NCBI RefSeq assembly: GCF_056712565.1
Contig: NZ_CM160072.1
Length of the DNA: 64,000 bases
Reading direction: 5' to 3' (one strand)
Shown here: in pieces, positions 1-64,000 of the stretch
Position numbering within the stretch: the stretch's first letter is position 1
Layout of the letters: each line of letters opens with the position of its first letter
The notes under the pieces: model-generated
Told to the model about the DNA's origin: nothing
Databases searched by the model: none
Seen by the model: the letters and a program-made list of their open reading frames with translations, nothing else
Position numbers and translations under genes: made by a program

Positions 1-765
1 CGGGCATCGCCGTCCACTTTGGTCAACACTACACCGGTAAGCGGTAACGCTTCATTGAATGCTTTTGCCGTATTGGCCGCATCCTGACCGGTCATGGCAT
101 CGACCACAAACAGGGTTTCAACCGGATTAATCGACGCATGGACTTGTTTGATCTCGTCCATCATCGCTTCGTCAACGTGCAGACGACCGGCAGTATCCAC
201 CAGCAGCACGTCGTAGAATTTCAGTTTGGCTTCTTTCAGCGCCGCGTTAACGATATCTACCGGCTTCTGACCAACATCAGAAGGGAAGAAATCAACGCCC
301 ACCTGCTCTGCCAGCGTCTCAAGCTGTTTGATTGCCGCCGGGCGATAGACGTCGGCAGAAACCACCAGCACTTTCTTCTTGTGCTTCTCGCGCAGGAACT
401 TACCGAGTTTACCAACGCTGGTTGTTTTACCGGCACCTTGCAGGCCCGCCATCAGCACGACCGCAGGCGGTTGCGCAGCCAGGTTCAGGGTCTGGTTCTC
501 TTCGCCCATCGCCGCAACCAGTTCGTTACGGACAATTTTGACGAACTCCTGCCCCGGCGTCAGGCTCTTATTAACTTCATGACCAACCGCTTTCTCTTTT
601 ACGCGATTGATAAACTCACGCACTACCGGCAGAGCGACGTCCGCCTCCAGCAGCGCCATGCGCACTTCGCGCAGCGTATCTTTTACGTTGTCTTCAGTGA
701 GGCGTCCACGGCCACTGATATTGCGCAGCGTGCGCGACAAACGATCGGTTAAATTATCAAACATT
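1..765 (-). CDS. ffh: Signal recognition particle protein Ffh, N-terminal part (gene runs off the window start)
   Basis: Reverse complement of ~690-765 encodes MFDNLTDRLSRTLRNISGRGRLTEDNVKDTL, the Ffh N-terminus; the + strand ORF 138..752 is its antisense shadow. Confidence 0.9.
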
Positions 766-930
766 GTCTCTCGCCTGGGGTGGAAACGGTTGGCCGCAAT
801 CGCGACACATCATCAGTATTTTGCCGCAGTATAACATGAAGGCGTCTTTGTTGTTATGCAACGGTTGGAGCAGCGTTCACCTGACGCTATACTGCTTCTC
901 TTTCTTATTGCTCAAACTGTCGACATTACT

Positions 931-1722
931 ATGCCCGTTTTTGCTCTGCTCGCGCTTGTCGCCTACTCCGTCAGTCTTGCGCTGATTGTTCCCGGTCTGC
1001 TGCAAAAAAACGGCGGCTGGCGGCGCATGGCTATTATTTCTGCGGTCATCGCGCTGGTCTGCCACGCAATCGCTCTGGAAGCCCGCATCCTGCCCGACGG
1101 TGATAGCGGACAAAACCTCAGCCTGCTGAACGTTGGTTCATTGGTCAGTTTGATGATCTGTACGGTAATGACCATTGTGGCTTCTCGCAATCGTGGCTGG
1201 TTGTTGCTACCCATTGTCTATGCCTTTGCGCTTATCAACCTGGCGCTGGCGACCTTCATGCCCAATGAATACATCACCCATCTGGAAGCAACGCCGGGGA
1301 TGCTGGTGCACATTGGCTTATCGCTTTTTTCCTATGCCACGCTAATTATCGCTGCCCTGTACGCGCTGCAACTGGCGTGGATTGATTACCAACTGAAGAA
1401 CAAGAAGCTGGCGTTTAACCAGGAAATGCCTCCATTGATGAGTATCGAGCGTAAAATGTTCCATATCACGCAGATTGGCGTGGTGCTGCTAACGCTCACT
1501 CTTTGCACTGGCCTGTTCTACATGCACAACTTATTTAGCATGGAAAATATCGACAAGGCCGTGCTCTCTATCGTGGCGTGGTTTGTCTATATTGTGCTGC
1601 TGTGGGGACATTATCATGAAGGATGGCGTGGACGCCGCGTCGTCTGGTTTAACGTTGCGGGTGCAGTCATTCTGACACTGGCCTACTTCGGCAGCCGAAT
1701 TGTCCAGCAGTTAATCAGCTAA
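931..1722 (+). CDS. ypjD: Inner membrane protein YpjD (cytochrome c assembly family)
   Basis: ORF 856..1722; start taken at internal MPVFALLALVAYSV to give the 263-aa product I recall for YpjD; multi-TM hydrophobic sequence. Confidence 0.85.
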   Translation: MPVFALLALVAYSVSLALIVPGLLQKNGGWRRMAIISAVIALVCHAIALEARILPDGDSGQNLSLLNVGSLVSLMICTVMTIVASRNRGWLLLPIVYAFALINLALATFMPNEYITHLEATPGMLVHIGLSLFSYATLIIAALYALQLAWIDYQLKNKKLAFNQEMPPLMSIERKMFHITQIGVVLLTLTLCTGLFYMHNLFSMENIDKAVLSIVAWFVYIVLLWGHYHEGWRGRRVVWFNVAGAVILTLAYFGSRIVQQLIS

Positions 1723-1766
1723 CCCCAGAAAAGGAGTTTCCCCTGGAACACATTTCTACTACTACG

Positions 1767-3029
1767 TTGATCATTATTCTGATCATCATGGTGGTCATTT
1801 CAGCCTATTTTTCCGGTTCAGAAACTGGAATGATGACACTCAACCGCTATCGCCTGAGACACATGGCGAAGCAAGGTAATCGCTCGGCAAAACGCGTCGA
1901 AAAATTACTGCGCAAGCCAGACCGCCTGATAAGCCTGGTGTTAATCGGCAATAATCTGGTCAATATCCTTGCTTCCGCACTCGGCACTATTGTCGGGATG
2001 CGCTTGTATGGCGATGCTGGCGTGGCAATTGCGACTGGCGTGCTGACCTTCGTAGTGCTGGTTTTTGCTGAAGTATTGCCGAAAACCATTGCCGCGCTGT
2101 ACCCGGAAAAAGTCGCTTATCCGAGTAGTTTTCTACTGGCTCCGCTGCAAATTTTGATGATGCCGCTGGTCTGGTTGCTGAATGCTATTACCCGCATGTT
2201 AATGCGCATGATGGGCATCAAAACCGATATCGTGGTTAGCGGCTCTTTAAGCAAAGAAGAGTTGCGTACCATCGTGCACGAATCACGCTCACAAATTTCC
2301 CGTCGCAATCAGGATATGCTGCTGTCGGTGCTCGATCTGGAAAAGATGACCGTCGATGACATCATGGTGCCGCGCAGTGAAATTATCGGTATTGATATCA
2401 ACGATGACTGGAAATCGATTCTGCGCCAACTCTCCCACTCACCTCACGGGCGCATCGTGCTCTACCGTGATTCGCTGGACGACGCCATCAGTATGCTGCG
2501 TGTGCGTGAAGCCTGGCGACTCATGTCGGAGAAAAAAGAGTTCACCAAAGAAACCATGCTACGCGCCGCGGACGAGATCTATTTTGTCCCGGAGGGTACG
2601 CCGCTCAGCACACAGTTGGTGAAGTTTCAGCGCAACAAAAAGAAAGTCGGCCTGGTCGTCAACGAGTATGGAGACATTCAGGGACTGGTGACGGTCGAAG
2701 ATATTCTCGAAGAGATTGTCGGCGATTTCACCACGTCGATGTCGCCAACACTTGCCGAAGAGGTCACGCCGCAAAACGACGGGTCGGTGATTATCGATGG
2801 CACCGCCAACGTGCGAGAAATTAACAAAGCCTTTAACTGGCATCTACCGGAAGATGATGCTCGTACTGTTAACGGCGTCATTCTGGAAGCGCTGGAGGAG
2901 ATCCCGGTAGCAGGCACCCGCGTGCGTATAGGCGAGTACGATATCGATATTCTCGACGTACAGGACAATATGATTAAGCAGGTAAAAGTTTTTCCTGTAA
3001 AACCGCTGCGCGAGAGTGTGGCGGAGTAA
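1767..3029 (+). CDS. yfjD: CNNM/CorB-family transporter YfjD (DUF21 + CBS + CorC_HlyC)
   Basis: 420-aa ORF with N-terminal TM region and C-terminal CBS/CorC-like part; conserved position between ypjD and grpE. True start may lie upstream. Confidence 0.85.
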   Translation: MIIILIIMVVISAYFSGSETGMMTLNRYRLRHMAKQGNRSAKRVEKLLRKPDRLISLVLIGNNLVNILASALGTIVGMRLYGDAGVAIATGVLTFVVLVFAEVLPKTIAALYPEKVAYPSSFLLAPLQILMMPLVWLLNAITRMLMRMMGIKTDIVVSGSLSKEELRTIVHESRSQISRRNQDMLLSVLDLEKMTVDDIMVPRSEIIGIDINDDWKSILRQLSHSPHGRIVLYRDSLDDAISMLRVREAWRLMSEKKEFTKETMLRAADEIYFVPEGTPLSTQLVKFQRNKKKVGLVVNEYGDIQGLVTVEDILEEIVGDFTTSMSPTLAEEVTPQNDGSVIIDGTANVREINKAFNWHLPEDDARTVNGVILEALEEIPVAGTRVRIGEYDIDILDVQDNMIKQVKVFPVKPLRESVAE

Positions 3030-3033
3030 CGAA

Positions 3034-3061
3034 AACGGCCCGGCATTCGCATGCTGGGCCG
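3034..3061. terminator. Hairpin between convergent yfjD and grpE
   Basis: acggccc...gggccgt inverted repeat followed by T-rich run. Confidence 0.3.
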
Positions 3062-3083
3062 TGATTTATTACGAAAGCAGAAA

Positions 3084-3710
<627 letters not shown>

Positions 3711-3799
3711 CTAACTTCGCTTATTATGGGGATCAGTTTCAGGGTTTCAAGGGAAGCACTCACATTGTCATCAATCTTCGCAACAAGGACCTCGGAAAA

Positions 3800-4678
3800 A
3801 TGAATAATCATTTCAAGTGTATTGGCATTGTGGGACACCCACGGCACCCCACTGCACTGACAACACATGAAATGCTCTACCGCTGGCTGTGCACAAAAGG
3901 TTACGAGGTCATCGTTGAGCAACAAATCGCTCACGAACTGCAACTGAAGAATGTGAAAACTGGCACGCTCGCGGAGATTGGGCAACAGGCTGATCTCGCG
4001 GTTGTCGTTGGCGGCGACGGTAATATGCTGGGCGCGGCGCGCACGCTCGCGCGCTATGATATTAAAGTTATTGGAATCAACCGTGGCAACCTGGGTTTCC
4101 TGACTGACCTTGATCCCGATAACGCCCAGCAACAATTAGCCGATGTGCTGGAAGGCCACTACATCAGCGAGAAACGTTTTTTGCTGGAAGCGCAAGTCTG
4201 TCAGCAAGATTGCCAGAAACGCATCAGCACGGCGATTAACGAAGTGGTACTTCACCCTGGCAAAGTGGCGCATATGATTGAGTTCGAAGTGTATATCGAC
4301 GAGATCTTTGCGTTTTCGCAGCGTTCCGATGGACTGATTATTTCGACGCCAACAGGCTCCACCGCATATTCCCTCTCTGCGGGCGGTCCTATTCTGACAC
4401 CCTCTCTGGATGCGATTACCCTGGTGCCCATGTTCCCGCATACGTTGTCAGCACGACCACTGGTCATAAACAGCAGCAGCACGATCCGTCTACGTTTTTC
4501 GCATCGCCGTAACGACCTGGAAATCAGTTGCGACAGCCAGATAGCACTGCCGATTCAGGAAGGTGAAGATGTCCTGATTCGTCGCTGTGATTACCATCTG
4601 AATCTGATTCATCCGAAAGATTACAGTTATTTCAATACATTAAGCACCAAGCTCGGCTGGTCAAAAAAATTATTCTAA
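3800..4678 (+). CDS. nadK: NAD kinase
   Basis: 292 aa, [17 protein letters not shown]...[11 protein letters not shown] motif. Confidence 0.95.
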
Positions 4679-4763
4679 TTTTACGCCAGCCTCTTTACTG
4701 TATATAAAACCAGTTTATACTGTACACAATAACAGTAATGGTTTTTCATACAGGAAAACAACT

Positions 4764-6425
4764 ATGTTGGCACAACTGACCATCAGCAACTTTGCTATCG
4801 TTCGTGAGCTTGAGATTGATTTTCATAGCGGCATGACCGTAATAACTGGCGAGACCGGCGCGGGTAAATCTATTGCAATAGATGCCCTCGGCCTTTGTCT
4901 CGGTGGTCGCGCTGAAGCCGACATGGTGCGTACCGGCGCTGCTCGTGCCGACCTGTGCGCCCGTTTTTCTCTGAAAGATACGCCAGCGGCCCTGCGTTGG
5001 CTGGAAGAAAACCAGCTTGAAGACGGGCATGAATGTTTGCTTCGTCGCGTAATCAGCAGCGATGGTCGCTCCCGTGGTTTCATCAACGGTACAGCTGTTC
5101 CTCTGTCACAACTGCGCGAACTGGGTCAGTTGCTGATTCAGATCCATGGTCAGCACGCTCATCAGTTACTCACCAAACCCGAGCACCAAAAATTCCTGCT
5201 TGATGGCTATGCCAATGAAACCTCTCAGCTCCAGGAAATGACCGCACGTTATCAGTTGTGGCATCAAAGCTGCCGTGACCTCGCGCATCATCAGCAGTTA
5301 AGTCAGGAACGCGCCGCCCGTGCGGAGCTGCTGCAATACCAATTAAAAGAACTTAACGAATTTAATCCGCAGCCTGGAGAGTTTGAGCAAATCGACGAAG
5401 AGTACAAACGTCTGGCGAACAGCGGTCAATTGCTGACCACCAGCCAGAATGCATTGGCATTAATGGCTGACGGTGAAGACGCAAATCTGCAAAGTCAACT
5501 TTACACGGCTAAACAACTGGTGAGCGAATTGATTGGCATGGACAGCAAACTGTCCGGCGTACTTGATATGCTGGAAGAGGCTACCATCCAGATTGCTGAA
5601 GCCAGTGATGAACTACGCCACTACTGCGATCGTCTGGATCTCGATCCCAACCGACTGTTTGAACTTGAACAGCGCATCTCAAAACAGATTTCGCTGGCAC
5701 GTAAACATCACGTCAGCCCTGAGGCATTGCCACAGTATTACCAGTCGCTACTGGAAGAACAGCAGCAACTGGACGATCAGGCCGACTCACAAGAAACGCT
5801 CGCGCTGGCGGTAACGAAACATCATCAGCAGGCACTGGAAACGGCGCGCGCGTTACACCAGCAACGCCAGCATTATGCAAATGAGTTGGCACAGCTGATC
5901 ACCGATAGTATGCATGCACTCTCTATGCCACATGGGCAGTTTACGATCGATGTTAAATTTGACGAGCATCACCTGGGCGCTGACGGCGCTGATCGTATTG
6001 AGTTTCGGGTAACCACCAACCCAGGTCAGCCAATGCAGCCTATTGCCAAAGTCGCATCCGGTGGTGAGTTGTCCCGCATCGCATTGGCAATCCAGGTCAT
6101 TACCGCGCGTAAAATGGAAACCCCGGCACTGATTTTTGATGAAGTGGATGTAGGGATTAGCGGCCCAACAGCGGCAGTTGTCGGCAAACTGCTACGTCAA
6201 CTTGGCGAATCAACTCAGGTGATGTGTGTTACCCACCTGCCACAAGTCGCGGGATGTGGTCATCAACACTATTTTGTCAGCAAAGAAACCGATGGTGCGA
6301 TGACAGAAACGCATATGCAATCCCTGGATAAAAAAGCGCGGTTACAAGAGTTGGCGCGCCTGCTTGGTGGCAGTGAAGTCACACGTAACACACTGGCGAA
6401 TGCGAAAGAACTGCTTGCGGCGTAA
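4764..6425 (+). CDS. recN: DNA repair protein RecN
   Basis: 553 aa, [37 protein letters not shown] Walker A, coiled-coil middle, SMC-like C-terminus. Confidence 0.95.
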
Positions 6426-6573
6426 ACTTTTTTCCTGCTTCACGGTCAGAGTAAACAGCAAAACGCCGTAAGACCGGAAAGCAAAAGGTTTTAAAGTGAT
6501 GAAAGGTCTATTATCATCGGCATATTACAGATGAGCCACGTACTGCTCGGGCCCGAAAAGGAATCAAATCACT

Positions 6574-6915
6574 ATGCGCTGTAAAACGCTGACTGCTGCA
6601 GCAGCAGTACTATTGATGTTGACCGCAGGCTGTTCCACTCTGGAGCGAGTGGTTTACCGTCCTGACATCAACCAGGGGAACTATCTGACCGCTAACGACG
6701 TATCCAAAATACGTGTTGGCATGACGCAACAACAAGTTGCGTACGCATTGGGTACACCGCTGATGTCCGATCCATTTGGTACAAATACCTGGTTCTATGT
6801 CTTCCGCCAGCAACCTGGTCATGAAGGTGTAACGCAGCAAACGCTGACGCTGACCTTTAACAGTAGCGGTGTGTTGACCAACATTGATAACAAACCTGCG
6901 CTGAGTGGTAACTAA
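6574..6915 (+). CDS. bamE: Outer membrane protein assembly factor BamE (SmpA)
   Basis: 113 aa with lipoprotein signal ([11 protein letters not shown]). Confidence 0.9.
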
Positions 6916-6940
6916 TAATAAAGTTGCTCTCAAAGACGTT

Positions 6941-6970
6941 AAAAAAGGTGCTCAATGAGCACCTTTTTTC
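6941..6970. terminator. Bidirectional rho-independent terminator between bamE and ratB
   Basis: aaaaaaggtgctcaatgagcaccttttttc: perfect hairpin flanked by A-run and T-run. Confidence 0.6.
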
Positions 6971-6976
6971 TGTCTG

Positions 6977-7264
6977 TTATTTATTCGCTGATTTTTCTGC
7001 TCGTTGCCTGCGAAGCTCTTTCGGATCGGCAATGAGAGGACGATAAATCTCCACCCGATCGCCATCATGCACAATATCGCTGAGTTTTGCCGGACGGCTG
7101 TAAATGCCGACTTTGTTTTTAGTTAAATCGATATCGGTACGCAATTCCAGCAAACCACTGGCGCGAATAGCTTCTTCAACCGTCGCGCCCTCCTGCAACG
7201 TCACGCGCTGCAGGTACTGCTTCTCAGGTAGCGCATAAGCCACCTCAACGGCAATTTTACCTGG
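6977..7264 (-). CDS. ratB: RatB (YfjF, UPF0125)
   Basis: Translation (V)[26 protein letters not shown]...; probable GTG start, the ORF track extends further upstream. Confidence 0.8.
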
Positions 7265-7733
7265 CACTGTAGACCTCTTTTGCACGAACAGTAAAAGCCT
7301 GCACCATATTAGCTGCCAGCTCTTTAAACACACGACCAAAGGCGAGTTCAATCAACTTATTGGTAAACTCAAAGTCGAGATGAAACTCAATACGGCACGC
7401 GTCCTGGCTCAACGGCGTAAACTTCCAACCGCCGATCAATTTCTTAAACGGTCCATCAACCAGACTCATGAGAATACTTTGATTACTGGTCAACTGGTTG
7501 CGGGTTGTAAACGTTTTGCTGATCCCAGCCTTAGACACATCTACCGCAGCAGTCATCTGCCCAGGAGTGGACTCCAGAATCCGACTTCCGGTACAACCCG
7601 GCAAAAACTGAGGATAAGACTGAACGTCATTCACTAACTGATACATTTGCTCCGCGCTGTAGGGCACCAGTGCGGTCCGGCTAATCTGAGGCATAACAAT
7701 TTCCATCAACAAAAATCCAACAAATAATATCAT
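7257..7733 (-). CDS. ratA: Ribosome association toxin RatA (YfjG, SRPBCC family)
   Basis: 158-aa [50 protein letters not shown]... Confidence 0.9.
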
Positions 7734-7864
7734 TTATCCTGCTGTAAAAAAAACGCTATCCCGGCGCTGGGTAACATCGGGTTCATGCTAAGATAGAGCC
7801 TTGTCCCCCGCAGGATTGATATGGGGTGTTTTCGATTTCAGATTACCGATGATTCACGACGCTT

Positions 7865-8347
7865 ATGACGAAGAAAAAAGCACATAAACCTGGTTCAGCG
7901 ACCATCGCGCTTAACAAGCGCGCCCGTCACGAATACTTTATCGAAGAAGAGTTCGAAGCGGGACTTGCCCTGCAAGGCTGGGAGGTTAAATCCCTGCGCG
8001 CAGGAAAAGCCAATATCAGCGACAGCTATGTCCTTCTGCGCGACGGAGAGGCATTTCTGTTTGGCGCTAACATCACGCCAATGGCTGTGGCCTCCACGCA
8101 TGTGGTGTGCGATCCTACCCGTACCCGCAAGTTACTTCTCAACCAGCGCGAACTGGACTCATTGTACGGTCGCGTCAATCGAGAAGGCTATACCGTAGTG
8201 GCGCTCTCCCTGTACTGGAAAAATGCCTGGTGCAAAGTGAAAATCGGCGTCGCCAAAGGTAAGAAACAGCACGATAAACGTTCAGATATCAAAGAACGCG
8301 AATGGCAGGTGGATAAAGCGCGTATCATGAAAAATGCCCACCGTTAA
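7865..8347 (+). CDS. smpB: SsrA-binding protein SmpB
   Basis: 160 aa, [51 protein letters not shown]... Confidence 0.95.
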
Positions 8348-8561
8348 ACCTATATAAGCGATACTAATCAAATCCTCACCGCGCCTCCCTATCCGGTGGC
8401 GCGAATGAACATCTTATCGACTGTCAAATCTGACACAGATGTAGCCATCCCATTGCTTAATCGAAAAAAAATCATACTATGCAGGCGCTAATTCCAGGAT
8501 GATAACGCCTTTTGGGCTAGTCATGCTGCTCATAAATCTGGTATACTTACCGTTACACATT

Positions 8562-8924
8562 GGGGCTGATTCTGGATTCGACGGGATTTGCGAAACCCAA
8601 GGTGCATGCCGAGGGGCGGTTGGCCTCGTAAAAAGCCGCAAAAAATAGTCGCAAACGACGAAAACTACGCTTTAGCAGCTTAATAACCTGCTTAGAGCCC
8701 TCTCTCCCTAGCCTCCGCTCTTAGGACGGGGATCAAGAGAGGTCAAACCCAAAAGAGATCGCGTGGAAGCCCTGCCTGGGGTTGAAGCGTTAAAACTTAA
8801 TCAGGCTAGTTTGTTAGTGGCGTGTCCGTCCGCAGCTGGCAAGCGAATGTAAAGACTGACTAAGCATGTAGTACCGAGGATGTAGGAATTTCGGACGCGG
8901 GTTCAACTCCCGCCAGCTCCACCA
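8562..8924 (+). ncRNA. ssrA: tmRNA (SsrA, 10Sa RNA)
   Basis: Begins GGGGCTGATTCTGGATTCGACGGGATTTGCGAAACCCAAGGTGCATGCC, contains tag-peptide coding region, ends ...GGTTCAACTCCCGCCAGCTCCACCA; 363 nt. Confidence 0.95.
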
Positions 8925-9085
8925 ATCATGATTGGACGGTGTAAGGACAACACCAACAAAAACAGGAAGTTAGAAGTCTCAGCAGGACACCGACCAGACG
9001 GTGAGGAGACATAAAAGGATACGCAAAGGAGCCGCGGCTCCGAAGTGAAATGAAAGCCCGCTGATGCGGGCTTTTTTGCTTCTTC
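8898..9085 (+). repeat. attL: ssrA 3' core (cgggttcaactcccgccagc) plus ~170 bp similar to the attR copy
   Basis: Near-identical to 53357..53540 by direct comparison, including the terminator hairpin aaagcccgctgatgcgggctttttt. Confidence 0.7.
9055..9077 (+). terminator. Rho-independent terminator downstream of ssrA
   Basis: agcccgctgatgcgggct hairpin followed by TTTTTT. Confidence 0.6.
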
Positions 9086-9452
9086 TCTTTAGCCTGATTC
9101 GACACTCTCAATGCGGCCATAAACAACAACCCACTTTTCTTATACCGTAGCCTGTCCCCCTCTTCCTGCTTTCTAACCATAACAGATGTGAGCGTTTGCT
9201 ATGAGCGATATATAGTCATTCGTACCCTCCGATACTAATCATCACAGAAATTAATATATTCATTCCTTACTGAAAAGCTATGAAGTAGATATATAGGATT
9301 GGGGCGCGTATGGCACTGGACAGTTATGCATCTCCGAATATTATTCCGGAGCTAAGACAACTAGACTGGCCCCCTGAATCTCCAGACAACCAATATCACT
9401 TATTTAAGTGATAGTCTTAATACTAGTTTTTAGACTAGTCATTGGAGAGCAG

Positions 9453-9818
9453 ATGATTGATGTCTTAGGACCGGAGAAACGCAGACGGCGTACCACACAG
9501 GAAAAGATCGCAATTGTTCAGCAGAGCTTTGAACCAGGGATGACGGTCTCCCTCGTTGCCCGGCAACATGGTGTAGCAGCCAGCCAGTTATTTCTCTGGC
9601 GTAAGCAATACCAGGAAGGAAGTCTTACTGCTGTCGCCGCCGGAGAACAGGTTGTTCCTGCCTCTGAACTTGCTGCCGCCATGAAGCAGATTAAAGAACT
9701 CCAGCGCCTGCTCGGCAAGAAAACGATGGAAAATGAACTCCTCAAAGAAGCCGTTGAATATGGACGGGCAAAAAAGTGGATAGCGCACGCGCCCTTATTG
9801 CCCGGGGATGGGGAGTAA
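9453..9818 (+). CDS. insC: IS2 transposase OrfA (InsC)
   Basis: [56 protein letters not shown]... Confidence 0.85.
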
Positions 9819-10681
9819 GCTTAGTCAGCCGTTGTCTCCGGGTGTCGCGTGCGCAGTTGCACGTCATTCTCAGACGAACCGATGACTGGATGGATGGCCG
9901 CCGCAGTCGTCACACTGATGATACGGATGTGCTTCTCCGTATACACCATGTTATCGGAGAGCTGCCCACGTATGGTTATCGTCGGGTATGGGCGCTGCTT
10001 CGCAGACAGGCAGAACTTGATGGTATGCCTGCGATCAATGCCAAACGTGTTTACCGGATCATGCGCCAGAATGCGCTGTTGCTTGAGCGAAAACCTGCTG
10101 TACCGCCATCGAAACGGGCACATACAGGCAGAGTGGCTGTGAAAGAAAGTAATCAGCGATGGTGCTCTGACGGGTTCGAGTTCCGCTGTGATAACGGAGA
10201 AAAACTGCGAGTCACGTTCGCGCTGGACTGCTGTGACCGTGAGGCACTGCACTGGGCGGTCACTACGGGCGGCTTCAACAGTGAAACAGTACAGGACGTC
10301 ATGCTGGGAGCGGTGGAACGCCGCTTCGGCAACGAGCTTCCGGCGTCTCCAGTAGAGTGGCTGACGGATAATGGTTCATGCTACCGGGCTAATGAAACAC
10401 GGCAGTTTGCCCGGATGTTGGGGCTTGAACCGAAGAGCACGGCGGTGCGGAGTCCGGAGAGTAACGGCATAGCAGAGAGCTTCGTGAAAACGATAAAGCG
10501 TGACTACATCAGTGTCATGCCCAAACCAGACGGGTTAACGGCAGCAAAGAACCTTGCAGAGGCGTTCGAGCATTATAACGAATGGCATCCGCATAGTGCA
10601 CTGGGTTATCGCTCGCCACGGGAATATCTACGGCAGCAAGCCAGTAATGGGTTAAGTGATAACAGGTGTCTGGAAATATAG
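9776..10681 (+). CDS. insD: IS2 transposase OrfB (InsD), DDE integrase-like catalytic domain
   Basis: 301 aa overlapping orfA in another frame (frameshift fusion arrangement typical of IS3 family). Confidence 0.9.
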
Positions 10682-10839
10682 GGGCAAATCCAACAACCGA
10701 ATGCCGCAGCAGGTAAGATCACGCTAGGGGGGCTGGACAGAATGGCTGTTACGCCCAGTGTGAAGAAAAGAAGGCTAAGTATGGTAGAATTTCCATACGC
10801 ACAGACCTTGTTATCCGACTATACAGCCTGGAAGGCACT

Positions 10840-11628
10840 ATGACAAATCTACAACTGGAAGAAAGATTTAGGGCGCTTGAGAAAGATTACGATGCGCTCA
10901 TTTCCACAAAATATACTGCGCAGAACGTTCTCACTCACACTATGGAAACCTATGTTGATTCTGGTAAATATAAAAACTGGATCGCCAGAGTGAAAAAGTT
11001 AATAGAGGACAGCTACGGAAAAGAGTCTGATTATTACAATGACTTCAATACTGTAAACAGCAGGTGGTCTTCTAATTACAATACACTGATCAAAAGTTAT
11101 AAACCGTTGTTTGATGCGGCGAGAGATGATCTTGCGCACTCTGCTGTCAGTACTAATACTCCTCAAGAAGGTTCGCCGCTGAGCCTCGTACTTAATATTC
11201 TTAACAGGTTTCCGACCTTTGTTCGCCAGTTAAAGAGGCGGTACAACGGCCGTGCGCCGCTTGAAGTTAATGATGAGTATGACGTACAGGATTTGATTTA
11301 TGCACTGCTGACGCTTCATTTTAATGATATTAGGGCGGAAGAGTATACCCCCAGCTTTGCGGGCGCGGCCTCAAGACAGGACTTTCTTTTGAAAAAAGAG
11401 AAAATTGTGATAGAGGTGAAGAAAACCCGTGAATCTCTGGGAGCGGGTAAAGTTGGTGGAGAGTTGCTTATTGATATGGCGCGCTACCGCGCTCACCAAG
11501 ACTGCGATACGTTGATCTTGTTTGTATATGACCCGGATTGCTACATAAATAATCCTTTGGGCGTGAAAACCGATCTGGAATCTAAAGACGCGGAAGGAAA
11601 AGTGAAGGTTGTTATTGCGCAGTTCTGA
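10840..11628 (+). CDS. Hypothetical protein, helical N-terminus and possible PD-(D/E)xK nuclease-like C-terminus; defence candidate
   Basis: 262-aa ORF; C-terminal D...(D/E)xK-like motifs (DVQDLIYALL ... KEKIVIEVKKTRE); no family recognised; lies in the accessory islet. Confidence 0.5.
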   Translation: MTNLQLEERFRALEKDYDALISTKYTAQNVLTHTMETYVDSGKYKNWIARVKKLIEDSYGKESDYYNDFNTVNSRWSSNYNTLIKSYKPLFDAARDDLAHSAVSTNTPQEGSPLSLVLNILNRFPTFVRQLKRRYNGRAPLEVNDEYDVQDLIYALLTLHFNDIRAEEYTPSFAGAASRQDFLLKKEKIVIEVKKTRESLGAGKVGGELLIDMARYRAHQDCDTLILFVYDPDCYINNPLGVKTDLESKDAEGKVKVVIAQF

Positions 11629-11663
11629 CACGCTTAAGTGTCACCTTACAGGATTAGGTTTGC

Positions 11664-11709
11664 GGCCGTGCCAGCAGGACGAGCATGAAAAAGGCCGCTG
11701 GCACGGCCG
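11664..11709. terminator. Long hairpin between convergent ORFs
   Basis: cggccgtgccagc ... gctggcacggccg, 13-bp perfect inverted repeat. Confidence 0.4.
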
Positions 11710-11715
11710 GATTTG

Positions 11716-12009
11716 TCATCTTTGCCAGGTCAAATCAAAATCTACGTGAAAATCCGCAGGCTTAAGCTCGCAACTGCCACCACGCCCAATTAACGACGTT
11801 ATGTTTACAACGTTTGAACCTGTTGAGATGGCAAGTTGAGTGTCATCTGTAAACGTGATGATTAGCATTTCAGTCTGATGAACCTGTACTCCAGTTTTCT
11901 GAAAACCAATCTGGACAGATTTCACCGTTTTCCCAACCATTTCACGGGCTTGATTGATAGAGTAATTAGCTTCAACTTGTAGGTCATTCCTGAACTTGGG
12001 TAGTGTCAT
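11716..12009 (-). CDS. Small hypothetical protein (97 aa), downstream partner of the GIY-YIG gene
   Basis: ORF co-oriented with and downstream of 12220..13026; no recognisable motif. Confidence 0.45.
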   Translation of the reverse strand: MTLPKFRNDLQVEANYSINQAREMVGKTVKSVQIGFQKTGVQVHQTEMLIITFTDDTQLAISTGSNVVNITSLIGRGGSCELKPADFHVDFDLTWQR

Positions 12010-12219
12010 TTTACATCCTCTTTAGTGAAGTTTTCGCTATTTAAATCAGCAGCATTCCTTTTAAATCACTGGCATGTCAGCAGTGGATAGTCTGAGTGTA
12101 ACGTCCAGTGAGGGGAATAAATATTGGTCAGACTTTGCACAAAAGAGCCAACTATCGCGGGCTCTCTCTCATCATGTGCGAAAATTGACCACAATATGAA
12201 ATCCAGTTCCATTCCGAAA

Positions 12220-13044
<825 letters not shown>

Positions 13045-13152
13045 TCAATTGACAACTTATAATCCCTACTAGTTAGCATTATGATTTCCAGAGTGAGGAA
13101 TATAAAAATCTCTGTTTCTGGCACATAACAGCCCTTAAGATCGTAGCTCGCC

Positions 13153-13200
13153 ATCATGGGGTGTCGGGGGGCGGAGGTTCAAATCCTCTCGTGCCGACCA
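13153..13200 (+). other. Truncated tRNA 3' fragment (T-arm, acceptor, CCA), tRNA-Pro-like
   Basis: catggggtgtcggggggcggaggttcaaatcctctcgtgccgacca resembles the 3' half of tRNA-Pro as recalled; no matching 5' half upstream; followed by hairpin + T-run at 13215-13240. Confidence 0.55.
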
Positions 13201-13441
13201 AAAATCCCTTAAGAACCAGCCTATTATGGCTGGTTTTTTTATGATTGTTTTTTATGCGGAGAAATACCGGGGAATAATTGGGGTAAAACACCTTTAGGCT
13301 ATTCACTTAGCCTACCACCATCAAAATCTTTCCGAATGTATCCATCTCTTTTTTCTTATGCAGCTAAAACGAAGTCTTGATACTGTTTATTTACACAGAT
13401 AAGAATAATACTGTCTACAAACGCAGTACAAAAGAAGTGTT

Positions 13442-13620
13442 ATGCGTATTGAGATCTCCATAGCCAAAGACAAAATGACCAAATGCCAAACGGCGCTGTG
13501 GACGCGTTAAAGGAAGAATTAACCCAACACATTGGCAAGCGTTATGACGATGTGGAGATGATCGTAAAAGCCACCAGCAACGATAGTTTTTCAGTTAGAC
13601 ATACTGCAGATAAAGATTGA
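13442..13620 (+). pseudogene. DinI-like protein, frameshifted and C-terminally truncated
   Basis: Frame 1 [14 protein letters not shown] then stop; shifted frame continues [37 protein letters not shown], matching the DinI-family pattern MRIE..IAK...LP.GA.DAL..EL. Confidence 0.5.
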
Positions 13621-14044
13621 GCTAAAACTTTCGTTCAGGAAACTCTGAATGATACCTGAGAGTCTACTGAAGAGTTGTTTGTTCACTAGTTAGCACGTAG
13701 GAAATCATTCAATACTCGCACTATCGGAAGTTCACCAGCCAGTCGTAGCACGTCCTTGCAAACGACGTGCCTACGGTTTCAATCACCTCTCACCATCAAT
13801 TCTATCAATAATAATTAAACAGCGCCTAGACAAAATAAATAACAACAAGTCAACAACCTCGACAGGATGCCGATGGGATGATGAAGAGATAAGAAAGAAT
13901 AACCAGTAAAGCCCTAAAACGTCAGCGTTCAGACGCGTTTTTTACTTAATCGGTAACAAATACGTTGTATCATAGCAAAATAAAATGATTGTTCTAAATC
14001 AGATTAACTCCTCACTTTTGTACAATGTCGCTTACAGGTATACC

Positions 14045-15934
14045 ATGAAATCCGAGACGCTAACTGTCCAACAACTTTTTCAAGACCGCCGACAATACTG
14101 TGTTCCATTCTATCAACGTGCCTATGTATGGACTCAGCAAGACCAGTGGTCAGCTCTACTGGAGGATATCCTAGAGAAAGTACAATCCCGGCTCTCGGGT
14201 ACAAAACCAACTCCCCATTTCCTTGGTGCGGTTGTACTGGAACCTCAATCAAAAAAAGGATTATTAGGTGTAGATTCCATACATATTATTGATGGTCAGC
14301 AACGATTGACCACTCTTCAATATGTTCTGGCATCCATCCGATTAGCATTACGTGCTACGGATCTTTCCAGCTTAGAGGCTCTCATTTCGCCTTGCCTGAA
14401 AAACTCAAACGAAGACACAATGCGAAATAAAGAAGTAGAACGCTTCAAACTGTGGCCAACTTTTCGGGATCAAACTCATTTTATTCAAAGTTTTAATGTT
14501 GAAAATATTGACGATCTCCGGGACGTATTCTCTGATAGTTTCACGCAGCATGGTACGTTGCGTAAGCATTTTAATCACCCGCCATCACTAGAAGCATTAT
14601 GTTTTTTTACTGAAGCCTTTATAAAATGGATTAAAATAGAAAACCACTCACCACAAGAAAATGCTGTAGCTCTAATTGAGGCTGTCTTAACAGATCTGAA
14701 ACTGGTAAGCATATTTCTCGAAGCTGAAGATGATGCCCAAATAATTTTTGAAACATTAAATGGGCGAGGGGCGGAACTTCATGCTACGGATCTTATTCGC
14801 AACTATATCTTTATGTGCGCTGAGCATGAAAATATTAATGCTATTGAATTATATGAAAATGAGTGGAAGAGCTTTGAAGATAAATACTGGTCGGAAAAAC
14901 AACGCCGTGGACGTATTAATAAACCACGCATGGAGTGGCTAGTACATGCGACATTGCAATCAGAAAGGCAACGTGAAATTGATCTGTCTCGCCTTTACAA
15001 TGAGTATCGTGATTATGTAAGTAAGGACTTGTCTTCACAACGAGCAGATCTGCAAGTAAAGCGCCTCAAACAATATGCATCACAATATAAAGAATTGGTT
15101 GATGGTTTTGGCACAACCCCCATCTCACACTTTGGATATCGCATCGCAGACTATGATGTGACGACACTTTATCCGCTTGCTTTGTTCATTTCGATAGCTA
15201 ACATCGCTGATGATGAGAAAGCAGCCATGTATAATGATCTTGTCTCCTACGTAGTACGAAGAGCCGTATGTGGCCTGACGCCAAAGAATTACAACAATGT
15301 ATTTATGAATGTATTGCGGCACTTGGCTAAAACGGAAATTTCCAGTGTTGAGTTACGTAATATCCTCAATAACTTAAATGGCGAAGCCTCACGTTGGCCT
15401 GGTGACTCAGAATTTCTCAACGCTTGCATCAATGCTCCACTTTATCCTGGCAGGCTCGACGCACCGAAAATGCGCTCAATGTTAACGGAACTTGAAAGAG
15501 AACTTTGTCGCCAAGTAAAGACAGAAAAGCCTGATGTTCCAAATCTTTCTAATCTCGATATCGATCATCTTATGCCTCAAAGTTGGTATTCCTGTTGGCC
15601 TCTCGAAAATGGTCGTATGGTGACAAATTCAGATGCTACGGTATTGAACCAAATTGTTCTGTCTGGAACCGATCTTACCCCTGAACAGCTACTGGTAAGG
15701 AAACGGCAACAAGCGATATCTACTTTGGGAAATCTAACTTTGCTTAACCTTAGCGTAAACCGTTCTGTTCAGAATGCTGTATTTCTGAAAAAACGTGATG
15801 CTCTCATCGTCCACACCAATCTACGACTGAACATTCCACTTATAGTTAAGGATAAATGGGATGAGGATGAAATCCTGGAGCGGGGTAAAAAGTTGGGGGA
15901 AATTGCATTGAAAGTATGGCCAAAACACGATTAA
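14045..15934 (+). CDS. Type IV restriction endonuclease, GmrSD-like (N-terminal DUF262/ParB-like, C-terminal DUF1524/HNH-like)
   Basis: N-terminal DGQQRLTTL motif; C-terminal DIDHLMPQSW...N motif; start taken at MKSETLTVQQLF; AT-rich gene. Confidence 0.75.
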   Translation: MKSETLTVQQLFQDRRQYCVPFYQRAYVWTQQDQWSALLEDILEKVQSRLSGTKPTPHFLGAVVLEPQSKKGLLGVDSIHIIDGQQRLTTLQYVLASIRLALRATDLSSLEALISPCLKNSNEDTMRNKEVERFKLWPTFRDQTHFIQSFNVENIDDLRDVFSDSFTQHGTLRKHFNHPPSLEALCFFTEAFIKWIKIENHSPQENAVALIEAVLTDLKLVSIFLEAEDDAQIIFETLNGRGAELHATDLIRNYIFMCAEHENINAIELYENEWKSFEDKYWSEKQRRGRINKPRMEWLVHATLQSERQREIDLSRLYNEYRDYVSKDLSSQRADLQVKRLKQYASQYKELVDGFGTTPISHFGYRIADYDVTTLYPLALFISIANIADDEKAAMYNDLVSYVVRRAVCGLTPKNYNNVFMNVLRHLAKTEISSVELRNILNNLNGEASRWPGDSEFLNACINAPLYPGRLDAPKMRSMLTELERELCRQVKTEKPDVPNLSNLDIDHLMPQSWYSCWPLENGRMVTNSDATVLNQIVLSGTDLTPEQLLVRKRQQAISTLGNLTLLNLSVNRSVQNAVFLKKRDALIVHTNLRLNIPLIVKDKWDEDEILERGKKLGEIALKVWPKHD

Positions 15935-16029
15935 TGCAATTAATAAAATGATTATAGTGGCCTTACATTAGTAAGGCCGCTACTCACTATTAAATACTTT
16001 AATTTGCATCAAGAACAGCAGTGTCAGCC

Positions 16030-16158
16030 CTAGGTCTCGGACTTTGTACCGCTTATCTTGTCTTCAAAAATCAGCTCGCATCCTGCACAGTTCAGCGCAT
16101 TACGTTGTAGATCTGTGTTCTGGTCATTTGTTGACACACGTACATAGCCAATAAGCAT
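16030..16158 (-). pseudogene. DNA invertase (Pin/Gin/Hin family) truncated to an N-terminal ~41-codon fragment
   Basis: Reverse-strand translation MLIGYVRVSTNDQNTDLQRNALNCAGCELIFEDKISGTKSET then stop; N-terminus of serine invertases including the catalytic-Ser region. Confidence 0.75.
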
Positions 16159-16184
16159 GGTAGATCTCCCTGACAAAAGCAGGA

Positions 16185-16679
16185 ATGATGCCATTTGCTC
16201 GTTATTTCTGCATTTTCATAAACGTTGGTTTGGGAGAAGGCTCTGCATTACCTGTTGGTGTGCCTGTTCCATGGCCTTCAGCCACACCGCCAACAGGCTG
16301 GCTGAAATGCAACGGTGCGGCTTTTTCTGCTGAAGAATACCCGGAACTGGCAAAGGCTTATCCGACAAATAAATTGCCTGATTTACGTGGTGAGTTTATT
16401 CGTGGCTGGGATGATGGGCGCGGCGTTGATTCAAGGCGTGCGGTGCTGTCAACACAAGAGCCAACTGTAGGTACTTTTTATGTGGAGCTAGCTATCATCT
16501 CGGGAACTTTGAGCGGCTCAGGTGCTAAATTTACCGATTCAGTAGGGATTGGATCAACCAGTAGTAACATTACCGTTAGCAACGGTAATGACCAGTCCGT
16601 GTCGGGTACAGTGGCCGTTAACCCCGTCGATACCCGTCCACGCAACATTGCATTTAACTATATCGTGAGAGCAGCATAA
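16185..16679 (+). CDS. Alternative tail-fibre C-terminal cassette (Sv'-like), in the unexpressed orientation
   Basis: Contains phage tail-collar-like motif VPVPWPSATPPTGWLKCNGAAFSAEEYPELAKAYP; shares the LGLGE crossover sequence with the expressed tail-fibre gene. Confidence 0.7.
   Translation: MMPFARYFCIFINVGLGEGSALPVGVPVPWPSATPPTGWLKCNGAAFSAEEYPELAKAYPTNKLPDLRGEFIRGWDDGRGVDSRRAVLSTQEPTVGTFYVELAIISGTLSGSGAKFTDSVGIGSTSSNITVSNGNDQSVSGTVAVNPVDTRPRNIAFNYIVRAA
16226..16240. repeat. Left inverted repeat / crossover site of the invertible tail-fibre segment
   Basis: ttggtttgggagaag is the exact reverse complement of 18141..18155. Confidence 0.65.
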
Positions 16680-17281
16680 TGGATAAAGCAATATTAAATA
16701 GTGGACTTGTTGCTACAAAGGCAGGGGATATTACCGTTTATAACTATGATGGTGAAACTCGGGAATATATTTCCACTTCAAGTGAATATCTTGCCGTTGG
16801 TGTTGGTATCCCGGCATATTCCTGTCTGGATGCACCAGGTATACATAAGGCGGGTTATGCTATCTGTCGTTCTGTGAATTTAAATTCATGGGAATATGTG
16901 CCAGACCATCGCGGTGAAATCGTCTATAACACCGAAACGGGAGAATCAAAACAAATCACAGCACCGGGTGATTACCCCGAAAATACAACCACTATTGCCC
17001 CATTAACGCCATACGATAAATGGGATGGTGAGAAATGGGTGACCGATACTGAGGCACAGCATAGCGCCGCAGTAGACGCGGCAGAAGCACAGCGTCAGTC
17101 ACTGATTGATGCTGCAATGGCTTCCATCGGTCTGATTCAGCTGAAATTACAGGCCGGACGGAAGCTGATGCAGGCAGAAACAACCCGGCTTAACGCTGTG
17201 CTGGATTACATTGACGCGGTGACGGCAACAAATACCAGCACAGCGCCGGATGTCATCTGGCCTGAACTGCCGGAGGCGTAG
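16679..17281 (+). CDS. Tail fibre assembly protein (alternative Tfa, partner of the Sv'-like cassette)
   Basis: 200 aa; C-terminal LDYIDAVTATNTSTAPDVIWPELPE typical of Tfa chaperones; convergent with and overlapping the other tfa. Confidence 0.75.
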   Translation: MDKAILNSGLVATKAGDITVYNYDGETREYISTSSEYLAVGVGIPAYSCLDAPGIHKAGYAICRSVNLNSWEYVPDHRGEIVYNTETGESKQITAPGDYPENTTTIAPLTPYDKWDGEKWVTDTEAQHSAAVDAAEAQRQSLIDAAMASIGLIQLKLQAGRKLMQAETTRLNAVLDYIDAVTATNTSTAPDVIWPELPEA

Positions 17282-17696
17282 GCCATTCAATATCTGGCGC
17301 ACAGGAAGTATCGACCAGTTCCAGTGCGTCCAGATAATCCAGCCACGAATTATATTGCGCCAGTTCCTCGCCTTTCAGACGACCAATAGCAGCTTTGCCA
17401 GGCCACTGATGGGTATTGATGTAGGTATTGACTTCTGAAACCAAAGATATTTTTTTCATTTCAGCCGTCAACACCTCATCCTCTTTTGAAGGGGGTGGGG
17501 AATTAATCCATACTGGCCGTCCTGAACTGTCAGCGCCAATTTCTTTCCCTTCTGGATGCAGACCAAGAAATTGCTCATATGTTTCTCTGGTAATTTCAAT
17601 AACATCATCAGGAAGCGTTCCCGCATCCTCATATTCTGGAAACAATTCTTGCAGATAAAAACTTTTACTTCCGGGTGAAAAGAATACTGAGTTCAT
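17253..17696 (-). CDS. Tail fibre assembly protein (Tfa)
   Basis: 147 aa, C-terminal LDYLDALELVDTSCAPDIEWPTPP motif. Confidence 0.75.
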   Translation of the reverse strand: MNSVFFSPGSKSFYLQELFPEYEDAGTLPDDVIEITRETYEQFLGLHPEGKEIGADSSGRPVWINSPPPSKEDEVLTAEMKKISLVSEVNTYINTHQWPGKAAIGRLKGEELAQYNSWLDYLDALELVDTSCAPDIEWPTPPAVQAR

Positions 17697-17698
17697 TA

Positions 17699-18442
17699 TT
17701 ACCGTCCAATGATTAACGCTGAGACGCTGGTATCTGAAGGAAAGGCTGCATTCAGTGGTTTGTCGACTTTGAACACAATCGTATTATTCCCCCTGACAGC
17801 GGCAAAAGAACAAACCGCCGTCGCGTATGAACCTGTAATATTACTGGATACACCACCATAAGCTGTTGTTGATACCAGAGGGATAACGCCCAGCACCTTA
17901 TTAGGAAATACAAAGGGCAATGTGGCTGTGGCAATATAAGACTTATTAGAACCTGTGATGGCATAAGCATTATCAGTCATTCCATTCATCGCCACTGGGC
18001 CGCTTATACTTACAGTAACCATCTGAATGATTAGCCCGTCAGGTTGACGAATCACAAAATTTCCATTGCCACCAGTAACCGTCCAGAAAGACATATCAGG
18101 GATTTGGTTTTCCCCGTTGCCCACATTCCGTTTTGCCGCTTCTCCCAAACCAAGGTTTTCGAGAGCCGTTTTCACCGTGCCGTCCGATTTGATATCGCTA
18201 AACGGATTCTTGCGGCTTAACAGCAGCGCACGAAGCGCGGTAAGCAGCTGGTCGTGCCGCGCCTTCTCCAGACTGGCACCGGATGCCTCCACCACGCTGC
18301 AGAGTTCTTCCTGCAACATGTCAAAGTAGTCATCATCCAGATCGGTGGCAGGCGTGCCTGTCTGGGGGTTACCACGGGTAAAACCGTTCTTACCCGCGCC
18401 GAACTTATCCTTCTGCGCGGTTTTCGTGTCTATACGATGCAT
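17699..18442 (-). CDS. Tail fibre protein (constant N-terminus + currently expressed variable C-terminus)
   Basis: 247 aa [29 protein letters not shown]...; crossover LGLGE inside the gene; e14 StfP-like. Confidence 0.75.
18141..18155. repeat. Right inverted repeat / crossover site of the invertible tail-fibre segment
   Basis: cttctcccaaaccaa, reverse complement of 16226..16240. Confidence 0.65.
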
Positions 18443-18445
18443 GGA

Positions 18446-19030
18446 TTACTCCGGATATTTAAAAATTACGTAGGTATGCGAAGGGCAGAGTTTGTTAAGC
18501 ACACATTCGACGACGGTGTCGCCCCAGATACGCAGCGCGGAATCACAGGGATCGCCACATGTCATCCAGGTGCTGTTGGTGGCGGCTGGCATGTTGACCT
18601 GCCAGTAATACCGCCATTCCGGCGCATTCACCGCGTCAGTACAGGCCGATGAGCAGGTGAACGTGCTTTTGTCGTATCGCGTGATGGTGGCGTCTGGTCT
18701 GCCCAGGGCAGCAAGCTGTGCAAGGTAAAAATCCTCATTGATGCCGCCCGCCAGGTTAACCTTCGCATCCAGTCGTTGCTGACGCTGGCGAAGGGTCTGT
18801 GTTCCTGCGGGAATACATTCATCCGGCAGGCCGCACAGACGCTCCCAGCGATTTATCAGTTCGGTGGTGGTGCGCGGATCCAGCTCCCGCATCAGGGCAT
18901 CCGCACGCTGATGAACGCGGGTTAATGACTGTGCCGCACCGGCAATCGCCGGATCGCTGGCTGACCACGCCGGACCGGGCGGCAGCAGTGCCGACAACAG
19001 ACGGATGTAATCATCGTTTGTCACGCCCAT
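18446..19030 (-). CDS. Tail protein, Mu gp48 / YmfQ-like (DUF2313)
   Basis: 194 aa [29 protein letters not shown]...; located between baseplate J and the tail fibre. Confidence 0.65.
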
Positions 19031-20078
19031 GAAATCGTCCCCAGAACCGCCAGTTCATTTTTTGCAATGGAGATATTTTCCGCCGGTGCAAGCAATTGAT
19101 GGCTGTATTCCCCGTTCGCACCGGAAATCGCTTCACTGATACGCGACACCTTCAGTTCTCCCTGCGGATAACCATCACGCAGCAGGAACGAACGCAACTC
19201 CGCGGTGATGGCAGCCCGTATTTCCGGTGTATCCGGCGTCACACGGATATGAAAATCCACCGTATGCGCACCGGCCTGAACACATACAAATCAGAGCCTG
19301 CCACCGGGGCCAGTGGCCCGATATGTTGTCTTGCCGCCGTTTCCGTTGATTCTTCCGGAATGGGATTAATCAGGTCACTGCTGGCAATCATCACACCGAC
19401 AGTCCCCGTTCCCATCCAGTGACGGTATGCCCATGCGCGGGTAATGCCGGGCAATTCTTTAGCCCAGACAACATAGTCCCCGTCAGCCCCGCCCTGAGGC
19501 GTCCAGTAATACCGCTCAATGACGCGGGCGCGCCACGTTTCCAGCTCTTCAGTATCAAATCCACCTGTCAGAGTGTCTGCCACGCCGGAAGACGGCAGAC
19601 CATTAACCGGCGTGACCAGGATTAATGACGTACCGTCGTCAGCGTTACCGACCGCGCCTGCACTTGAGCAGGCGATCGGCACGCGCAGGACACCACCGGC
19701 GCTGGTTGCATCGGCAGTTGCCGTGTACTGAATCAGGTCATCGCGCTGAATAACACTCCCGGCGGTCACCTTCAGGCCATCGCTGACGCCTTCCCAGCGC
19801 ATATACCCGCTGGCAGTCGTGGCCCCCTTGCGCGGACACCGTTTCATCGCAGCATGTCGCGCCAGCCAGGACTCATCGCACAGGTCAGGCAGCATGTTCA
19901 TTGCCAGATAATCGATGTACCCGTAAACCGTATGCAGCGCCGCCGCATACACCTTTGCCCGCACGTCTTCATCCATGCGCCGGAGCGTGTCGCTGACGTC
20001 CAGCCTGGCGAATAAATCGTTACGGAGCATACTGATATTTTCTGCCAGCGTCGGGCGCTGAAATTCACTGTCCGCCAT
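19021..20078 (-). pseudogene. Baseplate J-like protein (Mu gp47-like), split by a frameshift
   Basis: N-terminal 279-aa ORF (19239..20078) and C-terminal 79-aa ORF (19021..19260) overlap in different frames; together ~350 aa. Confidence 0.55.
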
Positions 20079-20493
20079 GCGTTATCGCACTCCACAGATC
20101 ATCTAAAGAAATCATTACCGGTCCGTCACGACGCCAGAGAGTGATACTGTTACCCAGTTCATTAATCCCGGTGCGGAGGATATCCAGATCAATACGGGAC
20201 ACCACGCCGTCATCAATCATCCATTGCAGGCATTCGCGGATATACCCCCTTACCGTCTGCACCAGCTGATTGGTCAGTTTGCTGCGCTGAAGCAGCCACA
20301 GTCGGGAGCCGTAACGGTCATTCTGTACCGCAGGCCAGGTATCCCCCCACCATCCCATCGGGACGTCGGCGTTGTCATCAGGCTCCGCCCGCCGCCAGGT
20401 AAACAGGGAAATCACCACGGCGCGGGTCAGCGGATCCAGCGGTGCGCTGGCGCAGGTGCGTTTACCGTTCACCGTCAGCCACAGTTCCATCAT
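20065..20493 (-). CDS. Baseplate protein (Mu gp46 / GPW-gp25-like)
   Basis: 142 aa; position and size in a Mu-like baseplate cluster. Confidence 0.6.
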   Translation of the reverse strand: MMELWLTVNGKRTCASAPLDPLTRAVVISLFTWRRAEPDDNADVPMGWWGDTWPAVQNDRYGSRLWLLQRSKLTNQLVQTVRGYIRECLQWMIDDGVVSRIDLDILRTGINELGNSITLWRRDGPVMISLDDLWSAITHGGQ

Positions 20494-21038
20494 GCCTCCA
20501 TCGCTTTATCAGGTTTGTCGGTGTTACTGCCCTGACCGTTCTCTCTGTGACGATGCCCGTTATAGGCAAGCCGCATCGCTGACATGGTGGTGCCGCTGGA
20601 GTCGCACAGGTCTTTCACCTGTCCTGTCACTTCCAGGTCCATTTCAAAACGTGCTTCAGGTGCATTGCGAAACGTGATCGTTTTACCTGCACCGTCCACC
20701 ACGATCCCCTCCCGGGTCAGCGTCACAGACTGCCCCTGATCGTCATAGACCGCCACCTCACCCGTCTGCAGCCCTTTCAGGCGGTAGCGCCGGTCCGACA
20801 CCGTAACAACCACCGCATGAGAACGGTCACCATCCGGAAACAACACCACCGCTTCCGCACCGCTGTTTGCCCTTGCGGTAAAACCGTAGGGTTCAAGATG
20901 TTCAACCCCGGCTTTGGGTTCACCGGCAATCAGGGACACATCCACGGTCTGACATTTCGTGGCGGCACTGATGCTTTTCACCACTGCCCGCCCAATCAGG
21001 CCGAGGAGTTGTCGCTGCATGGCTTCAATCGTACTCAT
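20490..21038 (-). CDS. Baseplate assembly protein V (Mu gp45-like)
   Basis: 182 aa; synteny. Confidence 0.6.
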   Translation of the reverse strand: MSTIEAMQRQLLGLIGRAVVKSISAATKCQTVDVSLIAGEPKAGVEHLEPYGFTARANSGAEAVVLFPDGDRSHAVVVTVSDRRYRLKGLQTGEVAVYDDQGQSVTLTREGIVVDGAGKTITFRNAPEARFEMDLEVTGQVKDLCDSSGTTMSAMRLAYNGHRHRENGQGSNTDKPDKAMEA

Positions 21039-22117
21039 CAGAACGGGTCCTCCTGTACTCTGGCTTTTTTCTTTTTCCGCGCGCCGGGGGCTTCGGGTTC
21101 AGGCAGATAAGCATCAGGTGGGCCGACACGGATTTCCGTCAGGGTGCCGTTCTGGTCCTGAGTAAACGTGACTTCCGAGACAAGCAGTTCGGTATTGTCG
21201 AAACCACAGACCGGATCGAAGACAATCACCCGCTGGTTGGGCTGCCACAGCGTACCGTTACCCTGTCGCCAGCCCTGCACCACATAGGTGGTTTCATCCG
21301 TCCGCGCCGCCCGTTGTCGGGCTTCAAAGTCAGCACGCGCAATACAGCCTGCCCCCGTAGCCTGCCCTGTCTGCCTGATATACATCGGACGGTAACGGGC
21401 AATAAATGCGTCCTCTGTGCGGGCCCGCAGCGCGCTGGTGGTGGCCTCACCGAAATCATCGTCGTTTCCAGCACGCTGCCCCGCCACCTGGTAAACAGAA
21501 AACCGCTCCCGGATACTCTTCTCCGTATCGCAGGAAAGGATGTTTTCCCCGAGTACCAGCGCAGTATGTGCCCGCGTTGAGCCAATACCGCCAATCACCA
21601 GCCTGCCGTGTGGGTCGTCGTAAGCCAGTGCCTGCTGCTGACCGAGTATTTTGTTGATTACCTCAATCACCGTTTCACCGTGATCGGGCTGGACGTCAGG
21701 AATAACACCCGACGGCGCACCGTTGTTCACCACCTCAATGCCGAAAGGCGCAGCAAGCGCCTGCGCAATCTGTACCAGCGATCGTCCGTTAAACTGTGTC
21801 GGTTCGGCTGCACAGTCAATCAGGTCAGCGGTCAGACTGCGTCCGGCAATACCGGTGCTGACCGAACGGGCATCGTAACGAACGGGCGTCGCCTCCACCC
21901 AGCCGGTGATCACCAGCTCATCACCAATCAGCACCTCCACTTTTGAACCGTTTTTAATGCGCGGCTGAAGCGTGGTGATACCCTCATCACCCGGCCACTG
22001 GCGGGTGATCTCCACACTGAAATCCCGCGCCAGCCGTTCAATACCGGCACCGATGCGCACCGATGTCCAGCCATTCCACTCCCGGCCATTTACCCGTAGC
22101 GTGACGTTATCGTTCAT
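21038..22117 (-). CDS. Baseplate hub / late control D-like tail protein (Mu gp44-like)
   Basis: 359 aa; synteny with Mu-like tail genes. Confidence 0.6.
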   Translation of the reverse strand: MNDNVTLRVNGREWNGWTSVRIGAGIERLARDFSVEITRQWPGDEGITTLQPRIKNGSKVEVLIGDELVITGWVEATPVRYDARSVSTGIAGRSLTADLIDCAAEPTQFNGRSLVQIAQALAAPFGIEVVNNGAPSGVIPDVQPDHGETVIEVINKILGQQQALAYDDPHGRLVIGGIGSTRAHTALVLGENILSCDTEKSIRERFSVYQVAGQRAGNDDDFGEATTSALRARTEDAFIARYRPMYIRQTGQATGAGCIARADFEARQRAARTDETTYVVQGWRQGNGTLWQPNQRVIVFDPVCGFDNTELLVSEVTFTQDQNGTLTEIRVGPPDAYLPEPEAPGARKKKKARVQEDPF

Positions 22118-23484
22118 TGCACTGGCACCTTCAGAGGGATCACCGGCACAAAGCCGGGATGCGTAATGGCATTACGCCGGATAATGTCCGCGTCACGCGC
22201 CGCGTTATCAAACCAGGTCGCCGCCAGCACCAGCGCGGGTAAAACCTCATCCGGTGTGCGCTGAATGATCCGTGCAGACTGTTCAAGGCGCGTGTTGATA
22301 TCCGCATTCAGATCTGCTTTCACCCGGCGCAGCGCCAGAAACAGCACATCACTGGTTGTACGGGACAACTCCTTATCAATTGCCGTATTCAGTGTGTCGC
22401 GAATGTCGGTCAGTTCTTCCCACGTTGGCAGGTCAACCGTGTTTTTCACCGCCGGTGCATTGTTCAGTGCCGGATGCGTGACAGAAGGCCAGCCGGTGCT
22501 CTGCGCGGGTGTTGTTGACTGCCCCACTGTGGCATTCTGCATCACCGCGGAAGTTGTGGGCGCAGGCAATCGTGTGACGGCATACGCCGCTTCGCTGATT
22601 GCGGTCGTACGAAGGGTGCTGGCAACCACGTTACGCTGCTGCGTCGCCGTGGCGGTGGTTTTACTGTCCGTTTTCCAGACGCCGCGCGGTTGCAGATCGC
22701 TGCCGAGGCTGACACCGGAAAGCGTTTTGATCATGGTGACCAGGTCGCTGGCGTTACCATAAAGGCGTTTCCCGGTACGCCACATTTTCTGCACCTGCTC
22801 AACGAAATTTTTGCCTGACGATGGCGGCGGCAGAAGTACCGAGATATCCCCCTGCAACAGCCTGGCGGCATCCGATACGGCAGAATCCACCACTTTCATC
22901 GCATCAGAAACATACCCAAGCATTGTGCTGGCATTACCGACGACGTCGTTCTGCACAAAATCTGCCACGCCATCGATACTGAAACCACTGAAGCTGTCAC
23001 TGATGCAGTCATCCAGTGCAGAACAGGATGACATCAGCGTCTGCGCCGTCGCCGCACCTGAAGTGGGGTAAGAGAGTTCTCCCGCTTCGACAAACTTCAG
23101 GTCAAAGCGGACAATACGCCCTTCACTCTTCGATGTGCTGACCCGAACTTCCCCGTCAACACAGACTTTCAGCTCACCGTAAGTCGGATGGACAAGCGTG
23201 CCGGGACCGGGTTTATTCAGCGCGTCAATCAGGCGATCGCGCTGGTCAAAGCAGTCATCTCCCACCACATAAGCTGTGATGGACGGGCGGAAAGTGATTT
23301 TCCCCAGGTCTTCGGTATAGGGTTTGTCGCGGTTCGGGTATTCGTGCGTTTCCACACGACGACCGGTTCCCGCACTTTCTTCTTCAACCTTAAACGGCAC
23401 ACCGCGAAATGACGCGTCCTGAAGTCTGTCTTTCCACGTCATATAAACTCCGTACATAAAAAATCCCACCGGAGTGGGACTCAT
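22114..23484 (-). CDS. DNA circularisation protein-like tail component (Mu gp43-like)
   Basis: 456 aa immediately downstream of the tape measure gene. Confidence 0.55.
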   Translation of the reverse strand: MSPTPVGFFMYGVYMTWKDRLQDASFRGVPFKVEEESAGTGRRVETHEYPNRDKPYTEDLGKITFRPSITAYVVGDDCFDQRDRLIDALNKPGPGTLVHPTYGELKVCVDGEVRVSTSKSEGRIVRFDLKFVEAGELSYPTSGAATAQTLMSSCSALDDCISDSFSGFSIDGVADFVQNDVVGNASTMLGYVSDAMKVVDSAVSDAARLLQGDISVLLPPPSSGKNFVEQVQKMWRTGKRLYGNASDLVTMIKTLSGVSLGSDLQPRGVWKTDSKTTATATQQRNVVASTLRTTAISEAAYAVTRLPAPTTSAVMQNATVGQSTTPAQSTGWPSVTHPALNNAPAVKNTVDLPTWEELTDIRDTLNTAIDKELSRTTSDVLFLALRRVKADLNADINTRLEQSARIIQRTPDEVLPALVLAATWFDNAARDADIIRRNAITHPGFVPVIPLKVPVQ

Positions 23485-34801: not shown

Positions 34802-35301
34802 GATTCGATGATTTTCAGAAACGGGTTAGTGGCTTTCTTCTGCCCCGCCAGGCCAATCAGACGCTGACGGCTGCTGGGGTCGAGTCCGAGCATTGCCCCC
34901 GTGCTGCTCATCTCGGACTCCTGTTCTTTTTTGGCTGTCAGCTCCGGATTTTTGACCCTGCCGCCCATTGCGCCGGTGATGGTATTGCCCTGTATGGCAA
35001 TATTTTTCACAGCACGTAGCCAGAACTCATAGGCCACGCACCACCGCTCAAGCACCGCGAGGTCAGTCACGCACAGCAGGCCCTGACCGCAGAGTTCTTT
35101 GGTTGTCAGTTGCCACATGATCGTGGCGAGAGGGAGATCTTCTTCAGCGAACCACTCCGGTGGCTCAACACCTTTGATGGGCGTAAAAACAGGTTCATCT
35201 TTGTTCAGGGCTCGCTTGCCGGGGTTTCCGGCCAGCGCCTTGCGCGCCGTTGGCTTGGGGCGACGCCCGGAACGCCCCGCCGTTCCAGCCATATGCGGCA
35301 C
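34798..35301 (-). CDS. Terminase small subunit (P27-like)
   Basis: 167 aa with basic N-terminus, immediately upstream of the large subunit. Confidence 0.7.
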
Positions 35302-35417
35302 TCCTGGTTAAATTTCATTTTTCGCGGGTATAAAAAAACGATGGGGCGGGCAGTCCGGAAGACGTCAGGTCACAGGGATTTGACCCGCCCCTCCCCTCAG
35401 AAAGTTGAGAATTATTA

Positions 35418-35768
35418 TCACTTCAGTCGTTCACGGGCCGTCTTCGCCTTATGACACGGCCAGCACAGGCTCTGCAGATTGCAGTCTGCATCAGTGCCGC
35501 CATGCGCTTTAGGGATGATGTGGTCAACGGTTTTCGCCTCACGCACCACACCGACATGCAGGCACAACTGACACAGGCCTTTGTCACGCTTCAGCACGCG
35601 CGCGCGGATAACATCCCACTTCGAACCGTAGCCGCGCTGGTGACGGGATTGTCCTGGCTTGTATTGTTTCCAGCCTTCGCTTTTGTGGCTTTCACAATAG
35701 CCTGACGGATCAGTGGTGGTTTGGCGGCAGCCGCGAACGCGGCAGGCTTTTGGGGTTCGTGGGGGCAT
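35418..35768 (-). CDS. HNH endonuclease (terminase-associated)
   Basis: 116 aa with CxxC ... DHIIPKAHGG ... N ... CWPCH motifs. Confidence 0.75.
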   Translation of the reverse strand: MPPRTPKACRVRGCRQTTTDPSGYCESHKSEGWKQYKPGQSRHQRGYGSKWDVIRARVLKRDKGLCQLCLHVGVVREAKTVDHIIPKAHGGTDADCNLQSLCWPCHKAKTARERLK

Positions 35769-35870
35769 TTAAAGTGGGATCTAACTCTAATAATTTAAAA
35801 AATTTAATTGGGTCTTGATATTAATCACATAGACTCAATGCTCTTTAGTTCTTACATAGGTGGTTGTATT

Positions 35871-36311
35871 ATGAGTATCCCCAGTTTAGATGTTCATAAA
35901 GTTGTTAAGTGCGCAGAGCATAAAAAGGCTTTAGATGCAATATCTCTCAAACTTAAGAATAACATTATTGACTCAAGCTCTGAATACGATTTTCTTGGCG
36001 ACACAATAATTTTCAATAAAGATAAAAAAAATAGGTTAACCCTCAAACTTTCAACATATGAACTAGAACTTATTTTCAAAGAAACACTGCTAGTCATTGA
36101 TGAAGCTCCTGTATTGAAGTTTGCTGCCATTGACCCAACCGATGAAAATAACAACGAGCTGATTGATTTATTTTTATCCAAAGGTGGATTTATTTATATT
36201 AGAGAATACAAATCCGAGCCACATTATGAGTATGGCGACACTTCTCTATTTTTACATATACTTGACGCTACTCTTAAAGAGCTTAAATCTGCAAACAAAA
36301 TATCCTATTAA
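35871..36311 (+). CDS. Hypothetical protein (AT-rich moron)
   Basis: ORF on the opposite strand to the flanking structural genes; start taken at MSIPSLDVH; strongly AT-rich. Confidence 0.45.
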   Translation: MSIPSLDVHKVVKCAEHKKALDAISLKLKNNIIDSSSEYDFLGDTIIFNKDKKNRLTLKLSTYELELIFKETLLVIDEAPVLKFAAIDPTDENNNELIDLFLSKGGFIYIREYKSEPHYEYGDTSLFLHILDATLKELKSANKISY

Positions 36312-36417
36312 ATAAATTTTTGCTAACATAGCCCCGCGCCATGACAAGATTTTCTGTTCTAGATGCAAGGGCTATGTGTGAATATCTATAAACAAAAACC
36401 CCATCCGGTGATTTTTG

Positions 36418-36669
36418 TCATTTTTTAGCCATCTCAATTGCGGCATCAAAAAGTCGTTCAAGAATAAAATCAGGGTACTGTAATTTTTCTTGCTCGATAT
36501 GAAGCTCATAAATTTTCCCTTCCCACTCCCATTTAAAATTAAATCCAGAAGCAGAAGGTGCGAAATGTGTTTTAGCTTTAGGGTTAGCGTAACCAGCAAC
36601 AGTCAACACATCAAACTTAAAATCTTGAGGTTTAATACGCATAATCATATCCTTTGCCAAGTTCATCAT
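36418..36669 (-). CDS. Small hypothetical protein (moron)
   Basis: 83-aa ORF, AT-rich. Confidence 0.4.
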   Translation of the reverse strand: MMNLAKDMIMRIKPQDFKFDVLTVAGYANPKAKTHFAPSASGFNFKWEWEGKIYELHIEQEKLQYPDFILERLFDAAIEMAKK

Positions 36670-36739
36670 TATTCTTCGCGATTATAAAACAATGAATAAA
36701 ATCATTAAAGCATAGACGTTAAATATCCTCAAAATGTGA

Positions 36740-37177
36740 TTAGTTGGGACATTGCGTCCTGATATACTCCTGCAAGTAATTGACCTGTGAGGTTATCTTG
36801 TCGATTCCACTTCGGAGACGGTAATAATGGAGTTCAGCATCTGCTGTAAGTCTAGGGCTTTCTCCATCGCCCATGCCGCTGGCTCCGGTCGTTGACTTTG
36901 TACAGGTGGCGGCGACTTGCAGGCGCTTATGCCCAGCAGAAACATCAGCACGAAGACTTTCGATAGTCGCATTAGCATCAGCAAGCTCCTTTGTATATCT
37001 GGCATCGAGTTCAGCTACATTACGTTGACGCTTCTGCATATCAGCGATGATGGATGTGGCTTTATCGCGCTGTACTTTGTAGACGATGGCGTCATCACGG
37101 TAATTATCAACAGCCCATGACAAGCAGACGATGATGCAGATAACCAGAGCGGATATAATCACCGTTACTCTGCTCAT
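36740..37177 (-). CDS. i-spanin Rz
   Basis: [23 protein letters not shown]... closely resembles lambda Rz. Confidence 0.8.
36793..36981 (-). CDS. o-spanin Rz1 (lipoprotein embedded in Rz in another frame)
   Basis: [20 protein letters not shown] lipobox followed by Pro-rich sequence. Confidence 0.65.
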
Positions 37178-37650
37178 ACCTGAATCTCTTTGACCGTTCC
37201 GCCGGCTTCTTTGAATTTTGCAATCAGGCTGTCAGCCTTATGCTCAAACTGACCATAACCAGCTCCCGGCAGTGAAGCCCAGATATTGCTGCAACGGTCG
37301 ATAGCCTGACGAATATCACCGCGATCAATCATCGGTAAAGCACCACGCTCTTTAATCTGCTGCAGTGCAACAGCATCCTGGCTTTTTGGAGAGAAGTCTT
37401 TCAGTCCAAGCTGTTTACGGTATGCATCCCACCAGCGGGAAAGAAGCTGGTAGCGCCCGGCAGCCGTTGATTTGAGTTTTGGGTTTAGCGTGACAAGTCT
37501 GCGAGGGTGATCGGAGTAATCAGTGAATATTTCTCCGCCCACAATGACGTCATAACCATGATTACGTGTCGGTTGTAGCCCATTATCCGTTCCTTCTGAC
37601 CAGGCCACCATATCGAGGAAAGCTTTACGCTGAGGATTAAGATTTTGCAT
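37174..37650 (-). CDS. Endolysin, lambda R-like lytic transglycosylase
   Basis: [18 protein letters not shown]...[10 protein letters not shown]...[18 protein letters not shown]... near-identical to lambda R as recalled. Confidence 0.9.
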
Positions 37651-38041
37651 TTTTCACCCCTGTCAGTCGTTCCCAGAAGTACGTCAGTGCAACCGAACCC
37701 ATCGCACCACTAATCCCCGCAGTTGCGAGAATCATGTAAATACTGAATCCACTTTCGATACTGATTAGGCCACCAATAACACCGGTGAATCCTGATACAA
37801 CTATCTGAGCGAGGGCATTTATCCAGCTCCACGTTGCTTTACTCTGCTTCACATCAATCAGGTAACGGACAAGCCCCCCCCAACCTGCGATGATCAGCAA
37901 AACAAGCCAGAACGCTCCGGCAAGATTCTCTTTTTCGTGCATATGAATAGCCGCAGTTTCGCCTCCGACAGAAAATCGGAGCGTGAAATGATATGTTGAT
38001 TTATTATTAATTCGAAAATTACATTCTAATTCATCAGGCAT
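37637..38041 (-). CDS. Holin (3 predicted TM segments); true start may be internal
   Basis: Three hydrophobic helices, immediately upstream of the endolysin. Confidence 0.6.
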   Translation of the reverse strand: MPDELECNFRINNKSTYHFTLRFSVGGETAAIHMHEKENLAGAFWLVLLIIAGWGGLVRYLIDVKQSKATWSWINALAQIVVSGFTGVIGGLISIESGFSIYMILATAGISGAMGSVALTYFWERLTGVKNAKS

Positions 38042-38093
38042 TGATGATTTTATAATAATAAAGGCCGTTCGTTACGGCCTTTATTATTGATAT

Positions 38094-38429
38094 TTATTTT
38101 ACATCCCAAGGTAGTTCCTCAAGAGAGAAGACTAATTCATTATCAATAATTTCGTATTCTGCATAACCTTCAACCTCTCCTGAGAAGTTATTGTCAACGC
38201 ATCCTTCATAATAGCTATATGGTGCTATAAAGTGAAACCCATATTCATCTATCTCTGTGATTTCAAAATTGTAGTAATCGTAAGAATATCGAATATCATC
38301 ATCAGAAATAGAACTAAGTACATAGTTATTAAATTTATCGGAATGCTTAACGATAAGTTCTGACAACGCGTCAAGATTCTCTGGAGAGATATTTCCTAAC
38401 GGTAATCTGTACTCAACGGCATTAATCAT
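38094..38429 (-). CDS. Highly acidic, Tyr-rich hypothetical protein (111 aa), first gene of the late transcript
   Basis: About 24 Asp/Glu versus 5 Lys/Arg; lies between the tR'-like terminator and the holin. Confidence 0.45.
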   Translation of the reverse strand: MINAVEYRLPLGNISPENLDALSELIVKHSDKFNNYVLSSISDDDIRYSYDYYNFEITEIDEYGFHFIAPYSYYEGCVDNNFSGEVEGYAEYEIIDNELVFSLEELPWDVK

Positions 38430-38481
38430 ACAACCTCCTTTTTAACTGATATGAGGTTATATAATGTGTTTCAGTACAAGT

Positions 38482-38508
38482 AAATAAAAACCCGCTCAAC
38501 AGCGGGTT
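38482..38508 (-). terminator. tR'-like rho-independent terminator downstream of the late promoter
   Basis: Minus strand reads aacccgctgttgagcgggtt followed by TTTTTATTT. Confidence 0.5.
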
Positions 38509-38554
38509 CGTGAAAATTATCAACGGCAGACATACAAAGCCCATCGTTGAGAAA

Positions 38555-38583
38555 ATCTTATCCATATTTTTTGAAAAATGCAA
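38555..38583 (-). promoter_or_regulatory. Candidate late promoter (pR'-like) downstream of Q
   Basis: Minus strand TTGCAT-N17-TAAGAT about 30 bp after the Q stop and ~45 nt before the terminator. Confidence 0.35.
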
Positions 38584-38614
38584 GCTTCATGTCACTATCT
38601 TCGGCGAAAATCAC

Positions 38615-39367
38615 TTATCTCGTCACCTTTCTCAATTGTGTTTCAGCATATGCTTCTTCCTGCCAGCACTTTGTTACTAGTTTATCAATTACGTCTGCAT
38701 ATCCTTTGTACCACTGATAATCAGTCAGGTCTGGAACCAGCTTCTGGACATGACGTCGTGCCAGTGTAGTCGGTAAACGGCTAAACCGGTTTCCATTGCA
38801 ACGCCCACAAGTCTTATAAACAGGCGTGCCATGAAGCCGGGTTCTTTTTTCATCCAGGACAATACCTTTACCCTTACACCCTCTGCACGCCGTGCTGACT
38901 TCTCCCTTGCCATGACAATGCTGACACAGTTCCTTCACCCACTCTTCTTTGATAACGGATTCCCCGCTTCTGGAATGTTTCACCACTTCGCGCAATACAT
39001 TATGAAATCCAGTACCAGTACAATGCTCACAGCGAGCCTTACTTGCCGCAGACCTGGAATAATCAGCAAAGGCAAAATTCACAAGGTAAGGGATGATCTG
39101 TAACCGGGTTTCTTCACTCAATTTGTTCAATGTCGGGTTATCCAGTGCCATCGCGTAATTGAGCAGGCCTTCAATCGCAAACTGAGGATCCTGAACACCA
39201 ACTTTTGCCAGGAATAAGGCAAACCCAAGCGGTGCTTTCGACTGCACCATCCCCTGCGCAGCCATTACATCCGTAATTGTTAAACCACCCGAGCCTGTCG
39301 CCGATGCGTCATCGCTCAATTTTGGAGATTTTGGGGAGTAATATTTCGGTAAGGCTTCAAGGTTCAT
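38615..39367 (-). CDS. Antitermination protein Q (multi-CxxC, phage 21/82-type)
   Basis: Start at MNLEALPKYY; C-terminal CEHCTGTG...CQHCHGKG...CRGCKGKG...CGRCNG zinc-binding motifs; position before the lysis genes. Confidence 0.65.
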   Translation of the reverse strand: MNLEALPKYYSPKSPKLSDDASATGSGGLTITDVMAAQGMVQSKAPLGFALFLAKVGVQDPQFAIEGLLNYAMALDNPTLNKLSEETRLQIIPYLVNFAFADYSRSAASKARCEHCTGTGFHNVLREVVKHSRSGESVIKEEWVKELCQHCHGKGEVSTACRGCKGKGIVLDEKRTRLHGTPVYKTCGRCNGNRFSRLPTTLARRHVQKLVPDLTDYQWYKGYADVIDKLVTKCWQEEAYAETQLRKVTR

Positions 39368-39380
39368 GCTCGTTCTCCAC

Positions 39381-40376
39381 TTACACCAGTACGCCAATTG
39401 CCAGCGCACGATCGATAAAACGAAATATCAGCTCCAGCTGGGAGCCATACATCTCTTCAAATGCCACGGTATCCGCATGCAGCTCGTCGTGATGCTTTCT
39501 GCACAAAGGCAACACAAAAAGGTCATGCGCTTTTGTACCCATTCCACCCTGTCCGTGGCCTATCAGGTGGTGGGGATCATCAGCGGGCTTTCCACAACAT
39601 GCACACGACTGTGTCTTAACCCAGCGCGTGTACTTTTCATTAACCCAGCGGCGACGTTTTGGGCGTAACATAAAAGACTCCGGCGACTCCGGATCCACTT
39701 TCAGCGCCAGCACCTTTTTCGCCTTATCCTGGATGATGCTGGTGGCAGGAACCGAAGGCACAAGGTCACTTTCCCGGGTGACAGACGGCACAACAGGCTT
39801 CGGTAATCTCAGTGCCTTACGGGCTGCACTTTCCGGTAAGGCATCCGCCAGATCATTACGAACCAGCCACCAGCACAGTTCCGGCATTGTCACAACGTGA
39901 CTGTCATCAAAACCGAGATCCCGACGCACAACAGACAACACCCAGCGGGCACAGTTATCCGTTGCCATTGATTCCAGCCGTTCCGTGAACTGATCGCGAA
40001 GCAGGTTATCGCAGTGCCAGCACAGACGGATTGCGCCCGGCGCGTGTCGCATTGTGGTCATGTTCTCGCTGTGCCATCCGGAATGAGGCCACTGACAGCC
40101 CTTTTCACGAAGTAACCAGCTTTCAAGACATTCCACACCCCCCGCACGACGAATAACTGCCTCATTGCGGAACACGGCCCGAATGGCAGGATCATCCGCC
40201 AGCGGTTGTGATGCCGCCGGAACGGCACCACTGGCAAAAGATGAATAACGTTCCGGCTCAGGCTCCAGCAGGACACGCCCCTGCATAAACAGGGGCATCA
40301 GCTCTGAACCGGGCCTGAACAATACGATCCCCATACGCGGGGCAATTTCAGGGGTCAGTAGTGCTCTCACGGTCAC
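39381..40376 (-). CDS. DUF968-family phage protein
   Basis: 331 aa; C-terminal Cys/His-rich region (CACCGKPADDPHHL...CRKHHDELH); Nin-region position. Confidence 0.55.
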   Translation of the reverse strand: MTVRALLTPEIAPRMGIVLFRPGSELMPLFMQGRVLLEPEPERYSSFASGAVPAASQPLADDPAIRAVFRNEAVIRRAGGVECLESWLLREKGCQWPHSGWHSENMTTMRHAPGAIRLCWHCDNLLRDQFTERLESMATDNCARWVLSVVRRDLGFDDSHVVTMPELCWWLVRNDLADALPESAARKALRLPKPVVPSVTRESDLVPSVPATSIIQDKAKKVLALKVDPESPESFMLRPKRRRWVNEKYTRWVKTQSCACCGKPADDPHHLIGHGQGGMGTKAHDLFVLPLCRKHHDELHADTVAFEEMYGSQLELIFRFIDRALAIGVLV

Positions 40377-40377
40377 C

Positions 40378-41175
40378 TCAATGAACGGTATCGAGCAGCT
40401 TTAACAGCTCAGGGAATCGGGATTCGAAGAAATGCGGCTGCGTCTCGCGCGGATTTGCAGGACTGGTGATGTTCTTGCCGAACATGCAGCCTTTCGCCGT
40501 CAGCGACCAGAATTTTTTGATGTTGTTAATCGCTGTACGGCTGTATCGTTCGCGCTGTTCGACGATCCCCAGCTTCGCCATCTGGTGATATGCCTGATTA
40601 GCCGTAAGGCGGATACCATACTGTTTCAGCAGTGCACTCAGCGACAGTGTCGGGCGACTTGAGCCATCAGGCGCGTCAGCAGGAGCATCAATGGCATAGC
40701 GCGGTGCCAGATTCGGTAAGCCAACAGCCTCCTGAAGCTTCTGACAGGCTCCAAGCACTGATGAGTTAGACAGGTTTAATTCCCGGCGCATAAAGTCCAG
40801 CAGGATCACGCCAGCCTGCATCTTGTCAGCAGCCTGCCCGGATAATTTTTCCGGTGTGCTGGTTACCATATCGAAAGTACGGATCACCTTCAGATGGAAT
40901 GACGGGCTTATCCACATTGCATAGGCATACACCAGTTCTTTGCAGACATACGTCCCCTGGTTATTTCCGCCACGAATAACGTTAACTGGCTCTATATTGA
41001 CCGAGTTGCAAATCTGCAACTCGCTTATTAAACGTTCAGTTTGCTCATTGCGGAGCCAGAATGCAGGCTTATGCTTATCCAGAGAACCGGCAGCCCTGTG
41101 CAGATCGTTCAGGCTGTAACGCCCATAAGCATCACGACGAACTTCAATACCATCAATAACCATCAGATTATTCAT
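40378..41175 (-). CDS. KilA-N domain protein
   Basis: N-terminus MVIDGIEVRRDAYGRYSLNDLHRAAG resembles KilA-N DNA-binding domain. Confidence 0.6.
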   Translation of the reverse strand: MNNLMVIDGIEVRRDAYGRYSLNDLHRAAGSLDKHKPAFWLRNEQTERLISELQICNSVNIEPVNVIRGGNNQGTYVCKELVYAYAMWISPSFHLKVIRTFDMVTSTPEKLSGQAADKMQAGVILLDFMRRELNLSNSSVLGACQKLQEAVGLPNLAPRYAIDAPADAPDGSSRPTLSLSALLKQYGIRLTANQAYHQMAKLGIVEQRERYSRTAINNIKKFWSLTAKGCMFGKNITSPANPRETQPHFFESRFPELLKLLDTVH

Positions 41176-41194
41176 ACTTCGTTTCTCCTCTTAA

Positions 41195-41584
41195 TCAGGC
41201 AGCTGCACCCGCCGTTTTCTCGTACTTACTGATAGTGATCTCGACCTTCCCTTCCGGGATAACCGGTCCCCACTCCACCAGCATTCTTTTCACCTGACTG
41301 TCGTCTTCCCACACACCCGCGTGGGTCAGGGCGTCAAACAGCGCCTTGTTATAGTTGTCCAGATCGCGGATCCGGTTATCCGGAGGAAACAACACGATCT
41401 CCACTGAAGCAGGTGCCGACGTTGGTTTTGGCAGACGACGTAACTGCTCAACTATTGCTGCACACGCCGCGCTCTGGAATTTGCGCCCCGCCGCGCTTAT
41501 CAGGCTCTTACCAGCAAACGCCCCTTTGTTGGGGTGTCGCCAGTACGTGTTCACGCTGGGCGGAAACGGCAGAATCAGCTTCAT
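41195..41584 (-). CDS. rusA: Holliday junction resolvase RusA
   Basis: 129 aa with LPFPPSVNTYWRH and DLDNYNKALFDALT motifs. Confidence 0.8.
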   Translation of the reverse strand: MKLILPFPPSVNTYWRHPNKGAFAGKSLISAAGRKFQSAACAAIVEQLRRLPKPTSAPASVEIVLFPPDNRIRDLDNYNKALFDALTHAGVWEDDSQVKRMLVEWGPVIPEGKVEITISKYEKTAGAAA

Positions 41585-41907
41585 ACTTTCAGGCCCCTCT
41601 CATGTAACCAGTGGGCTGCACGCAGCCTGGCGTTTTCCTTACCGGCAAGCAGTGAGCGGATAATCCCGACCGCCTCGCTGTCGTCGTCCTTCACCGCGGT
41701 ATGAAGAGTGATACCCCGGGCCACGCCACGCTTTATCGTGATGACGCCTTTTTTCTCCAGTGCTCGAAGATGCTCCACCGCTGCATTCACTGAACGGTAT
41801 CCCAGCATGGTTGCCACCTCCTGATTGGTTGGCGGGAAGCCACGTTCTTTCTGATAAGAAATCAGCATATCCAGCACCTGCTGCTGGCATTGAGTTAACG
41901 TCGTCAT
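41581..41907 (-). CDS. LexA-like DNA-binding domain protein
   Basis: 108 aa; LTQCQQQVLDMLISYQKERGFPPTNQEVATMLGYRSVNAAVEHLRALEKKGVI resembles the LexA N-terminal winged helix. Confidence 0.5.
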   Translation of the reverse strand: MTTLTQCQQQVLDMLISYQKERGFPPTNQEVATMLGYRSVNAAVEHLRALEKKGVITIKRGVARGITLHTAVKDDDSEAVGIIRSLLAGKENARLRAAHWLHERGLKV

Positions 41908-42557
41908 GCCGCCATCTCCCTGAGCAGTTTTTCCGCCTGCTGGCGAACCTGCGCCAGAAACGCCTCACCACATGCCTCAAGTTCATCGCGCCCGATGTAG
42001 CTGATTGCCGGTCCCTTCCAGGTCTTGTCAAAAACAGCAATAGCACCAGCGAAGAAAGCTCCTGTCGGCACCTGCTTCTCGTCTTTCGGGATAAACCAGA
42101 CAGGCAGTTCAAAACCAATACGCCCGCGAATAAAAGCAATATGATCTGCATCTTCCGGCCACCACACTTCGCTGGTGGCAGCTTTGATCAGGAAAACATA
42201 GCGCCCGCCTTTATCACGCATGGCACTGGCATGCTTCATGATGTAACGCATGCCGGTGATGTATTGCCCCTCATGCTGACTGGCGCGGCTGTATGGGGGA
42301 TTACCAAAGGCAGCACCTTTAAGCTCCGCAAGACGTTCTGACCAGTCATGCGCCAGCGCATTGTCTTCCGCCGTGTAATACGCGGCACATTTGGCGTTAC
42401 CACCGTCGGTGAACAGATCCAGAACAAACGGGCCAAACAGGGTGTTAATTCCCCAGAAAATGTTGTCCGGCGTGCGCCACTGATCGCCCACTTCCTTCAG
42501 TTCATGGGCTGGTTTGTTCCGCAGCTCCACCAGCACCTGGCAATATTTATTACTCAT
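41904..42557 (-). CDS. Phage N-6-adenine DNA methyltransferase (Dam-like)
   Basis: Start at MSNKYCQ; contains NPPY catalytic motif (GNPPYSRAS). Confidence 0.7.
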   Translation of the reverse strand: MSNKYCQVLVELRNKPAHELKEVGDQWRTPDNIFWGINTLFGPFVLDLFTDGGNAKCAAYYTAEDNALAHDWSERLAELKGAAFGNPPYSRASQHEGQYITGMRYIMKHASAMRDKGGRYVFLIKAATSEVWWPEDADHIAFIRGRIGFELPVWFIPKDEKQVPTGAFFAGAIAVFDKTWKGPAISYIGRDELEACGEAFLAQVRQQAEKLLREMAA

Positions 42558-43051
42558 TAAGCCCCCACGTAATTCCCTGACAGATACCACTCTTCACCCG
42601 ATGCAGCGCGCTTGCTGCTTTTCCGTAAGCACCGCTCACGACGCGCCAGAAAATTGTTTCGTTCTGGCTGGGAGTGGCTTTCACGGAATGCCGCCATCCA
42701 CACGGTTGCAGCACGACGGTATAAACCCCTGGACTCCAGTTCTTCAGCCTGGCGGGTCAGGCACAAAATCACCCGTGGATCGTTAGTGCCGACATAGAAA
42801 TTGCGCACAGGTCTGGTTTCTCGAACTGGTTGTGGTTCCGGTTCCTGCGCTCTCTCAGTCAGGCGCGGGAAATGTCTGCGTGTATCTCCTTCACAACGGT
42901 GAGCCACACGCCCACTCTGACGTAACTTGCTTGCTGACTGCAGAACGCGCTGTCGTGAGTAACCTGCAAAAGCATCCGCAATGTCACCGGAAGTACACCC
43001 CGGATGGGCTTCAATGAATTTCTGAACGTCATTTAACAGACTCATGATCAC
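42557..43051 (-). CDS. Putative PerC/ANR-like transcriptional regulator
   Basis: 164 aa; AEELESRGLYRRAATVWMAAF resembles the PerC-family signature as recalled; uncertain. Confidence 0.4.
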   Translation of the reverse strand: MIMSLLNDVQKFIEAHPGCTSGDIADAFAGYSRQRVLQSASKLRQSGRVAHRCEGDTRRHFPRLTERAQEPEPQPVRETRPVRNFYVGTNDPRVILCLTRQAEELESRGLYRRAATVWMAAFRESHSQPERNNFLARRERCLRKSSKRAASGEEWYLSGNYVGA

Positions 43052-43989
43052 CCCCTGAATCCTGCCGGGATCTGGCTGTAGTCCACGTTGTCGTAACTGG
43101 CTTTGAAGTACGGGTCCTCGCGTTTTTCGGTGTACGTACTTACGGACGGCGATAAGCGCAGGGAAAGCTCATCCCATTTTTCCCGCAGCTTCGACGGGCT
43201 GAGCACGTTACGGCACCAGAACGGATCGCGGCTGACGCGGCTGTACATCTCGCAGATTTGTTTGTGAGTACGACCATCCTGCACACACATCAGGCGAATT
43301 TCGTTTGCCCAGGCTGTCCAGTTCGGTTCTTTGGGACGAACCACCTCGCCGTCACATTCGGCAGCCTGCTCGTACAGGGCGATGATTTTTTTCCAGAGCC
43401 ACTGTGCGCAGGTCAAATCATCCTGCGTTCCCCACTGGCGCTTTTTAGGGCTGAATACAACAGCATCAGGATGGCGAGTTAAAAACTCCTGTTCAGCCGT
43501 CTGCGTGTCCGGTTGCGAAGCGTCCGGACGAGAAGTTTTTTTATCTGACGGATCATGTTTTGATTTTACTGACGGATCCCCGCCAGATTCTGACGGGTGA
43601 AAACCCGCTTTTTTGCCAGATTTCGACGCATCAAATTTTGACGGGGCAGATTTTGATGCGTCAGATTTTGACGGGTCAGAATCTGACAGTTGAGAAAATG
43701 CCGCTGCCTGAAGCTTCGCAACGTTAAGCTGATAAACATTCGACGCATTGCGGTTACCCTGGCGACGCGCCTTACGCGTTAACCAGCCTTCTGCTTCCAG
43801 CCGTGCGATAGCCGTTCTGACGGTACTCATCCCCGCGCCAATCTGGCGGGCAATGGTTTCAATTGATGGCCAGCACACACCTTCGTCATTACTGAAATCA
43901 GCCAGGCGGGCCATAATTGCCACGCTGGATAACTTCATGCCTGACGCAGCGCAACCATCCCATACATAGCCGGTTAATTTAGTGCTCAT
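43048..43989 (-). CDS. Replication initiation protein (O-like; N-terminal HTH, internal iteron-encoded repeat region)
   Basis: 313 aa; N-terminal winged-helix-like region; middle low-complexity SKSDASKSAPSKFDASKSGKK encoded by tandem DNA repeats. Confidence 0.6.
   Translation of the reverse strand: MSTKLTGYVWDGCAASGMKLSSVAIMARLADFSNDEGVCWPSIETIARQIGAGMSTVRTAIARLEAEGWLTRKARRQGNRNASNVYQLNVAKLQAAAFSQLSDSDPSKSDASKSAPSKFDASKSGKKAGFHPSESGGDPSVKSKHDPSDKKTSRPDASQPDTQTAEQEFLTRHPDAVVFSPKKRQWGTQDDLTCAQWLWKKIIALYEQAAECDGEVVRPKEPNWTAWANEIRLMCVQDGRTHKQICEMYSRVSRDPFWCRNVLSPSKLREKWDELSLRLSPSVSTYTEKREDPYFKASYDNVDYSQIPAGFRG
43541..43695. repeat. Iteron-like tandem repeats (~8 copies of ~15 bp, GAtTtTGACGgntCA) inside the replication gene; candidate origin
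   Basis: ttatctgacggatca / gattttactgacgga / gattctgacgggtga / gatttcgacgcatca / aattttgacggggca / gattttgatgcgtca / gattttgacgggtca / gaatctgacagttga. Confidence 0.55.
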
Positions 43990-43998
43990 GACCGACCT

Positions 43999-44337
43999 CT
44001 ATTTCCCTGAATTTACGACGAAACTGTTCGAGCGGACTGAAGCATTCATGCTCATAGCCTTCGCGGAGGTAGATAACCCGTTGTGTTTCCGGTTCCCAAC
44101 GAATGACTCTGACGGGCACTCCGTAGTGATCTTTGAACCAGCGGTTAACTTGTCGCAAAGGACTGTCTCCTTCTGCCGGTTGAAATCACCCACAGCCCAC
44201 TCAGCAAAGCTGTGGGTTACAATTTCCCTGTCACCTGGTACATTTACTGCATAGCAATACTCCACCTTCGCTTTTCCACCCGGTACAGGAAGCGCAATCA
44301 GTTGCGAGCGACGGTAGTGTGTTGTTAAACTGTTCAT
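43999..44337 (-). CDS. Hypothetical early protein
   Basis: 112-aa ORF whose ATG overlaps the upstream stop (ATGA), filling the gap before the replication gene. Confidence 0.4.
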
Positions 44338-44897
44338 GCGTTAGTTTCTCCACAGTCACGACACGCCACGGCGCCCGGAGCTGCACACTCGCGGGCGTCA
44401 CTACTTTCTGAAACGCAAAAGATTTTGTAGACCAGTGCTGCATGCTCCTGCAGCTTCGAAATTGAGAGGTACAGCTCATCGTTAATTGCTGTCTTCTCAT
44501 GCGGTTCCACTACACCGTCTTCAATTGCTGAACGAATCTGTTTTGAATAACTGCCGATCTGTTCAATGACCTCCAGCAGGCGTTGGTTGATATCGGCGTT
44601 GTCCACATCCTCGACGTCAGGAAGAGACACAAAGACGCCATTTGCAGACTGCGCCACAGCATCAGCAATGAAGTGAGTGCCACCAGCACGCTGTAAAACC
44701 ATTGCCCATCCCAGCGGGAAAATCTGATCGCCATCTGCACGAAGGCGGTTGAATAAAGCGTTTTCTGTTACATCGAGCCAGTCAGCCGCTTCAGCGTAAC
44801 CACCCGGCAACGCCGCGATCGTTTTTCTGGCAGCTTTCACGTACCACTCAGGCTGTTTTTCTATTTTCCAGTGATGCTTACCCACGATTAGCCTCAT
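44334..44897 (-). CDS. Early regulatory protein (CII-like, tentative)
   Basis: 187 aa immediately downstream of cro; family assignment from position and weak recollection only. Confidence 0.4.
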
Positions 44898-44928
44898 CGT
44901 TCTGTGGTTAAAAATTGAAAGTGTTCTG

Positions 44929-45129
44929 CTAATCTTTCGGATAGATATCCGGTCTTAAGTCAGATTTCGTAATTGCACCTGACGTGCATTGCTCAAGTTT
45001 TTTAGCCAGCACAAAACTGGCTTTTTTATAGCCATTGAAAACCAGCCGTAAGTAGCCAGGTGTTGAGCCAACTTTTCCGGCCAACTCGCCCTGCTGTTCT
45101 TTGGTTAAAGAGTCCCAATACGCTTTCAT
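44929..45129 (-). CDS. Cro-like HTH repressor
   Basis: 66 aa, divergent from the CI gene across an operator-containing 90-bp region. Confidence 0.6.
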   Translation of the reverse strand: MKAYWDSLTKEQQGELAGKVGSTPGYLRLVFNGYKKASFVLAKKLEQCTSGAITKSDLRPDIYPKD

Positions 45130-45135
45130 ACAATG

Positions 45136-45202
45136 TGTACCTCAGGTGTACATATTACATGATTGAAATGAACCTTCAAGATACTTGTACCTTAACGGTA
45201 CA
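45136..45202. promoter_or_regulatory. OR-like operator region: two copies of TGTACC-N5-(G/T)GTACA between cro and cI
   Basis: tgtacctcaggtgtaca (45136-45152) and tgtaccttaacggtaca (45186-45202). Confidence 0.5.
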
Positions 45203-45219
45203 AGGGTTTTAATTTCGTT

Positions 45220-45894
45220 ATGAAAACAATCCATGACATCCGGCGGTCTAACGCCAGAAAACTGAGAGATGGTGTTGGCGGGAATTCTTCCTTTGCCACT
45301 ATGATTGATCGCGAGCCAACCCAGACCAGCAGGTTTATGGGAGATGGTGCTACTAAAAATATCGGTGACAGCATGGCACGACACATCGAAAAATGTTTCG
45401 ACCTGCCTGTCGGATGGCTCGATCAAGAACACCAGACAACGAACATCACAAAAAAACCTGATGTTTCAATCACTAATAAACAAATCACATTAGTCCCTGT
45501 CATATCATGGGTACAGGCCGGAGCATGGAAAGAAGTTGGATATTCTGAGGTTGATTTGAGCACAGCAGAAACGTATCCCTGCCCTGTACCCTGTGGGGAA
45601 ATGACTTATATCTTGCGGGTGATAGGTGATTCAATGATTGATGAGTACCGCCCGGGAGACATGATTTTTGTCGATCCTGAAGTACCTGCCTGCCACGGTG
45701 ACGACGTTATTGCATTGATGCACGATACAGGTGAAACCACCTTCAAAAGGTTGATAGAAGATGGGACACAGCGTTATCTCAAAGCGTTAAACCCAAACTG
45801 GCCTGAGCCTTACATTAAGATCAACGGTAATTGCTCTATAATTGGTACTGTGATTTTCTCAGGAAAACCAAGAAGATACAAAATCAAAGCCTAA
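45220..45894 (+). CDS. CI-like repressor (HTH + S24 LexA-like autopeptidase domain)
   Basis: 224 aa; C-terminal RVIGDSMIDEYRPGDMIFVDPE ... TFKRL gives Ser/Lys dyad. Confidence 0.8.
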   Translation: MKTIHDIRRSNARKLRDGVGGNSSFATMIDREPTQTSRFMGDGATKNIGDSMARHIEKCFDLPVGWLDQEHQTTNITKKPDVSITNKQITLVPVISWVQAGAWKEVGYSEVDLSTAETYPCPVPCGEMTYILRVIGDSMIDEYRPGDMIFVDPEVPACHGDDVIALMHDTGETTFKRLIEDGTQRYLKALNPNWPEPYIKINGNCSIIGTVIFSGKPRRYKIKA

Positions 45895-45905
45895 TCAATG
45901 TTTAT

Positions 45906-45930
45906 GAACCTGCTTCGGCAGGTTTTTTTA
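45906..45930 (+). terminator. Rho-independent terminator after cI
   Basis: aacctgcttcggcaggtt hairpin followed by TTTTTTT. Confidence 0.6.
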
Positions 45931-45933
45931 TAC

Positions 45934-45966
45934 TTGACAATGTACCTTTGGGATACATAATGTACC
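45934..45966 (+). promoter_or_regulatory. pL/OL-like promoter with overlapping operator
   Basis: TTGACA-N16-CATAAT overlapping tgtacctttgggataca (same consensus as OR sites) plus an extra tgtacc half-site. Confidence 0.4.
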
Positions 45967-46096
45967 CAAGAGAAACAACAAACAGGCAGGACGCCCACGA
46001 AGTAGCCGCCTGGGGCATATGAAGTCCAGGATGATTCGTTAGCAACAAAAAAGCGCCCTATAGGACGCTTCGCTCTTTAACAATCTGGATGACTTA

Positions 46097-46609
46097 TTAC
46101 TCAGATTTGAACTTTGGTTCTGGCAAAAGAGGAGGAGTTGAGTCCTCGAATCGTAGCCAGTGCTCCCAGATATCGTGGGATTGTAATTCCAGAAGACCAA
46201 TTTGACGTGATGCAACTGCAGTGCCAGCTATAGTTCCTCCTGCATAATCAACCTGGACGGACTTTGACGCTTTCTCAATTAATTCTGTCCAAGCTTCACT
46301 TTCCGCGTTAAAAGAAGCAGTTAATTCCTGCAGACGCTGTGGATCATCCTTGTTGTCTTGTTTCAAACGATTCAGGGCGGCCACCGAATACTTATTCTTA
46401 ACCCAACTAACCTGAGCTAACTGAACTCTCTGACAAGCGTCCATATCAGTAGTTGTTTCCTGAGGCATATCAAAGCAGGAAATAAAAAAAGTCTCAACAC
46501 CATCATTTAGACTACTGCTCGGCTGGTTCAAAGCATCAGAAGCATTGGATGCTATCGGTATTATCAGTGCTACCGACAGAATCAAACGTTTAACATAAAT
46601 CGCTCCCAT
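46097..46609 (-). CDS. Secreted hypothetical protein (signal peptide), moron
   Basis: 170 aa; N-terminal KRLILSVALIIPIASNA signal peptide; opposite strand to flanking early genes. Confidence 0.5.
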   Translation of the reverse strand: MGAIYVKRLILSVALIIPIASNASDALNQPSSSLNDGVETFFISCFDMPQETTTDMDACQRVQLAQVSWVKNKYSVAALNRLKQDNKDDPQRLQELTASFNAESEAWTELIEKASKSVQVDYAGGTIAGTAVASRQIGLLELQSHDIWEHWLRFEDSTPPLLPEPKFKSE

Positions 46610-46895
46610 TTAATTATCCCCTCTAAGAACAGAGTCATCCAGATTAGCCGAATCCTTGTTGTTGGGGAATAACCAGGCCCACCTCGCCTGATGTGGCTAA
46701 AAGCAGGCACATAACAGCTAAGTATTTTCAACCAGAGAGAATCCTTAGCGTTGTGGTGAATGCGGCTCAGCGCACGCGGGTTAAGGTTGAGGCTGACAGT
46801 CGACCTTCTGTGGATACCCACCCGCCTGGTGTGCAACCTTCGCCAGGCACCGGGAGGCACCCGGCACCACAACTTTATGCTGTGTGTAGTCCTGG

Positions 46896-47029
46896 CGGTA
46901 CCAGCTTGTACCCTTGCTTCCGGCTGGTACCGCTCTTTTTACAAAACAGAGAAGAGCATCACCGGACGACGGGCTCATAACCCAATCCACCCGGGCGGCT
47001 GCCACCGCAGGTGTTCTTCTCTGTTTTGT
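46896..47029 (+). promoter_or_regulatory. GC-rich structured leader with two long perfect inverted repeats upstream of the yfdP-like gene
   Basis: cggtaccagc(46896-46905)/gctggtaccg(46923-46932) and acaaaacagagaaga(46941-46955)/tcttctctgttttgt(47015-47029). Confidence 0.45.
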
Positions 47030-47077
47030 GGAGAAACCAACCGACCTTGCAGGGTCGATATGATGAGGAGCAGCAAA

Positions 47078-47440
47078 ATGGCTAGCGAACGCAGTACCAA
47101 CGTGCAGGAATTTATCGGGGAGCTGGACGGCGGCGTATTTGAAACCAAAATCGGCGCAGTTCTCAGTGAAGTCGCTTCCGGTGTGATGAACACGAAAACC
47201 AAAGGTAAGGTCTCGCTCAACCTGGAAATCGAACCGTTTGATGAGAACCGTGTGAAAATAAAACACAAACTCTCATATGTTCGTCCGACTAACCGCGGGA
47301 AAATTTCCGAAGAAGACACCACCGAAACGCCGATGTATGTCAATCGCGGTGGTCGCCTGACTATTCTGCAGGAAGACCAGGGACAATTACTGACTCTTGC
47401 CGGTGAACCTGACGGAAAACTCCGCGCAGCAGGTCATTAA
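47078..47440 (+). CDS. YfdP-like prophage protein
   Basis: 120 aa from MASERSTNVQEF with GAGGAG RBS 8 nt upstream; followed by YfdQ/YfdR-like genes as in CPS-53. Confidence 0.5.
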   Translation: MASERSTNVQEFIGELDGGVFETKIGAVLSEVASGVMNTKTKGKVSLNLEIEPFDENRVKIKHKLSYVRPTNRGKISEEDTTETPMYVNRGGRLTILQEDQGQLLTLAGEPDGKLRAAGH

Positions 47441-47505
47441 TATCGTTCTTAATTAACTGATTATTTATCTCATCACTGAATATCTTTATATAGTGAGGAC
47501 TTATT

Positions 47506-48330
47506 ATGTCTCAGAACTTAGACGCAACCGCAATTAATCAAATCCATGCCCTTATTTCTGCTCAGGGTGTTAATGAAATTATCAGTAAGATTGGTGCCGA
47601 CGCAGTGGCATTACCTGAAAATTTCCGCATTCATGATCTGGAAAAATTTAATTTAAATCGCTTCCGTTTCCGTGGTGCGCTTTCCACTGCCAGCATCGAT
47701 GACTTTACCCGTTATTCTAAAGATCTTGCGGATGAAGGCACCCGCTGCTTTATCGATGCCGATAATATGCGTGCCGTCAGTGTGCTTAACCTGGGTACTA
47801 TTGATGAGCCTGGTCACGCAGATAACACCGCCACTCTCAAACTGAAAAAGACAGCACCGTTCTCTGCTCTGTTGTCTGTTAACGGCGAGCGTAACTCCCA
47901 GAAGTCACTGGCAGAATGGATTGAAGACTGGGCCGACTACCTTGTGGGCTTTGATGCTAATGGTGATGCCATTCAGGCAACAAAAGCGGCTGCGGCAGTC
48001 CGTAAAATCACGATTGAAGCAAACCAGACCGCTGATTTTGAAGACAATGACTTCAGCGGCAAACGCTCCCTGATGGAGTCTGTCGAAGCGAAGACCAAAG
48101 ATATTATGCCAGTGGCATTTGAATTTAAATGCGTTCCGTTTGAAGGCCTGAAAGAACGTCCGTTTAAATTACGCCTCAGCATTATCACTGGCGATCGTCC
48201 TGTACTGGTTCTGCGCATTATTCAGCTGGAAGCAGTGCAGGAAGAAATGGCTAACGAATTTCGTGATCTGCTTGTTGAGAAATTCAAGGACAGCAAAGTA
48301 GAAACCTTTATTGGTACTTTTACCGCCTGA
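47506..48330 (+). CDS. YfdQ-like protein (DUF2303)
   Basis: 274 aa; size and synteny match K-12 CPS-53 yfdQ as recalled. Confidence 0.6.
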
Positions 48331-48457
48331 TTTCATTACTGCAAATGCCCCTGCGGGGGCATTTATGGAAACGTAATTGACTCAATAATCGCCGGATGGT
48401 GAGGGCTTTCTTTTACCAGAATTCAGCGCGGTGCAGCGCATATACGTGGAGAACAAA

Positions 48458-48982
48458 ATGTCATTTATTAAAACTTTTTCCGGGAAGCATTTTTATTATG
48501 ACAGGATAAATAAAGACGACATCGTTATTAACGATATCGCGGTTTCTCTTTCAAATATCTGTCGCTTTGCAGGACATCTTTCACATTTCTACAGCGTCGC
48601 CCAACATGCGGTGCTTTGCAGCCAACTGGTACCGCAGGAATTTGCTTTTGAAGCGTTAATGCATGATGCAACAGAAGCGTATTGCCAGGACATCCCGGCG
48701 CCACTGAAACGCCTTCTTCCTGACTATAAACGGATGGAAGAAAAAATAGACGCCGTAATCCGTGAGAAATACGGGTTACCCCCGGTTATGAGTACGCCCG
48801 TGAAATATGCCGATCTCATCATGCTGGCAACCGAACGCCGCGATCTCGGGCTTGATGATGGCTCTTTCTGGCCCGTACTGGAAGGTATCCCGGCAACAGA
48901 GATGTTCAAAGTTATTCCACTGTCGCCAGGCCATACCTATGGGATGTTTATGGAACGCTTTAAAGAGTTAACTGAGTCGTAA
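48458..48982 (+). CDS. YfdR-like HD-domain phosphohydrolase (5'-deoxynucleotidase-like)
   Basis: HxxxxxxH...HD-like motifs (FAGHLSHFYSVAQHAV ... MHDATEAY). Confidence 0.6.
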   Translation: MSFIKTFSGKHFYYDRINKDDIVINDIAVSLSNICRFAGHLSHFYSVAQHAVLCSQLVPQEFAFEALMHDATEAYCQDIPAPLKRLLPDYKRMEEKIDAVIREKYGLPPVMSTPVKYADLIMLATERRDLGLDDGSFWPVLEGIPATEMFKVIPLSPGHTYGMFMERFKELTES

Positions 48983-49090
48983 AAATCAGCACGTACGAAT
49001 TCAAACTCTGCCATAAAAGAACATATAAGTAATTTATTAACATATAGATATAGGTTATATTACAAATTGAAAAATTATTGGAGAGCAACA

Positions 49091-49957
49091 ATGAATCAAA
49101 ATCCATTCTCATTCTATGACTTTCTTGGATATTTAATACCAGGTGGTTTTTTTATCCTATTAATGTATTTCTGTGGTTTGACATTCGATCTAGATATTGT
49201 TATTGACTTAAGTGAATTGCTCAGAGGTCAAAGTCAAATCTTTGGCATTTTGAACTACGCTTCAATAGTTATTATATCTTATATAGCTGGACATTTTATT
49301 TCTATCACGTCAGCATTTTTTATCGAAAAATACATGAATAAAGAATTAGGATATCCTTCCAAATATCTATTTAAAAAATTGATAGATACCTCAGAAAGCA
49401 TTTGTAGCCCATCATGCGATGAGAGAAGCGCTGATAAAAAAACAAAAATAAAGAATCGCATAATCAAATGCGTATTATGTCCAATAATACTATGGGATTT
49501 TATAACACAAAAACTATGTTATTCTCAATCTCTACCATTTCATTTAGCTAATACAACATGGTTAATGATCAAAGAAGGTTATGAGAAAAAGTTCATAACA
49601 AATCGCCAATTATTACAAGATAAAAACGGACTTGATGATGATCTCTTCAGATTGGCATATCATTATGTTTATGAGTTTTCAAAACAACATCAAACAAAAA
49701 TTCAAAACTATGTTGCATTATATGGTTTTTGCAGAAACATATGTTTAATCTTTATAATTTCATTTTGGGTATCAGTTCCAACCTTTATTTATCGATTATG
49801 TACTCATAGTGATTATCTTTATAGTTTACTTTCAATAATGCTTAGCTTTTTCTTCGTCTATGTTTTCTATGTTGGTTTTGTTAAATTTTATAGAAGATAT
49901 ACTTTAGAAGTATTAATGGCATTTGCTGTACTTCAAAGTAACGACACTATTCGTTAA
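49091..49957 (+). CDS. AT-rich multi-TM membrane protein of unknown function, next to xis; candidate exclusion/abortive-infection gene
   Basis: 288 aa from MNQNPFSFYD with GGAGAG RBS; hydrophobic helices at both ends; markedly AT-rich versus flanks. Confidence 0.5.
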   Translation: MNQNPFSFYDFLGYLIPGGFFILLMYFCGLTFDLDIVIDLSELLRGQSQIFGILNYASIVIISYIAGHFISITSAFFIEKYMNKELGYPSKYLFKKLIDTSESICSPSCDERSADKKTKIKNRIIKCVLCPIILWDFITQKLCYSQSLPFHLANTTWLMIKEGYEKKFITNRQLLQDKNGLDDDLFRLAYHYVYEFSKQHQTKIQNYVALYGFCRNICLIFIISFWVSVPTFIYRLCTHSDYLYSLLSIMLSFFFVYVFYVGFVKFYRRYTLEVLMAFAVLQSNDTIR

Positions 49958-49998
49958 TAATGTTGCTCCCGTGTGCAGACGGGATAATGGAGAAACGT

Positions 49999-50205
49999 AT
50001 GCTGAACCTCGATTGTGTTCCTATCTCAACTTATTGCAAAGAAACTGGCGAAACTCCTGAAGCAATAAACAAACGTGTACAGCGCGGTGTTTGGCGTGAA
50101 GGTGTTCAGGTTTTAAAGGTTGAAGGCGTTAAGGAGAGGTGGATTGATCTTAGTGAGGTTGCAAAATGGGCCAGACAAAACTGCTCAAACTACCGCGCGG
50201 CGTAA
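49999..50205 (+). CDS. Excisionase (Xis-like DNA-binding protein)
   Basis: Small basic protein immediately upstream of and overlapping the integrase; start at MLNLDC with GGAG RBS. Confidence 0.5.
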   Translation: MLNLDCVPISTYCKETGETPEAINKRVQRGVWREGVQVLKVEGVKERWIDLSEVAKWARQNCSNYRAA

Positions 50206-51338
50206 CAATCAGGAAACACCACCAGGGAGAAACGATCAATATAACTTTCACCTACAAAGGAGTTAGATGTCGTGAGCCGCTTTCCAATCTGGAAGTAACA
50301 CCAAAGAACATTAAATACGCCGAGCGTACACTCGGCGAAATCCATAATAAGATCGAAAGGGGAACATTCATTTATGCAGAATATTTTCCCCGTTCTGCTC
50401 GTTTGAAAATTTTTGGTAATGCTGCTGCAAGCAAAACGGTAAAGATGTACCTGGACGAATATCTTGAAATCTGCGAAACAAGAAAACTTTCACCCTCTAC
50501 GATTGGTGGCTATAAAAAATGCCGTAGTGCGTTAGCCTCACTTCACATTTGCCCTGCAAGTGAATTAACACCAGCAACCCTGAAAGCGTGGATTCAAAGC
50601 CAGAAAACAACCTTAAAAACCATTCGCAACCAGTTATCTTTCCTACGGTCAGCACTTGATGAAGCCGTGACCGATGGGGTACTTCAAATTAACCCCGTAT
50701 CGTTAGTAACAGCTTCGCGCTACCAAAGTGATAAGTCAGAAGCAGAAAGCAGCTATGTGGTTGATCCGCTATCACCAGCAGAAGTTGATGCATTACTAGC
50801 AGCAGCCGGAAACAAACAATGGGAAAATCTGTTCCGGTTCGCCATACATACAGGCCTGCGTAGTTCTGAATTATGTGCCCTACGATGGCATGATATCGAC
50901 TTTGTTGGAAAAACAGCCCATGTTCAGAGCGCAAGTGTTGTCGGAGTTATCAAAGGAACAAAGACAAAAGCCGGTACCCGTAAAGTTGAACTGACTGAAG
51001 AAGCAATGTTGGCGTTGATAAACCAGAAGCCATTTACATTCATGAAGGATGCTACTGTCTTTGAAGATCCAAAGACCAATAAACCCTGGGCAAGTGCTGA
51101 TGCAATTAGGAAAAAAGCATGGGTGCCAACATTGCGAAAAGCAGGTATTCGTTACAGAAACCCATATCAAACCAGGCATACATTCGCCACCAGCCATATC
51201 AGCCGGGGAGCAAACCTGTTTTGGCTTGCGGCTCAAATGGGCCATAAAGGGCCTGAAATGTTATTCAGGCACTATGGACAATACTTGAAAGAGTATGATG
51301 GGAGGGCAAGTATCAAGGATAAAAAGGCTTTATTTTAA
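50166..51338 (+). CDS. Tyrosine-type phage integrase
   Basis: 390 aa; C-terminal R...HTFATSH...GHKGPEMLFRHYGQY gives the R-H-R-Y catalytic signature. Confidence 0.85.
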   Translation: MGQTKLLKLPRGVTIRKHHQGETINITFTYKGVRCREPLSNLEVTPKNIKYAERTLGEIHNKIERGTFIYAEYFPRSARLKIFGNAAASKTVKMYLDEYLEICETRKLSPSTIGGYKKCRSALASLHICPASELTPATLKAWIQSQKTTLKTIRNQLSFLRSALDEAVTDGVLQINPVSLVTASRYQSDKSEAESSYVVDPLSPAEVDALLAAAGNKQWENLFRFAIHTGLRSSELCALRWHDIDFVGKTAHVQSASVVGVIKGTKTKAGTRKVELTEEAMLALINQKPFTFMKDATVFEDPKTNKPWASADAIRKKAWVPTLRKAGIRYRNPYQTRHTFATSHISRGANLFWLAAQMGHKGPEMLFRHYGQYLKEYDGRASIKDKKALF

Positions 51339-51947
51339 GTCATTATGCCAATCGTCTACTGTTTGAAACCAAATTTTTAACCTTTGCATAAAGGTACGAT
51401 CCTTTTTGGGAGGGTGGTACCTTTGAAAAGAAGTATGTAACGCTTCGATAACTCCCATACAAGCATCAATTACTTCTTGTGCTTTAACCGGGCGATCGGC
51501 ATCTGAAAGCTTGTGAGCGACCTCACAATCCAGAGTTGCTTTCTCTAGTACAGATGAGAACACCTCGTCAGGTATATACAGTCCTCTGCTTTCCAAAATG
51601 CAAATCAGTTTGGAAACTTGTTGAGCTTTAGCCAAGATAGTTAACAAGTATGAAACAGAAGCCTTTGTTCTATCCTTTTGCAACCTTAACAATCGATGCT
51701 TTGATGCTCTAATTTTAGGTTGAGTTGTCTGACTGAGCCAATAGTTAGAAGAAATATCAGAAATTTCAATAACTAACTTTGAAATAGCATCAATAATTGA
51801 TTTCGATTCAGAACGTGTCGCCAGTTTTACAGAATTATTGTACGCAACTCGCCATCCAATGAAAACTAAGCAGACGCTAACTACTGTGATACACCACGAA
51901 TACTGTCCTATTTGTGCTACTAATGACATTGGTTCCGTACTGATCAA
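51330..51947 (-). CDS. Single-TM hypothetical protein; third gene of candidate defence operon
   Basis: 205 aa with N-terminal TM helix (YSWCITVVSVCLVFIGW); 10 bp downstream of the STAS-like gene. Confidence 0.5.
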   Translation of the reverse strand: MISTEPMSLVAQIGQYSWCITVVSVCLVFIGWRVAYNNSVKLATRSESKSIIDAISKLVIEISDISSNYWLSQTTQPKIRASKHRLLRLQKDRTKASVSYLLTILAKAQQVSKLICILESRGLYIPDEVFSSVLEKATLDCEVAHKLSDADRPVKAQEVIDACMGVIEALHTSFQRYHPPKKDRTFMQRLKIWFQTVDDWHNDLK

Positions 51948-51957
51948 CTATCGCCTC

Positions 51958-52284
51958 TTATACTCTTTCTGGTTGTGCTAAATCAATAAATTTATCAATC
52001 TGTTCTTTGTAGAACGGAACATCACTTTTTATAATCAAACGTGCTTTAACGTTGGCTTTAGGTATCCCTTCCTTACGGATGAGACCTCCAAACGCCTCTT
52101 CTAAGAAAGAGGAACCAACACCCAGTGCTATACCGCGAAAATCAACCACAATCTCCTGTTCAGTACCCTTCAGCGCAGGCACCAAAAACTCTCTACGAAA
52201 TCTTTCCGCACTGTGTGGGCTATCCGTTGTGTAACGTCCGAAAGGTGTTCTGGAGAACTCCTTCGCTATGACGATATTTCTCAT
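51958..52284 (-). CDS. STAS-like (DUF4325-like) protein; second gene of candidate defence operon
   Basis: 108 aa with VVDFRGIALGVGSSFLEEAFGGL, matching the DUF4325 core motif as I recall it. Confidence 0.5.
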   Translation of the reverse strand: MRNIVIAKEFSRTPFGRYTTDSPHSAERFRREFLVPALKGTEQEIVVDFRGIALGVGSSFLEEAFGGLIRKEGIPKANVKARLIIKSDVPFYKEQIDKFIDLAQPERV

Positions 52285-52288
52285 AAAA

Positions 52289-53200
52289 TCATCTCCTGGG
52301 AACCAGCGACCATTGTAGTAAAGTACCCGGTATGTACTCAGCTAGCTTCTCACATCGAGGACTACTGTCATTAGAATTATAGCTATAACGAGCCCTTCCT
52401 ATTAGTATCAGAAGTGTCTCATTATCCTCACAACCTGCCCCAATAGGTCTCTTGATATCTTCAGAGCCATTTCCCCGTCCGGAACCAACAAAGCGGGATT
52501 CCCCTACTAACATAGCTCTTTCCACAGAAGATACTTCGTTTTGAATGCTATGACCATCACCATTAGGCACGAAACTTCTATAAATCCCCAATCCAAGGTC
52601 ACAAACGATAAAAACGACTTTATTTTCATCACGATTGAACCAAGCGCACTGCCACCATCGTTTACCTTTGAGAAGCTGAATATCTGACTCGAACCCCTCA
52701 TCTTCATACGCATGATGAGAAACATTGAGCAAAGCTTCACTAATCGCTGTCAGCAGTAAGCCTAACTGTTCATTATTAAGCAGAGCACTTTTCTGCAGCA
52801 TGAGTACTGTTTCAACAATATGCTCGTAAGGTTCGACAGCTGACTGAAAGTATCGTTCCTCCCTCGTAAGTGCATTCAGTTTCTCTTCTGTGCCAGCAAG
52901 CAAAGCACGAGCAAGTCCAGTACCAACGATCCATCTATGCCCAGATGGGTTATCATCCTTTTTAGGCCATTTAAAACGTATAAAATTAGGGTCCCGGGTT
53001 AAAAATTGAGCTCTATTTACTATGGCAAAGAACAGTACCGATGCCGCAGCTGAGGCAAATTTTACCTTGGACAAATCAACTATAACTCGACCTTTATTTT
53101 TTACTCCAATCGATTCAATCGAGTTGATGAAGTTCAATGTCCCAGCCCTAGAATCATCTGAGTAAATGCAAAATTTGCTTGGGGGTACCAGTATGGTCAT
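52289..53200 (-). CDS. GHKL-type ATPase (histidine kinase/anti-sigma kinase-like fold); first gene of candidate defence operon
   Basis: N-box EALLNVSHHAY, G1 box CDLGLG, G2-like GSGRGNG; 303 aa; AT-rich. Confidence 0.6.
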   Translation of the reverse strand: MTILVPPSKFCIYSDDSRAGTLNFINSIESIGVKNKGRVIVDLSKVKFASAAASVLFFAIVNRAQFLTRDPNFIRFKWPKKDDNPSGHRWIVGTGLARALLAGTEEKLNALTREERYFQSAVEPYEHIVETVLMLQKSALLNNEQLGLLLTAISEALLNVSHHAYEDEGFESDIQLLKGKRWWQCAWFNRDENKVVFIVCDLGLGIYRSFVPNGDGHSIQNEVSSVERAMLVGESRFVGSGRGNGSEDIKRPIGAGCEDNETLLILIGRARYSYNSNDSSPRCEKLAEYIPGTLLQWSLVPRR

Positions 53201-53356
53201 AGCGATGTCATTCTTATACGATGGATTTATAGATTATCTACTATTCATAGTTGGTTATGAAGACTGGGATATAACAGTAAAAGATACGTGTAAGATCCGC
53301 AAGATAGTTAATGTCGAAAAAATCATTAATTACATCAAGTTAGTGATATTTGGACT

Positions 53357-53540
53357 CGGGTTCAACTCCCGCCAGCCAATCATGATTGGACGGTGTAAGG
53401 ACTACACCAACAAAAACAGGAAGTTATAAGTCTCAGCAGGACACCGACCAGACGGTGAGGAGACAAAAAAGGATACGCAACGGAGTCGCGACTCCCTATG
53501 ACATTAAAGCCCGCTGATGCGGGCTTTTTTATTGGTCCTG
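53357..53540 (+). repeat. attR: second copy of the ssrA 3' core plus ~170 bp flanking sequence, with terminator
   Basis: cgggttcaactcccgccagc followed by sequence ~90% identical to 8918-9085 (5-bp tccac indel) and hairpin aaagcccgctgatgcgggctttttt. Confidence 0.7.
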
Positions 53541-53961
53541 ACCCGCCCTGAATAGAATTCATCCAATTACAGTCCAGACATATACAGTATCCCTCAGCTC
53601 AGTATCAGCTTCTCGACAAATGGTCACTGTTATTTACCCGTTGCCAGAAAGAGAATAATTTGCCCCCATAGCCAGCCTTCCCGGAATCTGTATATTCATT
53701 AATATTGTTATCGATTCCATCAAGTAACATAGGTTGGATGCGATTGATCTTACTCACATTAGTCGACACGGAACTCAGTAAGTTGAACTCTGAAAAAGCA
53801 GTTTAAATAGCATTTAAACAAATGCCACCAGTTCGAAAAAGAGTATAAGCACACTTAATATATTGTTTTAATTATTCATTTCCTTTCAACCCAATTCTTA
53901 TCCCTCACATTATTTGTTATTAATTTGTTGTTTTTGATCACAATAAGAAAACAATATGTAA

Positions 53962-55038
<1,077 letters not shown>

Positions 55039-55057
55039 GCGCAAAGGAATTGAGCGG

Positions 55058-56326
55058 ATGTATGATTTTTTGATTATTGGCGGCGGCATCATCGGCATGT
55101 CGACCGCCATGCAACTAATTGATGTTTATCCGGATGCCCGCATAGCGTTGCTGGAAAAAGAGCCCGGCCCGGCCTGTCACCAGACGGGCCGCAACAGTGG
55201 CGTAATCCATGCCGGGGTCTATTACACGCCCGGCAGCCTGAAGGCGCAGTTTTGCCTGGCAGGAAACCGCGCCACCAAAGCCTTTTGCGATCAAAACGGT
55301 ATTCGCTACGACAACTGCGGCAAGATGCTGGTCGCCACGTCTGAACTCGAAATGGAACGGATGCGCGCCTTATGGGAACGCACGGCGGCGAACGGAATCG
55401 ATCGCGAGTGGTTAAACGCCGAAGAGCTGCGCGAGCGCGAACCAAATATCACCGGGCTGGGCGGTATTTTTGTGCCGTCCAGCGGCATTGTCAGCTACCG
55501 CGAAGTGACGGCGGCAATGGCAAAAATTTTTCAGGCCAGAGGCGGTGAGATTATCTATAACGCCGAAGTCAGCGCCCTCAGTGAGCATAAAAACGGCGTG
55601 GTGATATGTACCCGTCAGGGCGGTGAATATGAAGCATCGACGCTGATTAGCTGTTCCGGGCTGATGGCTGACCGGCTGGTGAAAATGCTCGGCCTCGAAC
55701 CGGGCTTTATTATCTGCCCGTTCCGCGGCGAGTATTTCCGCCTTGCGCCGGAGCATAACCAGATTGTTAACCACCTGATTTACCCCATTCCCGACCCGGC
55801 AATGCCGTTTTTGGGCGTGCATCTCACCCGCATGATCGACGGCAGTGTGACCGTCGGGCCAAACGCGGTGCTGGCTTTCAAACGCGAAGGCTATCGTAAG
55901 CGCGACTTCTCATTTAGCGACACGCTGGAAATTTTGGGCTCGTCGGGGATTCGCCGGGTGCTGCAAAACCATCTACGCTCAGGACTGGGCGAGATGAAAA
56001 ACTCGCTGTGCAAAAGCGGCTATCTGCGGCTGGTGCAAAAGTATTGTCCCCGGCTTTCGTTAAGCGATCTCCAGCCCTGGCCCGCCGGTGTGCGGGCGCA
56101 GGCGGTATCGCCGGACGGCAAGCTGATTGACGATTTTCTGTTTGTCACCACCCCGCGCACGATCCACACCTGTAATGCGCCCTCCCCGGCAGCGACATCA
56201 GCAATTCCTATTGGTGCGCATATTGTCAGCAAGGTACAAACGCTGTTGGCAAGCCAGAGTAACCCCGGACGCACGCTGCGAGCGGCACGTAGTGTGGATG
56301 CCTTACACGCCGCATTTAATCAATAA
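55058..56326 (+). CDS. lhgO: L-2-hydroxyglutarate dehydrogenase/oxidase LhgO (YgaF)
   Basis: MYDFLIIGGGIIGMSTAMQL FAD-binding N-terminus; 422 aa. Confidence 0.9.
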   Translation: MYDFLIIGGGIIGMSTAMQLIDVYPDARIALLEKEPGPACHQTGRNSGVIHAGVYYTPGSLKAQFCLAGNRATKAFCDQNGIRYDNCGKMLVATSELEMERMRALWERTAANGIDREWLNAEELREREPNITGLGGIFVPSSGIVSYREVTAAMAKIFQARGGEIIYNAEVSALSEHKNGVVICTRQGGEYEASTLISCSGLMADRLVKMLGLEPGFIICPFRGEYFRLAPEHNQIVNHLIYPIPDPAMPFLGVHLTRMIDGSVTVGPNAVLAFKREGYRKRDFSFSDTLEILGSSGIRRVLQNHLRSGLGEMKNSLCKSGYLRLVQKYCPRLSLSDLQPWPAGVRAQAVSPDGKLIDDFLFVTTPRTIHTCNAPSPAATSAIPIGAHIVSKVQTLLASQSNPGRTLRAARSVDALHAAFNQ

Positions 56327-56348
56327 CCTTTGAAAACAGGATGTAGCG

Positions 56349-57797
56349 ATGAAACTTAACGACAGTAACTTATTCCGCCAGCAGGCGTTGATTAACGGGG
56401 AATGGCTGGACGCCAACAATGGCGAGGTCATCGACGTCACCAATCCGGCGAACGGCGACAAGCTGGGTAGCGTGCCGAAAATGGGCGCTGATGAAACCCG
56501 CGCCGCTATCGACGCCGCCAACCGCGCCCTGCCCGTCTGGCGTGCGCTCACTGCCAAAGAACGCGCCAACATTCTGCGCAACTGGTTCAATTTAATGATG
56601 GAGCATCAGGACGATTTAGCGCGCCTGATGACCCTCGAACAGGGCAAACCACTGGCTGAAGCGAAAGGCGAAATCAGCTACGCCGCCTCATTTATTGAGT
56701 GGTTTGCAGAAGAAGGCAAACGTATTTATGGCGACACCATTCCCGGTCATCAGGCCGATAAACGCCTGATTGTTATCAAGCAGCCGATTGGCGTCACCGC
56801 GGCTATCACGCCGTGGAACTTCCCGGCGGCGATGATTACCCGTAAAGCCGGTCCGGCGCTGGCGGCAGGCTGCACGATGGTGCTGAAGCCCGCCAGTCAG
56901 ACGCCGTTCTCTGCGCTGGCGCTGGCAGAACTGGCGATTCGCGCGGGCGTTCCGGCTGGCGTGTTTAACGTAGTCACCGGTTCGGCGGGCGCGGTCGGTA
57001 ACGAACTGACCAGCAACCCGCTGGTGCGCAAGCTGTCGTTTACCGGCTCGACCGAAATTGGCCGTCAGTTAATGGAACAGTGCGCGAAAGACATCAAAAA
57101 AGTGTCGCTGGAGCTGGGCGGCAACGCACCGTTTATTGTCTTTGACGATGCCGATCTCGATAAAGCCGTGGAAGGCGCGCTGGCCTCGAAATTCCGTAAC
57201 GCCGGGCAAACCTGCGTCTGCGCCAACCGCCTGTATGTGCAGAACGGCGTGTATGACCGCTTTGCCGAAAAATTGCAGCAGGCGGTGAGCAAACTGCACA
57301 TCGGCAACGGGCTGGAGAAAGGCGTCACCATCGGGCCGCTGATCGATGAAAAAGCGGTAGCAAAAGTGGAAGAGCATATTGCCGATGCGCTGGAGAAAGG
57401 CGCGCGCGTGGTTTGCGGCGGTAAAGCACATGAACGCGGCGGTAACTTCTTCCAGCCGACCATTCTGGTGGACGTTCCGGCTAACGCCAAAGTGTCGAAA
57501 GAAGAGACGTTTGGCCCCCTCGCCCCGCTGTTCCGTTTTAAAGATGAAGCCGATGTGATTGCGCAAGCCAATGACACCGAATTTGGCCTTGCAGCCTATT
57601 TCTACGCCCGTGATTTAAGCCGCGTCTTCCGCGTGGGCGAAGCACTGGAGTACGGCATCATCGGCATCAACACCGGCATTATTTCCAATGAAGTGGCCCC
57701 GTTTGGCGGCATTAAAGCCTCGGGTCTGGGTCGTGAAGGTTCGAAGTATGGCATCGAAGATTACTTAGAAATCAAATATATGTGCATCGGTCTTTAA
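56349..57797 (+). CDS. gabD: Succinate-semialdehyde dehydrogenase GabD
   Basis: 482 aa aldehyde dehydrogenase (ELGGNAP, catalytic Cys region). Confidence 0.95.
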   Translation: MKLNDSNLFRQQALINGEWLDANNGEVIDVTNPANGDKLGSVPKMGADETRAAIDAANRALPVWRALTAKERANILRNWFNLMMEHQDDLARLMTLEQGKPLAEAKGEISYAASFIEWFAEEGKRIYGDTIPGHQADKRLIVIKQPIGVTAAITPWNFPAAMITRKAGPALAAGCTMVLKPASQTPFSALALAELAIRAGVPAGVFNVVTGSAGAVGNELTSNPLVRKLSFTGSTEIGRQLMEQCAKDIKKVSLELGGNAPFIVFDDADLDKAVEGALASKFRNAGQTCVCANRLYVQNGVYDRFAEKLQQAVSKLHIGNGLEKGVTIGPLIDEKAVAKVEEHIADALEKGARVVCGGKAHERGGNFFQPTILVDVPANAKVSKEETFGPLAPLFRFKDEADVIAQANDTEFGLAAYFYARDLSRVFRVGEALEYGIIGINTGIISNEVAPFGGIKASGLGREGSKYGIEDYLEIKYMCIGL

Positions 57798-57810
57798 CTG
57801 GAGAATGCGA

Positions 57811-59091
57811 ATGAGCAGCAATAAAGAGTTAATGCAGCGCCGCAGTCAGGCGATTCCCCGTGGCGTTGGGCAAATTCACCCGATTTTCGCTGACCGCGCG
57901 GAAAACTGCCGGGTGTGGGACGTTGAAGGCCGTGAGTATCTTGATTTCGCGGGCGGGATTGCGGTGCTCAATACCGGGCACCTGCATCCGAAAGTGGTTG
58001 CGGCGGTGGAAGCGCAGTTGAAAAAACTGTCGCACACCTGCTTCCAGGTGCTGGCTTACGAGCCGTATCTTGAACTGTGCGAGATTATGAATCAGAAGGT
58101 GCCGGGCGATTTTGCCAAGAAAACTCTGCTGGTTACGACCGGTTCCGAAGCGGTGGAAAATGCGGTGAAAATCGCCCGCGCCGCCACTAAACGTAGCGGT
58201 ACTATCGCCTTTAGCGGTGCGTATCACGGGCGCACGCATTACACACTGGCGCTGACCGGCAAGGTGAATCCATACTCTGCGGGCATGGGGCTGATGCCGG
58301 GTCATGTTTATCGCGCGCTTTATCCTTGCCCGCTGCACGGCATAAGCGAGGATGACGCTATCGCCAGCATCCACCGGATCTTCAAAAATGACGCCGCGCC
58401 GGAAGATATCGCCGCCATCGTGATTGAGCCCGTTCAGGGCGAAGGCGGTTTCTACGCCGCGACGCCAGCCTTTATGCAGCGTTTACGCGCGCTGTGTGAC
58501 GAGCACGGGATCATGCTGATTGCCGATGAAGTGCAGAGCGGCGCAGGGCGTACCGGCACGCTGTTTGCGATGGAGCAAATGGGCGTGGCACCAGATCTCA
58601 CCACCTTTGCGAAATCGATCGCGGGCGGCTTCCCGCTGGCGGGCGTCACCGGGCGCGCGGAAGTGATGGATGCCGTCGCTCCAGGCGGTCTGGGCGGCAC
58701 CTATGCCGGTAACCCGATTGCCTGCGTAGCGGCGCTGGAAGTGTTAAAAGTGTTTGAGCAGGAAAATCTGCTGCAAAAAGCCAACGATCTGGGGCAGAAA
58801 CTGAAAGACGGATTGCTGGCGATAGCCGAAAAACATACTGAGATCGGCGACGTACGCGGGCTGGGAGCGATGATTGCCATCGAGCTGTTTGAAGATGGCG
58901 ATCACAGCAAACCGGACGCCAAACTCACCGCCGAGATCGTGGCGCGTGCCCGCGATAAAGGCCTGATTCTTCTCTCCTGCGGCCCGTATAACAACGTGCT
59001 GCGCATCCTTGTACCGCTCACCATTGAAGACGCTCAGATCCGTCAGGGTCTGGAGATCATCAGCCAGTGTTTTGCTGAGGCGAAGCAGTAG
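57811..59091 (+). CDS. gabT: 4-aminobutyrate aminotransferase GabT
   Basis: 426 aa from MSSNKELMQRRSQAIPRGVGQIHPIF; class III aminotransferase. Confidence 0.95.
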   Translation: MSSNKELMQRRSQAIPRGVGQIHPIFADRAENCRVWDVEGREYLDFAGGIAVLNTGHLHPKVVAAVEAQLKKLSHTCFQVLAYEPYLELCEIMNQKVPGDFAKKTLLVTTGSEAVENAVKIARAATKRSGTIAFSGAYHGRTHYTLALTGKVNPYSAGMGLMPGHVYRALYPCPLHGISEDDAIASIHRIFKNDAAPEDIAAIVIEPVQGEGGFYAATPAFMQRLRALCDEHGIMLIADEVQSGAGRTGTLFAMEQMGVAPDLTTFAKSIAGGFPLAGVTGRAEVMDAVAPGGLGGTYAGNPIACVAALEVLKVFEQENLLQKANDLGQKLKDGLLAIAEKHTEIGDVRGLGAMIAIELFEDGDHSKPDAKLTAEIVARARDKGLILLSCGPYNNVLRILVPLTIEDAQIRQGLEIISQCFAEAKQ

Positions 59092-59103
59092 ATCCGTACC
59101 CAT

Positions 59104-59138
59104 GCCGGAGGCGACGCTGCGCGTCTTGTCCGGCCTAC
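59104..59138. repeat. REP (repetitive extragenic palindrome) element between gabT and gabP
   Basis: gccggaggcgacgctgcgcgtcttgtccggcctac; a second partial copy (gtcggccggataaggcg) lies ~100 bp downstream. Confidence 0.45.
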
Positions 59139-59328
59139 GCGAATCCAGGTCGGATAAAGCGTTTACGCTGCATCCGACAATCTGTATGTGAACAGGAATA
59201 AATCTATGTCGGCCGGATAAGGCGGAGCCGCTCTCCGGTAAAAAGAATCAATAACAATTACACGCGTGACCCGACGCGGGAAATGTCGGGGCGCTCTCCC
59301 AAGTGACACACTTTCGAGAGGATTCAGG

Positions 59329-60729
59329 ATGGGGCAATCATCGCAACCACATGAGTTAGGCGGCGGGCTGAAGTCACGCCACGTCACCATGTTGTCTATT
59401 GCCGGTGTTATCGGCGCAAGTCTGTTTGTCGGTTCCAGCGTCGCCATCGCCGAAGCGGGCCCGGCGGTATTACTGGCCTATCTGTTCGCCGGATTACTGG
59501 TGGTTATGATTATGCGGATGTTGGCGGAAATGGCAGTTGCCACGCCCGATACCGGTTCGTTTTCCACCTATGCCGATAAAGCCATTGGCCGCTGGGCGGG
59601 CTATACCATCGGCTGGTTGTACTGGTGGTTTTGGGTACTGGTTATCCCACTTGAAGCCAACATCGCCGCCATGATCCTGCACTCGTGGGTTCCAGGCATT
59701 CCCATCTGGTTATTTTCCCTCGTCATTACCCTCGCCTTAACCGGCAGTAATTTATTAAGCGTTAAAAACTACGGCGAATTTGAGTTCTGGCTGGCGCTGT
59801 GTAAAGTCATCGCTATCCTGGCCTTTATTTTCCTTGGTGCAGTCGCAATTAGCGGTTTTTACCCGTATGCCGACGTGAGCGGTATTTCAAGATTGTGGGA
59901 TAGCGGCGGCTTTATGCCCAACGGCTTCGGTGCGGTATTAAGCGCGATGTTGATCACCATGTTCTCGTTTATGGGCGCAGAAATTGTCACCATTGCCGCC
60001 GCGGAATCCGACACGCCGGAAAAACATATTGTCCGCGCCACCAACTCGGTTATCTGGCGTATCTCTATTTTCTATTTGTGTTCTATTTTTGTCGTTGTGG
60101 CATTAATCCCGTGGAATATGCCAGGGCTGAAAGCCGTTGGTTCTTATCGCTCGGTTCTGGAATTGCTCAATATTCCTCATGCGAAATTAATCATGGACTG
60201 CGTGATATTACTTTCCGTAACCAGTTGCCTGAACTCGGCGCTGTATACCGCTTCCAGGATGCTCTACTCCTTAAGCCGTCGCGGTGATGCTCCCGCGGTA
60301 ATGGGTAAAATCAACCGCAGTAAAACCCCGTACGTAGCGGTGTTACTCTCCACCGGCGCGGCATTCTTAACGGTGGTGGTGAACTATTACGCGCCTGCGA
60401 AGGTGTTTAAATTTCTGATCGACAGCTCCGGCGCTATCGCCCTGCTGGTTTATTTAGTCATCGCCGTTTCACAATTGCGGATGCGCAAAATTCTGCGAGC
60501 AGAAGGAAACGAAATTCGCCTGCGGATGTGGCTTTATCCGTGGCTCACCTGGCTGGTAATCGGTTTTATTACCTTTGTGTTGGTAGTGATGCTATTCCGC
60601 CCGGCGCAACAGTTAGAAGTGCTCTCCACCGGCTTATTAGCGATTGGGATTATCTGTACCGTGCCAATTATGGCTCGCTGGAAAAAGCTGATAATGTGGC
60701 AAAAAACACCCATTCATAATACGCGCTGA
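59329..60729 (+). CDS. gabP: GABA permease GabP
   Basis: 466 aa from MGQSSQPHELGGGLKSRHVTMLSIAGVIGASLFVGS; APC-family transporter. Confidence 0.95.
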   Translation: MGQSSQPHELGGGLKSRHVTMLSIAGVIGASLFVGSSVAIAEAGPAVLLAYLFAGLLVVMIMRMLAEMAVATPDTGSFSTYADKAIGRWAGYTIGWLYWWFWVLVIPLEANIAAMILHSWVPGIPIWLFSLVITLALTGSNLLSVKNYGEFEFWLALCKVIAILAFIFLGAVAISGFYPYADVSGISRLWDSGGFMPNGFGAVLSAMLITMFSFMGAEIVTIAAAESDTPEKHIVRATNSVIWRISIFYLCSIFVVVALIPWNMPGLKAVGSYRSVLELLNIPHAKLIMDCVILLSVTSCLNSALYTASRMLYSLSRRGDAPAVMGKINRSKTPYVAVLLSTGAAFLTVVVNYYAPAKVFKFLIDSSGAIALLVYLVIAVSQLRMRKILRAEGNEIRLRMWLYPWLTWLVIGFITFVLVVMLFRPAQQLEVLSTGLLAIGIICTVPIMARWKKLIMWQKTPIHNTR

Positions 60730-60749
60730 TAATGATCAGGAGTCACACC

Positions 60750-61412
60750 ATGACCATTACCTCTCTGGATGGCTATCGCTGGCTGAAGAACGATATTATT
60801 CGCGGCAATTTTCAGCCGGATGAAAAATTACGGATGAGTTTGCTGACATCGCGTTATGCACTTGGCGTCGGACCGTTGCGGGAGGCGCTTTCGCAACTGG
60901 TGGCAGAACGACTGGTCACGGTGGTGAATCAAAAAGGGTATCGGGTGGCGTCTATGTCAGAGCAGGAGCTGCTCGATATTTTCGACGCCCGCGCCAATAT
61001 GGAAGCGATGCTGGTGAGTCTGGCGATTGCCCGCGGTGGCGATGAATGGGAGGCAGACGTTCTTGCGAAGGCGCATCTGCTCAGTAAGCTTGAGGCCTGT
61101 GACGCCAGTGAGAAAATGCTTGATGAGTGGGATCTGCGTCATCAGGCGTTTCATACTGCAATTGTGGCGGGCTGTGGTTCTTACTATTTGCTGCAAATGC
61201 GTGAACGGTTGTTTGATCTGGCAGCGCGTTATCGATTTATCTGGCTGCGGCGAACAGTGCTTTCGGTGGAAATGCTGGAAGATAAACACGATCAGCACCA
61301 GACCCTGACTGCGACGGTACTGGCGCGAGATACCGCGCGCGCCAGTGAGTTAATGCGCCAGCATTTACTGACGCCAATTCCCATTATCCAGCAGGCGATG
61401 GCTGGCAATTAA
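60750..61412 (+). CDS. csiR: GntR-family repressor CsiR (YgaE)
   Basis: 220 aa from MTITSLDGYRWLKNDIIRGNF. Confidence 0.9.
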   Translation: MTITSLDGYRWLKNDIIRGNFQPDEKLRMSLLTSRYALGVGPLREALSQLVAERLVTVVNQKGYRVASMSEQELLDIFDARANMEAMLVSLAIARGGDEWEADVLAKAHLLSKLEACDASEKMLDEWDLRHQAFHTAIVAGCGSYYLLQMRERLFDLAARYRFIWLRRTVLSVEMLEDKHDQHQTLTATVLARDTARASELMRQHLLTPIPIIQQAMAGN

Positions 61413-61862
61413 CTACTCTTCAGGAATACGCAACACTTGCCCCGGGTAAATTTTATCCGGGCTTTTTAGCATCGGTTTATTCGCTTCGAAGATTTTATTG
61501 TACAGATTAGCGTTACCGTAGACCTGTTTGGAAATGGCACTCAGAGTGTCGCCAGACTTAACGGTATAAAACTGGCTGGCAGTGGCTGGTGTCGCCGTTT
61601 TCACCTGATCATCGACACTGGCAATACCGGAAATATTCCCCACCGCAACAAGGATTTTCTCCTTCGCCTCCTGACTTAAGCCGTCACCCGTGACCGTCGC
61701 TTTGCCGTCGGCAATTTGAATGTTCACTTTATCGGCATCAGGTATACCGGTTTTGTTCAGATGCTCCTGCACCTTCTTCGCCTGATCGTCTTTATCGTGC
61801 TGACCTGTAACCGCGTCCCAGAGTTTTTCTCCGGCATCTTTCACAAAATTGAACAGACCCAT
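61413..61862 (-). CDS. ygaU: Potassium-binding protein Kbp/YgaU (BON + LysM domains)
   Basis: 149 aa from [21 protein letters not shown]; C-terminal LysM ([32 protein letters not shown]). Confidence 0.9.
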
Positions 61863-61945
61863 AGCTACCTCATTCGTTAACGGAAACACTCAGAAAGTGT
61901 AGCAGAGGAACGCGGCGCGTTAACGCCGCGGGGGTGAACACAGGT

Positions 61946-62104
61946 TTAATCGCGGGTTTGCACCCAGAACGCGTGAATCAAACCGGGGATATACCCAAGC
62001 AGTGTCAGCAGAATATTAATAATGAACGCCCAACCGAACCCTTTACCGAGCAGCACGCCGAGCGGCGGCAGAATGATGGTGATGACGATTCTCCAGAAAC
62101 CCAT
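61946..62104 (-). CDS. yqaE: Small membrane protein YqaE (UPF0057/Pmp3 family)
   Basis: 52-aa reverse-strand ORF MGFWRIVITIILPPLGVLLGKGFGWAFIINILLTLLGYIPGLIHAFWVQTRD. Confidence 0.8.
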   Translation of the reverse strand: MGFWRIVITIILPPLGVLLGKGFGWAFIINILLTLLGYIPGLIHAFWVQTRD

Positions 62105-62286
62105 ATGTACTCCCTATAAGAAAATTACTCATTGTTTAAAAAGAGATTTTATCTCTTAAGCGTAGTAATTTTAGCGGAGCCTGCCAGTTTCAGCTTACGC
62201 TTTTACTCTCATTTACGCTGCTGAGGCTGGTATATGTTGCATTTTTAGTTTAGAGTTTACTTAATTTAGAAAATACTTAAATATCT

Positions 62287-62586
62287 ATGACTGAACTCGC
62301 GCAATTACAGGCTAGTGCCGAACAGGCAGCGGCCTTATTGAAAGCAATGAGCCACCCTAAACGGTTGCTGATTCTGTGCATGCTTAGCGGTTCCCCCGGC
62401 ACCAGTGCGGGAGAGCTGACGCGCATTACCGGACTAAGTGCCTCTGCAACATCACAGCATCTCGCTCGTATGCGGGACGAAGGGCTTATCGACAGCCAAC
62501 GGGATGCCCAACGCATTCTATATTCCATTAAAAATGAGGCGGTAAATGCCATTATCGCCACCCTGAAAAATGTCTATTGTCCGTAA
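62287..62586 (+). CDS. ygaV: ArsR-family transcriptional regulator YgaV
   Basis: 99 aa with HTH; upstream of ygaP. Confidence 0.85.
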   Translation: MTELAQLQASAEQAAALLKAMSHPKRLLILCMLSGSPGTSAGELTRITGLSASATSQHLARMRDEGLIDSQRDAQRILYSIKNEAVNAIIATLKNVYCP

Positions 62587-62595
62587 GGAGTCACT

Positions 62596-63120
62596 ATGGC
62601 TTTGACAACCATTTCGCCGCATGATGCACAAGAATTAATCGCACGCGGCGCAAAGTTAATCGATATTCGTGACGCTGATGAATATCTTCGTGAACATATT
62701 CCTGAAGCAGATCTGGCTCCATTATCCGTGCTGGAACAGTCAGGTCTTCCGGCTAAATTACGTCGCGAGCAAATAATATTCCACTGCCAGGCAGGTAAAC
62801 GCACCAGTAATAACGCCGATAAATTAGCAGCGATTGCCGCCCCCGCAGAAATCTTTTTACTCGAAGATGGGATTGATGGCTGGAAAAAAGCAGGATTACC
62901 AGTAGCGGTAAATAAATCTCAACCCTTGCCGTTAATGCGCCAGGTGCAGATCGCTGCGGGTGGTTTAATATTAATCGGCGTTATACTAGGTTATACCGTA
63001 AATAGCGGTTTCTTCTTATTAAGCGGCTTTGTTGGTGCCGGGTTACTGTTTGCAGGAATTAGCGGTTTTTGTGGGATGGCAAGGTTGTTAGATAAGATGC
63101 CGTGGAACCAACGAGCTTGA
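62596..63120 (+). CDS. ygaP: Rhodanese-domain inner membrane sulfurtransferase YgaP
   Basis: 174 aa; rhodanese active-site Cys (FHCQAGKRT) and C-terminal TM helices. Confidence 0.85.
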
Positions 63121-63166
63121 GAAGCGACGCCGGACGCGCCATAGCAGCAACATCCGGCCTCAGTAA

Positions 63167-63571
63167 TTAGATCAGGAAATCGTCGAGAGATTTACCTTCT
63201 GCCAGCGCCTGAGCGATTGGCTTCGGTGTACGGCCCTGACCGGTCCAGGTTTTAGTTTCACCGTTAACATCGATGAATTTATATTTCGCCGGACGCGGCT
63301 GGCGTTTTTTACCAGCGCGTGGTGCCGCAGCAGAGCTATCACCCAATAACTCTTCCGGGTTAATTCCGTCAGCTTTCATCAGCTCCAGCCAGGTGCTAAT
63401 TTTTTCCTGGCGCTCTGCCAGTTCACGCTGCTGTTGTTCTTCTTCTTCACGTCTTTCTTTAGTGACAACCCTGAATTTTTCGAGCATTTCTTCAAGAACG
63501 TCAATGGAGAATTCGCGAGCCATCGCACGGAGGGTGCGAATGTTATTTAAACTTTGTAACATTACGGACAT
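63167..63571 (-). CDS. stpA: H-NS paralogue StpA
   Basis: 134 aa [45 protein letters not shown]... Confidence 0.95.
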
Positions 63572-64000
63572 AATAAAGAAAACCTTTTAACGCCAAAACA
63601 AAAAAGTATTTCGTCGCGTAGTGTAAGCGATCACTTATTATATTTCCACAAAATTTAATCTATTTACAGTCCTGCACGAGATTATTTCAGCTGTTATTTT
63701 CTGAAACTCTCAGAATAATTTCAAGATTATATATTAGCCATTTTGATGAGTAATTTAGGTTATTGGTGAACAGAGCGGCGCTCTCTGCTCGCTAATTCCG
63801 CAAGCCCGACAAAACCAAAGTGAATAAAAATGCAACTCAACAGAATAAAAGAAAACATCTATCACTGGTGCTTTCTGCTGTCAATGTACATTATCTGGCA
63901 TAAAAAATGCTGAAAATGACCCGATCACTACATACACCGAATTCTCTACGCTTATAGCGTTACCTCCCCCCAAACCTTCATGAGTGAAAATAAAGGTAAA

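What the first reader, a model, noticed from the sequence alone, without database searches (positions are those of the whole stretch)
38094..38429. Highly acidic, tyrosine-rich 111-aa protein as first gene of the late (Q-dependent) transcript
Net charge about -19 (14 Glu + 10 Asp versus 5 Lys/Arg) with 12 Tyr, encoded immediately after the pR'/tR'-like elements and before the holin. Strongly acidic small phage proteins are frequently DNA mimics (anti-restriction, anti-defence) or immunity-type proteins. Its late expression would fit a function protecting progeny or modulating lysis.
Basis: inference. Interest (0 to 1): 0.45.

Follow-up and report, generated by a model that had tools for sequence, protein, structure and literature searches.

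The report
Acidic orphan protein cassette before holin
A real, conserved 111-residue, very acidic protein of unknown function sits on a small self-contained gene cassette inserted between the late-gene switch (Q) and the lysis genes of an E. coli prophage; relatives hold the same slot in prophages across the enterobacteria, so it is a good but unproven candidate for a host- or phage-protecting inhibitor.

Summary
Window 38094..38429 (- strand) encodes a 111-aa protein with 14 Glu, 10 Asp, 3 Lys, 2 Arg and 12 Tyr (net -19, pI 4.05). It is the most acidic and most Tyr-rich of 78 gene-like ORFs in the window.

It is a real gene under purifying selection and belongs to PHROG 13663, annotated "unknown function". 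It has no Pfam, NCBIfam, PADLOC or PDB relative.

It lies on a ~0.5 kb, 33% GC cassette (leader, strong Shine-Dalgarno, ORF, terminator). The cassette sits exactly between the Q/pR'/tR' module and the holin module.

The family is restricted to Enterobacterales and is acidic throughout (-9 to -20). In at least 13 of 21 sequence clusters it lies after a Q antiterminator and before the holin, although Q and holin belong to several unrelated families. Five clusters are solitary chromosomal genes with no phage neighbours.

Function is unresolved. My best guess, at about 0.3, is a stoichiometric acidic inhibitor or decoy of a basic nucleic-acid-binding protein. A lysis-regulating role is unlikely. 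Interest is moderate.

The parts
38615..39409 (-). Q antiterminator gene. The longest ORF is 264 aa from a GTG; RefSeq aa, 38615..39367. It is not part of the cassette but defines the slot.
   Evidence: PF03589 Antiterm E 3.1e-54 and phrog_127 E 1e-108. Annotated 'antitermination protein' in identical E. coli records. About 85% identical to K-12 Qin ydfT/quuQ.
38555..38583 (-). pR'-like late promoter: TTGCAT (38583..38578), 17 nt spacer, TAAGAT (38560..38555). It belongs to the Q module.
   Evidence: Read from the sequence. Conserved in the homologous Qin region of K-12 in alignment A4. It falls below the 9/12 threshold of the consensus scan, which instead flags GTGACA-18-AAAAAT at 38595..38566. 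Function is inferred.
38479..38509 (-). tR'-like intrinsic terminator: GAACCCGCTGTTGAGCGGGTTT followed by a T-run. It is the last element of the Q module.
   Evidence: Terminator scan. Homology to Qin-type Q modules in about 2000 E. coli genomes stops just 3' of it, at window ~38475-38487.
37975..38486 (-). Inserted low-GC cargo cassette: leader, ORF and terminator. The outer limits are set by the homology breakpoints.
   Evidence: GC is 31-36% against 50% for the window. The right breakpoint is window 37974, where homology to prophages with the same holin begins. An 'empty slot' relative, E. coli AR_0055, has Q followed directly by the same holin.
38456..38484 (-). Weak promoter-like element TTTACT-17-TATAAC (38484..38479 and 38461..38456) between tR' and the gene. 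Status uncertain.
   Evidence: Both hexamers are conserved and the spacer has diverged in the Salmonella and Citrobacter copies, which have TTTACA-17-TATAAC. The scan does not call it. The -10-like hexamer lacks the final T and also forms the left arm of the leader hairpin, so its conservation may have that cause instead.
38425..38465 (-). Leader hairpin: a 13-bp stem that pairs 38465..38453 with 38437..38425, so it covers the 3' part of the Shine-Dalgarno, the AUG and codon 2.
   Evidence: MFE and centroid structure -13.7 kcal/mol; z -1.86, with 12 of 200 shuffles folding as well. All 11 core pairs are kept in the 3 distinct sequences of this subfamily, with one compensatory change, which is not significant at n=3. 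Across 16 prophage cassettes the start codon is more paired than in 94 control start sites (median P(unpaired) 0.26 vs 0.58, p 7e-4). Tentative.
38094..38429 (-). The 111-aa acidic, Tyr-rich protein gene (RefSeq WP_000606308.1, PHROG 13663).
38053..38089 (.). Bidirectional intrinsic-terminator hairpin (AAAGGCCG-loop-CGGCCTTT with A/T runs on both sides), 13 nt after the stop codon and before the holin.
   Evidence: Terminator scan on the + strand and my own scan on the - strand. An equivalent terminator 13-44 nt after the stop is present in 17 of 19 homologous loci examined.
37637..37942 (-). Holin gene (101 aa as in RefSeq), the first gene of the lysis cassette. It is not part of the cassette but defines the slot.
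   Evidence: PF16083 E 1.5e-21 and phrog_785 E 1e-39; RefSeq annotation.

Best explanation
The gene is the cargo of a compact moron-type cassette (leader, strong ribosome-binding site, ORF, own terminator) inserted exactly between tR' of the Q module and the holin.

Shown:
- The product is a soluble, single-domain alpha+beta protein (beta1-alpha1-alpha2-beta2..beta6).
- One sheet face is hydrophobic and the other is acidic, and the strong negative charge is conserved across the family.

Inferred:
- It acts as a stoichiometric binder: an acidic decoy or nucleic-acid mimic that occupies the basic, DNA- or RNA-binding surface of another protein, most likely a nuclease or another DNA-acting enzyme.
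- It is made at a low level in the lysogen, from terminator read-through and/or a weak cassette promoter. Its own terminator shields the lysis genes from that transcription.
- It is made in bulk as the first product of the Q-antiterminated late transcript.
- The leader hairpin over the start codon probably throttles or conditions its translation.

The target, and whether the benefit goes to the phage (counter-defence during the lytic cycle) or to the cell (immunity or protection), is not determined.
For: Cassette anatomy and insertion:
- GC 33% vs 50%.
- Homology breakpoints lie at the end of tR' and just upstream of the holin.
- An empty-slot relative exists.
- Terminators flank the gene here and in most relatives: upstream in 14/19 loci, downstream in 17/19.

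Position is conserved while the flanks are not. The gene follows Q proteins of PF03589, PF06576/PF06530, PF06323 and unassigned types. It precedes holins of PF16083, PF16931+PF05449, PF04971/PF16080 and PF05106.

The charge is a family trait: net -9 to -20 in all 25 representatives. Conserved acidic positions are D45, D79, D104 and E105, and residues alternate hydrophobic/acidic along the strands.

The protein is folded and globular: pLDDT 83, pTM 0.71 with a 50-sequence alignment. No signal peptide or hydrophobic segment is visible in the sequence.

It is under purifying selection.

Neighbours hint at DNA-directed functions. A PF01555 DNA methyltransferase is adjacent in three clusters. A DNA/RNA non-specific endonuclease is adjacent in the Pectobacterium cluster.

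From established knowledge: small, very acidic phage proteins with solved mechanisms (Ocr, ArdA, Ugi, Arn, T7 gp5.9, AcrIIA4, AcrF2) mostly act this way.
Against: - There is no structural or sequence similarity to any known DNA mimic, anti-defence protein or immunity family.
- No candidate target is identified, and no partner gene is consistently adjacent.
- The endonuclease neighbour occurs in one lineage only and is separated from the gene by a terminator.
- Late expression is the wrong time for classical anti-restriction.
- Solitary chromosomal copies are hard to reconcile with a purely phage-serving counter-defence.
- Nothing about expression has been measured.
Confidence: 0.3

Rival explanations
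1. Orphan immunity or lysogenic-conversion protein. It is made in the lysogen and neutralises an incoming toxin from competitors, for example a nuclease domain of a colicin, CDI or T6SS effector. The prophage carries it as a benefit to its host. This overlaps in mechanism with the best explanation (an acidic inhibitor) but assigns the benefit to the cell and the target to an exogenous toxin.
For: - Intact, conserved solitary copies lie in ordinary chromosomal neighbourhoods in Erwinia (two species), Cedecea, a Klebsiella sp. and others.
- Its own terminator and moron architecture imply expression independent of Q.
- Its small size, acidity and fast sequence divergence (25-45% identity between genera) are typical of nuclease immunity proteins (general knowledge: Im7/Im9, barstar, NuiA).
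- In Pectobacterium prophages it sits directly upstream of a PF01223 endonuclease.
Against: - No cognate toxin is adjacent in the window or in most loci.
- No Pfam immunity family matches.
- Confinement to the Q-holin slot in at least 13 clusters is not expected for a generic immunity moron.
- No convincing sigma-70 promoter is found in the window's cassette.
- The start codon is sequestered in a hairpin.
Confidence: 0.2
2. Small-molecule binder or 'sponge'. The NTF2-like cone and the many conserved aromatic residues form a pocket that sequesters a metabolite or an immune signalling nucleotide, in the manner of Tad1, Tad2 or Acb2. The negative charge would be incidental.
For: - The only fold resemblance found is to NTF2-like/SnoaL-like ligand-binding proteins.
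- Nearly invariant residues are F33, Y48, C77, Y92 and W108, plus the G76-C77-x-D79-x-N81 loop.
- The protein has 19 aromatic residues in 111.
Against: - At 111 aa with two helices it is small for an NTF2 cone.
- Family-wide conservation of net charge is then unexplained.
Confidence: 0.12
3. Virion-assembly helper or packaged internal protein. It would be an acidic chaperone or cargo made at the start of late transcription, used in head or DNA-packaging steps or injected with the DNA to protect it in the next host.
For: It is first in the late operon with a strong ribosome-binding site. It is co-located with late methyltransferases that protect progeny DNA.
Against: - The family occurs with several unrelated packaging and head modules: P27-type/HK97-like, lambda GpA-type and Terminase_3.
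- It also occurs in chromosomes without any phage genes.
- It is absent from all 50,697 isolated phage genomes searched.
Confidence: 0.07
4. Lysis-timing regulator: a cytoplasmic antiholin that binds the basic C-terminal tail of the holin.
For: It lies immediately upstream of the holin in most loci. Its charge is opposite to the typically basic holin tails (general knowledge).
Against: - The neighbouring holins belong to at least 4 (4-5) Pfam holin families.
- A terminator separates the gene from the holin.
- In several loci other genes lie in between.
- Chromosomal copies have no holin nearby.
- The protein has no membrane or periplasmic targeting.
Confidence: 0.04

Closest known systems
Cargo genes of the Q-to-holin slot of lambdoid prophages (stxAB in Stx phages; cspB/cspF in the K-12 Qin prophage)
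   Same: The insertion point is the same: directly after pR'/tR' and before the holin. Expression is therefore expected to rise sharply when Q acts. The Qin prophage has a homologous Q/pR'/tR' module, and its homology to the window ends exactly where the cargo begins.
   Different: The product is unrelated: a cytoplasmic acidic protein with no signal peptide and no known activity. It always carries its own terminator, and in many copies a hairpin over the start codon.
Morons in the sense of Hendrix and colleagues (e.g. lambda bor and lom, HK97 gp15)
   Same: It is a single extra gene of deviant base composition with its own terminator, lying between two genes that are adjacent in related phages.
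   Different: An autonomous promoter is not established. Only a weak TTTACT-17-TATAAC is present in this copy, and a conserved TGnCATAA(T/C) element in other subfamilies. Unlike most morons, the family keeps one and the same slot across very different phage backbones.
DNA-mimic inhibitors (T7 Ocr, ArdA, PBS2 Ugi, T4 Arn, T7 gp5.9, AcrIIA4/AcrF2)
   Same: It is small and soluble, with very high negative charge density (21.6% Asp+Glu, pI 4.05). It is phage-borne, and the charge is conserved across the family.
   Different: It has no sequence or fold similarity to any of them. It is expressed late rather than immediately after DNA entry, some copies are chromosomal, and no binding partner is known.
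NTF2-like / cystatin-like alpha+beta rolls, a fold class that includes some polymorphic-toxin immunity proteins and VirB8-like domains
AtiEcA of phage phi80, a counter-defence gene embedded in the Q-dependent late operon (PMC11364771)
   Same: It is a small accessory protein whose expression is tied to the Q-controlled late transcript, which gives a precedent for late-operon self-protection genes.
   Different: It occupies a different slot (upstream of the packaging genes, after lysis). Tblastn of the window protein against 50,697 phage genomes found nothing. Ati is paired with an opposite-strand defence gene, whereas this gene has no such partner next to it.

Membership tests
PHROG 13663 (phage protein family of unknown function) | Full-length match to the family HMM | tested here: met
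   E 9.4e-54, residues 1-111 on profile positions 1-111. All 50 homologues of alignment A7 match the same PHROG.
Moron (autonomous accessory cassette in a phage genome) | Lies between two genes that are adjacent in related phages | tested here: met
   E. coli AR_0055 prophage has the same holin (92% identity) directly after its Q gene with no cargo. Homology breakpoints are at window ~38475-38487 and ~37974.
Moron (autonomous accessory cassette in a phage genome) | Base composition differs from the surrounding genome | tested here: met
   GC 33% for the ORF and 31-36% for the cassette, against 50% for the window and 45-49% for the flanking Q and lysis genes.
Moron (autonomous accessory cassette in a phage genome) | Own transcription terminator downstream | tested here: met
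   A hairpin with a T-run at 38053..38089, 13 nt after the stop. Present in 17 of 19 homologous loci.
Moron (autonomous accessory cassette in a phage genome) | Own promoter upstream | tested here: inconclusive
   The consensus scan finds none between tR' and the ATG. A weak TTTACT-17-TATAAC is conserved in the three closest relatives, but it overlaps the leader hairpin arm. No expression data are available.
Q-dependent late gene | Same strand as, and downstream of, Q, a late promoter and its terminator, with no intervening gene | tested here: met
Q-dependent late gene | Transcription requires Q-mediated antitermination | not testable with these tools
   This needs RNA measurements with and without Q or induction.
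DNA-mimic anti-restriction/anti-defence proteins | High density of surface Asp/Glu | tested here: met
   24 acidic residues of 111, net -19. Net -9 to -20 in all family representatives.
DNA-mimic anti-restriction/anti-defence proteins | Sequence or structural relationship to a known mimic | tested here: not met
DNA-mimic anti-restriction/anti-defence proteins | Carboxylates arranged like the phosphates of B-DNA; binds the DNA site of a target enzyme | not testable with these tools
Polymorphic-toxin / bacteriocin immunity proteins | Encoded next to (normally just downstream of) a cognate toxin gene | tested here: not met
   No toxin gene is adjacent in the window or in most loci. Only the Pectobacterium cluster has a PF01223 nuclease downstream, and a terminator lies between the two genes. 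An orphan-immunity role is not excluded.
Polymorphic-toxin / bacteriocin immunity proteins | Match to a described immunity family | tested here: not met
   No Pfam or NCBIfam family matches any of 25 members.
Antiholins / lysis regulators | Membrane or periplasmic localisation, and association with one particular holin family | tested here: not met
   There is no hydrophobic segment in the sequence. Holins of at least 4 (4-5) Pfam holin families neighbour it, and some copies have none nearby.
NTF2-like fold superfamily | Confident structural superposition on members | tested here: inconclusive

The most novel reading that the evidence does not exclude
The family is a new class of late-operon 'first responder': an acidic decoy made before any structural protein. 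It would switch off a host or prophage-borne nuclease-type immune system, one that would otherwise be triggered by late events (packaging, capsid or terminase sensing), when the prophage itself is induced. The prophage-borne candidates are the GmrSD and PD-T4-3 systems carried by this same prophage. The start-codon hairpin would act as a conditional translational gate. The chromosomal copies would then be domesticated regulators of such systems.
Probability: 0.1. Interest if true: 0.75.

Novelty: new member of a known kind. Interest (0 to 1): 0.4.

Why it matters
The gene is present in about 130 of 5,426 complete E. coli genomes, including well-known ExPEC/APEC ST95-type strains (S88, IHE3034, UM146, NU14, APEC O18) and the type strain. 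Relatives are common in Klebsiella, Salmonella, Enterobacter, Citrobacter and plant-pathogenic Pectobacterium and Erwinia.

It occupies the same slot that carries Shiga toxin in Stx phages. A slot-faithful, charge-conserved, single-gene cassette with no known function is a compact and cheap target for anti-defence, defence or immunity screens.

If it proves to be an inhibitor of a nuclease or immune system, it would add a new fold to the list of acidic decoys. It would also show that the Q-holin gap is a dedicated site for such functions. If it is merely one more orphan moron, nothing changes.

Tried and rejected
- **Profile libraries.** Pfam, NCBIfam, PADLOC and PHROG scans of the protein and of 25-50 family members found only the function-less PHROG 13663.
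- **PDB sequence searches.** Profiles A1 and A2 gave nothing below E 0.18.
- **Spurious profile hits.** The 1.84-billion-representative search gave two long repeat proteins, P0019 (DUF11 repeats) and P0029, which I rejected.
- **Nuclease-inhibitor idea.** The Endonuclease_NS neighbour occurs in one lineage only and has a terminator between the two genes, so I downgraded this idea.
- **Own sigma-70 promoter.** It is not called by the scan. The conserved TATAAC hexamer is equally well explained as the anti-Shine-Dalgarno arm of the leader hairpin.
- **Covariation test of the hairpin.** Within the closest subfamily it is uninformative, with only 3 distinct sequences.
- **Rfam.** No family matched in 35500..39500.
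- **Literature.** Searches by accession, PHROG id and topic found no paper on this protein.
- **Isolated phage genomes.** Tblastn of three family members against 50,697 genomes found no match.
- **Not attempted.** I considered a fused-chain co-folding test with a candidate partner. I did not run it because the tool returns no interface metrics.

Full report

Yes. The - strand ORF 38094..38429 starts with ATG and encodes 111 residues. Its composition is 14 Glu, 10 Asp, 3 Lys, 2 Arg and 12 Tyr, giving net charge -19, pI 4.05 and 13.0 kDa.

Among 78 non-overlapping gene-like ORFs of the window it is both the most acidic per residue and the most Tyr-rich. A near-perfect Shine-Dalgarno (AAGGAGGT) lies 5 nt upstream of the ATG.

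It is a genuine gene:
- RefSeq annotates it as hypothetical protein WP_000606308.1 in 130 complete E. coli genomes that are 99-100% identical over the region.
- Full-length homologues exist at 25-72% identity.
- Against the Salmonella copy, synonymous sites are saturated (pS 0.82) while pN is 0.17. Between the Salmonella and Citrobacter copies, dN/dS is 0.26.

**2. Surroundings in the window**

The window is an E. coli prophage with a lambdoid early and late-control region, an HK97-type head and a contractile tail, next to ssrA. On the - strand the order is as follows:

| Element | Coordinates | Evidence |
|---|---|---|
| DUF968 gene | upstream of Q | |
| Q antiterminator (PF03589) | 38615..39367 | |
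| Promoter-like TTGCAT-17-TAAGAT | 38583..38555 | |
| Short leader and terminator hairpin | 38509..38488 | |
| The acidic ORF | 38429..38094 | |
| Second, bidirectional terminator hairpin | 38089..38053 | |
| Holin (PF16083) | 37942..37637 | |
| Endolysin, Rz/Rz1 | downstream of the holin | |

The ORF and its flanks have 31-36% GC, against 50% for the window.

Homology to the Q/pR'/tR' module of the K-12 Qin prophage and about 2000 other genomes runs through the terminator and stops at 38475-38487. Homology to prophages with the same holin starts at 37974.

One such prophage, in E. coli AR_0055, has the holin directly after its Q gene with nothing in between.

So the finding is the cargo of a ~0.5 kb insertion placed exactly between tR' and the holin module. 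This is the site where Stx phages carry stx and where Qin carries csp genes.

**3. The family**

A profile search of 1.84 billion representative proteins found 26 hits. Two were repeat-protein artefacts; the rest are about 110 aa long. A second profile search of the 5.8-billion set added more, all named 'hypothetical'.

All 50 aligned members match PHROG 13663, annotated as unknown function. None matches Pfam, NCBIfam, PADLOC or any PDB sequence.

Named sources are all Enterobacterales: Escherichia, Shigella, Salmonella, Citrobacter, Enterobacter, Klebsiella, Hafnia/Obesumbacterium, Providencia, Pantoea, Duffyella, Pectobacterium, Erwinia and Cedecea.

Every representative is acidic, with net charge -9 to -20. 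Nearly invariant residues are F33, D45, Y48, C77, Y92, L103, D104, E105 and W108. They fall in the motifs Y-[FY]-x-G-C-x-D-x-N and L-D-E-[TL]-x-W.

Three family members used as tblastn queries found nothing in 50,697 isolated phage genomes. The family is therefore known only from prophages, viral contigs and chromosomes.

**4. Conserved position, variable flanks**

I collected 61 loci, which fall into 21 clusters at 70% identity. In at least 13 clusters the gene lies after a Q-type antiterminator and before the holin.

- **Q proteins upstream:** PF03589, PF06576/PF06530, PF06323 and unassigned types.
- **Holins downstream:** PF16083, PF16931+PF05449, PF04971/PF16080 and PF05106.
- **Packaging modules:** these also differ between loci.

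Nearly every copy is bracketed by intrinsic terminators. One lies 40-100 nt upstream in 14 of 19 loci, and one lies 13-44 nt after the stop in 17 of 19. All copies are lower in GC than their locus.

Extra cargo shares the slot in some lineages:
- A PF01555 DNA methyltransferase lies next to the gene in the Providencia, Hafnia and Klebsiella clusters.
- A lipoprotein-type PF01223 endonuclease follows it in the Pectobacterium cluster, after a terminator.

Five clusters are solitary genes among ordinary chromosomal genes:
- between ttcA and dbpA;
- near a molybdopterin oxidoreductase and MFS/ABC transporter genes in Cedecea and a Klebsiella sp.;
- near a Wzy_C (O-antigen ligase family) gene in two Erwinia species.

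These copies keep the invariant residues. Whatever the protein does, it can therefore be useful without any phage lysis or late-gene context.

**5. Regulation**

Being first after pR'/tR' supports high expression once Q acts, but that is an inference from position.

A Q-modified polymerase reads through terminators. The conserved terminator between the gene and the holin therefore only makes sense if unmodified polymerases also transcribe the gene. These could come from read-through at tR' or from a cassette promoter. The terminator would then keep that transcription out of the lysis genes.

A cassette promoter is not established. The scan finds none. A weak TTTACT-17-TATAAC is conserved in the three closest relatives while the spacer diverges. 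Other subfamilies share a TGnCATAA(T/C) element.

The TATAAC hexamer is also the left arm of a 13-bp hairpin (38465..38425) that pairs with part of the Shine-Dalgarno, the AUG and codon 2:
- Free energy is -13.7 kcal/mol and z is -1.86, so on its own it is marginal.
- In the closest subfamily all 11 core pairs are maintained, with one compensatory change, but only three distinct sequences exist.
- Other subfamilies have different arm sequences that again pair with their own start region.
- Across 16 prophage cassettes the start codon is significantly more paired than in 94 control start sites from the same loci (median 0.26 vs 0.58, p 7e-4).
- Chromosomal copies lack this feature.

I regard a translational gate as likely but unproven.

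**6. Structure**

With four sequences AlphaFold gave pLDDT 74. With 50 sequences it gave pLDDT 83 and pTM 0.71.

The topology is beta1 (3-10), alpha1 (19-28), alpha2 (30-41), a short strand (48-50), then four antiparallel strands (56-60, 64-73, 82-95, 98-105). Along the strands, hydrophobic and acidic or polar residues alternate, so one sheet face packs on the helices and the other is acidic.

No DNA mimic, Acr, nucleotide sponge or immunity protein was among the hits.

**7. What it most likely does**

*Shown:* it is a real, conserved, soluble, acidic single-domain protein on an inserted cassette at a conserved late-operon position, with its own terminator.

*Inferred:* the charge is functional, and the protein acts by binding something basic.

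By analogy with the solved small acidic phage proteins, my best explanation is a stoichiometric decoy or nucleic-acid mimic that blocks a DNA- or RNA-binding protein, probably a nuclease-type enzyme. It would be made at a low level in lysogens and in bulk at the onset of late transcription (confidence about 0.3).

Rival explanations:

| Rival | Confidence | Main points |
|---|---|---|
| Orphan immunity for the cell | 0.2 | Differs mainly in who benefits; favoured by the chromosomal copies |
| Small-molecule sponge | 0.12 | Favoured by the fold class and conserved aromatics; does not explain the charge |
| Virion or assembly role | 0.07 | Weak given the variable partner modules |
| Lysis-timing role | 0.04 | Weak given the variable holins and the phage-free copies |

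The remainder is 'something else'.

**8. Comparison with the known, and novelty**

As an element it is a typical moron in a well-known cargo slot. Three of the four defining features are met, and the promoter is inconclusive.

As a protein it is a member of an existing but function-less PHROG. It is not a member of any characterised family. Membership in the DNA-mimic, immunity and antiholin groups fails or cannot be tested (see the membership table).

I therefore rate it 'new member of a known kind'. The unusual points are three:
- fidelity to one slot across unrelated Q and holin modules;
- the family-wide conserved charge;
- the recurrent start-codon hairpin.

Interest is moderate (0.4). 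It is a well-defined, widespread, cheap-to-test candidate, but nothing here shows a surprising mechanism.

**9. Seen in passing**

- A second low-GC island (35650-36700) lies in the lambda 'bor' slot after Rz. It holds two orphan ORFs in the opposite-strand plus late-strand layout described for the phi80 Tai/Ati defence and counter-defence pair. This was not tested.
- The same prophage carries a GmrSD type IV restriction enzyme and a PD-T4-3 defence gene near its tail-fibre end.
- In Klebsiella the Q-holin gap is expanded to several kilobases of accessory genes, including a Panacea-domain antitoxin.

Noticed in passing
window 35650-36700: A second low-GC island (31-35% GC) lies between Rz/Rz1 and the HNH/terminase genes, in the slot where lambda carries bor and E. 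coli AR_0055 carries iss. It holds an ORF on the opposite strand (35808..36311 +, 167 aa; RefSeq aa, WP_000026993.1). It also holds a small ORF on the late-operon strand (36418..36669 -, 83 aa; RefSeq 74 aa, WP_001220676.1). Neither has a Pfam, PHROG, NCBIfam or PADLOC match. The layout resembles the phi80 Tai (defence, opposite strand) and Ati (counter-defence, late strand) pair of PMC11364771.
   Followed up: partly
window 38425-38465 (- strand): A 13-bp leader hairpin pairs an upstream AU-rich arm with part of the Shine-Dalgarno, the AUG and codon 2 of the acidic gene (-13.7 kcal/mol, z -1.86). Other subfamilies of the cassette have different arms that again cover their own start codon (AUG unpaired probability median 0.26 vs 0.58 in controls, p 7e-4). 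This may be a translational gate or thermosensor.
   Followed up: partly
window 13985-15934 (+) and 12220-13026 (-): The prophage's distal cargo includes a GmrSD-type type IV modification-dependent restriction enzyme (PF03235+PF07510; PADLOC mREase_IV, E 0). It also includes a GIY-YIG protein matching the PD-T4-3 defence model (E 9e-137). The same prophage therefore carries nuclease-type defences that it must itself tolerate when induced.
   Followed up: partly
L047-L049 (Klebsiella prophages), about 3460-7900 in locus coordinates: In Klebsiella the Q-to-holin gap is expanded to about 4.5 kb. It holds the acidic-protein homologue, a PF01555 DNA methyltransferase, a SocA/Panacea-domain protein with a partner ORF, a DNA pol III theta (HOT-like) homologue, and NMT1_3 and TerB-like proteins. 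This looks like an accessory or defence islet in the late leader.
   Followed up: no
L036, L038, L050, L051 (Pectobacterium prophages), about 4530-5400 in L050: A lipoprotein-signal DNA/RNA non-specific endonuclease (PF01223, 287-306 aa) lies between the acidic-protein cassette and the holin. It has its own upstream region, after the cassette's terminator.
   Followed up: partly
L052/L053, L054-L056, L057, L060-L062: Intact family members occur as solitary chromosomal genes away from any phage genes: between ttcA and dbpA; next to DUF4060 and TolA_C-domain mini-proteins in Cedecea and a Klebsiella sp.; and near a Wzy_C (O-antigen ligase family) gene in two Erwinia species.
   Followed up: partly
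whole family vs the 'phages' collection: No member of the family was detectable by tblastn in 50,697 isolated phage genomes using three divergent queries. Yet it is common in prophages and in IMG/VR contigs. One 37.7-kb 'plasmid' record (NZ_CP081716.1) carries an identical copy and is probably the excised circular phage.
   Followed up: no

Follow-up and report, generated by a model that had tools for sequence, protein, structure and literature searches.

The closest described system is the replication origin of phage lambda, ori-lambda, whose initiator-binding repeats lie inside the initiator gene O, in the part that codes for the linker joining the N-terminal DNA-binding domain to the C-terminal recruitment domain; Stx phages, P22 (gene 18) and phage L (gene 18) have the same arrangement (PMC7466680, PMC8022706). 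In ori-lambda, four to six spaced iterons of about 19 bp, each with dyad symmetry, follow one another at 20-24 bp, and A+T-rich DNA lies on the promoter-distal side; the number of repeats varies between relatives, lengthening the protein, and the N-terminal domain is swapped together with its iterons as one mosaic module. Inferring origins from such in-gene repeats is routine, with lambda, P22 and phage L as precedents (PMC8022706), and the architecture of ori-lambda (PMC7466680) is the reference used here. The "P27" of the latter work was considered as a possible phiP27 and rejected, being a lambda-type replicon, and it serves as an architectural reference only.

A second, more distant term of comparison is given by the iteron plasmids pSC101, F, R6K and P1, whose Rep_3/RepA replicons are analogous in having direct repeats, a winged-helix initiator, A+T-rich DNA and use of the host DnaB-DnaC; their iterons, however, are found outside the rep gene, measure 17-22 bp with a phasing of about 22 bp, and usually stand beside DnaA boxes.

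The locus described here is contained in a 64-kb stretch of DNA, hereafter the window, and is part of an SfIV/SfII-like prophage of E. coli ATCC 11775, the chromosomal copy of the gene being 100% identical over 942 bp. The replication initiator gene (43048-43989, minus strand) encodes a protein of 313 amino acids, composed of an N-terminal winged-helix domain, a linker encoded by repeats, an all-alpha C-terminal domain and a tail that resembles the end of the host protein DnaT. The repeats in its linker-coding part probably constitute the cis-acting replication origin of the prophage, a reading built on comparative sequence evidence. The layout is most likely an ordinary lambda-style one, and the new element would be the origin itself, so far unannotated for this phage group: none of the publications or sequence records examined annotates an origin at this array, the literature on SfV, SfIV, SfI and yfdO yielded neither an origin nor iterons, and no published binding, footprinting or replication assay for this initiator family was found. 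The gene is common, since a search of 5,426 complete E. coli genomes found a near-full-length copy in about 1,575 of them; the rep genes of SfIV and SfII, both viable Shigella phages, are 98-99% identical to it, and so are the "replication protein" genes of several E. coli phages. A concrete origin candidate, at about 43531-43690, is thus offered for the replicon type of SfIV, SfII and many related prophages.

As for the protein family, the N-terminal DNA-binding domain (aa 1-98, encoded by 43696-43989, minus strand) is the presumed reader of the iterons. In a Pfam scan at E ≤ 0.01, HTH_36 (PF13730) matched aa 23-70 with an E value of 4e-11 and 42.9 bits, above the gathering cut-off of 25; further matches were to GntR, HTH_29, PaaX, DnaD_N, RP-C and MarR, and the same scan gave no match to Phage_rep_O, the lambda O family, or to the plasmid Rep_3 family. 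By Pfam, then, the initiator is classed as an HTH_36 protein outside the lambda O family. The original prediction of an "O-like protein" is right in the functional sense, as the gene matches phrog_391 ("replication initiation O-like", E 6e-135), but not as a statement of family; "O-like" is a functional label that comes from PHROGs only.

Regarding the surroundings, annotation together with Pfam and PHROG scans identified a lambdoid early-right operon. In order of transcription, the initiator gene is preceded by the S24 repressor ymfK (divergent), the Cro-like ymfT, the CII-like ymfL and a DUF4222 gene, and it is followed by PerC/yfdN, a Dam methylase, a LexA-like gene, RusA, KilA-N, DUF968 and Q. 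The absence of a helicase-loader gene downstream, which had been noticed from the sequence, was confirmed: no P, DnaC-like loader or helicase gene was revealed by the annotation of the prophage or, among the neighbours of the initiator gene, by Pfam and PHROG scans. Loader and helicase are therefore missing from the prophage, and yet SfIV and SfII are viable with almost the same rep gene. Lambda differs on this point, because the window has neither an adjacent P, DnaC-like or DnaB gene nor one of the P22 gp12 type. Weigel and Seitz reportedly classified such loader-less modules in 2006.

The array was located by TRF as a 15-bp repeat of 4.3 copies at 43617-43680 (a period of 30 also scored), and it is the sole tandem repeat with a score of at least 50 in the whole window. 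The 15-mer CAGATTTTGACGGGT, with up to three mismatches, has six matches inside the array, while 1.7 would be expected by chance in the entire window; similarly, nine of the ten window matches of the dyad 13-mer GTCARAATCTGAC (up to two mismatches) fall in the array, with 2.6 expected in the window and none of 100 shuffles reaching ten. The original prediction spoke of eight tandem ~15-bp repeats at 43541-43695: eight copies do occur there, but only five of them are head-to-tail 15-bp units, one is strong and isolated, 33 bp off, and two are degenerate, the copy-start spacings on the plus strand being 24, 21, 33, 15, 15, 15 and 15 bp. The consensus then proposed, GAtTtTGACGgntCA, is the plus-strand unit, and the coordinates and the coding context were also correct, including the encoding of the initiator linker, with all eight copies in one reading frame and translated into D-x-S-K-S-like peptides at aa ~100-155.

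The tandem cores of the five units span 43615-43687. Iteron 1, the first in gene sense, is the perfect 13-bp palindrome GTCAGAATCTGAC at 43675-43687 (gene position 303), with no mismatches on the plus strand and one on the minus strand. It is followed at regular 15-bp spacings by iteron 2 (43660-43672, GTCAAAATCTGAC in gene sense), iteron 3 (43645-43657, ATCAAAATCTGCC), iteron 4 (43630-43642, GTCAAAATTTGAT) and iteron 5 (43615-43627, GTCGAAATCTGGC), the last three also given in gene sense. The isolated iteron 6 (43582-43594, CCCGTCAGAATCTGGCGG) lies 33 bp from iteron 5 and is preceded by a conserved A-tract/T-tract spacer. The conserved core of the unit is TCA-RAW-TCT-GAC, followed by three variable bases, and each unit contains a dyad of 12-13 bp, GTCA-RAATC-TGAC; the core plus the preceding G gives the palindrome of iteron 1, from which the other copies are one or two mismatches off. 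In the tandem block TGAC-NN(N)-(G)TCA is a dyad too, so that the putative binding register is ambiguous by computation.

Beyond iteron 6 there is an A+T-rich segment (43535-43578), the candidate unwinding region, which includes two degenerate half-iterons, GATCCGTCAGTAAAATCA and GATCCGTCAGATAAAAAAAC, and two GATC sites (43551-43554 and 43575-43578) placed 24 bp apart, a pair that is conserved in relatives. The lowest 40-bp GC content within 42800-44200 falls in this segment, and the least stable 40-mer of the gene, 43531-43570, has a dG of -46.2 versus a regional mean of -54.4 (sd 4.7) and a GC of 0.375; this is 1.7 sd below the regional mean stability and, ranked by instability within the early region, at the 94th percentile, which is modest. 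As in ori-lambda, the least stable DNA of the gene lies beyond the array as seen from the promoter, even if the stretch is weaker in the window. Overall, six good and two degenerate sites lie between the domain regions, at 43535-43687 (aa ~98 to ~155), where at least three in-gene sites are taken to define an origin of the ori-lambda type. The window differs from lambda in the HTH_36 initiator, in the 15-bp head-to-tail units as opposed to spaced iterons of about 19 bp, and in having five tandem, one isolated and two degenerate copies; it differs from the plasmid replicons in that the repeats are within the gene.

The same layout was found in the 11 relatives examined: in gene sense, a tandem block of three to eight units, the A-tract/T-tract spacer, the strong copy, and an A+T-rich stretch where two degenerate copies each start with GATC. 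Iteron 6 is the best-conserved copy, present in 11 of 11 relatives, where 33 or 48 bp separate it from the tandem block. Copy number was followed in 80 loci obtained from an N-domain scan of viral contigs; these are nearly all 100% identical and for this reason unfit for divergence tests. Among near-identical genes with identical N-domains, the tandem units vary from four to seven, always by whole units and with the ORF intact, and the part that changes is the variable triplet, read as P, A, T or Q in the peptide.

The array is inherited together with the N-domain. A mosaic junction at 43511-43544 (minus strand, coding for ...KKTSRPDASQP...) divides the N-domain and origin module from the exchangeable C-terminal domain. 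By megablast, Citrobacter phage phiNP matches the window only over 43511-43988 (N-domain and array, 83%), and mEp460_4F5 matches it only over 43048-43544 (C-terminal domain, 96%). In phiNP, Flotzy, YeP1 and Kp4866-6 the same N-domain and array are joined to another C-terminal domain, Phg_2220_C, and Klebsiella and Yersinia relatives likewise keep the N-domain and array with other C-domains. Conversely, in mEp460_4F5 it is the C-domain that is kept, while the N-domain and the array are both different; this array is made of five copies of CATCGGGTCAAAATG with spacings of 23, 24 and 46 bp, which are not all multiples of three and hence place the copies in mixed frames.

Initiators of the HTH_36 group in lambdoid and SfV-like phages, such as SfV orf39, mEp460 and those of the Min27/24B type, share with the window the N-terminal fold family and the position of a palindromic in-gene array. 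Just after the HTH domain, SfV orf39 has about five copies of its own palindrome GTGAATCTCCTGCAC, Min27 three copies of GGGGCAGGAGCTGCCC and Klebsiella ST13-OXA48phi12.5 four copies of TATGCCATCTGATGGCA, and SI5 also carries its own palindromic array there; the iterons of SfV, mEp460_4F5 and Min27 differ from those of the window in sequence and in their spacing of 21-24 bp. Whichever N-domain is present, every relative has an in-gene array at the same place. Such covariation of array and N-domain is what a protein-DNA specificity pair should produce, and the same logic has been applied to the in-gene iterons of lambda, P22 and phage L (PMC8022706).

As detailed below, conservation of the repeats acts on the DNA and not on the protein, and they are therefore most likely initiator-binding sites at the phage origin. 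The analogy with the lambda origin inside gene O, put forward in the original prediction, is supported for this predicted origin by the synonymous constraint, an out-of-frame copy in relatives, the dyads, the co-segregation with the N-domain and the unstable promoter-distal DNA. The alternative that survives best is that the repeats are a real DNA element and the origin is elsewhere in the early region; the sites would then be used by the initiator for autoregulation ("handcuffing" or a transcription roadblock), or they would belong to another phage or host protein. Indeed, constraint at the DNA level does not by itself identify the function, plasmid iterons also act in control, the A+T-rich flank is only moderately unstable, and the 15-bp period (1.4 helical turns) is atypical of origin iterons, given the 20-24 bp of lambda-type iterons and of the other arrays of the relatives; with such a period, hardly any DNA would separate adjacent 13-bp sites, which would face different sides of the helix. 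On the other side, the window has no other repeat array, DnaA boxes are absent near the array and form no cluster anywhere in the prophage, the array recurs at the same place with every N-domain, and its position between the domains, its orientation to the A+T-rich DNA and its co-inheritance with the N-domain are those of mapped lambdoid origins (PMC8022706, PMC7466680). A function other than the origin is accordingly rated unlikely.

A further alternative is that the repeats are coding repeats only, born by slippage and kept for a flexible Ser/Lys/Asp/Pro linker, with no function at the DNA level. It agrees with the single frame and the similar pentapeptides of the eight window copies, with the changes in copy number by whole units, as in slippage-prone coding repeats, and with the low complexity of the linker, which is probably disordered. 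This proposal was confronted with N-domain relatives at 100%, 88%, 81%, 62% and 59% protein identity, taken from annotated phage genomes and aligned; for 28 pairs from eight diverged relatives, identical codons were scored at the sites where the amino acid is shared. Pairwise codon identity at these sites was 0.25-0.58 in the N-domain versus 0.56-0.92 in the linker, and the pooled values were 0.396 and 0.772, respectively, with codon usage predicting 0.34 for both. Synonymous sites are therefore near saturation in the well-conserved N-domain, whereas in the linker, which is poorly conserved, they are held at roughly double the level that codon usage predicts. The linker exceeded the N-domain in 25 of the 28 pairs at p<0.05 (one-sided Fisher test), although the relatives are not phylogenetically independent, so that these p-values overstate significance and are only indicative; the argument for constraint on the DNA is the size of the effect. 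In addition, the serine codons of the linker are almost only TCA or TCT (15 of 17 in the window), whereas TCA and TCT together account for 24% elsewhere in these genes, and the amino acid sequence of the linker is less conserved than the DNA core of the repeats.

The reading frame gives a second line of evidence, one that rests on the relatives since all the window copies are in frame. In phiP27 and Stx2_KH16-043, a core with zero mismatches (TCAGAATCTG / TTTGACCCTTCAGAATCTGG) occurs in frame 2, 32 bp after an in-frame copy, where it is read as LTLQNL (LQNL) and not as DPSDSG; an explanation at the peptide level is thus insufficient, and the palindromic units and the mixed-frame arrays of relatives with other N-domains also speak against it. 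That the repeats are degenerate coding repeats, one of the outcomes named in advance as fatal to the original prediction, was not borne out, as synonymous-site constraint, the out-of-frame copy and the dyads favour DNA-level iterons. The repeats are almost certainly constrained as DNA, independently of the encoded peptide, and the synonymous-site and frame tests largely refute the coding-repeat explanation, leaving it very little probability; the two tests make a coding repeat and a cis element separable by sequence alone. Weaker still is a constraint on the mRNA, by which a structure or codon pattern would slow translation between the domains or regulate the downstream PerC gene: functional mRNA structure would also hold synonymous sites, and the rare TCA/TCT serine codons prevail in the linker, but the dyads would give hairpins of just 4-6 bp with loops of 1-5 nt, and relatives with a common C-domain and PerC gene downstream have wholly different motifs, as would be expected of a specific protein-DNA pairing more than of an RNA function in common.

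If the array is the origin, lambda O and ori-lambda suggest how it would operate. The N-terminal domain would occupy, as a dimer, each of the five overlapping tandem sites and also the sixth, isolated one; the resulting nucleoprotein complex would distort the DNA and open the adjoining A+T-rich 40-50 bp (43531-43578); then, the C-terminal domain with its DnaT-like tail would recruit the host DnaB-DnaC, or the restart primosome, for helicase loading. Transcription of the early-right operon through the gene probably helps, as it does in lambda.

The C-terminal domain (aa ~160-292, encoded by 43114-43510, minus strand) is helical, has no Pfam family and occurs in enterobacterial prophages only; its predicted structure is a helical bundle without a convincing structural neighbour. 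The tail (aa 293-313, encoded by 43051-43113, minus strand), which lambda O does not share, ends in ...DNVDYSQIPAGFRG and resembles residues 159-179 of the host DnaT (primosomal protein I), whose sequence was checked against PDB 9zbt and ends in ...RDVNTVSEPDSQIPPGFRG; the close C-domain relatives end in ...RCVNHISEPDTEIPPGFRG. Eight of nine residues are identical to DnaT 171-179 by BLASTP, and hhalign of the family alignment (A1) against DnaT gave a probability of 94% and an E value of 1e-7 over 21 columns. With the family profile, DnaT chains were the top matches among PDB sequences, and phmmer with the single initiator sequence returned no DnaT chain among its PDB matches. The initiator conforms to the conserved tail pattern ...SEPDxxIPPGFRG. 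With the DnaT tail as tblastn query, the C-termini of replication proteins were retrieved in about 50 enterobacterial phage records, and initiators with at least four different C-domains finish in this tail; SfV and mEp460_4F5, in particular, share with the window both the 3' end of the gene and the tail.

The distribution of the tail was compared with that of the loader genes. In the window, phiNP, three Klebsiella phages, Flotzy, Kp4866-6, mEp460_4F5, SfV and SPN1S, the tail is present and there is no loader; in Rac (YdaU-YdaV), Gifsy-2 and the 75/02 Stx phage, it stands beside a DnaC-like loader, so that a strict rule by which the tail means no loader was rejected. As for the initiators devoid of the tail, that of YeP1 has no recognisable loader, that of phiP27 has a DnaC-like loader and the phage also has its own DnaB, that of Klebsiella ST13-OXA48phi12.5 neighbours lambda P, and those of EKP1, Min27 and SI5 neighbour a primase-helicase (toprim) gene. 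Among the relatives examined, a small sample, the tail never occurs alongside lambda P or a phage helicase. This pattern, in which the tail goes with no loader or with a DnaC-like one, suggests recruitment of the host DnaB-DnaC, a lead rather than a result.

More tentatively, the DnaT-like tail could be a portable docking motif, a helicase-recruitment device by which many initiators of enterobacterial temperate phages, with at least four unrelated C-domains, would reach a DnaC-type loading route; this route may be that of the host, by DnaB-DnaC or by the PriA/PriB restart primosome, or it may use a DnaC-like protein of the phage. If so, "solo" initiators could do without any loader gene, and the phages would hint at the role of the DnaT tail in helicase recruitment. 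In the literature found, no role is described for DnaT residues 154-179, and a search with the tail motif string gave nothing relevant; how DnaT recruits DnaB/DnaC is stated to be unresolved (PMC13377028). A loader-less replicon with a DnaT-like tail is a natural system for the recruitment of DnaB-DnaC in the absence of lambda P.

Finally, the likeness to DnaT is confined to the tail. Only the last 21 residues align by hhalign, with no similarity detected to the N-terminal oligomerisation domain of DnaT or to its three-helix ssDNA-binding CTD, and the identification of the initiator as DnaT itself was rejected because these domains are absent; DnaT is a restart factor, whereas the phage protein is a predicted sequence-specific dsDNA-binding initiator. 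The name "primosomal protein I" given in several phage records probably derives from the DnaT-like tail.

As for the tandem 15-bp units of the array, the iteron copies in the linker-coding part of the HTH_36 initiator gene, their number was compared across the viral contigs L004-L083 and also at the loci L084, L091 and L092. The count is polymorphic among those genes of the viral contigs that have identical N-domains (the HTH-bearing DNA-binding domain), with 4, 5, 6 or 7 units corresponding to proteins of 308, 313, 318 and 323/325 aa, respectively; the Klebsiella relatives have 3-7 tandem units. Only whole units are gained or lost between genes, often 30 bp at once.

The A+T-rich end of the array, its promoter-distal segment and the candidate unwinding region, contains two GATC sites 24 bp apart (window 43551-43554 and 43575-43578); they occur there because Asp is encoded by GAT before CCN, whereas the Asp codon of the tandem units is GAC. 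Ten of the 11 relatives conserve a GATC pair or triplet, and in most of these phages a Dam-family methylase gene follows, two genes downstream; the Dam gene of the window is at 41904-42590 (-). Together, the conserved GATC sites and the Dam-family gene hint that methylation or a SeqA-type mechanism may control the putative origin.

In E. coli K-12-type genomes, the gene beside yfdN in the CPS-53/KpLE1 cryptic prophage, yfdO, matches the initiator gene only partly: the match (hits H43/H44) covers query 1-709, equivalent to window 43048-43756, and the HTH-coding 5' end is missing. Despite this loss, the whole repeat array is still present, and the yfdO region would be a relic of the putative origin beside a decapitated initiator.

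At the other end of the protein, the last ~21 residues of the initiator (window 43051-43113 (-)) match, by sequence comparison, the C-terminal tail of host DnaT (...IPxGFRG). Replication proteins ending in such a DnaT-like tail are found in about 50 enterobacterial phage records, on several unrelated C-domains, with Rac YdaU, the Gifsy-2 O homologue, SfV orf39 and SPN1S among them; besides the window, the loci concerned are L098 (3001-3819), L099 (1228-2016), L100 (1583-2560) and L101 (1787-2602). In the relatives examined, tail-bearing initiators neighbour either no loader or a DnaC-like one, and the combination of the tail with lambda P or a phage helicase was not found.

The initiator gene and yfdN, a PerC-family gene, overlap from stop codon to start in the sequence ATGA (window 43048-43051), an arrangement that suggests translational coupling. 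A stretch of 76 bp across the tail-coding end and the yfdN junction has 98-100% identity among many otherwise different rep genes, those of SfV, mEp460, cdtI and several Stx2 phages, and is therefore a second mosaic boundary.

Just upstream of the initiator gene, two putative ORFs overlap in different frames (window 43979-44337 (-)): one, annotated by RefSeq, codes for a DUF4222 protein of 59 aa (Pfam E 9e-19); the other, of 112 aa, matches phrog_1170 along its entire length and is annotated in the SfIV and mEp460_4F5 records. Both may be genuine, or DUF4222 may be joined by a frameshift to the 5' half of the 112-aa ORF.

The 'P' gene of phage Min27 (L089 3324-5210), a replication gene of the toprim type located downstream of the initiator, matches Hint and LAGLIDADG homing-endonuclease domains, suggesting an intein within this primase/helicase gene. 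Finally, a very low-GC island is found between yfdR and the integrase (window ~48400-50000; 12-25% GC in 40-bp windows), and DNA stability in the early region is lowest within it. A hypothetical gene of 288 aa is part of the island, which resembles a foreign moron insertion.

Follow-up and report, generated by a model that had tools for sequence, protein, structure and literature searches.

Organization of the Immunity Region

The window (the whole stretch of DNA analyzed, 64 kb) contains a divergent pair of regulatory genes, cro on the minus strand and cI on the plus strand, with a gap of 90 bp between them, which is the layout of a lambdoid switch. The genes and the transcription signals around them are the following:

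44929–45129, minus strand: cro-like gene, 66 aa, YmfT/CroE type (open reading frame; YdaS/HTH-type)
45152–45179, minus strand: putative pR, with −35 TTGAAG (45179–45174), a 16-bp spacer and −10 TAATAT (45157–45152); start near 45145
45220–45894, plus strand: cI repressor gene, 224 aa, YmfK/CohE type (Peptidase_S24, PF00717, E = 1.5e-26)
45906–45932, plus strand: cI intrinsic terminator, a hairpin (45906–45925) followed by a T run
45934–45961, plus strand: pL-like early-left promoter TTGACA-N16-CATAAT (11/12 match); start near 45968

This is a known, already catalogued module, the e14/SfV immunity type (ymfK/ymfT/ymfL). The DNA of cro, cI, and pL is 98.2%–99.5% identical to that of SfV, SfIV, and PhiR29; in RefSeq, this cI is named ymfK and the identical cro gene ymfT. 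The four operator sites, the pL promoter, and the leader RNA described below are all present in the K-12 e14 sequence, and in the GenBank record of SfV the intergenic region already bears the label "putative operator region." A 1.8-kb query comprising cro, cI, pL, and the moron beyond it was matched in 2182 of 5426 complete E. coli genomes (∼40%), and the immunity region is also found in serotype-converting Shigella phages and in Stx2c and Cdt-I toxin phages.

The C-terminal domain of CI matches the structures of lambda CI (E = 2e-9) and carries Ala100-Gly101, Ser138, and Lys176, the predicted self-cleavage site and Ser/Lys dyad. Pfam gave no match for an N-terminal HTH, and the DNA-binding domain of CI is a putative one. 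Cro shows a weak Pfam match to YdaS_toxin/HTH_3 and falls in PHROG 35, transcriptional repressor. The best matches among solved structures are 5d50 (E = 0.002) and 8co2 (E = 0.01), neither the N-terminal domain of CI nor Cro having a close relative there. A cII-like CP76/YmfL gene lies downstream of cro (NF041471 equivalog, 167 bits against a cut-off of 90).

The cI terminator (−11.6 kcal/mol, z = −4.3) is labeled as such in the SfV and Ayreon records. The pL promoter, which a reading of the sequence alone (hereafter, the sequence-only reading) had placed just after this terminator, does begin directly past the hairpin and T run; it is annotated as a promoter in phage Ayreon and is kept in all relatives compared. 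The placement of pR, read from the sequence, is probable: the promoter scan missed it because it scores only 8/12, and the positions of its hexamers are kept in Hafnia and Edwardsiella (EPP-1: TTGCAG-N16-CATAAT). The position of the cI promoter is more tentative than that of pR. The scan gave no plus-strand match of at least 9/12 between cro and cI, and of the two candidate elements, GATACT (45180–45185) is lost in Hafnia and T(T/C)TAAT (45208–45213) is without the usual A at −11.

Four Probable Operator Sites and a Weak Fifth

The sequence-only reading had described a CI/Cro immunity region with three operator copies sharing TGTACC-N5-GGTACA. The 64-kb window was searched with this 17-bp motif, mismatches being allowed. 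All three copies are present, with at most one mismatch each, at 45136, 45186, and 45941; the first two lie, as had been claimed, within the 90-bp cro/cI gap (45130–45219), and the third overlaps the near-consensus promoter, sitting in the spacer of TTGACA-N16-CATAAT. The search for further copies that had been suggested added 45961–45977 and a weak site at 45169–45185. The immunity region is borne out, and across relatives its repeats behave as operators, but the count of three was too low: the comparative data give four sites, two OR and two OL, and a weak conserved fifth. The sites, listed without strand, are the following:

45136–45152: OR-a (site 1), TGTACCTCAGGTGTACA, one mismatch to the consensus
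45169–45185: weak fifth site, TGAACCTTCAAGATACT, three mismatches; adjoins OR-b and overlaps the pR −35
45186–45202: OR-b (site 2), TGTACCTTAACGGTACA, perfect palindrome
45941–45957: OL-a (site 3), TGTACCTTTGGGATACA, one mismatch
45961–45977: OL-b (site 4), TGTACCCAAGAGAAACA, two mismatches

Over the whole 64-kb window, three matches with at most one mismatch were found against 0.14 expected, and six with at most two mismatches against 1.43 expected, a number reached in 0 of 100 shuffles. Five of these six fall in 45136–45977. The relaxed core TGTAY-N7-RTACA picks out exactly sites 1, 2, and 3 (0.18 expected) and occurs nowhere else in the 64 kb.

OR-a lies at about −7 to +10 of the putative pR, and the cro Shine-Dalgarno sequence is inside its spacer. 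OR-b is 50 bp from OR-a, center to center, and covers either candidate cI promoter. OL-a fills the pL spacer (−27 to −11), and OL-b, 20 bp from it center to center, lies over the pL start at −7 to +10, so that its register relative to the −10 element at pL is that of OR-a at pR. OR consists of two good sites 50 bp apart and one weak abutting site. The possibility of a third OR site within the pR spacer, as in lambda, was rejected, the sequence there, TTCATTTCAATCATGTA, being unlike the motif.

Conservation of the Half-Sites

The position of OR-a is unchanged in SfV, SfIV, Ayreon, cdtI, Stx2c, Hafnia yong2, and Edwardsiella EPP-1. The last two show only ∼70% DNA identity, yet their operator sites are at the same positions; the N-terminal domains of their CI proteins are 77% (yong2) and 65% (EPP-1) identical to that encoded here, and the putative recognition segment REPTQTSRF is kept in both.

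Selective conservation is also evident among close relatives. More than 80 loci encoding an essentially identical CI gave 30 OR and 32 OL haplotypes; among these, 16 of the 20 spacer positions are variable, compared with 6 of the 48 positions in half-sites (Fisher p = 1.5e-7). The spacer of OR-a varies while its outer TGTA/TACA is invariant, and OR-b occurs among relatives with the spacers TTAAC, CTATC, TTATC, AACGC, and AATTT and with its half-sites kept. Four lineages keep OL-b, including cases in which what follows it is unrelated sequence. OL-b varies mainly in the spacer; in Edwardsiella EPP-1, it is a better match to the consensus (TGTACTTATAAGATACA). The weak fifth site is nearly invariant in the 30 haplotypes and is kept in Hafnia and Edwardsiella, a conservation that could come from the pR −35 alone. 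Phages with other repressors have different palindromes at the equivalent pL position, and the motif accompanies the CI/Cro pair through three genera. The window itself has a private change in the spacer of site 1, TCAGG for TCCGG, which alters the cro Shine-Dalgarno sequence.

A Model of the Switch

On this evidence, the 17-bp T-G-T-A-C-C-N5-(G/T)-(G/A)-T-A-C-A sites are very probably the operators of the e14/SfV-type CI (YmfK/CohE) and Cro (YmfT/CroE). As judged from the sequence, the region is almost certainly an ordinary lambda-like switch, in which the sites would silence two early promoters via CI.

It is distinctly unlikely that the sites are read by one regulator only (Cro alone, for example) or by a host factor such as LexA, with CI acting elsewhere. 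TGT...ACA is common to the motif and to SOS boxes, and a literature search found no published binding study of any of these sites, both of which would favor such a reading; against it, the motif has no further occurrence in the 64 kb, is the only repeated palindrome around pL and pR, and tracks the CI/Cro pair over the three genera. A match to the LexA box was rejected: the box requires CTGT-N8-ACAG, and the gap from TGT to ACA in these sites is 11 bp.

Under regulation by both CI and Cro, CI dimers in the lysogen would bind the adjacent OL-a and OL-b and block the spacer and start site of pL, a strong promoter. Binding to the two may well be cooperative, as 20 bp is about two helical turns, a suitable spacing. 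CI on OR-a would cover the edge of the pR −10 and the start site and would overlap the cro ribosome-binding site. With CI on the OL pair and on OR-a, both early operons would therefore be silent. OR-b lies over whichever cI promoter is used, so it should be the site of CI negative autoregulation and the target of Cro, and after induction, Cro at OR-b would turn off cI. Since OR has two good sites 50 bp apart, not three contiguous ones, lambda-style OR1-OR2 cooperativity or activation from OR2 cannot simply be assumed. Maintenance transcription would be ended by the cI terminator, one base ahead of the pL −35. Upon DNA damage, active RecA would promote self-cleavage of CI at Ala100-Gly101 via Ser138/Lys176, and pL and pR would be released.

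The Transcript beyond pL

Four features lie downstream of the pL start:

45976–46042, plus strand: structured leader RNA, 67 nt, +9 to +75 of the pL transcript
46050–46071, minus strand: moron intrinsic terminator, strand-specific, about 85 nt past pL
46071–46083, plus strand: boxA-like CGCTCTTTAACAA in the sense of pL, ∼100 nt beyond its start
46097–46609, minus strand: antisense moron, 170 aa (open reading frame; PHROG 7681, unknown function, E = 1e-120)

The moron protein is weakly LprI-like (Pfam LprI, E = 0.006, below threshold) and, from a reading of its N terminus, looks secreted. The hairpin at 46050–46071 had been taken to be bidirectional. Folding energies on the two strands instead identify it as a strand-specific terminator of the moron: the minus strand gives −14 kcal/mol followed by UUUUUUG, and the plus strand −7.2 kcal/mol with no U tract. 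Nor is the layout unusual, as the sequence-only reading had it, for at least seven alternative cassettes occupy this spot in loci of this immunity type, and the one with the antisense moron is the most frequent. Transcribed from the other strand, the moron could be expressed while pL is repressed, and its own terminator would prevent the antisense transcript from entering pL and cI.

The boxA-like CGCTCTTTAACAA matches the rrn boxA core, GCTCTTTAACAA, of which it is the sole match in the window even with one mismatch allowed (0.30 expected). It moves with the moron cassette at a constant offset. The idea that boxA is a partner of the leader in general was rejected, as 90 of 114 contexts downstream of leaders are without it. 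The only cases outside the moron cassette, two and independent of each other, are phage PR1 (T5-like) and locus L112.

The leader folds into three helices, P1 (45978–45982/46035–46039), P2 (45985–45987/45993–45995), and P3 (46009–46013/46026–46030), and has the invariant core GGCAGGACGCCCACGAAGUAGC. It is present in K-12 e14 and in 51 phage records with differing immunity regions. Across the alignment, 96% of cells are paired, and compensatory changes occur in nine of ten tested pairs; RNAalifold gives the same structure, and model R1 scores the leader at 85.8 bits. The minimum free energy fold of the single sequence is unremarkable (z = −0.41), the structure being revealed only by covariation. 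Of 131 upstream contexts, 77 contain a promoter scoring 9/12 or better that ends 8–39 nt (mostly 10–22 nt) before the leader, compared with 2.4% in controls. It is nearly certain that the structure of the leader is real and under selection. No Rfam family matched it at E ≤ 1, the only Rfam match nearby being STnc100, at 46720–46942. The RNA is unannotated, also in K-12, where it lies in the 5′ UTR of ymfJ, and in a T5-like Providencia phage, which has it in the terminal repeat. A full-text literature search with the core sequence gave no match, and the RNA, or predictions of these operators, may have been described before.

The compact conserved structure of the leader and, in the moron cassette, the hairpin 8 nt after it would suit a promoter at 45934–45961 that makes only a short RNA, the leader ending at the 46050–46071 hairpin and acting in trans as an sRNA. 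This is very unlikely: as a plus-strand terminator the hairpin is weak and has no U tract; a sense-strand gene follows the leader directly, without an intervening terminator, in SfV, K-12 e14, and most other contexts; and in K-12, the downstream genes ymfJ-ymfH-xisE-intE are coregulated with the pR operon. It is extremely improbable that the operator palindromes are themselves RNA or DNA hairpins (attenuators or terminators), with the arms as stems and the centers as loops, since, although OR-b with its flanks scores as a terminator-like hairpin followed by GGTTTTAATT and variation is concentrated in the central 5 bp, hairpins need no hexamer TGTAC(C) repeated at four or five places, the arms change (GGTACA to TGTACA, TATACA, or GATACA) without compensation in the opposite arm, sites 1, 3, and 4 would form only four to five weak A-U-rich pairs, and the greater part of sites 3 and 4 precedes the transcription start or coincides with it.

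For the leader as part of a pL operon transcript, we tentatively suggest that it belongs to an undescribed class of cis-acting RNAs that would make the host RNA polymerase resistant to termination, put-like in function and structurally unrelated to put; this is possible rather than probable, and antitermination is a best guess. Alternatively, the leader may stabilize the mRNA, control translation, be the site of an unknown phage protein, or sense a ligand.

Implications

The operator sequence offers a prediction of mutual immunity among these prophages and could supply orthogonal repressor/operator parts. It also bears on the K-12 "YmfT iModulon," which is activated by oxidative stress (PMC10602906) and which contains the predicted pL operon genes ymfJ, ymfH, xisE, and intE as well as the pR operon (ymfT, ymfL, ymfM, ymfN, and others) and the SOS genes sulA and recN, without ymfK (PMC12133099). 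YmfK has been given as the SOS-sensitive repressor of e14 (PMC8249747). These K-12 findings speak for the operator reading; the Reg-Seq library of PMC12133099 includes the promoters of ymfJ and ymfT. The present data point to YmfK as the likely true regulator of this iModulon and give it a likely binding motif.

The leader RNA weighs more than the operators; conserved and unannotated, it merits a study of its own. Should it alter elongation, processive antitermination would have a second RNA solution, and this could be tested directly in K-12. An antiterminator leader would explain how the N-less e14, SfV, ST64B, and ZF40 kinds tolerate swappable morons, antisense genes, and terminators past pL.

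Comparison with Known Systems

The put RNAs of HK022 are cis-acting antiterminators, whose read-through of terminators depends on the zinc-binding domain of the β′ subunit of RNA polymerase. The leader resembles put of HK022 in that both are ∼70 nt long and stand at the start of the early-left operon in lambdoid phages without N (PMC9378689). Its extreme conservation, as with HK022 put, points to a conserved host partner. The two differ in architecture: the leader is an outer helix enclosing two hairpins, put is two tandem stem-loops, and the leader is without the −10-like NANNAT motif at +23 to +28. The leader is also a single copy rather than a putL/putR pair; only one credible R1 match was found in the 64-kb window, the next (14.7 bits) being on the wrong strand. 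A relationship to putL of HK022, the one put phage compared (over its pL-nun region, with putL numbered after PMC9378689), was rejected, as BLAST gave no meaningful match and R1 none in the HK022 immunity region. In contrast to rrn boxA and the lambda nut sites, boxA here is part of the moron cassette and not of the immunity region or leader, and unlike at lambda nut, no boxB-like hairpin or N gene was identified.

The region has in common with lambda the divergence of cI and cro, operators of 17 bp with partial symmetry over pR and pL, a CI with a related S24 C-terminal domain, and a terminator between cI and pL. In contrast to lambda, each operator region has two good sites instead of three, with half-sites of unrelated sequence, and the two OR sites, separated by 50 bp, have just a weak one between them; no pRM with an OR2-like activating site is demonstrable. 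There is no N gene, and a CP76/YmfL cII-like gene is present; relatives have been reported to be without N, cII, and cIII (PMC3851460), the absence of N being reported for SfV, SfII, and SfIV. The e14 and SfV prophages share with this window a YmfL-family regulator downstream of cro and differ from it in the cassette that follows the leader, which is the antisense LprI-like moron here, orf33 in SfV, and ymfJ in K-12.

The Immunity Module Belongs to the e14/SfV Type

The probable operators lie in an immunity module with divergent cro-like and cI genes separated by 90 bp. Its features are:

44929-45129, minus strand: cro-like gene, 66 aa
45136-45152: site 1 (OR-a)
45157..45152 and 45179..45174, minus strand: inferred cro-side promoter pR, -10 TAATAT and -35 TTGAAG, 16 bp apart, position conserved
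45169-45185: weak fifth site, TGAACCTTCAAGATACT
45186-45202: site 2 (OR-b)
45220-45894, plus strand: cI gene, 224 aa
45906-45925, plus strand: strong cI terminator (-11.6 kcal/mol, z = -4.3)
45934-45961, plus strand: predicted early-left promoter pL, TTGACA-N16-CATAAT (11/12), one base past the terminator T run
45941-45957: site 3 (OL-a)
45961-45977: site 4 (OL-b), TGTACCCAAGAGAAACA, 20 bp centre-to-centre from site 3
45976-46042, plus strand: structured leader RNA
46097-46609, minus strand: antisense moron, 170 aa, PHROG 7681, weakly LprI-like

The CI protein has a Peptidase_S24 domain (E = 1.5e-26), which also matched solved structures of the lambda CI C-terminal domain (E = 2e-9). CI further contains Ser138, Lys176 and the cleavage motif Ala100-Gly101. 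A cII-like gene of the CP76/YmfL family adjoins cro. The immunity region is 98-99.5% identical in the Shigella phages SfV and SfIV and the Escherichia phages PhiR29/PhiR49, and ∼95% identical in Ayreon, 2H10, Cdt-I phage and twelve Stx2c phages. A 1.8-kb query extending from cro through the moron matched 2182 of 5426 complete E. coli genomes. Identical genes are named ymfK and ymfT in RefSeq, as in the cryptic K-12 prophage e14, whose sequence, read directly, contains the same four sites, pL and leader RNA. The cro/cI gap is already marked "putative operator region" in the SfV GenBank record, and the pL promoter is annotated in that of Ayreon. The module is therefore a known, already-catalogued immunity type, and is an ordinary lambdoid switch. 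No experimental definition of e14/SfV-type operators was found in the literature searched, a search outside which the three most relevant older papers fall.

A run of imperfect repeats, inverted as well as direct (TCTGAC..GTCAAAAT..), lies within the replication-protein gene (43048-43989) and produced a spurious Rfam mir-5880 match at 43614-43688 on the minus strand. The repeats are probably origin iterons, like those of the lambda O gene.

Four Probable Operator Sites Conserved in Position and Half-Site

The sequence-only reading had described three copies of TGTACC-N5-GGTACA, two in the 90-bp gap and a third overlapping a near-consensus promoter just after the cI terminator. Indeed, all three are present, at 45136 (one mismatch) and 45186 (perfect) within the gap and at 45941 (one mismatch) over pL. 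With up to one mismatch, 3 matches were obtained in the window against 0.14 expected, and the relaxed core TGTAY-N7-RTACA returned exactly the same three sites (0.18 expected). The proposed search for further copies, run on the 64-kb window with two mismatches allowed, gave 6 matches (1.43 expected), five of them within 45136-45977, and added the match at 45961-45977. The count of three has to be enlarged by this fourth site and the weak fifth. The 2-mismatch copy at 45585-45601 (TGTACCCTGTGGGGAAA), inside the cI coding sequence, lacks the right half-site and is most likely due to chance; it is kept in SfV and SfIV.

Site 4 begins at the final base of the pL -10 hexamer, and site 1 is placed identically at pR. 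Each of the four lineages has it, including those with unrelated sequence directly 3' of it; its variation is also mostly in the spacer, and the version in Edwardsiella phage EPP-1, TGTACTTATAAGATACA, is closer to the motif. The fifth site directly adjoins site 2 and hardly varies, which need not imply repressor binding because it contains the pR -35.

Two distant relatives, Hafnia phage yong2 (72% identity in DNA and 77% over the N-terminal 75 residues of CI) and EPP-1 (69% and 65%, respectively), have sites 1-3 at the same positions with different central 5 bp. In both, sites 1 and 2 are again 50 bp apart, site 3 falls within the pL spacer, CI retains REPTQTSRF and Cro retains GYLRLVF-G-KKA. 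A scan of viral contigs gave 80 loci with CI 100% identical to that of the window over matched residues; together with close phage relatives and the window, these provided 30 distinct OR and 32 distinct OL haplotypes. Across sites 1-4, 16 of 20 spacer positions were variable, compared with 6 of 48 half-site positions (Fisher p = 1.5e-7). The outer TGTA/TACA is almost invariant, and the right arms accept G/T and G/A at their two inner positions; a fair consensus is TGTACC-N5-(G/T)(G/A)TACA. In phages with unrelated repressors, the corresponding place at pL is taken by different palindromes. The conserved positions and half-site constraint make it very probable that the sites are the operators of this CI/Cro pair; the main earlier reading, candidate operators plus a pL-like promoter, holds.

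The cro Shine-Dalgarno lies within the site-1 spacer (45142-45146), which reads TCAGG in the window. Among 85 related loci, nearly all, K-12 and SfIV among them, have TCC as its first three bases, and none has TCA; on the cro strand the change converts GGAGG to TGAGG.

In the HK022 pL region (L004 1320-1380, minus strand), palindromes of the form TGTAC-N5-GTAC(A/T) have a half-site like that of the window operators, but their arms are 2 bp closer. By eye, the N-terminal domain of HK022 CI appears unrelated to the window CI, and the likeness is possibly coincidence.

Predicted Promoters and a Proposed Switch

Relative to the predicted pL start, site 3 covers -27 to -11 and site 4 covers -7 to +10. 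The pR hexamers place its start near 45145, and hence site 1 at about -7 to +10; the EPP-1 equivalent is TTGCAG-N16-CATAAT. For cI, no plus-strand promoter match of ≥9/12 was found in the cro/cI gap. The best -10-like hexamer, GATACT (45180-85), is absent in Hafnia. T(T/C)TAAT stands 6-7 nt 5' of the ATG of cI in each of the three genera but has no A at -11, where one is usual. Site 2 overlaps the core of either candidate, so its occupancy should lower cI transcription. No consistent cI Shine-Dalgarno is present, a hint that the cI mRNA may be leaderless, like that of lambda.

Roles can be inferred for the individual sites. CI on OL-a/OL-b and OR-a would silence pL and pR, OR-b would be the site of autoregulation and the target of Cro, and RecA-stimulated self-cleavage of CI would derepress both operons. 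In K-12, the "YmfT iModulon" contains ymfJ, ymfH, xisE and intE from the pL side and ymfT, ymfL, ymfM, ymfN and later genes from the pR side, includes sulA and recN, and excludes ymfK (PMC12133099); it responds to oxidative stress (PMC10602906). The SOS-sensitive repressor of e14 is listed as YmfK (PMC8249747). This membership and listing lend independent support to the mechanism.

A Structured Leader RNA Follows pL

From 9 nt past the pL start, ∼70 nt are 80-100% identical in 51 phage records with different repressors, including SfII, phiNP, ST64B, mEp237, mEp460, SPN3UB and SEN34, Yersinia YeP1-3, Pectobacterium ZF40, Pantoea AH07, and Klebsiella and Aeromonas phages. In six records whose annotation was read, the element starts ∼100-400 bp past the repressor gene (∼100-120 bp in four). 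Most carrying records leave the matching stretch unannotated, and in none is an RNA marked there. An exact search with the 22-nt invariant core found at least 120 viral contigs, which with earlier loci gave 132 distinct leader sequences. A promoter of ≥9/12 ends 8-39 nt (mostly 10-22) 5' of helix P1 in 77 of 131 distinct upstream contexts, compared with 2.4% of control 70-mers.

When 29 diverse copies were aligned, two five-pair helices were 96% paired, with compensatory changes in 9 of 10 pairs, compared with 20-46% pairing in frame-shifted controls. P1 occurs, for example, as CGAA/UUCG, CACC/GGUG, CAUC/GAUG and CAAA/UUUG, and P3 as CCUGG/CCAGG, CUACC/GGUAG, CCCGA/UCGGG and CCGGU/ACCGG. RNAalifold returned the same structure with a small invariant hairpin, GGC-AGGAC-GCC. 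The covariance model found one copy in the window (45976-46042, 85.8 bits) and others in the 5' UTR of ymfJ in K-12 e14 (73 bits; NC_000913.3 1202110-1202177, minus strand), in Aeromonas phage pAEv1818 (69.4 bits) and in the terminal repeat of the T5-like Providencia phage PR1 (69.9 bits). The PR1 copy is preceded by a promoter-like TTGCTT...TATACT and has a new P1 variant, GGAAC/GUUCC, and a different P2 loop. Other coordinates of the element are L216 1482-1550 and L217 1493-1560. The element is absent from the Ayreon/cdtI/Stx2c group and from the Hafnia and Edwardsiella relatives, which have other leaders. It matched no Rfam family, and a full-text literature search for the core sequence gave no match; it is apparently an undescribed structured RNA, worth separate study.

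The Antisense Moron Is the Commonest Cassette

The 3' end of the leader RNA (∼46043) is a mosaic boundary, beyond which at least seven unrelated cassettes follow the same immunity region, among them the LprI-like moron, SfV orf33 and K-12 ymfJ. The leader RNA-plus-moron unit is also found behind other immunity regions. Among loci with this pL, where at least seven different cassettes occur, the moron cassette is the commonest (∼37 of ∼85 loci); the layout, earlier called unusual, is therefore normal for the e14/SfV immunity family. Nor is the hairpin at 46050-46071 bidirectional, as had been suggested. The minus strand forms 9 pairs (∼-14 kcal/mol) followed by UUUUUUG, making it a proper terminator for the moron, and the plus strand folds at -7.2 kcal/mol without a U tract. 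The arrangement is also a sensible one. With pL repressed, the moron could still be expressed, and its terminator would shield cI and pL from antisense transcription; after induction, pL transcription would cross the moron in antisense.

Directly past this hairpin, on the pL-sense strand, is CGCTCTTTAACAA (46071-46083), which matches the rrn-type boxA core exactly. It is the only match in 64 kb and always accompanies the antisense-moron cassette; PR1 has an independent boxA-like CGCTCTTTAAAAA ∼10 nt past the leader RNA. The boxA-like sequence may guard the antisense stretch, which is not translated, against Rho. A region at 46720-46942 (plus strand), flanked by the moron and the following pL-operon genes, matches Rfam STnc100 (RF02076) at 45.4 bits, narrowly short of the 47-bit gathering score; SfV has this region conserved. 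STnc100 has been linked to PasD sRNAs of Stx phages (2026 preprint).

Relation to put Elements

SfV, SfII and SfIV, all of which carry the leader RNA, are reported to lack N (PMC3851460). By its structure the leader RNA falls outside the put family, and it showed no similarity to HK022 putL; the favoured guess is that it acts in cis as a put-like antitermination or anti-Rho element. The Ayreon, cdtI and Stx2c phages (L002 4062-4150, L007, L008), with the same CI, Cro and operators, have a different pL leader, which contains a 7-bp hairpin (GCGUAUG-GCA-CAUGCGU) and the string CAUGCGUCG. This string also occurs in HK022 putL (positions 27-35), and their leader may be a true put relative.

What the first reader, a model, noticed from the sequence alone, without database searches (positions are those of the whole stretch)
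46097..46609. Secreted moron protein encoded antisense to the leftward early transcript
A 170-aa protein with a clear Sec signal peptide is encoded on the strand opposite to the pL-like transcription, between the immunity region and the yfdP-like genes. It could be a lysogenic conversion factor (periplasmic inhibitor or exclusion protein).
Basis: partly seen in the sequence, partly recalled or inferred. Interest (0 to 1): 0.35.

Follow-up and report, generated by a model that had tools for sequence, protein, structure and literature searches.

The report
Prophage-encoded periplasmic DUF1311-fold cargo protein
A resident virus in pathogenic E. coli carries an unannotated exported protein that is a diverged member of the DUF1311/LprI family, some of whose members bind cell-wall-cutting enzymes, so it may protect the host cell envelope, but its target is untested.

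Summary
Window 46097-46609 (-) is a real 170-aa gene (WP_000500990.1, "hypothetical" in every source). It is under purifying selection (dN/dS 0.1-0.2). It has a canonical Sec signal peptide, a Shine-Dalgarno sequence and its own terminator. It lies antisense, just downstream of a repressor-controlled pL-like promoter in an e14-like prophage of E. coli S88/APEC O1-type strains.

The most likely role is a periplasmic, immunity-like binder of an incoming peptidoglycan-cleaving enzyme, either an interbacterial muramidase toxin or a phage lysin. This is inferred from family precedents only. No toxin gene is adjacent, no consensus promoter was found, and expression is unproven.

The gene occupies a swappable single-gene slot. 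At least seven other cargo genes occur there in other E. coli. The DUF1311 cassette and three others with the same borders are bracketed by a conserved inverted repeat, next to a boxA-like element and an STnc100-like sRNA.

Verdict: new member of a known kind, of modest interest.

The parts
46097..46609 (-). CDS of the 170-aa cargo protein (WP_000500990.1), a diverged DUF1311/LprI-fold protein
46541..46609 (-). Codons 1-23: Sec signal peptide (n MGAIYVKR, h LILSVALIIPIA, c SNA; predicted cleavage A23|S24)
   Evidence: Rule-based analysis. The design is conserved in orthologues. pLDDT is below 50 for residues 1-24.
46618..46623 (-). Shine-Dalgarno GAGGGG, 8 nt before the ATG
   Evidence: Read directly from the sequence.
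46050..46071 (-). Intrinsic terminator of the cargo gene (9-bp stem, then TTTTTTGTT). It is part of the conserved backbone shared by the other cargos that have the same cassette borders.
   Evidence: Terminator scan. Conserved in loci with other cargos.
46082..46105 (.). Promoter-distal arm of the inverted repeat that brackets the cassette (outer 12 bp AATCTGGATGAC are perfect)
   Evidence: the repeat finder: 24 nt, 79% complementary, with 516 nt between the arms. The 12-mer occurs only at these two places in the 64 kb. It is 13/13 conserved in Klebsiella and 12/12 in E. albertii prophages.
46622..46645 (.). Promoter-proximal arm of the same inverted repeat. It covers the 5' leader up to the Shine-Dalgarno sequence.
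   Evidence: The arm closes the predicted mRNA in both MFE and centroid folds if it is transcribed.
46641..46669 (-). Weak candidate promoter TTCCCC-17-TAATCT (C just upstream of the -10), inside the conserved leader
   Evidence: My own PWM scan scores it 5.8. This is below the mean best score of shuffles (7.3), so it is not significant. The leader is conserved across three species.
45934..45977 (+). pL-like promoter TTGACA-16-CATAAT with two operator-like palindromes (oL)
   Evidence: Promoter scan gives 11/12 matches. My PWM score of 13.3 is the best in the region. The operator repeats are shared with the cro/cI intergenic region.
46071..46083 (+). boxA-like element CGCTCTTTAACAA on the pL-sense strand, directly after the hairpin
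   Evidence: It is the only exact copy in the window. About 0.002 exact copies are expected by chance (my calculation). The resemblance to the rrn/lambdoid boxA is from my own knowledge.
46720..46942 (+). STnc100-like prophage sRNA element, ending in a terminator. It overlaps the ymfH-like ORF that PGAP calls 'frameshifted'.
   Evidence: Rfam RF02076: 45.4 bits (gathering score 47), E 1e-8, full-length model match. STnc100/PasD are described as prophage sRNAs in bioRxiv 10.64898/2026.05.13.724894.

Best explanation
The gene encodes a soluble periplasmic protein of about 16 kDa and pI 4.6, with the DUF1311/LprI fold.

Proposed mechanism, step by step:
- The protein is made from a single-gene cargo slot of an e14-like lambdoid prophage while the prophage is repressed (inferred).
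- It is exported by Sec and cleaved after Ala23 (inferred from sequence rules).
- It is stabilised by the one retained, invariant cysteine pair, Cys45-Cys59 (inferred).
- In the periplasm it acts as an immunity-like binding protein. It neutralises a peptidoglycan-cleaving glycosidase that reaches the periplasm from outside (inferred from family precedents).
- The most likely target is a lysozyme-like toxin delivered by competing bacteria. That would make it an 'orphan immunity' gene carried by a phage.
- When the prophage is induced, transcription from pL runs through the gene in antisense and should shut it off (inferred).

Shown here: the gene, its selection, its export signal features, its fold and family, and its position and orientation.

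Inferred, not shown: expression in the lysogen, the disulfide, and the target.
For: Family and fold:
- A profile built from 8 close homologues, none Pfam-positive, found 242 cluster representatives.
- 59 of 61 sampled match PF07007.
- hhalign against 54 Pfam-positive relatives gives 99.9% probability, E 1.6e-33.
- A family profile hits 3gi7 by sequence at E 9e-6.

Family precedents:
- The DUF1311 protein Etsi4 rescues E. coli from the periplasmic toxicity of the cell-wall effector Etse4 (PMC12981562).
- LprI-domain orphan immunity genes sit next to lysozyme-like T6SS effectors in Pantoea (PMC9796082). They also flank WHIX effectors (PMC12135965).
- ScwA is periplasmic and controls levels of the lytic transglycosylase MltD (PMC7933661).
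- Transposon insertions in the Pseudomonas DUF1311 gene PA3021 are depleted under beta-lactam exposure (PMC7038268).

Compartment: signal peptide features. Cys45 and Cys59 are invariant in all 61 aligned relatives.

Lysogen-type placement:
- The gene is antisense to pL/oL with its own terminator.
- It sits in the same slot in K. variicola and E. albertii prophages.
- One distant relative, P0043, lies in an array of small genes that includes an SMI1_KNR4 immunity-type gene.
Against: - No toxin or effector gene is adjacent here. None is adjacent at any of the six homologue loci with interpretable flanks that I inspected. Cognate pairing, the usual mark of an immunity gene, is therefore absent.
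- The clade has lost two of the four cysteines typical of its closest DUF1311 relatives.
- It shows no pairwise similarity to Etsi4.
- Inhibition by a single-domain DUF1311 protein rests on one co-expression rescue. The ScwA mutant showed no lysozyme phenotype (PMC7933661).
- No consensus sigma-70 promoter lies upstream, and I have no expression data.
- PADLOC and NCBIfam give nothing.
Confidence: 0.35

Rival explanations
1. Superinfection exclusion at the entry step. The periplasmic protein binds the wall-piercing lysozyme or transglycosylase of an incoming phage, as T4 Spackle inhibits gp5, or otherwise blocks DNA entry, as P1 Sim does. The lysogen is thereby protected from other phages.
For: - The gene sits in the classic place for lysogen-expressed exclusion genes, next to the repressor and antisense to pL.
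- The slot holds many alternative small genes, as phage defence hot spots do.
- The protein has a periplasmic helical fold with one disulfide pair.
- The family is linked to muramidases (PMC12981562, PMC7933661).
- The Spackle and Sim precedents are from my own knowledge.
Against: - PADLOC finds nothing.
- No relative occurs in 50,697 sequenced phage genomes or in BFVD.
- Chromosomal and plasmid orphan copies exist outside prophages.
Confidence: 0.15
2. A modulator of the host's own wall-remodelling enzymes, like Salmonella ScwA, which raises MltD levels. It would change envelope properties, lysis timing or virulence rather than block a foreign enzyme.
For: - ScwA is the only single-domain enterobacterial LprI-family protein studied genetically. 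It is periplasmic, depends on disulfides, and changes MltD and other hydrolase levels (PMC7933661).
- PA3021 insertions sensitise Pseudomonas to beta-lactams (PMC7038268).
- Many relatives lie in housekeeping contexts, one of them two genes from an SLT transglycosylase gene.
Against: - ScwA is 275 aa with a different architecture: its LprI domain is C-terminal and it has four cysteines.
- E. coli's own DUF1311 protein YecT is not a close relative.
- It is unclear why a phage would carry such a regulator in a swappable slot.
Confidence: 0.15
3. An inhibitor of animal lysozyme, as the Pfam name suggests, helping extraintestinal pathogenic strains survive in serum, egg white or phagocytes.
For: - The Pfam name and the M. 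tuberculosis LprI report (cited in PMC7933661 and PMC12981562).
- The listed carriers include strains named as extraintestinal or avian pathogens, such as S88, APEC O1 and ExPEC XM.
- The protein is periplasmic.
Against: - LprI also has an MliC domain, which is reported to be sufficient for inhibition. The ScwA mutant had no lysozyme phenotype (PMC7933661).
- The fold here is a helical bundle. Only a sub-threshold PF07007 match was found, and nothing of the MliC, PliC or Ivy type.
Confidence: 0.07
4. The gene product has no role in the lysogen, or has a role unrelated to peptidoglycan. DUF1311 would then be a generic periplasmic helical scaffold, and the gene would simply be carried along in the slot.
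For: - No promoter was found.
- Every source calls it hypothetical.
- The biochemistry of DUF1311 is unsettled. The only solved structure, 3gi7, is annotated 'unknown function'.
Against: - Purifying selection acts across three genera.
- The signal peptide design and the C-terminal motif are conserved.
- The gene is retained intact in 141 of 5426 complete E. coli genomes.
Confidence: 0.25

Closest known systems
DUF1311 / LprI family (Pfam PF07007); solved example PDB 3gi7 (PP0307 of Pseudomonas putida)
   Same: - The N-terminal C-x13-C pair and T53, Y74, W107 and G125 are conserved.
- It is an exported protein.
- It shares the C-terminal W..WL.Y.DSTPPxLPEP tail with a large subgroup of the family.
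   Different: - It is below Pfam's gathering score (17.3 vs 22 bits).
- The second cysteine pair is lost.
- It has an extra N-terminal beta-hairpin (residues 31-43), predicted to pair with the C-terminal strand 164-169.
- It is carried by prophages.
[not shown]
   Same: - Small exported proteins that are weak or sub-threshold PF07007 matches. Etsi4 scores 18.7 bits.
- They are proposed or shown to neutralise periplasm-acting cell-wall effectors (PMC12981562, PMC9796082).
   Different: - Those genes sit beside their effector in T6SS islands. This one has no effector neighbour.
- There is no detectable pairwise similarity to Etsi4.
ScwA (SL1344_0490) of Salmonella Typhimurium
   Same: A periplasmic, disulfide-containing LprI-domain protein, horizontally acquired and restricted to some enterobacteria (PMC7933661).
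   Different: ScwA is 275 aa with its LprI domain at the C-terminus and four cysteines. It is chromosomal. It affects MltD levels and showed no lysozyme phenotype.
Lambdoid 'morons' and lysogen-expressed genes next to the repressor (lambda rexAB, sieB; HK97-type morons)
   Same: - An extra gene that is absent from otherwise similar phages.
- It has its own terminator and deviant base composition.
- It lies beside cI/oL.
   Different: - It is encoded antisense to pL rather than in the cI or pL operon.
- The cassette is bracketed by a conserved inverted repeat.
- Only the ORF plus ribosome-binding site is exchanged, between a shared leader and a shared terminator.
T4 Spackle (periplasmic inhibitor of the gp5 tail lysozyme)
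   Same: A small, helical, Sec-exported, phage-encoded protein with a disulfide. This is a functional analogy recalled from my own knowledge.

Membership tests
DUF1311 / LprI (PF07007) | Match to the Pfam model at or above the gathering score | tested here: not met
   17.3 bits against a cut-off of 22, E 0.006, covering residues 50-137 against profile positions 8-96 of 106.
DUF1311 / LprI (PF07007) | Homology demonstrable by profile methods to bona fide members | tested here: met
   - A profile of 8 close homologues retrieves 242 representatives.
- 59 of 61 sampled are PF07007-positive.
- hhalign gives 99.9% probability, E 1.6e-33.
- A family profile hits 3gi7 at E 8.7e-6.
DUF1311 / LprI (PF07007) | Helical-bundle fold of the solved member 3gi7 | tested here: met
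   [not shown]
DUF1311 / LprI (PF07007) | Conserved cysteines (four in the closest subgroup) | tested here: inconclusive
   Cys45 and Cys59 are invariant. The third and fourth cysteines, invariant in the 54 Pfam-positive relatives, are replaced in this clade.
T6SS immunity protein to a peptidoglycan glycosidase effector | Encoded next to its cognate effector | tested here: not met
   No effector is adjacent in the window. None is adjacent at the homologue loci with interpretable flanks. Compare Etsi4 beside Etse4.
T6SS immunity protein to a peptidoglycan glycosidase effector | Located in the compartment where the toxin acts (the periplasm) | tested here: met
   Sec signal peptide features. No experiment was done.
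T6SS immunity protein to a peptidoglycan glycosidase effector | Binds and neutralises the effector | not testable with these tools
   This needs co-expression rescue, competition assays or a complex structure.
Proteinaceous lysozyme inhibitors (Ivy, MliC/PliC, PliG, PliI) | Ivy or MliC/PliC-type domain | tested here: not met
   [not shown]
Proteinaceous lysozyme inhibitors (Ivy, MliC/PliC, PliG, PliI) | Inhibits lysozyme in vitro | not testable with these tools
   This needs an enzyme assay with the purified mature protein.
Moron (extra transcription unit in a lambdoid phage genome) | Present in some but absent from otherwise closely related phages | tested here: met
   Prophages with the identical YmfK repressor carry ECs1072-family, WP_000559922.1 or YmfI genes instead. 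Only 141 of 1984 genomes that match the flanks carry this cargo.
Moron (extra transcription unit in a lambdoid phage genome) | Own terminator | tested here: met
   A 9-bp G+C-rich stem plus a T run at 46071..46050 (-).
Moron (extra transcription unit in a lambdoid phage genome) | Own promoter, active in the lysogen | tested here: inconclusive
   The best sigma-70-like site on the - strand scores below the shuffle mean. The leader is highly conserved. No expression data are available.
Moron (extra transcription unit in a lambdoid phage genome) | Base composition different from its neighbours | tested here: met
   G+C is 0.435, against 0.486 and 0.476 in the flanks and 0.50 for the whole window.
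T4 Spackle-type superinfection exclusion | Homology to Spackle | tested here: inconclusive
   [not shown]

The most novel reading that the evidence does not exclude
The antisense position between oL/pL and the STnc100-like sRNA in e14-like prophages may be a dedicated 'plug-in' expression slot.

- Single-gene cassettes (ORF plus ribosome-binding site) are exchanged between a fixed leader and a fixed terminator.
- In the four cargo types that share the inner borders, each cassette carries its own terminal inverted repeat. The arms differ in sequence between cargos but stay complementary.
- The repeat could be the recombination handle of a mobile cassette. It could also be a long-range RNA stem that closes the cargo mRNA, or one that loops the cargo out of the pL transcript next to boxA.
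- The DUF1311 cassette would then be a phage-delivered orphan immunity gene against muramidase toxins.
Probability: 0.15. Interest if true: 0.65.

Novelty: new member of a known kind. Interest (0 to 1): 0.38.

Why it matters
- It gives a family and fold assignment to a protein that RefSeq, UniProt and PHROGs (phrog_7681) all list as unknown. The protein is present in about 2.6% of complete E. coli genomes, including well-studied meningitis and avian-pathogenic strains.
- If the immunity-like role is correct, a temperate phage would supply its host with protection against wall-degrading toxins of competitors or against other phages. That would be a simple, testable case of lysogenic conversion acting in the periplasm.
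- The DUF1311 family is large and poorly understood. A phage-borne orphan copy that can be moved into E. coli K-12 would be a convenient handle on its function.
- The cassette slot with its inverted repeat may show how lambdoid phages swap accessory genes.

Tried and rejected
Searches that found nothing useful:
- tblastn against 50,697 phage genomes: no match.
- BFVD viral structures: nothing significant.
- NCBIfam and PADLOC: nothing.
- PDB sequence search with the close-homologue profile: nothing below E 0.3.
- Literature search for WP_000500990: no paper.
- AFDB50 fold search: the library was unavailable.
Repeating it with A1 gave only close relatives of 65-100% identity.

Ideas rejected:
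- Copy of the host's own DUF1311 gene yecT. Rejected: hhalign probability is 0.2%.
- Close relative of the T6SS immunity protein Etsi4. Rejected: no pairwise similarity.
- Lipoprotein or Tat substrate. Rejected: no lipobox cysteine and no twin-arginine motif.
- Invertible segment. I considered this because one locus has an annotated + strand ORF in the slot. Rejected: those loci carry the start of the same antisense cargo gene as L051, and I saw no case of one cassette in both orientations.
- Integron-like attC site or an IS terminal repeat. I saw no convincing match, judging by eye and from memory. Left open.

Checks that were negative or inconclusive:
- A consensus sigma-70 promoter for the gene was not found.
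- A second boxA (nutR) near the cro-like gene was not found.
- Literature on ymfI expression in e14 gave only a distant RpoH SELEX peak inside xisE.

Not attempted:
- I did not model a complex with candidate partners.

Full report
**1. The observation**

Window 46097..46609 on the - strand is an ATG-initiated ORF of 170 codons.
- The DNA is 100% identical to E. coli S88, APEC O1, ATCC 11775, MS7163 and others, where the gene is WP_000500990.1, 'hypothetical protein'.
- Every public source calls it hypothetical or uncharacterised. The exact protein occurs on at least 1000 contigs.
- It is a real gene. dN/dS against the orthologues in Klebsiella variicola and Escherichia albertii is 0.11-0.21. 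It matches phrog_7681 (unknown function) end to end.
- A GAGGGG Shine-Dalgarno sequence lies 8 nt before the ATG.
- A strong intrinsic terminator follows the stop codon at 46071..46050.
- G+C is 43.5%, against 48-50% around it.

**2. The export signal**

SignalP was not available, so I applied the classical rules.
- The n-region MGAIYVKR is basic. The h-region LILSVALIIPIA has 12 hydrophobic residues. The c-region is S-N-A, followed by an acidic mature N-terminus.
- There is no lipobox cysteine and no twin-arginine motif.
- Orthologues with quite different leaders keep the same design.
- AlphaFold is unconfident for exactly residues 1-24.
- The mature protein would be 146 aa with pI 4.6.
- I treat export as well supported but not proven.

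**3. The setting**

The window holds an e14-like lambdoid prophage with contractile-tail genes, inserted beside glaH.
- The immunity region reads: ymfL, ymfT (cro-like, -), ymfK (cI-like LexA-family repressor, 45220..45894, +).
- After the repressor's terminator comes a near-consensus promoter, TTGACA-16-CATAAT, at 45934..45961 (+).
- That promoter is overlapped by TGTACC-N5-GGTACA palindromes. The same palindromes stand between the cro-like and cI-like genes. This is a pL/oL unit.
- Its transcripts run in the + direction, through the terminator hairpin of our gene, and past an exact boxA-like 13-mer, CGCTCTTTAACAA (46071..46083). This is the only copy in the 64 kb. The resemblance to boxA is from my own knowledge.
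- They then run antisense through the whole ORF, into an STnc100-like sRNA element (46720..46942; Rfam 45.4 bits against a gathering score of 47), and on to yfdP, yfdQ, yfdR and the integrase gene.

**4. What the protein is**

Pfam gives only a sub-threshold hit to PF07007 (LprI/DUF1311): 17.3 bits against 22. I tested this lead independently.
- (a) Close homologues are few and confined to E. coli, E. albertii and Klebsiella.
- (b) A profile of eight of them, none Pfam-positive, searched against 1.84 billion representatives found 242 proteins. Of 61 sampled, 59 are PF07007-positive.
- (c) hhalign between the clade and 54 Pfam-positive relatives gives 99.9% probability, E 1.6e-33.
- (e) A family profile reaches 3gi7 by sequence, E 9e-6.

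The protein is thus a diverged DUF1311 member.
- Within the family it belongs to a subgroup with a striking C-terminal tail, W..WL.Y.DSTPPxLPEP.
- Its own small clade differs in two ways. It has lost the third and fourth cysteines, which are invariant in the 54 closest Pfam-positive relatives. It has gained an N-terminal beta-hairpin that the model pairs with the C-terminal strand.
- It is not a copy of E. coli yecT.
- It has no pairwise similarity to Etsi4.

**5. What the family does**

- The name 'lysozyme inhibitor' comes from M. tuberculosis LprI. LprI also carries an MliC domain, which is reported to be sufficient for inhibition. The Salmonella LprI-domain protein ScwA is periplasmic and depends on disulfides, shows no lysozyme phenotype, and raises MltD levels (PMC7933661).
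- In E. coli O157:H7 the DUF1311 protein Etsi4 rescues cells from the periplasmic toxicity of the cell-wall effector Etse4 (PMC12981562).
- LprI-domain genes are found as cognate or orphan immunity genes next to lysozyme-like T6SS effectors in Pantoea (PMC9796082). They also flank WHIX effectors (PMC12135965).
- Insertions in Pseudomonas PA3021 (DUF1311) are depleted under beta-lactams (PMC7038268).
- The common thread is periplasmic interaction with enzymes that cut the glycan strands of peptidoglycan.

**6. Contexts of relatives**

- The 71%- and 65%-identical orthologues sit in the same slot of Klebsiella and E. albertii prophages, with different repressors.
- More distant clade members are lone genes on chromosomes or on a plasmid-like contig. 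One lies near DinI, IS and umuDC genes. One lies next to an S24 repressor and a lysis cassette.
- None has a toxin neighbour.
- Wider relatives are in housekeeping contexts. One is in an array of small genes that includes an SMI1_KNR4 immunity-type gene.
- The family is absent from sequenced phage genomes and from BFVD. IMG/VR holds 24 loci, all close relatives.

**7. Most likely mechanism**

I commit to this reading: a Sec-exported, soluble, immunity-like binder that neutralises a peptidoglycan glycosidase arriving from outside.
- It would be made in the lysogen and silenced by convergent pL transcription on induction.
- The most likely targets are interbacterial muramidase toxins. This is the family precedent.
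- The next most likely are lysins of incoming phages. This is the phage-biology precedent: T4 Spackle and P1 Sim, both from my own knowledge.
- A ScwA-like effect on host enzymes and inhibition of animal lysozyme are less likely.
- Confidence is moderate to low (0.35), because the target, the expression and even the biochemical activity of single-domain DUF1311 proteins are not established.

**8. The slot (beyond the finding)**

- Of 1984 E. coli genomes that match the flanks, only 141 carry this gene. Others carry unrelated genes in the same slot:
  - the ECs1072 family protein;
  - WP_000559922.1, a coiled-coil protein with two CxxC motifs;
  - YmfI in e14 of K-12;
  - WP_000357060.1, WP_000159356.1 and WP_000141752.1.
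- All of these lack a signal peptide.
- For the group that includes this gene, homology to other cargos stops at 46088-46090 and resumes at 46637-46639. Only the ORF plus ribosome-binding site is exchanged, between a shared leader and a shared terminator.
- A second group of cargos, including e14 ymfI, has wider borders at about 46040 and 46679 and lacks the repeat.
- The cassette is bracketed by an inverted repeat at 46082-46105 / 46622-46645. It is 24 nt and 79% complementary, and the outer 12 bp are perfect. That 12-mer occurs nowhere else in the window.
- The repeat is perfectly conserved in the Klebsiella (13/13) and E. albertii (12/12) prophages, although the coding DNA there has diverged to about 78-83% identity. 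It is absent around the chromosomal orphan copies.
- Other cargos with the same borders have their own arms. The inner sequence differs, but the arms remain complementary: 20 nt at 75% in L012 and 26 nt at 85% in L013.
- If the 5' arm is transcribed, it closes the whole mRNA in both MFE and centroid folds.
- The weak candidate -10 (TAATCT, 46646-46641) would place the RNA start inside the arm. The two ideas therefore conflict, and the repeat remains unexplained.

**9. Verdict**

The protein is a new, diverged, prophage-borne member of a known but poorly understood family. Interest is modest. The slot architecture is the more unusual feature and deserves a separate look.

Noticed in passing
window 46082-46105 and 46622-46645: An inverted repeat brackets the cargo cassette. 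The outer 12 bp, AATCTGGATGAC, are perfect and unique in the 64 kb. The repeat is perfectly conserved in Klebsiella and E. albertii prophages. It is replaced by different but still complementary arms around other cargo genes. Its function is unknown: a recombination handle, or a long-range RNA stem.
   Followed up: partly
window 46040-46680; loci L012, L013, L014, L046-L051: The antisense position between oL/pL and the ymfH-like region is a cargo-swap slot. At least seven other unrelated small genes occupy it in other E. coli prophages, some with the identical YmfK repressor. There are two sets of cassette borders: 46090/46637 and 46040/46679.
   Followed up: partly
window 46720-46942 (+): A full-length match to Rfam STnc100 (a prophage sRNA related to PasD), just under the gathering score (45.4 vs 47 bits, E 1e-8), ending in a terminator. 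It overlaps the ymfH-like ORF (46753-47063). RefSeq marks that ORF 'frameshifted' in every one of the seven non-K-12 loci I inspected where it is annotated. This suggests the region may be an RNA gene rather than a decayed protein gene.
   Followed up: partly
window 46071-46083 (+): An exact boxA-like 13-mer, CGCTCTTTAACAA, lies about 110 nt downstream of the pL-like promoter, directly after the hairpin that serves as the cargo terminator on the other strand. No second copy was found near the cro-like gene, and no obvious N gene.
   Followed up: partly
window 45136-45152, 45186-45202, 45941-45957, 45961-45977: Operator-like palindromes TGTACC-N5-GGTACA define oR (between the cro-like ymfT and the cI-like ymfK) and oL (over the pL-like promoter).
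   Followed up: yes
window 46633-46715 (-): The roughly 85-nt leader upstream of the cargo is almost invariant between E. coli, E. albertii and K. variicola. It is more conserved than the coding sequence. It contains a small hairpin (GCCAC-N10-GTGGC) and a CTGGTTATTCCCCAACAAC motif that recurs at the cassette ends of other cargos.
   Followed up: partly
window about 1-16000 (S88 2822122-2838300): Left of the e14-like prophage lies a P2-like prophage remnant: CI, integrase, a frameshifted replication endonuclease, and Fil. It is followed by genes typical of defence islands: PD-(D/E)XK nuclease, GIY-YIG and DUF262.
   Followed up: no
locus L011 6001-10283: A 35%-identical clade member lies next to an S24-type repressor and a holin-holin-amidase lysis cassette in an unidentified bacterium. 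This is a second, independent association of the clade with phage-like immunity regions.
   Followed up: no

Follow-up and report, generated by a model that had tools for sequence, protein, structure and literature searches.

A predicted STnc100/PasD-type RNA domain and a DicF-like terminator module in the early-left leader of a lambdoid prophage

Introduction

Some phage leaders give short, terminated transcripts that function as sRNAs, among them the lambda pR'-tR' 6S RNA and StxS of Stx phages. Pairing with the ftsZ, xylR, or pykA mRNAs characterises the sRNA DicF. In the K-12 prophage Qin, DicF arises from the operon transcript by termination together with RNase III and RNase E processing; no internal promoter was found, and the RNA occurs in 190-nt and 53-nt forms (bioRxiv 10.1101/2023.04.14.536235). 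The relatives of PasD are Hfq-dependent sRNAs as judged by Northern blot (PMC8550237), and EcOnc27/STnc100 is bound by Hfq (PMC12711010).

Here we analyse a leader in a window of 64,000 nucleotides (the whole stretch of DNA under study) that carries an e14/SfV/ST64B-type lambdoid prophage integrated at ssrA. On balance, positions 46740-47077 are best explained as the untranslated leader of the early-left (pL) operon, built as a chain of RNA modules (Table 1).

Table 1. Features of the early-left leader, in window coordinates.
Feature	Position	Strand	Evidence or detail
pL-like promoter of the early-left operon	45934..45961	+	TTGACA-16-CATAAT; promoter scan 11/12
L, conserved RNA just downstream of pL	45979..46046	+	conserved past many different pL promoters
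Domain E, predicted STnc100/PasD-type structured RNA core	46750..46873	+	Rfam RF02076 45.4 bits, covariation
P1 of domain E	46750-58 / 46865-73
P2 of domain E	46761-64 / 46771-74
P4 of domain E	46776-80 / 46821-25
Pseudoknot of domain E	46783-89 / 46834-40		AAGGUUG with P5 loop CAACCUU
P5 of domain E	46824-31 / 46841-48
Invariant 22-mer CACCGGGAGGCACCCGGCACCA	46848-69		exact
P6 of domain E	46850-54 / 46860-64		AGGCA loop
DicF-like module	46878-46942		conserved single strand and terminator; DicF's position
Single-stranded motif UGCUGUGUGUAGUC, candidate seed of a DicF-like sRNA	46878..46891	+	conserved before the terminator
Intrinsic terminator T	46894..46940	+	12-bp stem GGCGGUACCAGC / GCUGGUACCGCU, 17-nt loop, UCUUUUU tail
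H2, stem of ~25-30 bp, three-way junction with two small hairpins	46936..47034	+	fold, alignment A3
H3, small hairpin downstream of H2 and ahead of the yfdP ribosome-binding site	47042..47057	+	fold, relatives
yfdP Shine-Dalgarno and start codon	47065..47080	+	GAGGAG 47065-70, ATG 47078

Results

The leader is structured and non-coding

A sequence-only reading had described the leader as holding nested perfect inverted repeats of 10 and 15 bp that no U-run follows. Both repeats are present, the first measuring 11 nt (GCGGTACCAGC, 46895-46905, with GCTGGTACCGC, 46923-46933; 17 nt spacing) and the second 15 nt (ACAAAACAGAGAAGA, 46941-46955, with TCTTCTCTGTTTTGT, 47015-47029; 59 nt spacing), and the latter extends to 25-nt arms that match at 84%. 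The two stems sit side by side rather than nested, and the first has TCTTTTT (46934-40) directly 3' of it, which corrects the earlier view and makes this stem a canonical intrinsic terminator (T). When 46740-47077 was shuffled 1000 times with dinucleotides preserved, a perfect inverted repeat of at least 11 nt arose in 1% of shuffles and one of at least 15 nt in none, so that the observed repeats are rarer than chance. Folding z-scores were -5.6 (46936-47085), -2.8 (46720-46945), and -5.5 (46620-47100), and the GC content of the leader is 57.1% versus 50% for the window.

The same reading had taken the long open reading frame across this region (46760..47440) to be mostly non-coding, and upstream of 47078 this is borne out. 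No reading frame is conserved among the homologues, as the open frame differs between the window, e14, and ST64B and each frame is stopped somewhere, and the homologous regions measure 285, 283, 305, 288, and 275 nt, with differences that are not multiples of 3. PGAP annotates the stretch as a frameshifted pseudogene, and an NCBIfam search of the ORFs returned no family match; protein-family searches otherwise gave nothing meaningful apart from a weak match of PHROG 33599 to the e14 ORF. The true yfdP coding region spans 47078-47440, and RefSeq annotates yfdP in the source genome.

Domain E is a covarying, pseudoknotted RNA of predicted STnc100/PasD type

Domain E is a 124-nt RNA with five helices and a pseudoknot, and its minimum free energy is -56.6 kcal/mol. 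In the MAFFT alignment of its subclass (A1), 99% of the cells of P1 and P6 are paired, with 13 double-sided changes, and the covariation score was reached by none of 500 shuffles; among relatives the P6 stem changes from CCGGG/CCCGG to CCUGG/CCAGG and UCGGG/CCCGA. As the variable middle of A1 was unreliable, the alignment was used for P1 and P6 only, and P5 and the pseudoknot were tested by anchored scripts. This revealed more than ten different stems at the position of P5 and, for the pseudoknot, a value that none of 10000 permutations reached. The presence of G-U pairs identifies the plus strand as the RNA strand. The earlier proposal of a structured RNA is thus upheld by both folding and covariation, with helices kept by covarying changes. 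We note that the core of E is near-invariant beside freely varying tails, which is unusual for a base-pairing sRNA.

The Rfam model of STnc100 (RF02076) matched domain E over model positions 1-206 with an E-value of 2.9e-7 when 14 kb of sequence was searched and 1e-8 for 0.5 kb, at 45.4 bits and thus 1.6 bits short of the gathering threshold of 47. The window copy is missing from the Rfam matches at this threshold, and other copies of its subclass are likewise sub-threshold. The core fold and the 22-mer CACCGGGAGGCACCCGGCACCA, which is exact in more than 120 viral contigs, are common to E, STnc100, PasD1, and PasD2 (EPEC), and EcOnc27 (sRNA103; EHEC, downstream of stx2B). Further likenesses to STnc100 are the UGGUGAAU 5' strand, the P5 hairpin, the P6 hairpin with its AGGCA loop, a terminator some 25-45 nt past the core, and a location in lambdoid prophages; GUGGUGAAU lies at 46752-60 on the 5' side of E. 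Domain E differs from STnc100, besides its lower score, in a P2 region of the form UGCG-GCUNAG-CGCA where STnc100 has CCCCC...GGGGG, in an extra insertion closed by P4, in a pseudoknot that is missing from the consensus structure line of the Rfam alignments, and in its place in the pL leader instead of the late region.

A further difference concerns the promoter. Counting unique sequences and requiring a match of at least 8/12 at the right distance, we found a sigma-70-like promoter at P1 in 0 of 68 copies of the subclass to which E belongs, versus 20 of 20 in the 'GUGGUGAAUC' class. A terminator lies within 130 nt downstream in 43 of these 68 unique copies and just upstream in 15. The sole nearby plus-strand match (46590-46617, 9/12) sits in a moron, is not conserved, and was rejected as a promoter for E. 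The window presents the core sequences, the covarying P1, P5, and P6, and the terminator after the core that are typical of an STnc100-type RNA, with a promoter of its own absent. As judged by these comparisons, E appears to be a divergent, promoter-less copy of the known prophage sRNA fold STnc100/PasD, and to belong to a 'GUGGUGAAUGCGGCUNAGCGCACGCGG' subclass embedded in early-left operons that includes e14 'ymfH', the K-12 dicF-dicB spacer, and the kilR leader. Among the functions suggested earlier for this leader, that of a small RNA fits best, given the full-length, near-threshold STnc100 match and the Hfq-dependent sRNAs PasD and EcOnc27 among the relatives; by analogy with the relatives for which it is known, E is a candidate for an Hfq-bound, trans-acting RNA.

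The order repressor, leader, E, and first early-left gene is found in e14, ST64B, phiES15, phiNP, and mEp460. In K-12 the same fold lies under the 'ymfH' call, in the kilR leader, and in the 175-nt spacer of Qin, where the order is dicF (76.7 bits), E (34.4 bits), dicB. Of 5426 complete E. coli genomes, at least 1607 carry domain E (coverage at least 80%), and the combination of a DicF-like module, E, and kilR was found in 1852 E. coli genomes. Its core is identical, with helices kept by compensatory change, in phages of Escherichia, Salmonella, Cronobacter, Pantoea, Buttiauxella, and Enterobacter. A scan of species-representative genomes, useful for extra covariation but not as a distribution map, gave only 8 exact matches (Pantoea, Buttiauxella, Enterobacter, and contaminant-looking MAG contigs). 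The e14 copy carries lesions in the 22-mer core. The region as a whole is highly mosaic. Domain E precedes T in the window, e14, and phiES15, while a terminator precedes E in Qin and Rac (DicF or DicF-like) and in ST64B (that of STnc1310). No terminator follows E in Qin, Rac, and several other relatives, in which only 20-40 nt separate E from the ribosome-binding site (that of dicB, kilR, or a yfdP-like gene) into which it runs. The window contains no second copy of E, and the pR operon contains none.

A DicF-like terminator module follows domain E

The stem of T has an energy of -23.7 kcal/mol and was missed by our terminator scan because the scan allows only loops of 3-8 nt. In relatives of the E-then-T type, T lies at a constant 24-25 nt past E, and its stems vary among relatives yet stay complementary. 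The preceding UGCUGUGUGUAGUC motif is kept in the window, e14, phiNP, phiES15, ST64B, and the Rac-type relatives L143 and L180 (alignment A2), and it persists even where something else replaces the upstream domain E. The Rfam model of DicF (RF00039) matched 46881-46935 at 15.9 bits (E 0.81), below its threshold of 48 bits and far from the 76.7 bits of genuine DicF; in alignment A2, a graded series of sequences links DicF to T of the window. T appears, by its position and the sequence of its 5' arm, to be homologous to the DicF terminator.

As with dicBF in Qin, the module belongs to a lambdoid early-left operon under a CI-like repressor, would define an sRNA by an intrinsic terminator within the operon leader, has a similar stem 5' arm (UGGCGGUAYCAGYUU) and a CCGCCCUUUUUA tail, is the direct neighbour of domain E, and is accompanied by long hairpins, which in Qin lie upstream and are cut by RNase III. 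In addition to the low score, it differs from DicF in its single-stranded 5' part (UGCUGUGUGUAGUC versus UUUCUGGUGACGUU), in its order (E then T versus dicF then E), and in the gene downstream (yfdP versus dicB). Two antiterminator-type pairings, one in the window between CCUGGCG (46891-97) and the P5 3' arm CGCCAGG and one of 9 bp in Qin between DicF nt 6-14 and AACGUCACC of E, are absent in ST64B, phiES15, and Rac and were therefore treated as chance. Of the attenuator that had been proposed for this leader, all that survives is the presence of a terminator within it.

The pL promoter, element L, and the 5' UTR of yfdP

The pL-like promoter overlaps operators of the form TGTACC-N5-GGTACA at 45941-57 and 45961-77, the same palindromes are found at oR (45136-52 and 45186-202), and the cI-like repressor gene ends at 45894. 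pL is the probable source of transcription through E and T. Element L contains a hairpin that covaries, has no second copy in the window, and is, we infer, a candidate cis-acting element letting polymerase pass T. A perfect boxA consensus is present at 46071-83, with no boxB identified; as neither this boxA (in e14, ST64B, and phiNP) nor the boxA-like CGCUCUUUUUAC in the terminator tail is conserved in relatives, we do not favour a nut reading.

Downstream of T, the fold of H2 (-48.2 kcal/mol, z -5.6) also pairs the terminator U-tract with GGAGA (47030-34), and in alignment A3 compensatory change was seen in 7 of its 34 predicted pairs. Its inner hairpin is swapped for a different one in e14 and ST64B, and a long hairpin of unrelated sequence occupies the position of H2 in the relative L163. 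H3 is likewise kept as a hairpin with its sequence replaced in ST64B, phiNP, L163, and L107. Together, H2 and H3 (46936-47057) form the structured 5' UTR of yfdP, and by analogy with Qin, H2 is a candidate site for RNase III or other processing in read-through transcripts.

Discussion

The reading that we favour, with somewhat more confidence than doubt, is that, on induction, transcripts from pL terminate at T or undergo processing around it, giving Hfq-type sRNAs and attenuating yfdPQR-xis-int. Upon inactivation of the repressor, polymerase from pL would transcribe through E, and much of it would stop at T, which would simultaneously attenuate yfdPQR-xis-int. The terminated RNA would comprise E plus its tail or, after an RNase E cut in the AU-rich linker, a DicF-sized RNA of ~65 nt, and would be a stable Hfq-type sRNA acting in trans. 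In read-through transcripts the U-tract would be folded into H2. H2 would in turn be a likely processing target, just as RNase III cuts the upstream hairpin in the dicF precursor of Qin. As with lambda 6S and StxS, the terminated leader transcript of a phage operon controlled by antitermination or read-through would double as a regulatory RNA, although here the operon is that of pL, not pR', and Q-binding or pause signals are absent. In support of this reading, the leader ncRNA STnc1310 of ST64B and the genes downstream rise together under inducing stress (PMC7067206). Against it, dense published RNA-seq annotates STnc1310 upstream and no separate ncRNA over E-T in ST64B, so the E-T RNA may not accumulate as a discrete species. 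Also against it, the terminator-less E that abuts a ribosome-binding site in Qin, Rac, and others looks more like a cis-acting 5' UTR than the body of an sRNA.

A less probable alternative is that E acts chiefly in cis. As an element of the leader it would bind a ligand or a host factor (Hfq, ProQ, Rho/NusG, RNA polymerase, or a nuclease) and thereby set the expression, stability, or Rho sensitivity of the next gene, often a toxic cell-division inhibitor, with T as a separate module. Its short, terminator-free distance to dicB, kilR, and yfdP-like ribosome-binding sites, the interchangeable order of E and T, and the pseudoknot and invariant junction and loop nucleotides, typical of ligand- or protein-binding RNAs, all point in this direction, as does the behaviour of kilR, which is reportedly repressed under normal conditions and shows a transient, SOS-independent induction upon nalidixic acid or oxidative stress (PMC12711010). 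However, the free-standing family members, each equipped with a promoter and a terminator, act like sRNA genes; the genes downstream of E are varied (kil, dicB, kilR, yfdP, xis); and neither the Shine-Dalgarno sequence nor T has a conserved alternative pairing, both candidate pairings noted above being absent in relatives.

More speculatively, and in our view rather unlikely as a whole, the near-invariant junction, pseudoknot, and fixed AGGCA loop may mark E as an autonomous functional RNA domain, with a ligand or a host machine as its binding partner, that phages reuse both in free-standing RNAs (STnc100, PasD, EcOnc27) and in leaders before the cell-division inhibitors dicB, kilR, and kil and other early genes; E and the pL-proximal RNA (45979-46046) would then constitute an RNA-only control of early-left transcription in lambdoid phages that lack N.

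That the region is instead a decaying remnant, an sRNA cassette minus its promoter carried in the leader without present function and with the repeats as an old terminator and a neighbouring hairpin, is improbable. The missing promoter, the e14 lesions, and the mosaic surroundings would suit such decay, but an identical core with compensatory helices across phages of six genera, the abundance of E among complete E. coli genomes, and the constant E-T spacing would not.

We give still less credence to E as a put-like processive antiterminator, an RNA modifying polymerase in cis to read through T and later terminators without N, as had been suggested from the sequence alone. Like putL and putR of HK022, E would be a cis RNA in an early operon of an N-lacking lambdoid phage and lies upstream of a terminator; in agreement with the earlier reading, no N-like antiterminator ORF was seen or annotated in the pL operon. 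Moreover, the strong induction of ST64B genes that lie past two leader terminators requires some antitermination or read-through. However, putL and putR, read directly from the phage record, showed no relation to E, and a search of HK022 for the core of E gave no match at up to 3 mismatches and no Rfam-type similarity; the 'GGAUGA' that put shares with L is too short to be meaningful. The architectures also differ, put consisting of two stems in ~70 nt and E of a 124-nt multi-helix pseudoknot. Put RNA, whose antitermination depends on the beta-prime zinc-binding domain, has one copy after pL and one after pR, whereas E is single-copy and absent from the pR operon. A terminator stands upstream of E in Qin, Rac, and ST64B, many family members are stand-alone sRNA genes that end at their own terminator, and L is better placed for such a role. 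By sequence and architecture, the element does not appear to be a put homologue.

Finally, that the region codes for protein, as a YmfH-like product or an N-terminally extended YfdP, is scarcely credible despite the legacy K-12 gene name ymfH, the ORF spanning 46760-47440, the weak PHROG match, and a screen in which ymfH overexpression triggered a retron toxin (bioRxiv 10.1101/2020.06.22.160242), where the RNA would be overexpressed too, as the shifting and interrupted frames, the region lengths, the pseudogene flag, and the absence of an NCBIfam match all speak against it and the helix substitutions are compensatory.

These results remove a phantom gene, as K-12 ymfH and its 'frameshifted' copies are RNA and not protein, and connect three prophage sRNA stories that have been studied separately, those of STnc100/EcOnc27, PasD, and DicF. 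The same pseudoknotted fold is present in two K-12 sequences, the unstudied dicF-dicB spacer and the kilR leader. As its copies score slightly below the Rfam threshold, the subclass escapes annotation pipelines in thousands of genomes. Should host or phage genes be regulated by E or by the terminator module upon induction, this would bear on how cryptic prophages control toxic division inhibitors and also on how lambdoid phages that lack N pass their early-left leader terminators.

An STnc100/PasD-type RNA domain in the leader of yfdP

The leader between the early-left promoter pL and yfdP carries a sub-threshold, promoter-less domain of the STnc100/PasD type (domain E), fused to a DicF-like terminator module. 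A permissive Rfam scan, one of the checks that the sequence-only reading had proposed, matched STnc100 (RF02076) at full length to 46720-46942 with 45.4 bits (E 2.9e-7, and 1e-8 in a 0.5-kb search), just below the gathering score of 47. STnc100 is a prophage sRNA family related to PasD (bioRxiv 10.64898/2026.05.13.724894) and overlapping EcOnc27, an Hfq-bound RNA located 3' of stx2B (PMC12711010); Northern blots show PasD1 and PasD2 to depend on Hfq (PMC8550237). A 22-mer in domain E matches the family consensus at every position, and exact copies stand in widely differing contexts in more than 120 IMG/VR contigs.

Features of the leader and its surroundings
Feature	Coordinates	Strand	Description
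ssrA (tmRNA gene)	8562-8924		
Iteron-like repeat run	43614-43688	-	UCUGAC / GUCAAAAU units; long imperfect palindrome
pL	45934-61		operator palindromes common to oR
pL-proximal RNA	45979-46046	+	~65 nt, directly downstream of pL
Bidirectional terminator hairpin	46050-46071		
boxA	46071-83	+	perfect consensus, CGCTCTTTAACAA
24-nt inverted repeats	46082-46105 / 46622-46645		flank the moron
Moron	46097-46609	-	170 aa, signal-peptide-like N-terminus; inserted between pL and leader
Shared module	46637-46717		
Domain E	46750-46873	+	
P1			closing helix of E, GUUGUGGUG/CACCACAAC
P2			small helix of E
P4			helix of E, closes an insertion
P5			hairpin of E
P6			hairpin of E, CCGGG-AGGCA-CCCGG
Pseudoknot	46783-89 / 46834-40	+	AAGGUUG with CAACCUU
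22-mer	46848-69	+	CACCGGGAGGCACCCGGCACCA
Terminator module	46878-46942	+	single strand plus terminator
First inverted repeat	46895-46905 / 46923-46933		GCGGTACCAGC / GCTGGTACCGC, perfect, 17-nt loop
H2	46936-47034	+	long stem
Second inverted repeat	46941-46955 / 47015-47029		ACAAAACAGAGAAGA / TCTTCTCTGTTTTGT, perfect, 59-nt spacer
H3	47042-57	+	small hairpin
tmRNA 3'-end copy	53357-71		15 nt

The structured RNA proposed earlier was borne out by covariation of P1, P5, P6 and a pseudoknot across homologues. Among 14 subclass variants, P1 and P6 are 99% paired with 13 double-sided changes, a covariation score reached by none of 500 shuffles; P6 reads CCUGG/CCAGG in Qin/Rac-type copies and UCGGG/CCCGA in one Enterobacter copy, and P5 keeps its position with over ten different, unrelated stems. 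In nearly every variant the P5 loop finds its complement in a segment at a fixed distance 3' of P2 (segment/loop AAGGCUG/CAGCCUU, GAACUG/CAGUUC, CAGUUAA/UUAACUG, CCAGUC/GACUGG, CUGGUG/CACCGG and CUGACAA/UUGUCAG outside the window), with a mean complementarity of 7.2 nt for cognate versus 5.7 nt for non-cognate pairs and a sum reached in 0 of 10000 permutations. This pseudoknot is absent from the Rfam STnc100 consensus structure line, as displayed in alignments to the window. G-U pairs set the RNA strand of domain E as plus.

A promoter-less subclass embedded in early-left operons

Copies that start GUGGUGAAUGCGGCUNAGCGCACGCGG form a subclass, which includes that of the window. A census of unique sequences, in which a promoter was a sigma-70-like element ending 4-10 nt upstream of P1, revealed promoters for 20/20 members of the GUGGUGAAUC class and 0/68 of the subclass; intrinsic terminators lay at most 130 nt downstream in 12/20 and 43/68, respectively, and immediately upstream in 15/68 subclass copies. 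In the listed window-type copies, the downstream terminator begins 24-25 nt 3' of E. No subclass copy tested, the window's included, reached the Rfam gathering score, so that such copies are overlooked by annotation pipelines. In every case the subclass lies in the early-left operon, between the gene for a CI-like repressor and the first early genes, the gene after E being xis-int in e14, yfdP-like in ST64B, phiNP and mEp460, and kil in phiES15. The order in K-12 Qin is dicF (76.7 bits), E (STnc100, E 1e-5) and dicB, whose ATG is 24 nt 3' of E; this copy in the dicF-dicB spacer (K-12 sequence, 23377-23510) scores 34.4 bits, below threshold. Rac-type prophages carry a DicF-like terminator, E and kilR in 1852 complete E. 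coli genomes, and the window-type leader is found in 1607/5426 genomes, both at ≥80% coverage.

A DicF-like terminator followed by a long stem

Both perfect inverted repeats reported by the sequence-only reading are present, although adjacent rather than nested. Scored by the longest perfect inverted repeat per shuffle, 1% of 1000 dinucleotide-preserving shuffles of 46740-47077 gave at least 11 nt and none gave 15 nt. The stretch is predicted to fold more stably than shuffles (z -5.6 for 46936-47085; z -5.5 for 46620-47100), with 57% GC versus 50% for the window. The supposed lack of a U-run fails for the first stem (-23.7 kcal/mol), which is directly followed by UCUUUUU and is a textbook intrinsic terminator, T, missed by the terminator scan because of its 8-nt loop limit.

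The terminator module is separable: UGCUGUGUGUAGUC plus GGCGGUAYCAG...CCGCCCUUUUUA is retained in phiNP and Rac-type phages, which have a domain other than E upstream of it. In an alignment, the modules form a graded series that leads from genuine DicF, by way of L137, L143 and L180, to those of e14 and the window. The module is DicF-like by position and anatomy rather than a DicF member, because the Rfam DicF model scores only 15.9 bits on the window. In Qin, DicF arises from an operon transcript by termination and RNase III/RNase E processing, in forms of 190 nt and 53 nt; an internal dicF promoter was not found and transcripts longer than dicF were undetected (bioRxiv 10.1101/2023.04.14.536235).

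H2 (-48.2 kcal/mol) ends in a three-way junction and also pairs the terminator U-tract with GGAGA (47030-34); the arms of the second repeat extend to 25 nt at 84%. Compensatory change affects 7/34 predicted pairs (ten variants), and the inner hairpin GCGGCUGCCACCGC becomes CUGUGGCCACAG in e14 and GCUGUUACAGC in ST64B. At this place L163 carries a long hairpin unrelated in sequence, then the conserved GUGGAGAWAC, and H3 is kept as a hairpin while its sequence is replaced. Judging from its length and the Qin precedent, H2 may be an RNase III substrate.

Operon context

The pL-proximal RNA runs from AACAGGCAGGACGCCCACGAAGUAGCCGCC through a covarying hairpin to GGAUGAUUCG, and RNAalifold predicts three helices with compensatory change in 4 pairs. 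It has no Rfam match, is single-copy in the window, and occurs directly 3' of many pL promoters of differing immunity types, its end coinciding with that of inter-phage homology. The boxA that follows the bidirectional hairpin lacks conservation in e14, ST64B and phiNP. As the moron is on the minus strand, pL transcription must cross it antisense. The shared module also occurs, independently of E, in phages of Klebsiella, Hafnia and Cronobacter; TTTACC-16-TGgTATACT on its reverse strand in relatives is likely an extended -10 promoter for the moron.

STnc1310, a Salmonella ncRNA known from published work and terminator-ended (CUGGCGG...CCGCCAG + CUUUUU), maps to ST64B 2874-2947, ~70 nt upstream of E, so that this leader has two intrinsic terminators ahead of sb37. 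Peroxide and nitric oxide shock strongly induce both this RNA and the genes downstream (PMC7067206), and polymerase thus passes both terminators on induction. In L054, phiNP, L241 and L243, the repressor gene-yfdP interval is a patchwork of structured RNA modules, with a conserved module of T-loop-like hairpins (GUCCG-UUCAAUU-CGGAC) upstream of E. Elsewhere in the window, ssrA and the tmRNA 3'-end copy probably mark attL/attR of a ~44-kb prophage, and the iteron-like run, which surfaced as a chance microRNA match, is probably a replication origin.

A probable operon-embedded sRNA unit

We somewhat favour the reading of E and T as an operon-embedded sRNA unit. pL transcripts would end at T, and the terminated RNA might be trimmed in the AU-rich linker, yielding Hfq-type RNAs as for studied STnc100-family members and DicF; T would act as an attenuator of yfdPQR-xis-int, and H2 would tag any RNA that reads through for processing. 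That E is instead a cis-acting leader domain is rather unlikely, though some copies run straight into dicB, kilR or yfdP and the core is near-invariant. Decay of the leader to a remnant is improbable given compensatory conservation across genera. The earlier interpretation is supported in part: the non-coding structured RNA is borne out, an sRNA is the best-fitting of its options, and an attenuator survives in the simple sense of a terminator within the leader. Put-like antitermination is not supported: it is very improbable that E, single-copy, dissimilar to the HK022 put RNAs and preceded by terminators in relatives, acts in this way, and by position the pL-proximal RNA is the better put-/nut-like candidate.

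A protein-coding leader is scarcely credible, there being no conserved frame. The open frame differs among the window, e14, ST64B, mEp460 and L163 (homologous lengths of 285, 283, 305, 288 and 275 nt), with stops in every frame somewhere, and substitutions in the helices are compensatory. NCBIfam gave no family match for the ORFs, and PHROGs gave one weak match, of unknown function, to the e14 ORF only. In E. coli ATCC 11775, 100% identical to the window, the PGAP annotation has a 'frameshifted' hypothetical-protein pseudogene at 46753-47063 and places the yfdP start at 47078, in agreement with the earlier view that the long ORF (46760..47440) is mostly non-coding. The K-12 e14 homologue is the legacy gene ymfH (L001 4076-4387), itself another copy of E with lesions in the 22-mer.

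Taken together, our analysis corrects the annotation of ymfH and links this leader to those of dicF-dicB and kilR, with the pseudoknot in domain E among its main values. No N-like gene is present in the pL operon, as noted previously, and late genes are served by a Q-like antiterminator; this raises the question of how these phages, lacking N, get past the terminators in their leaders.
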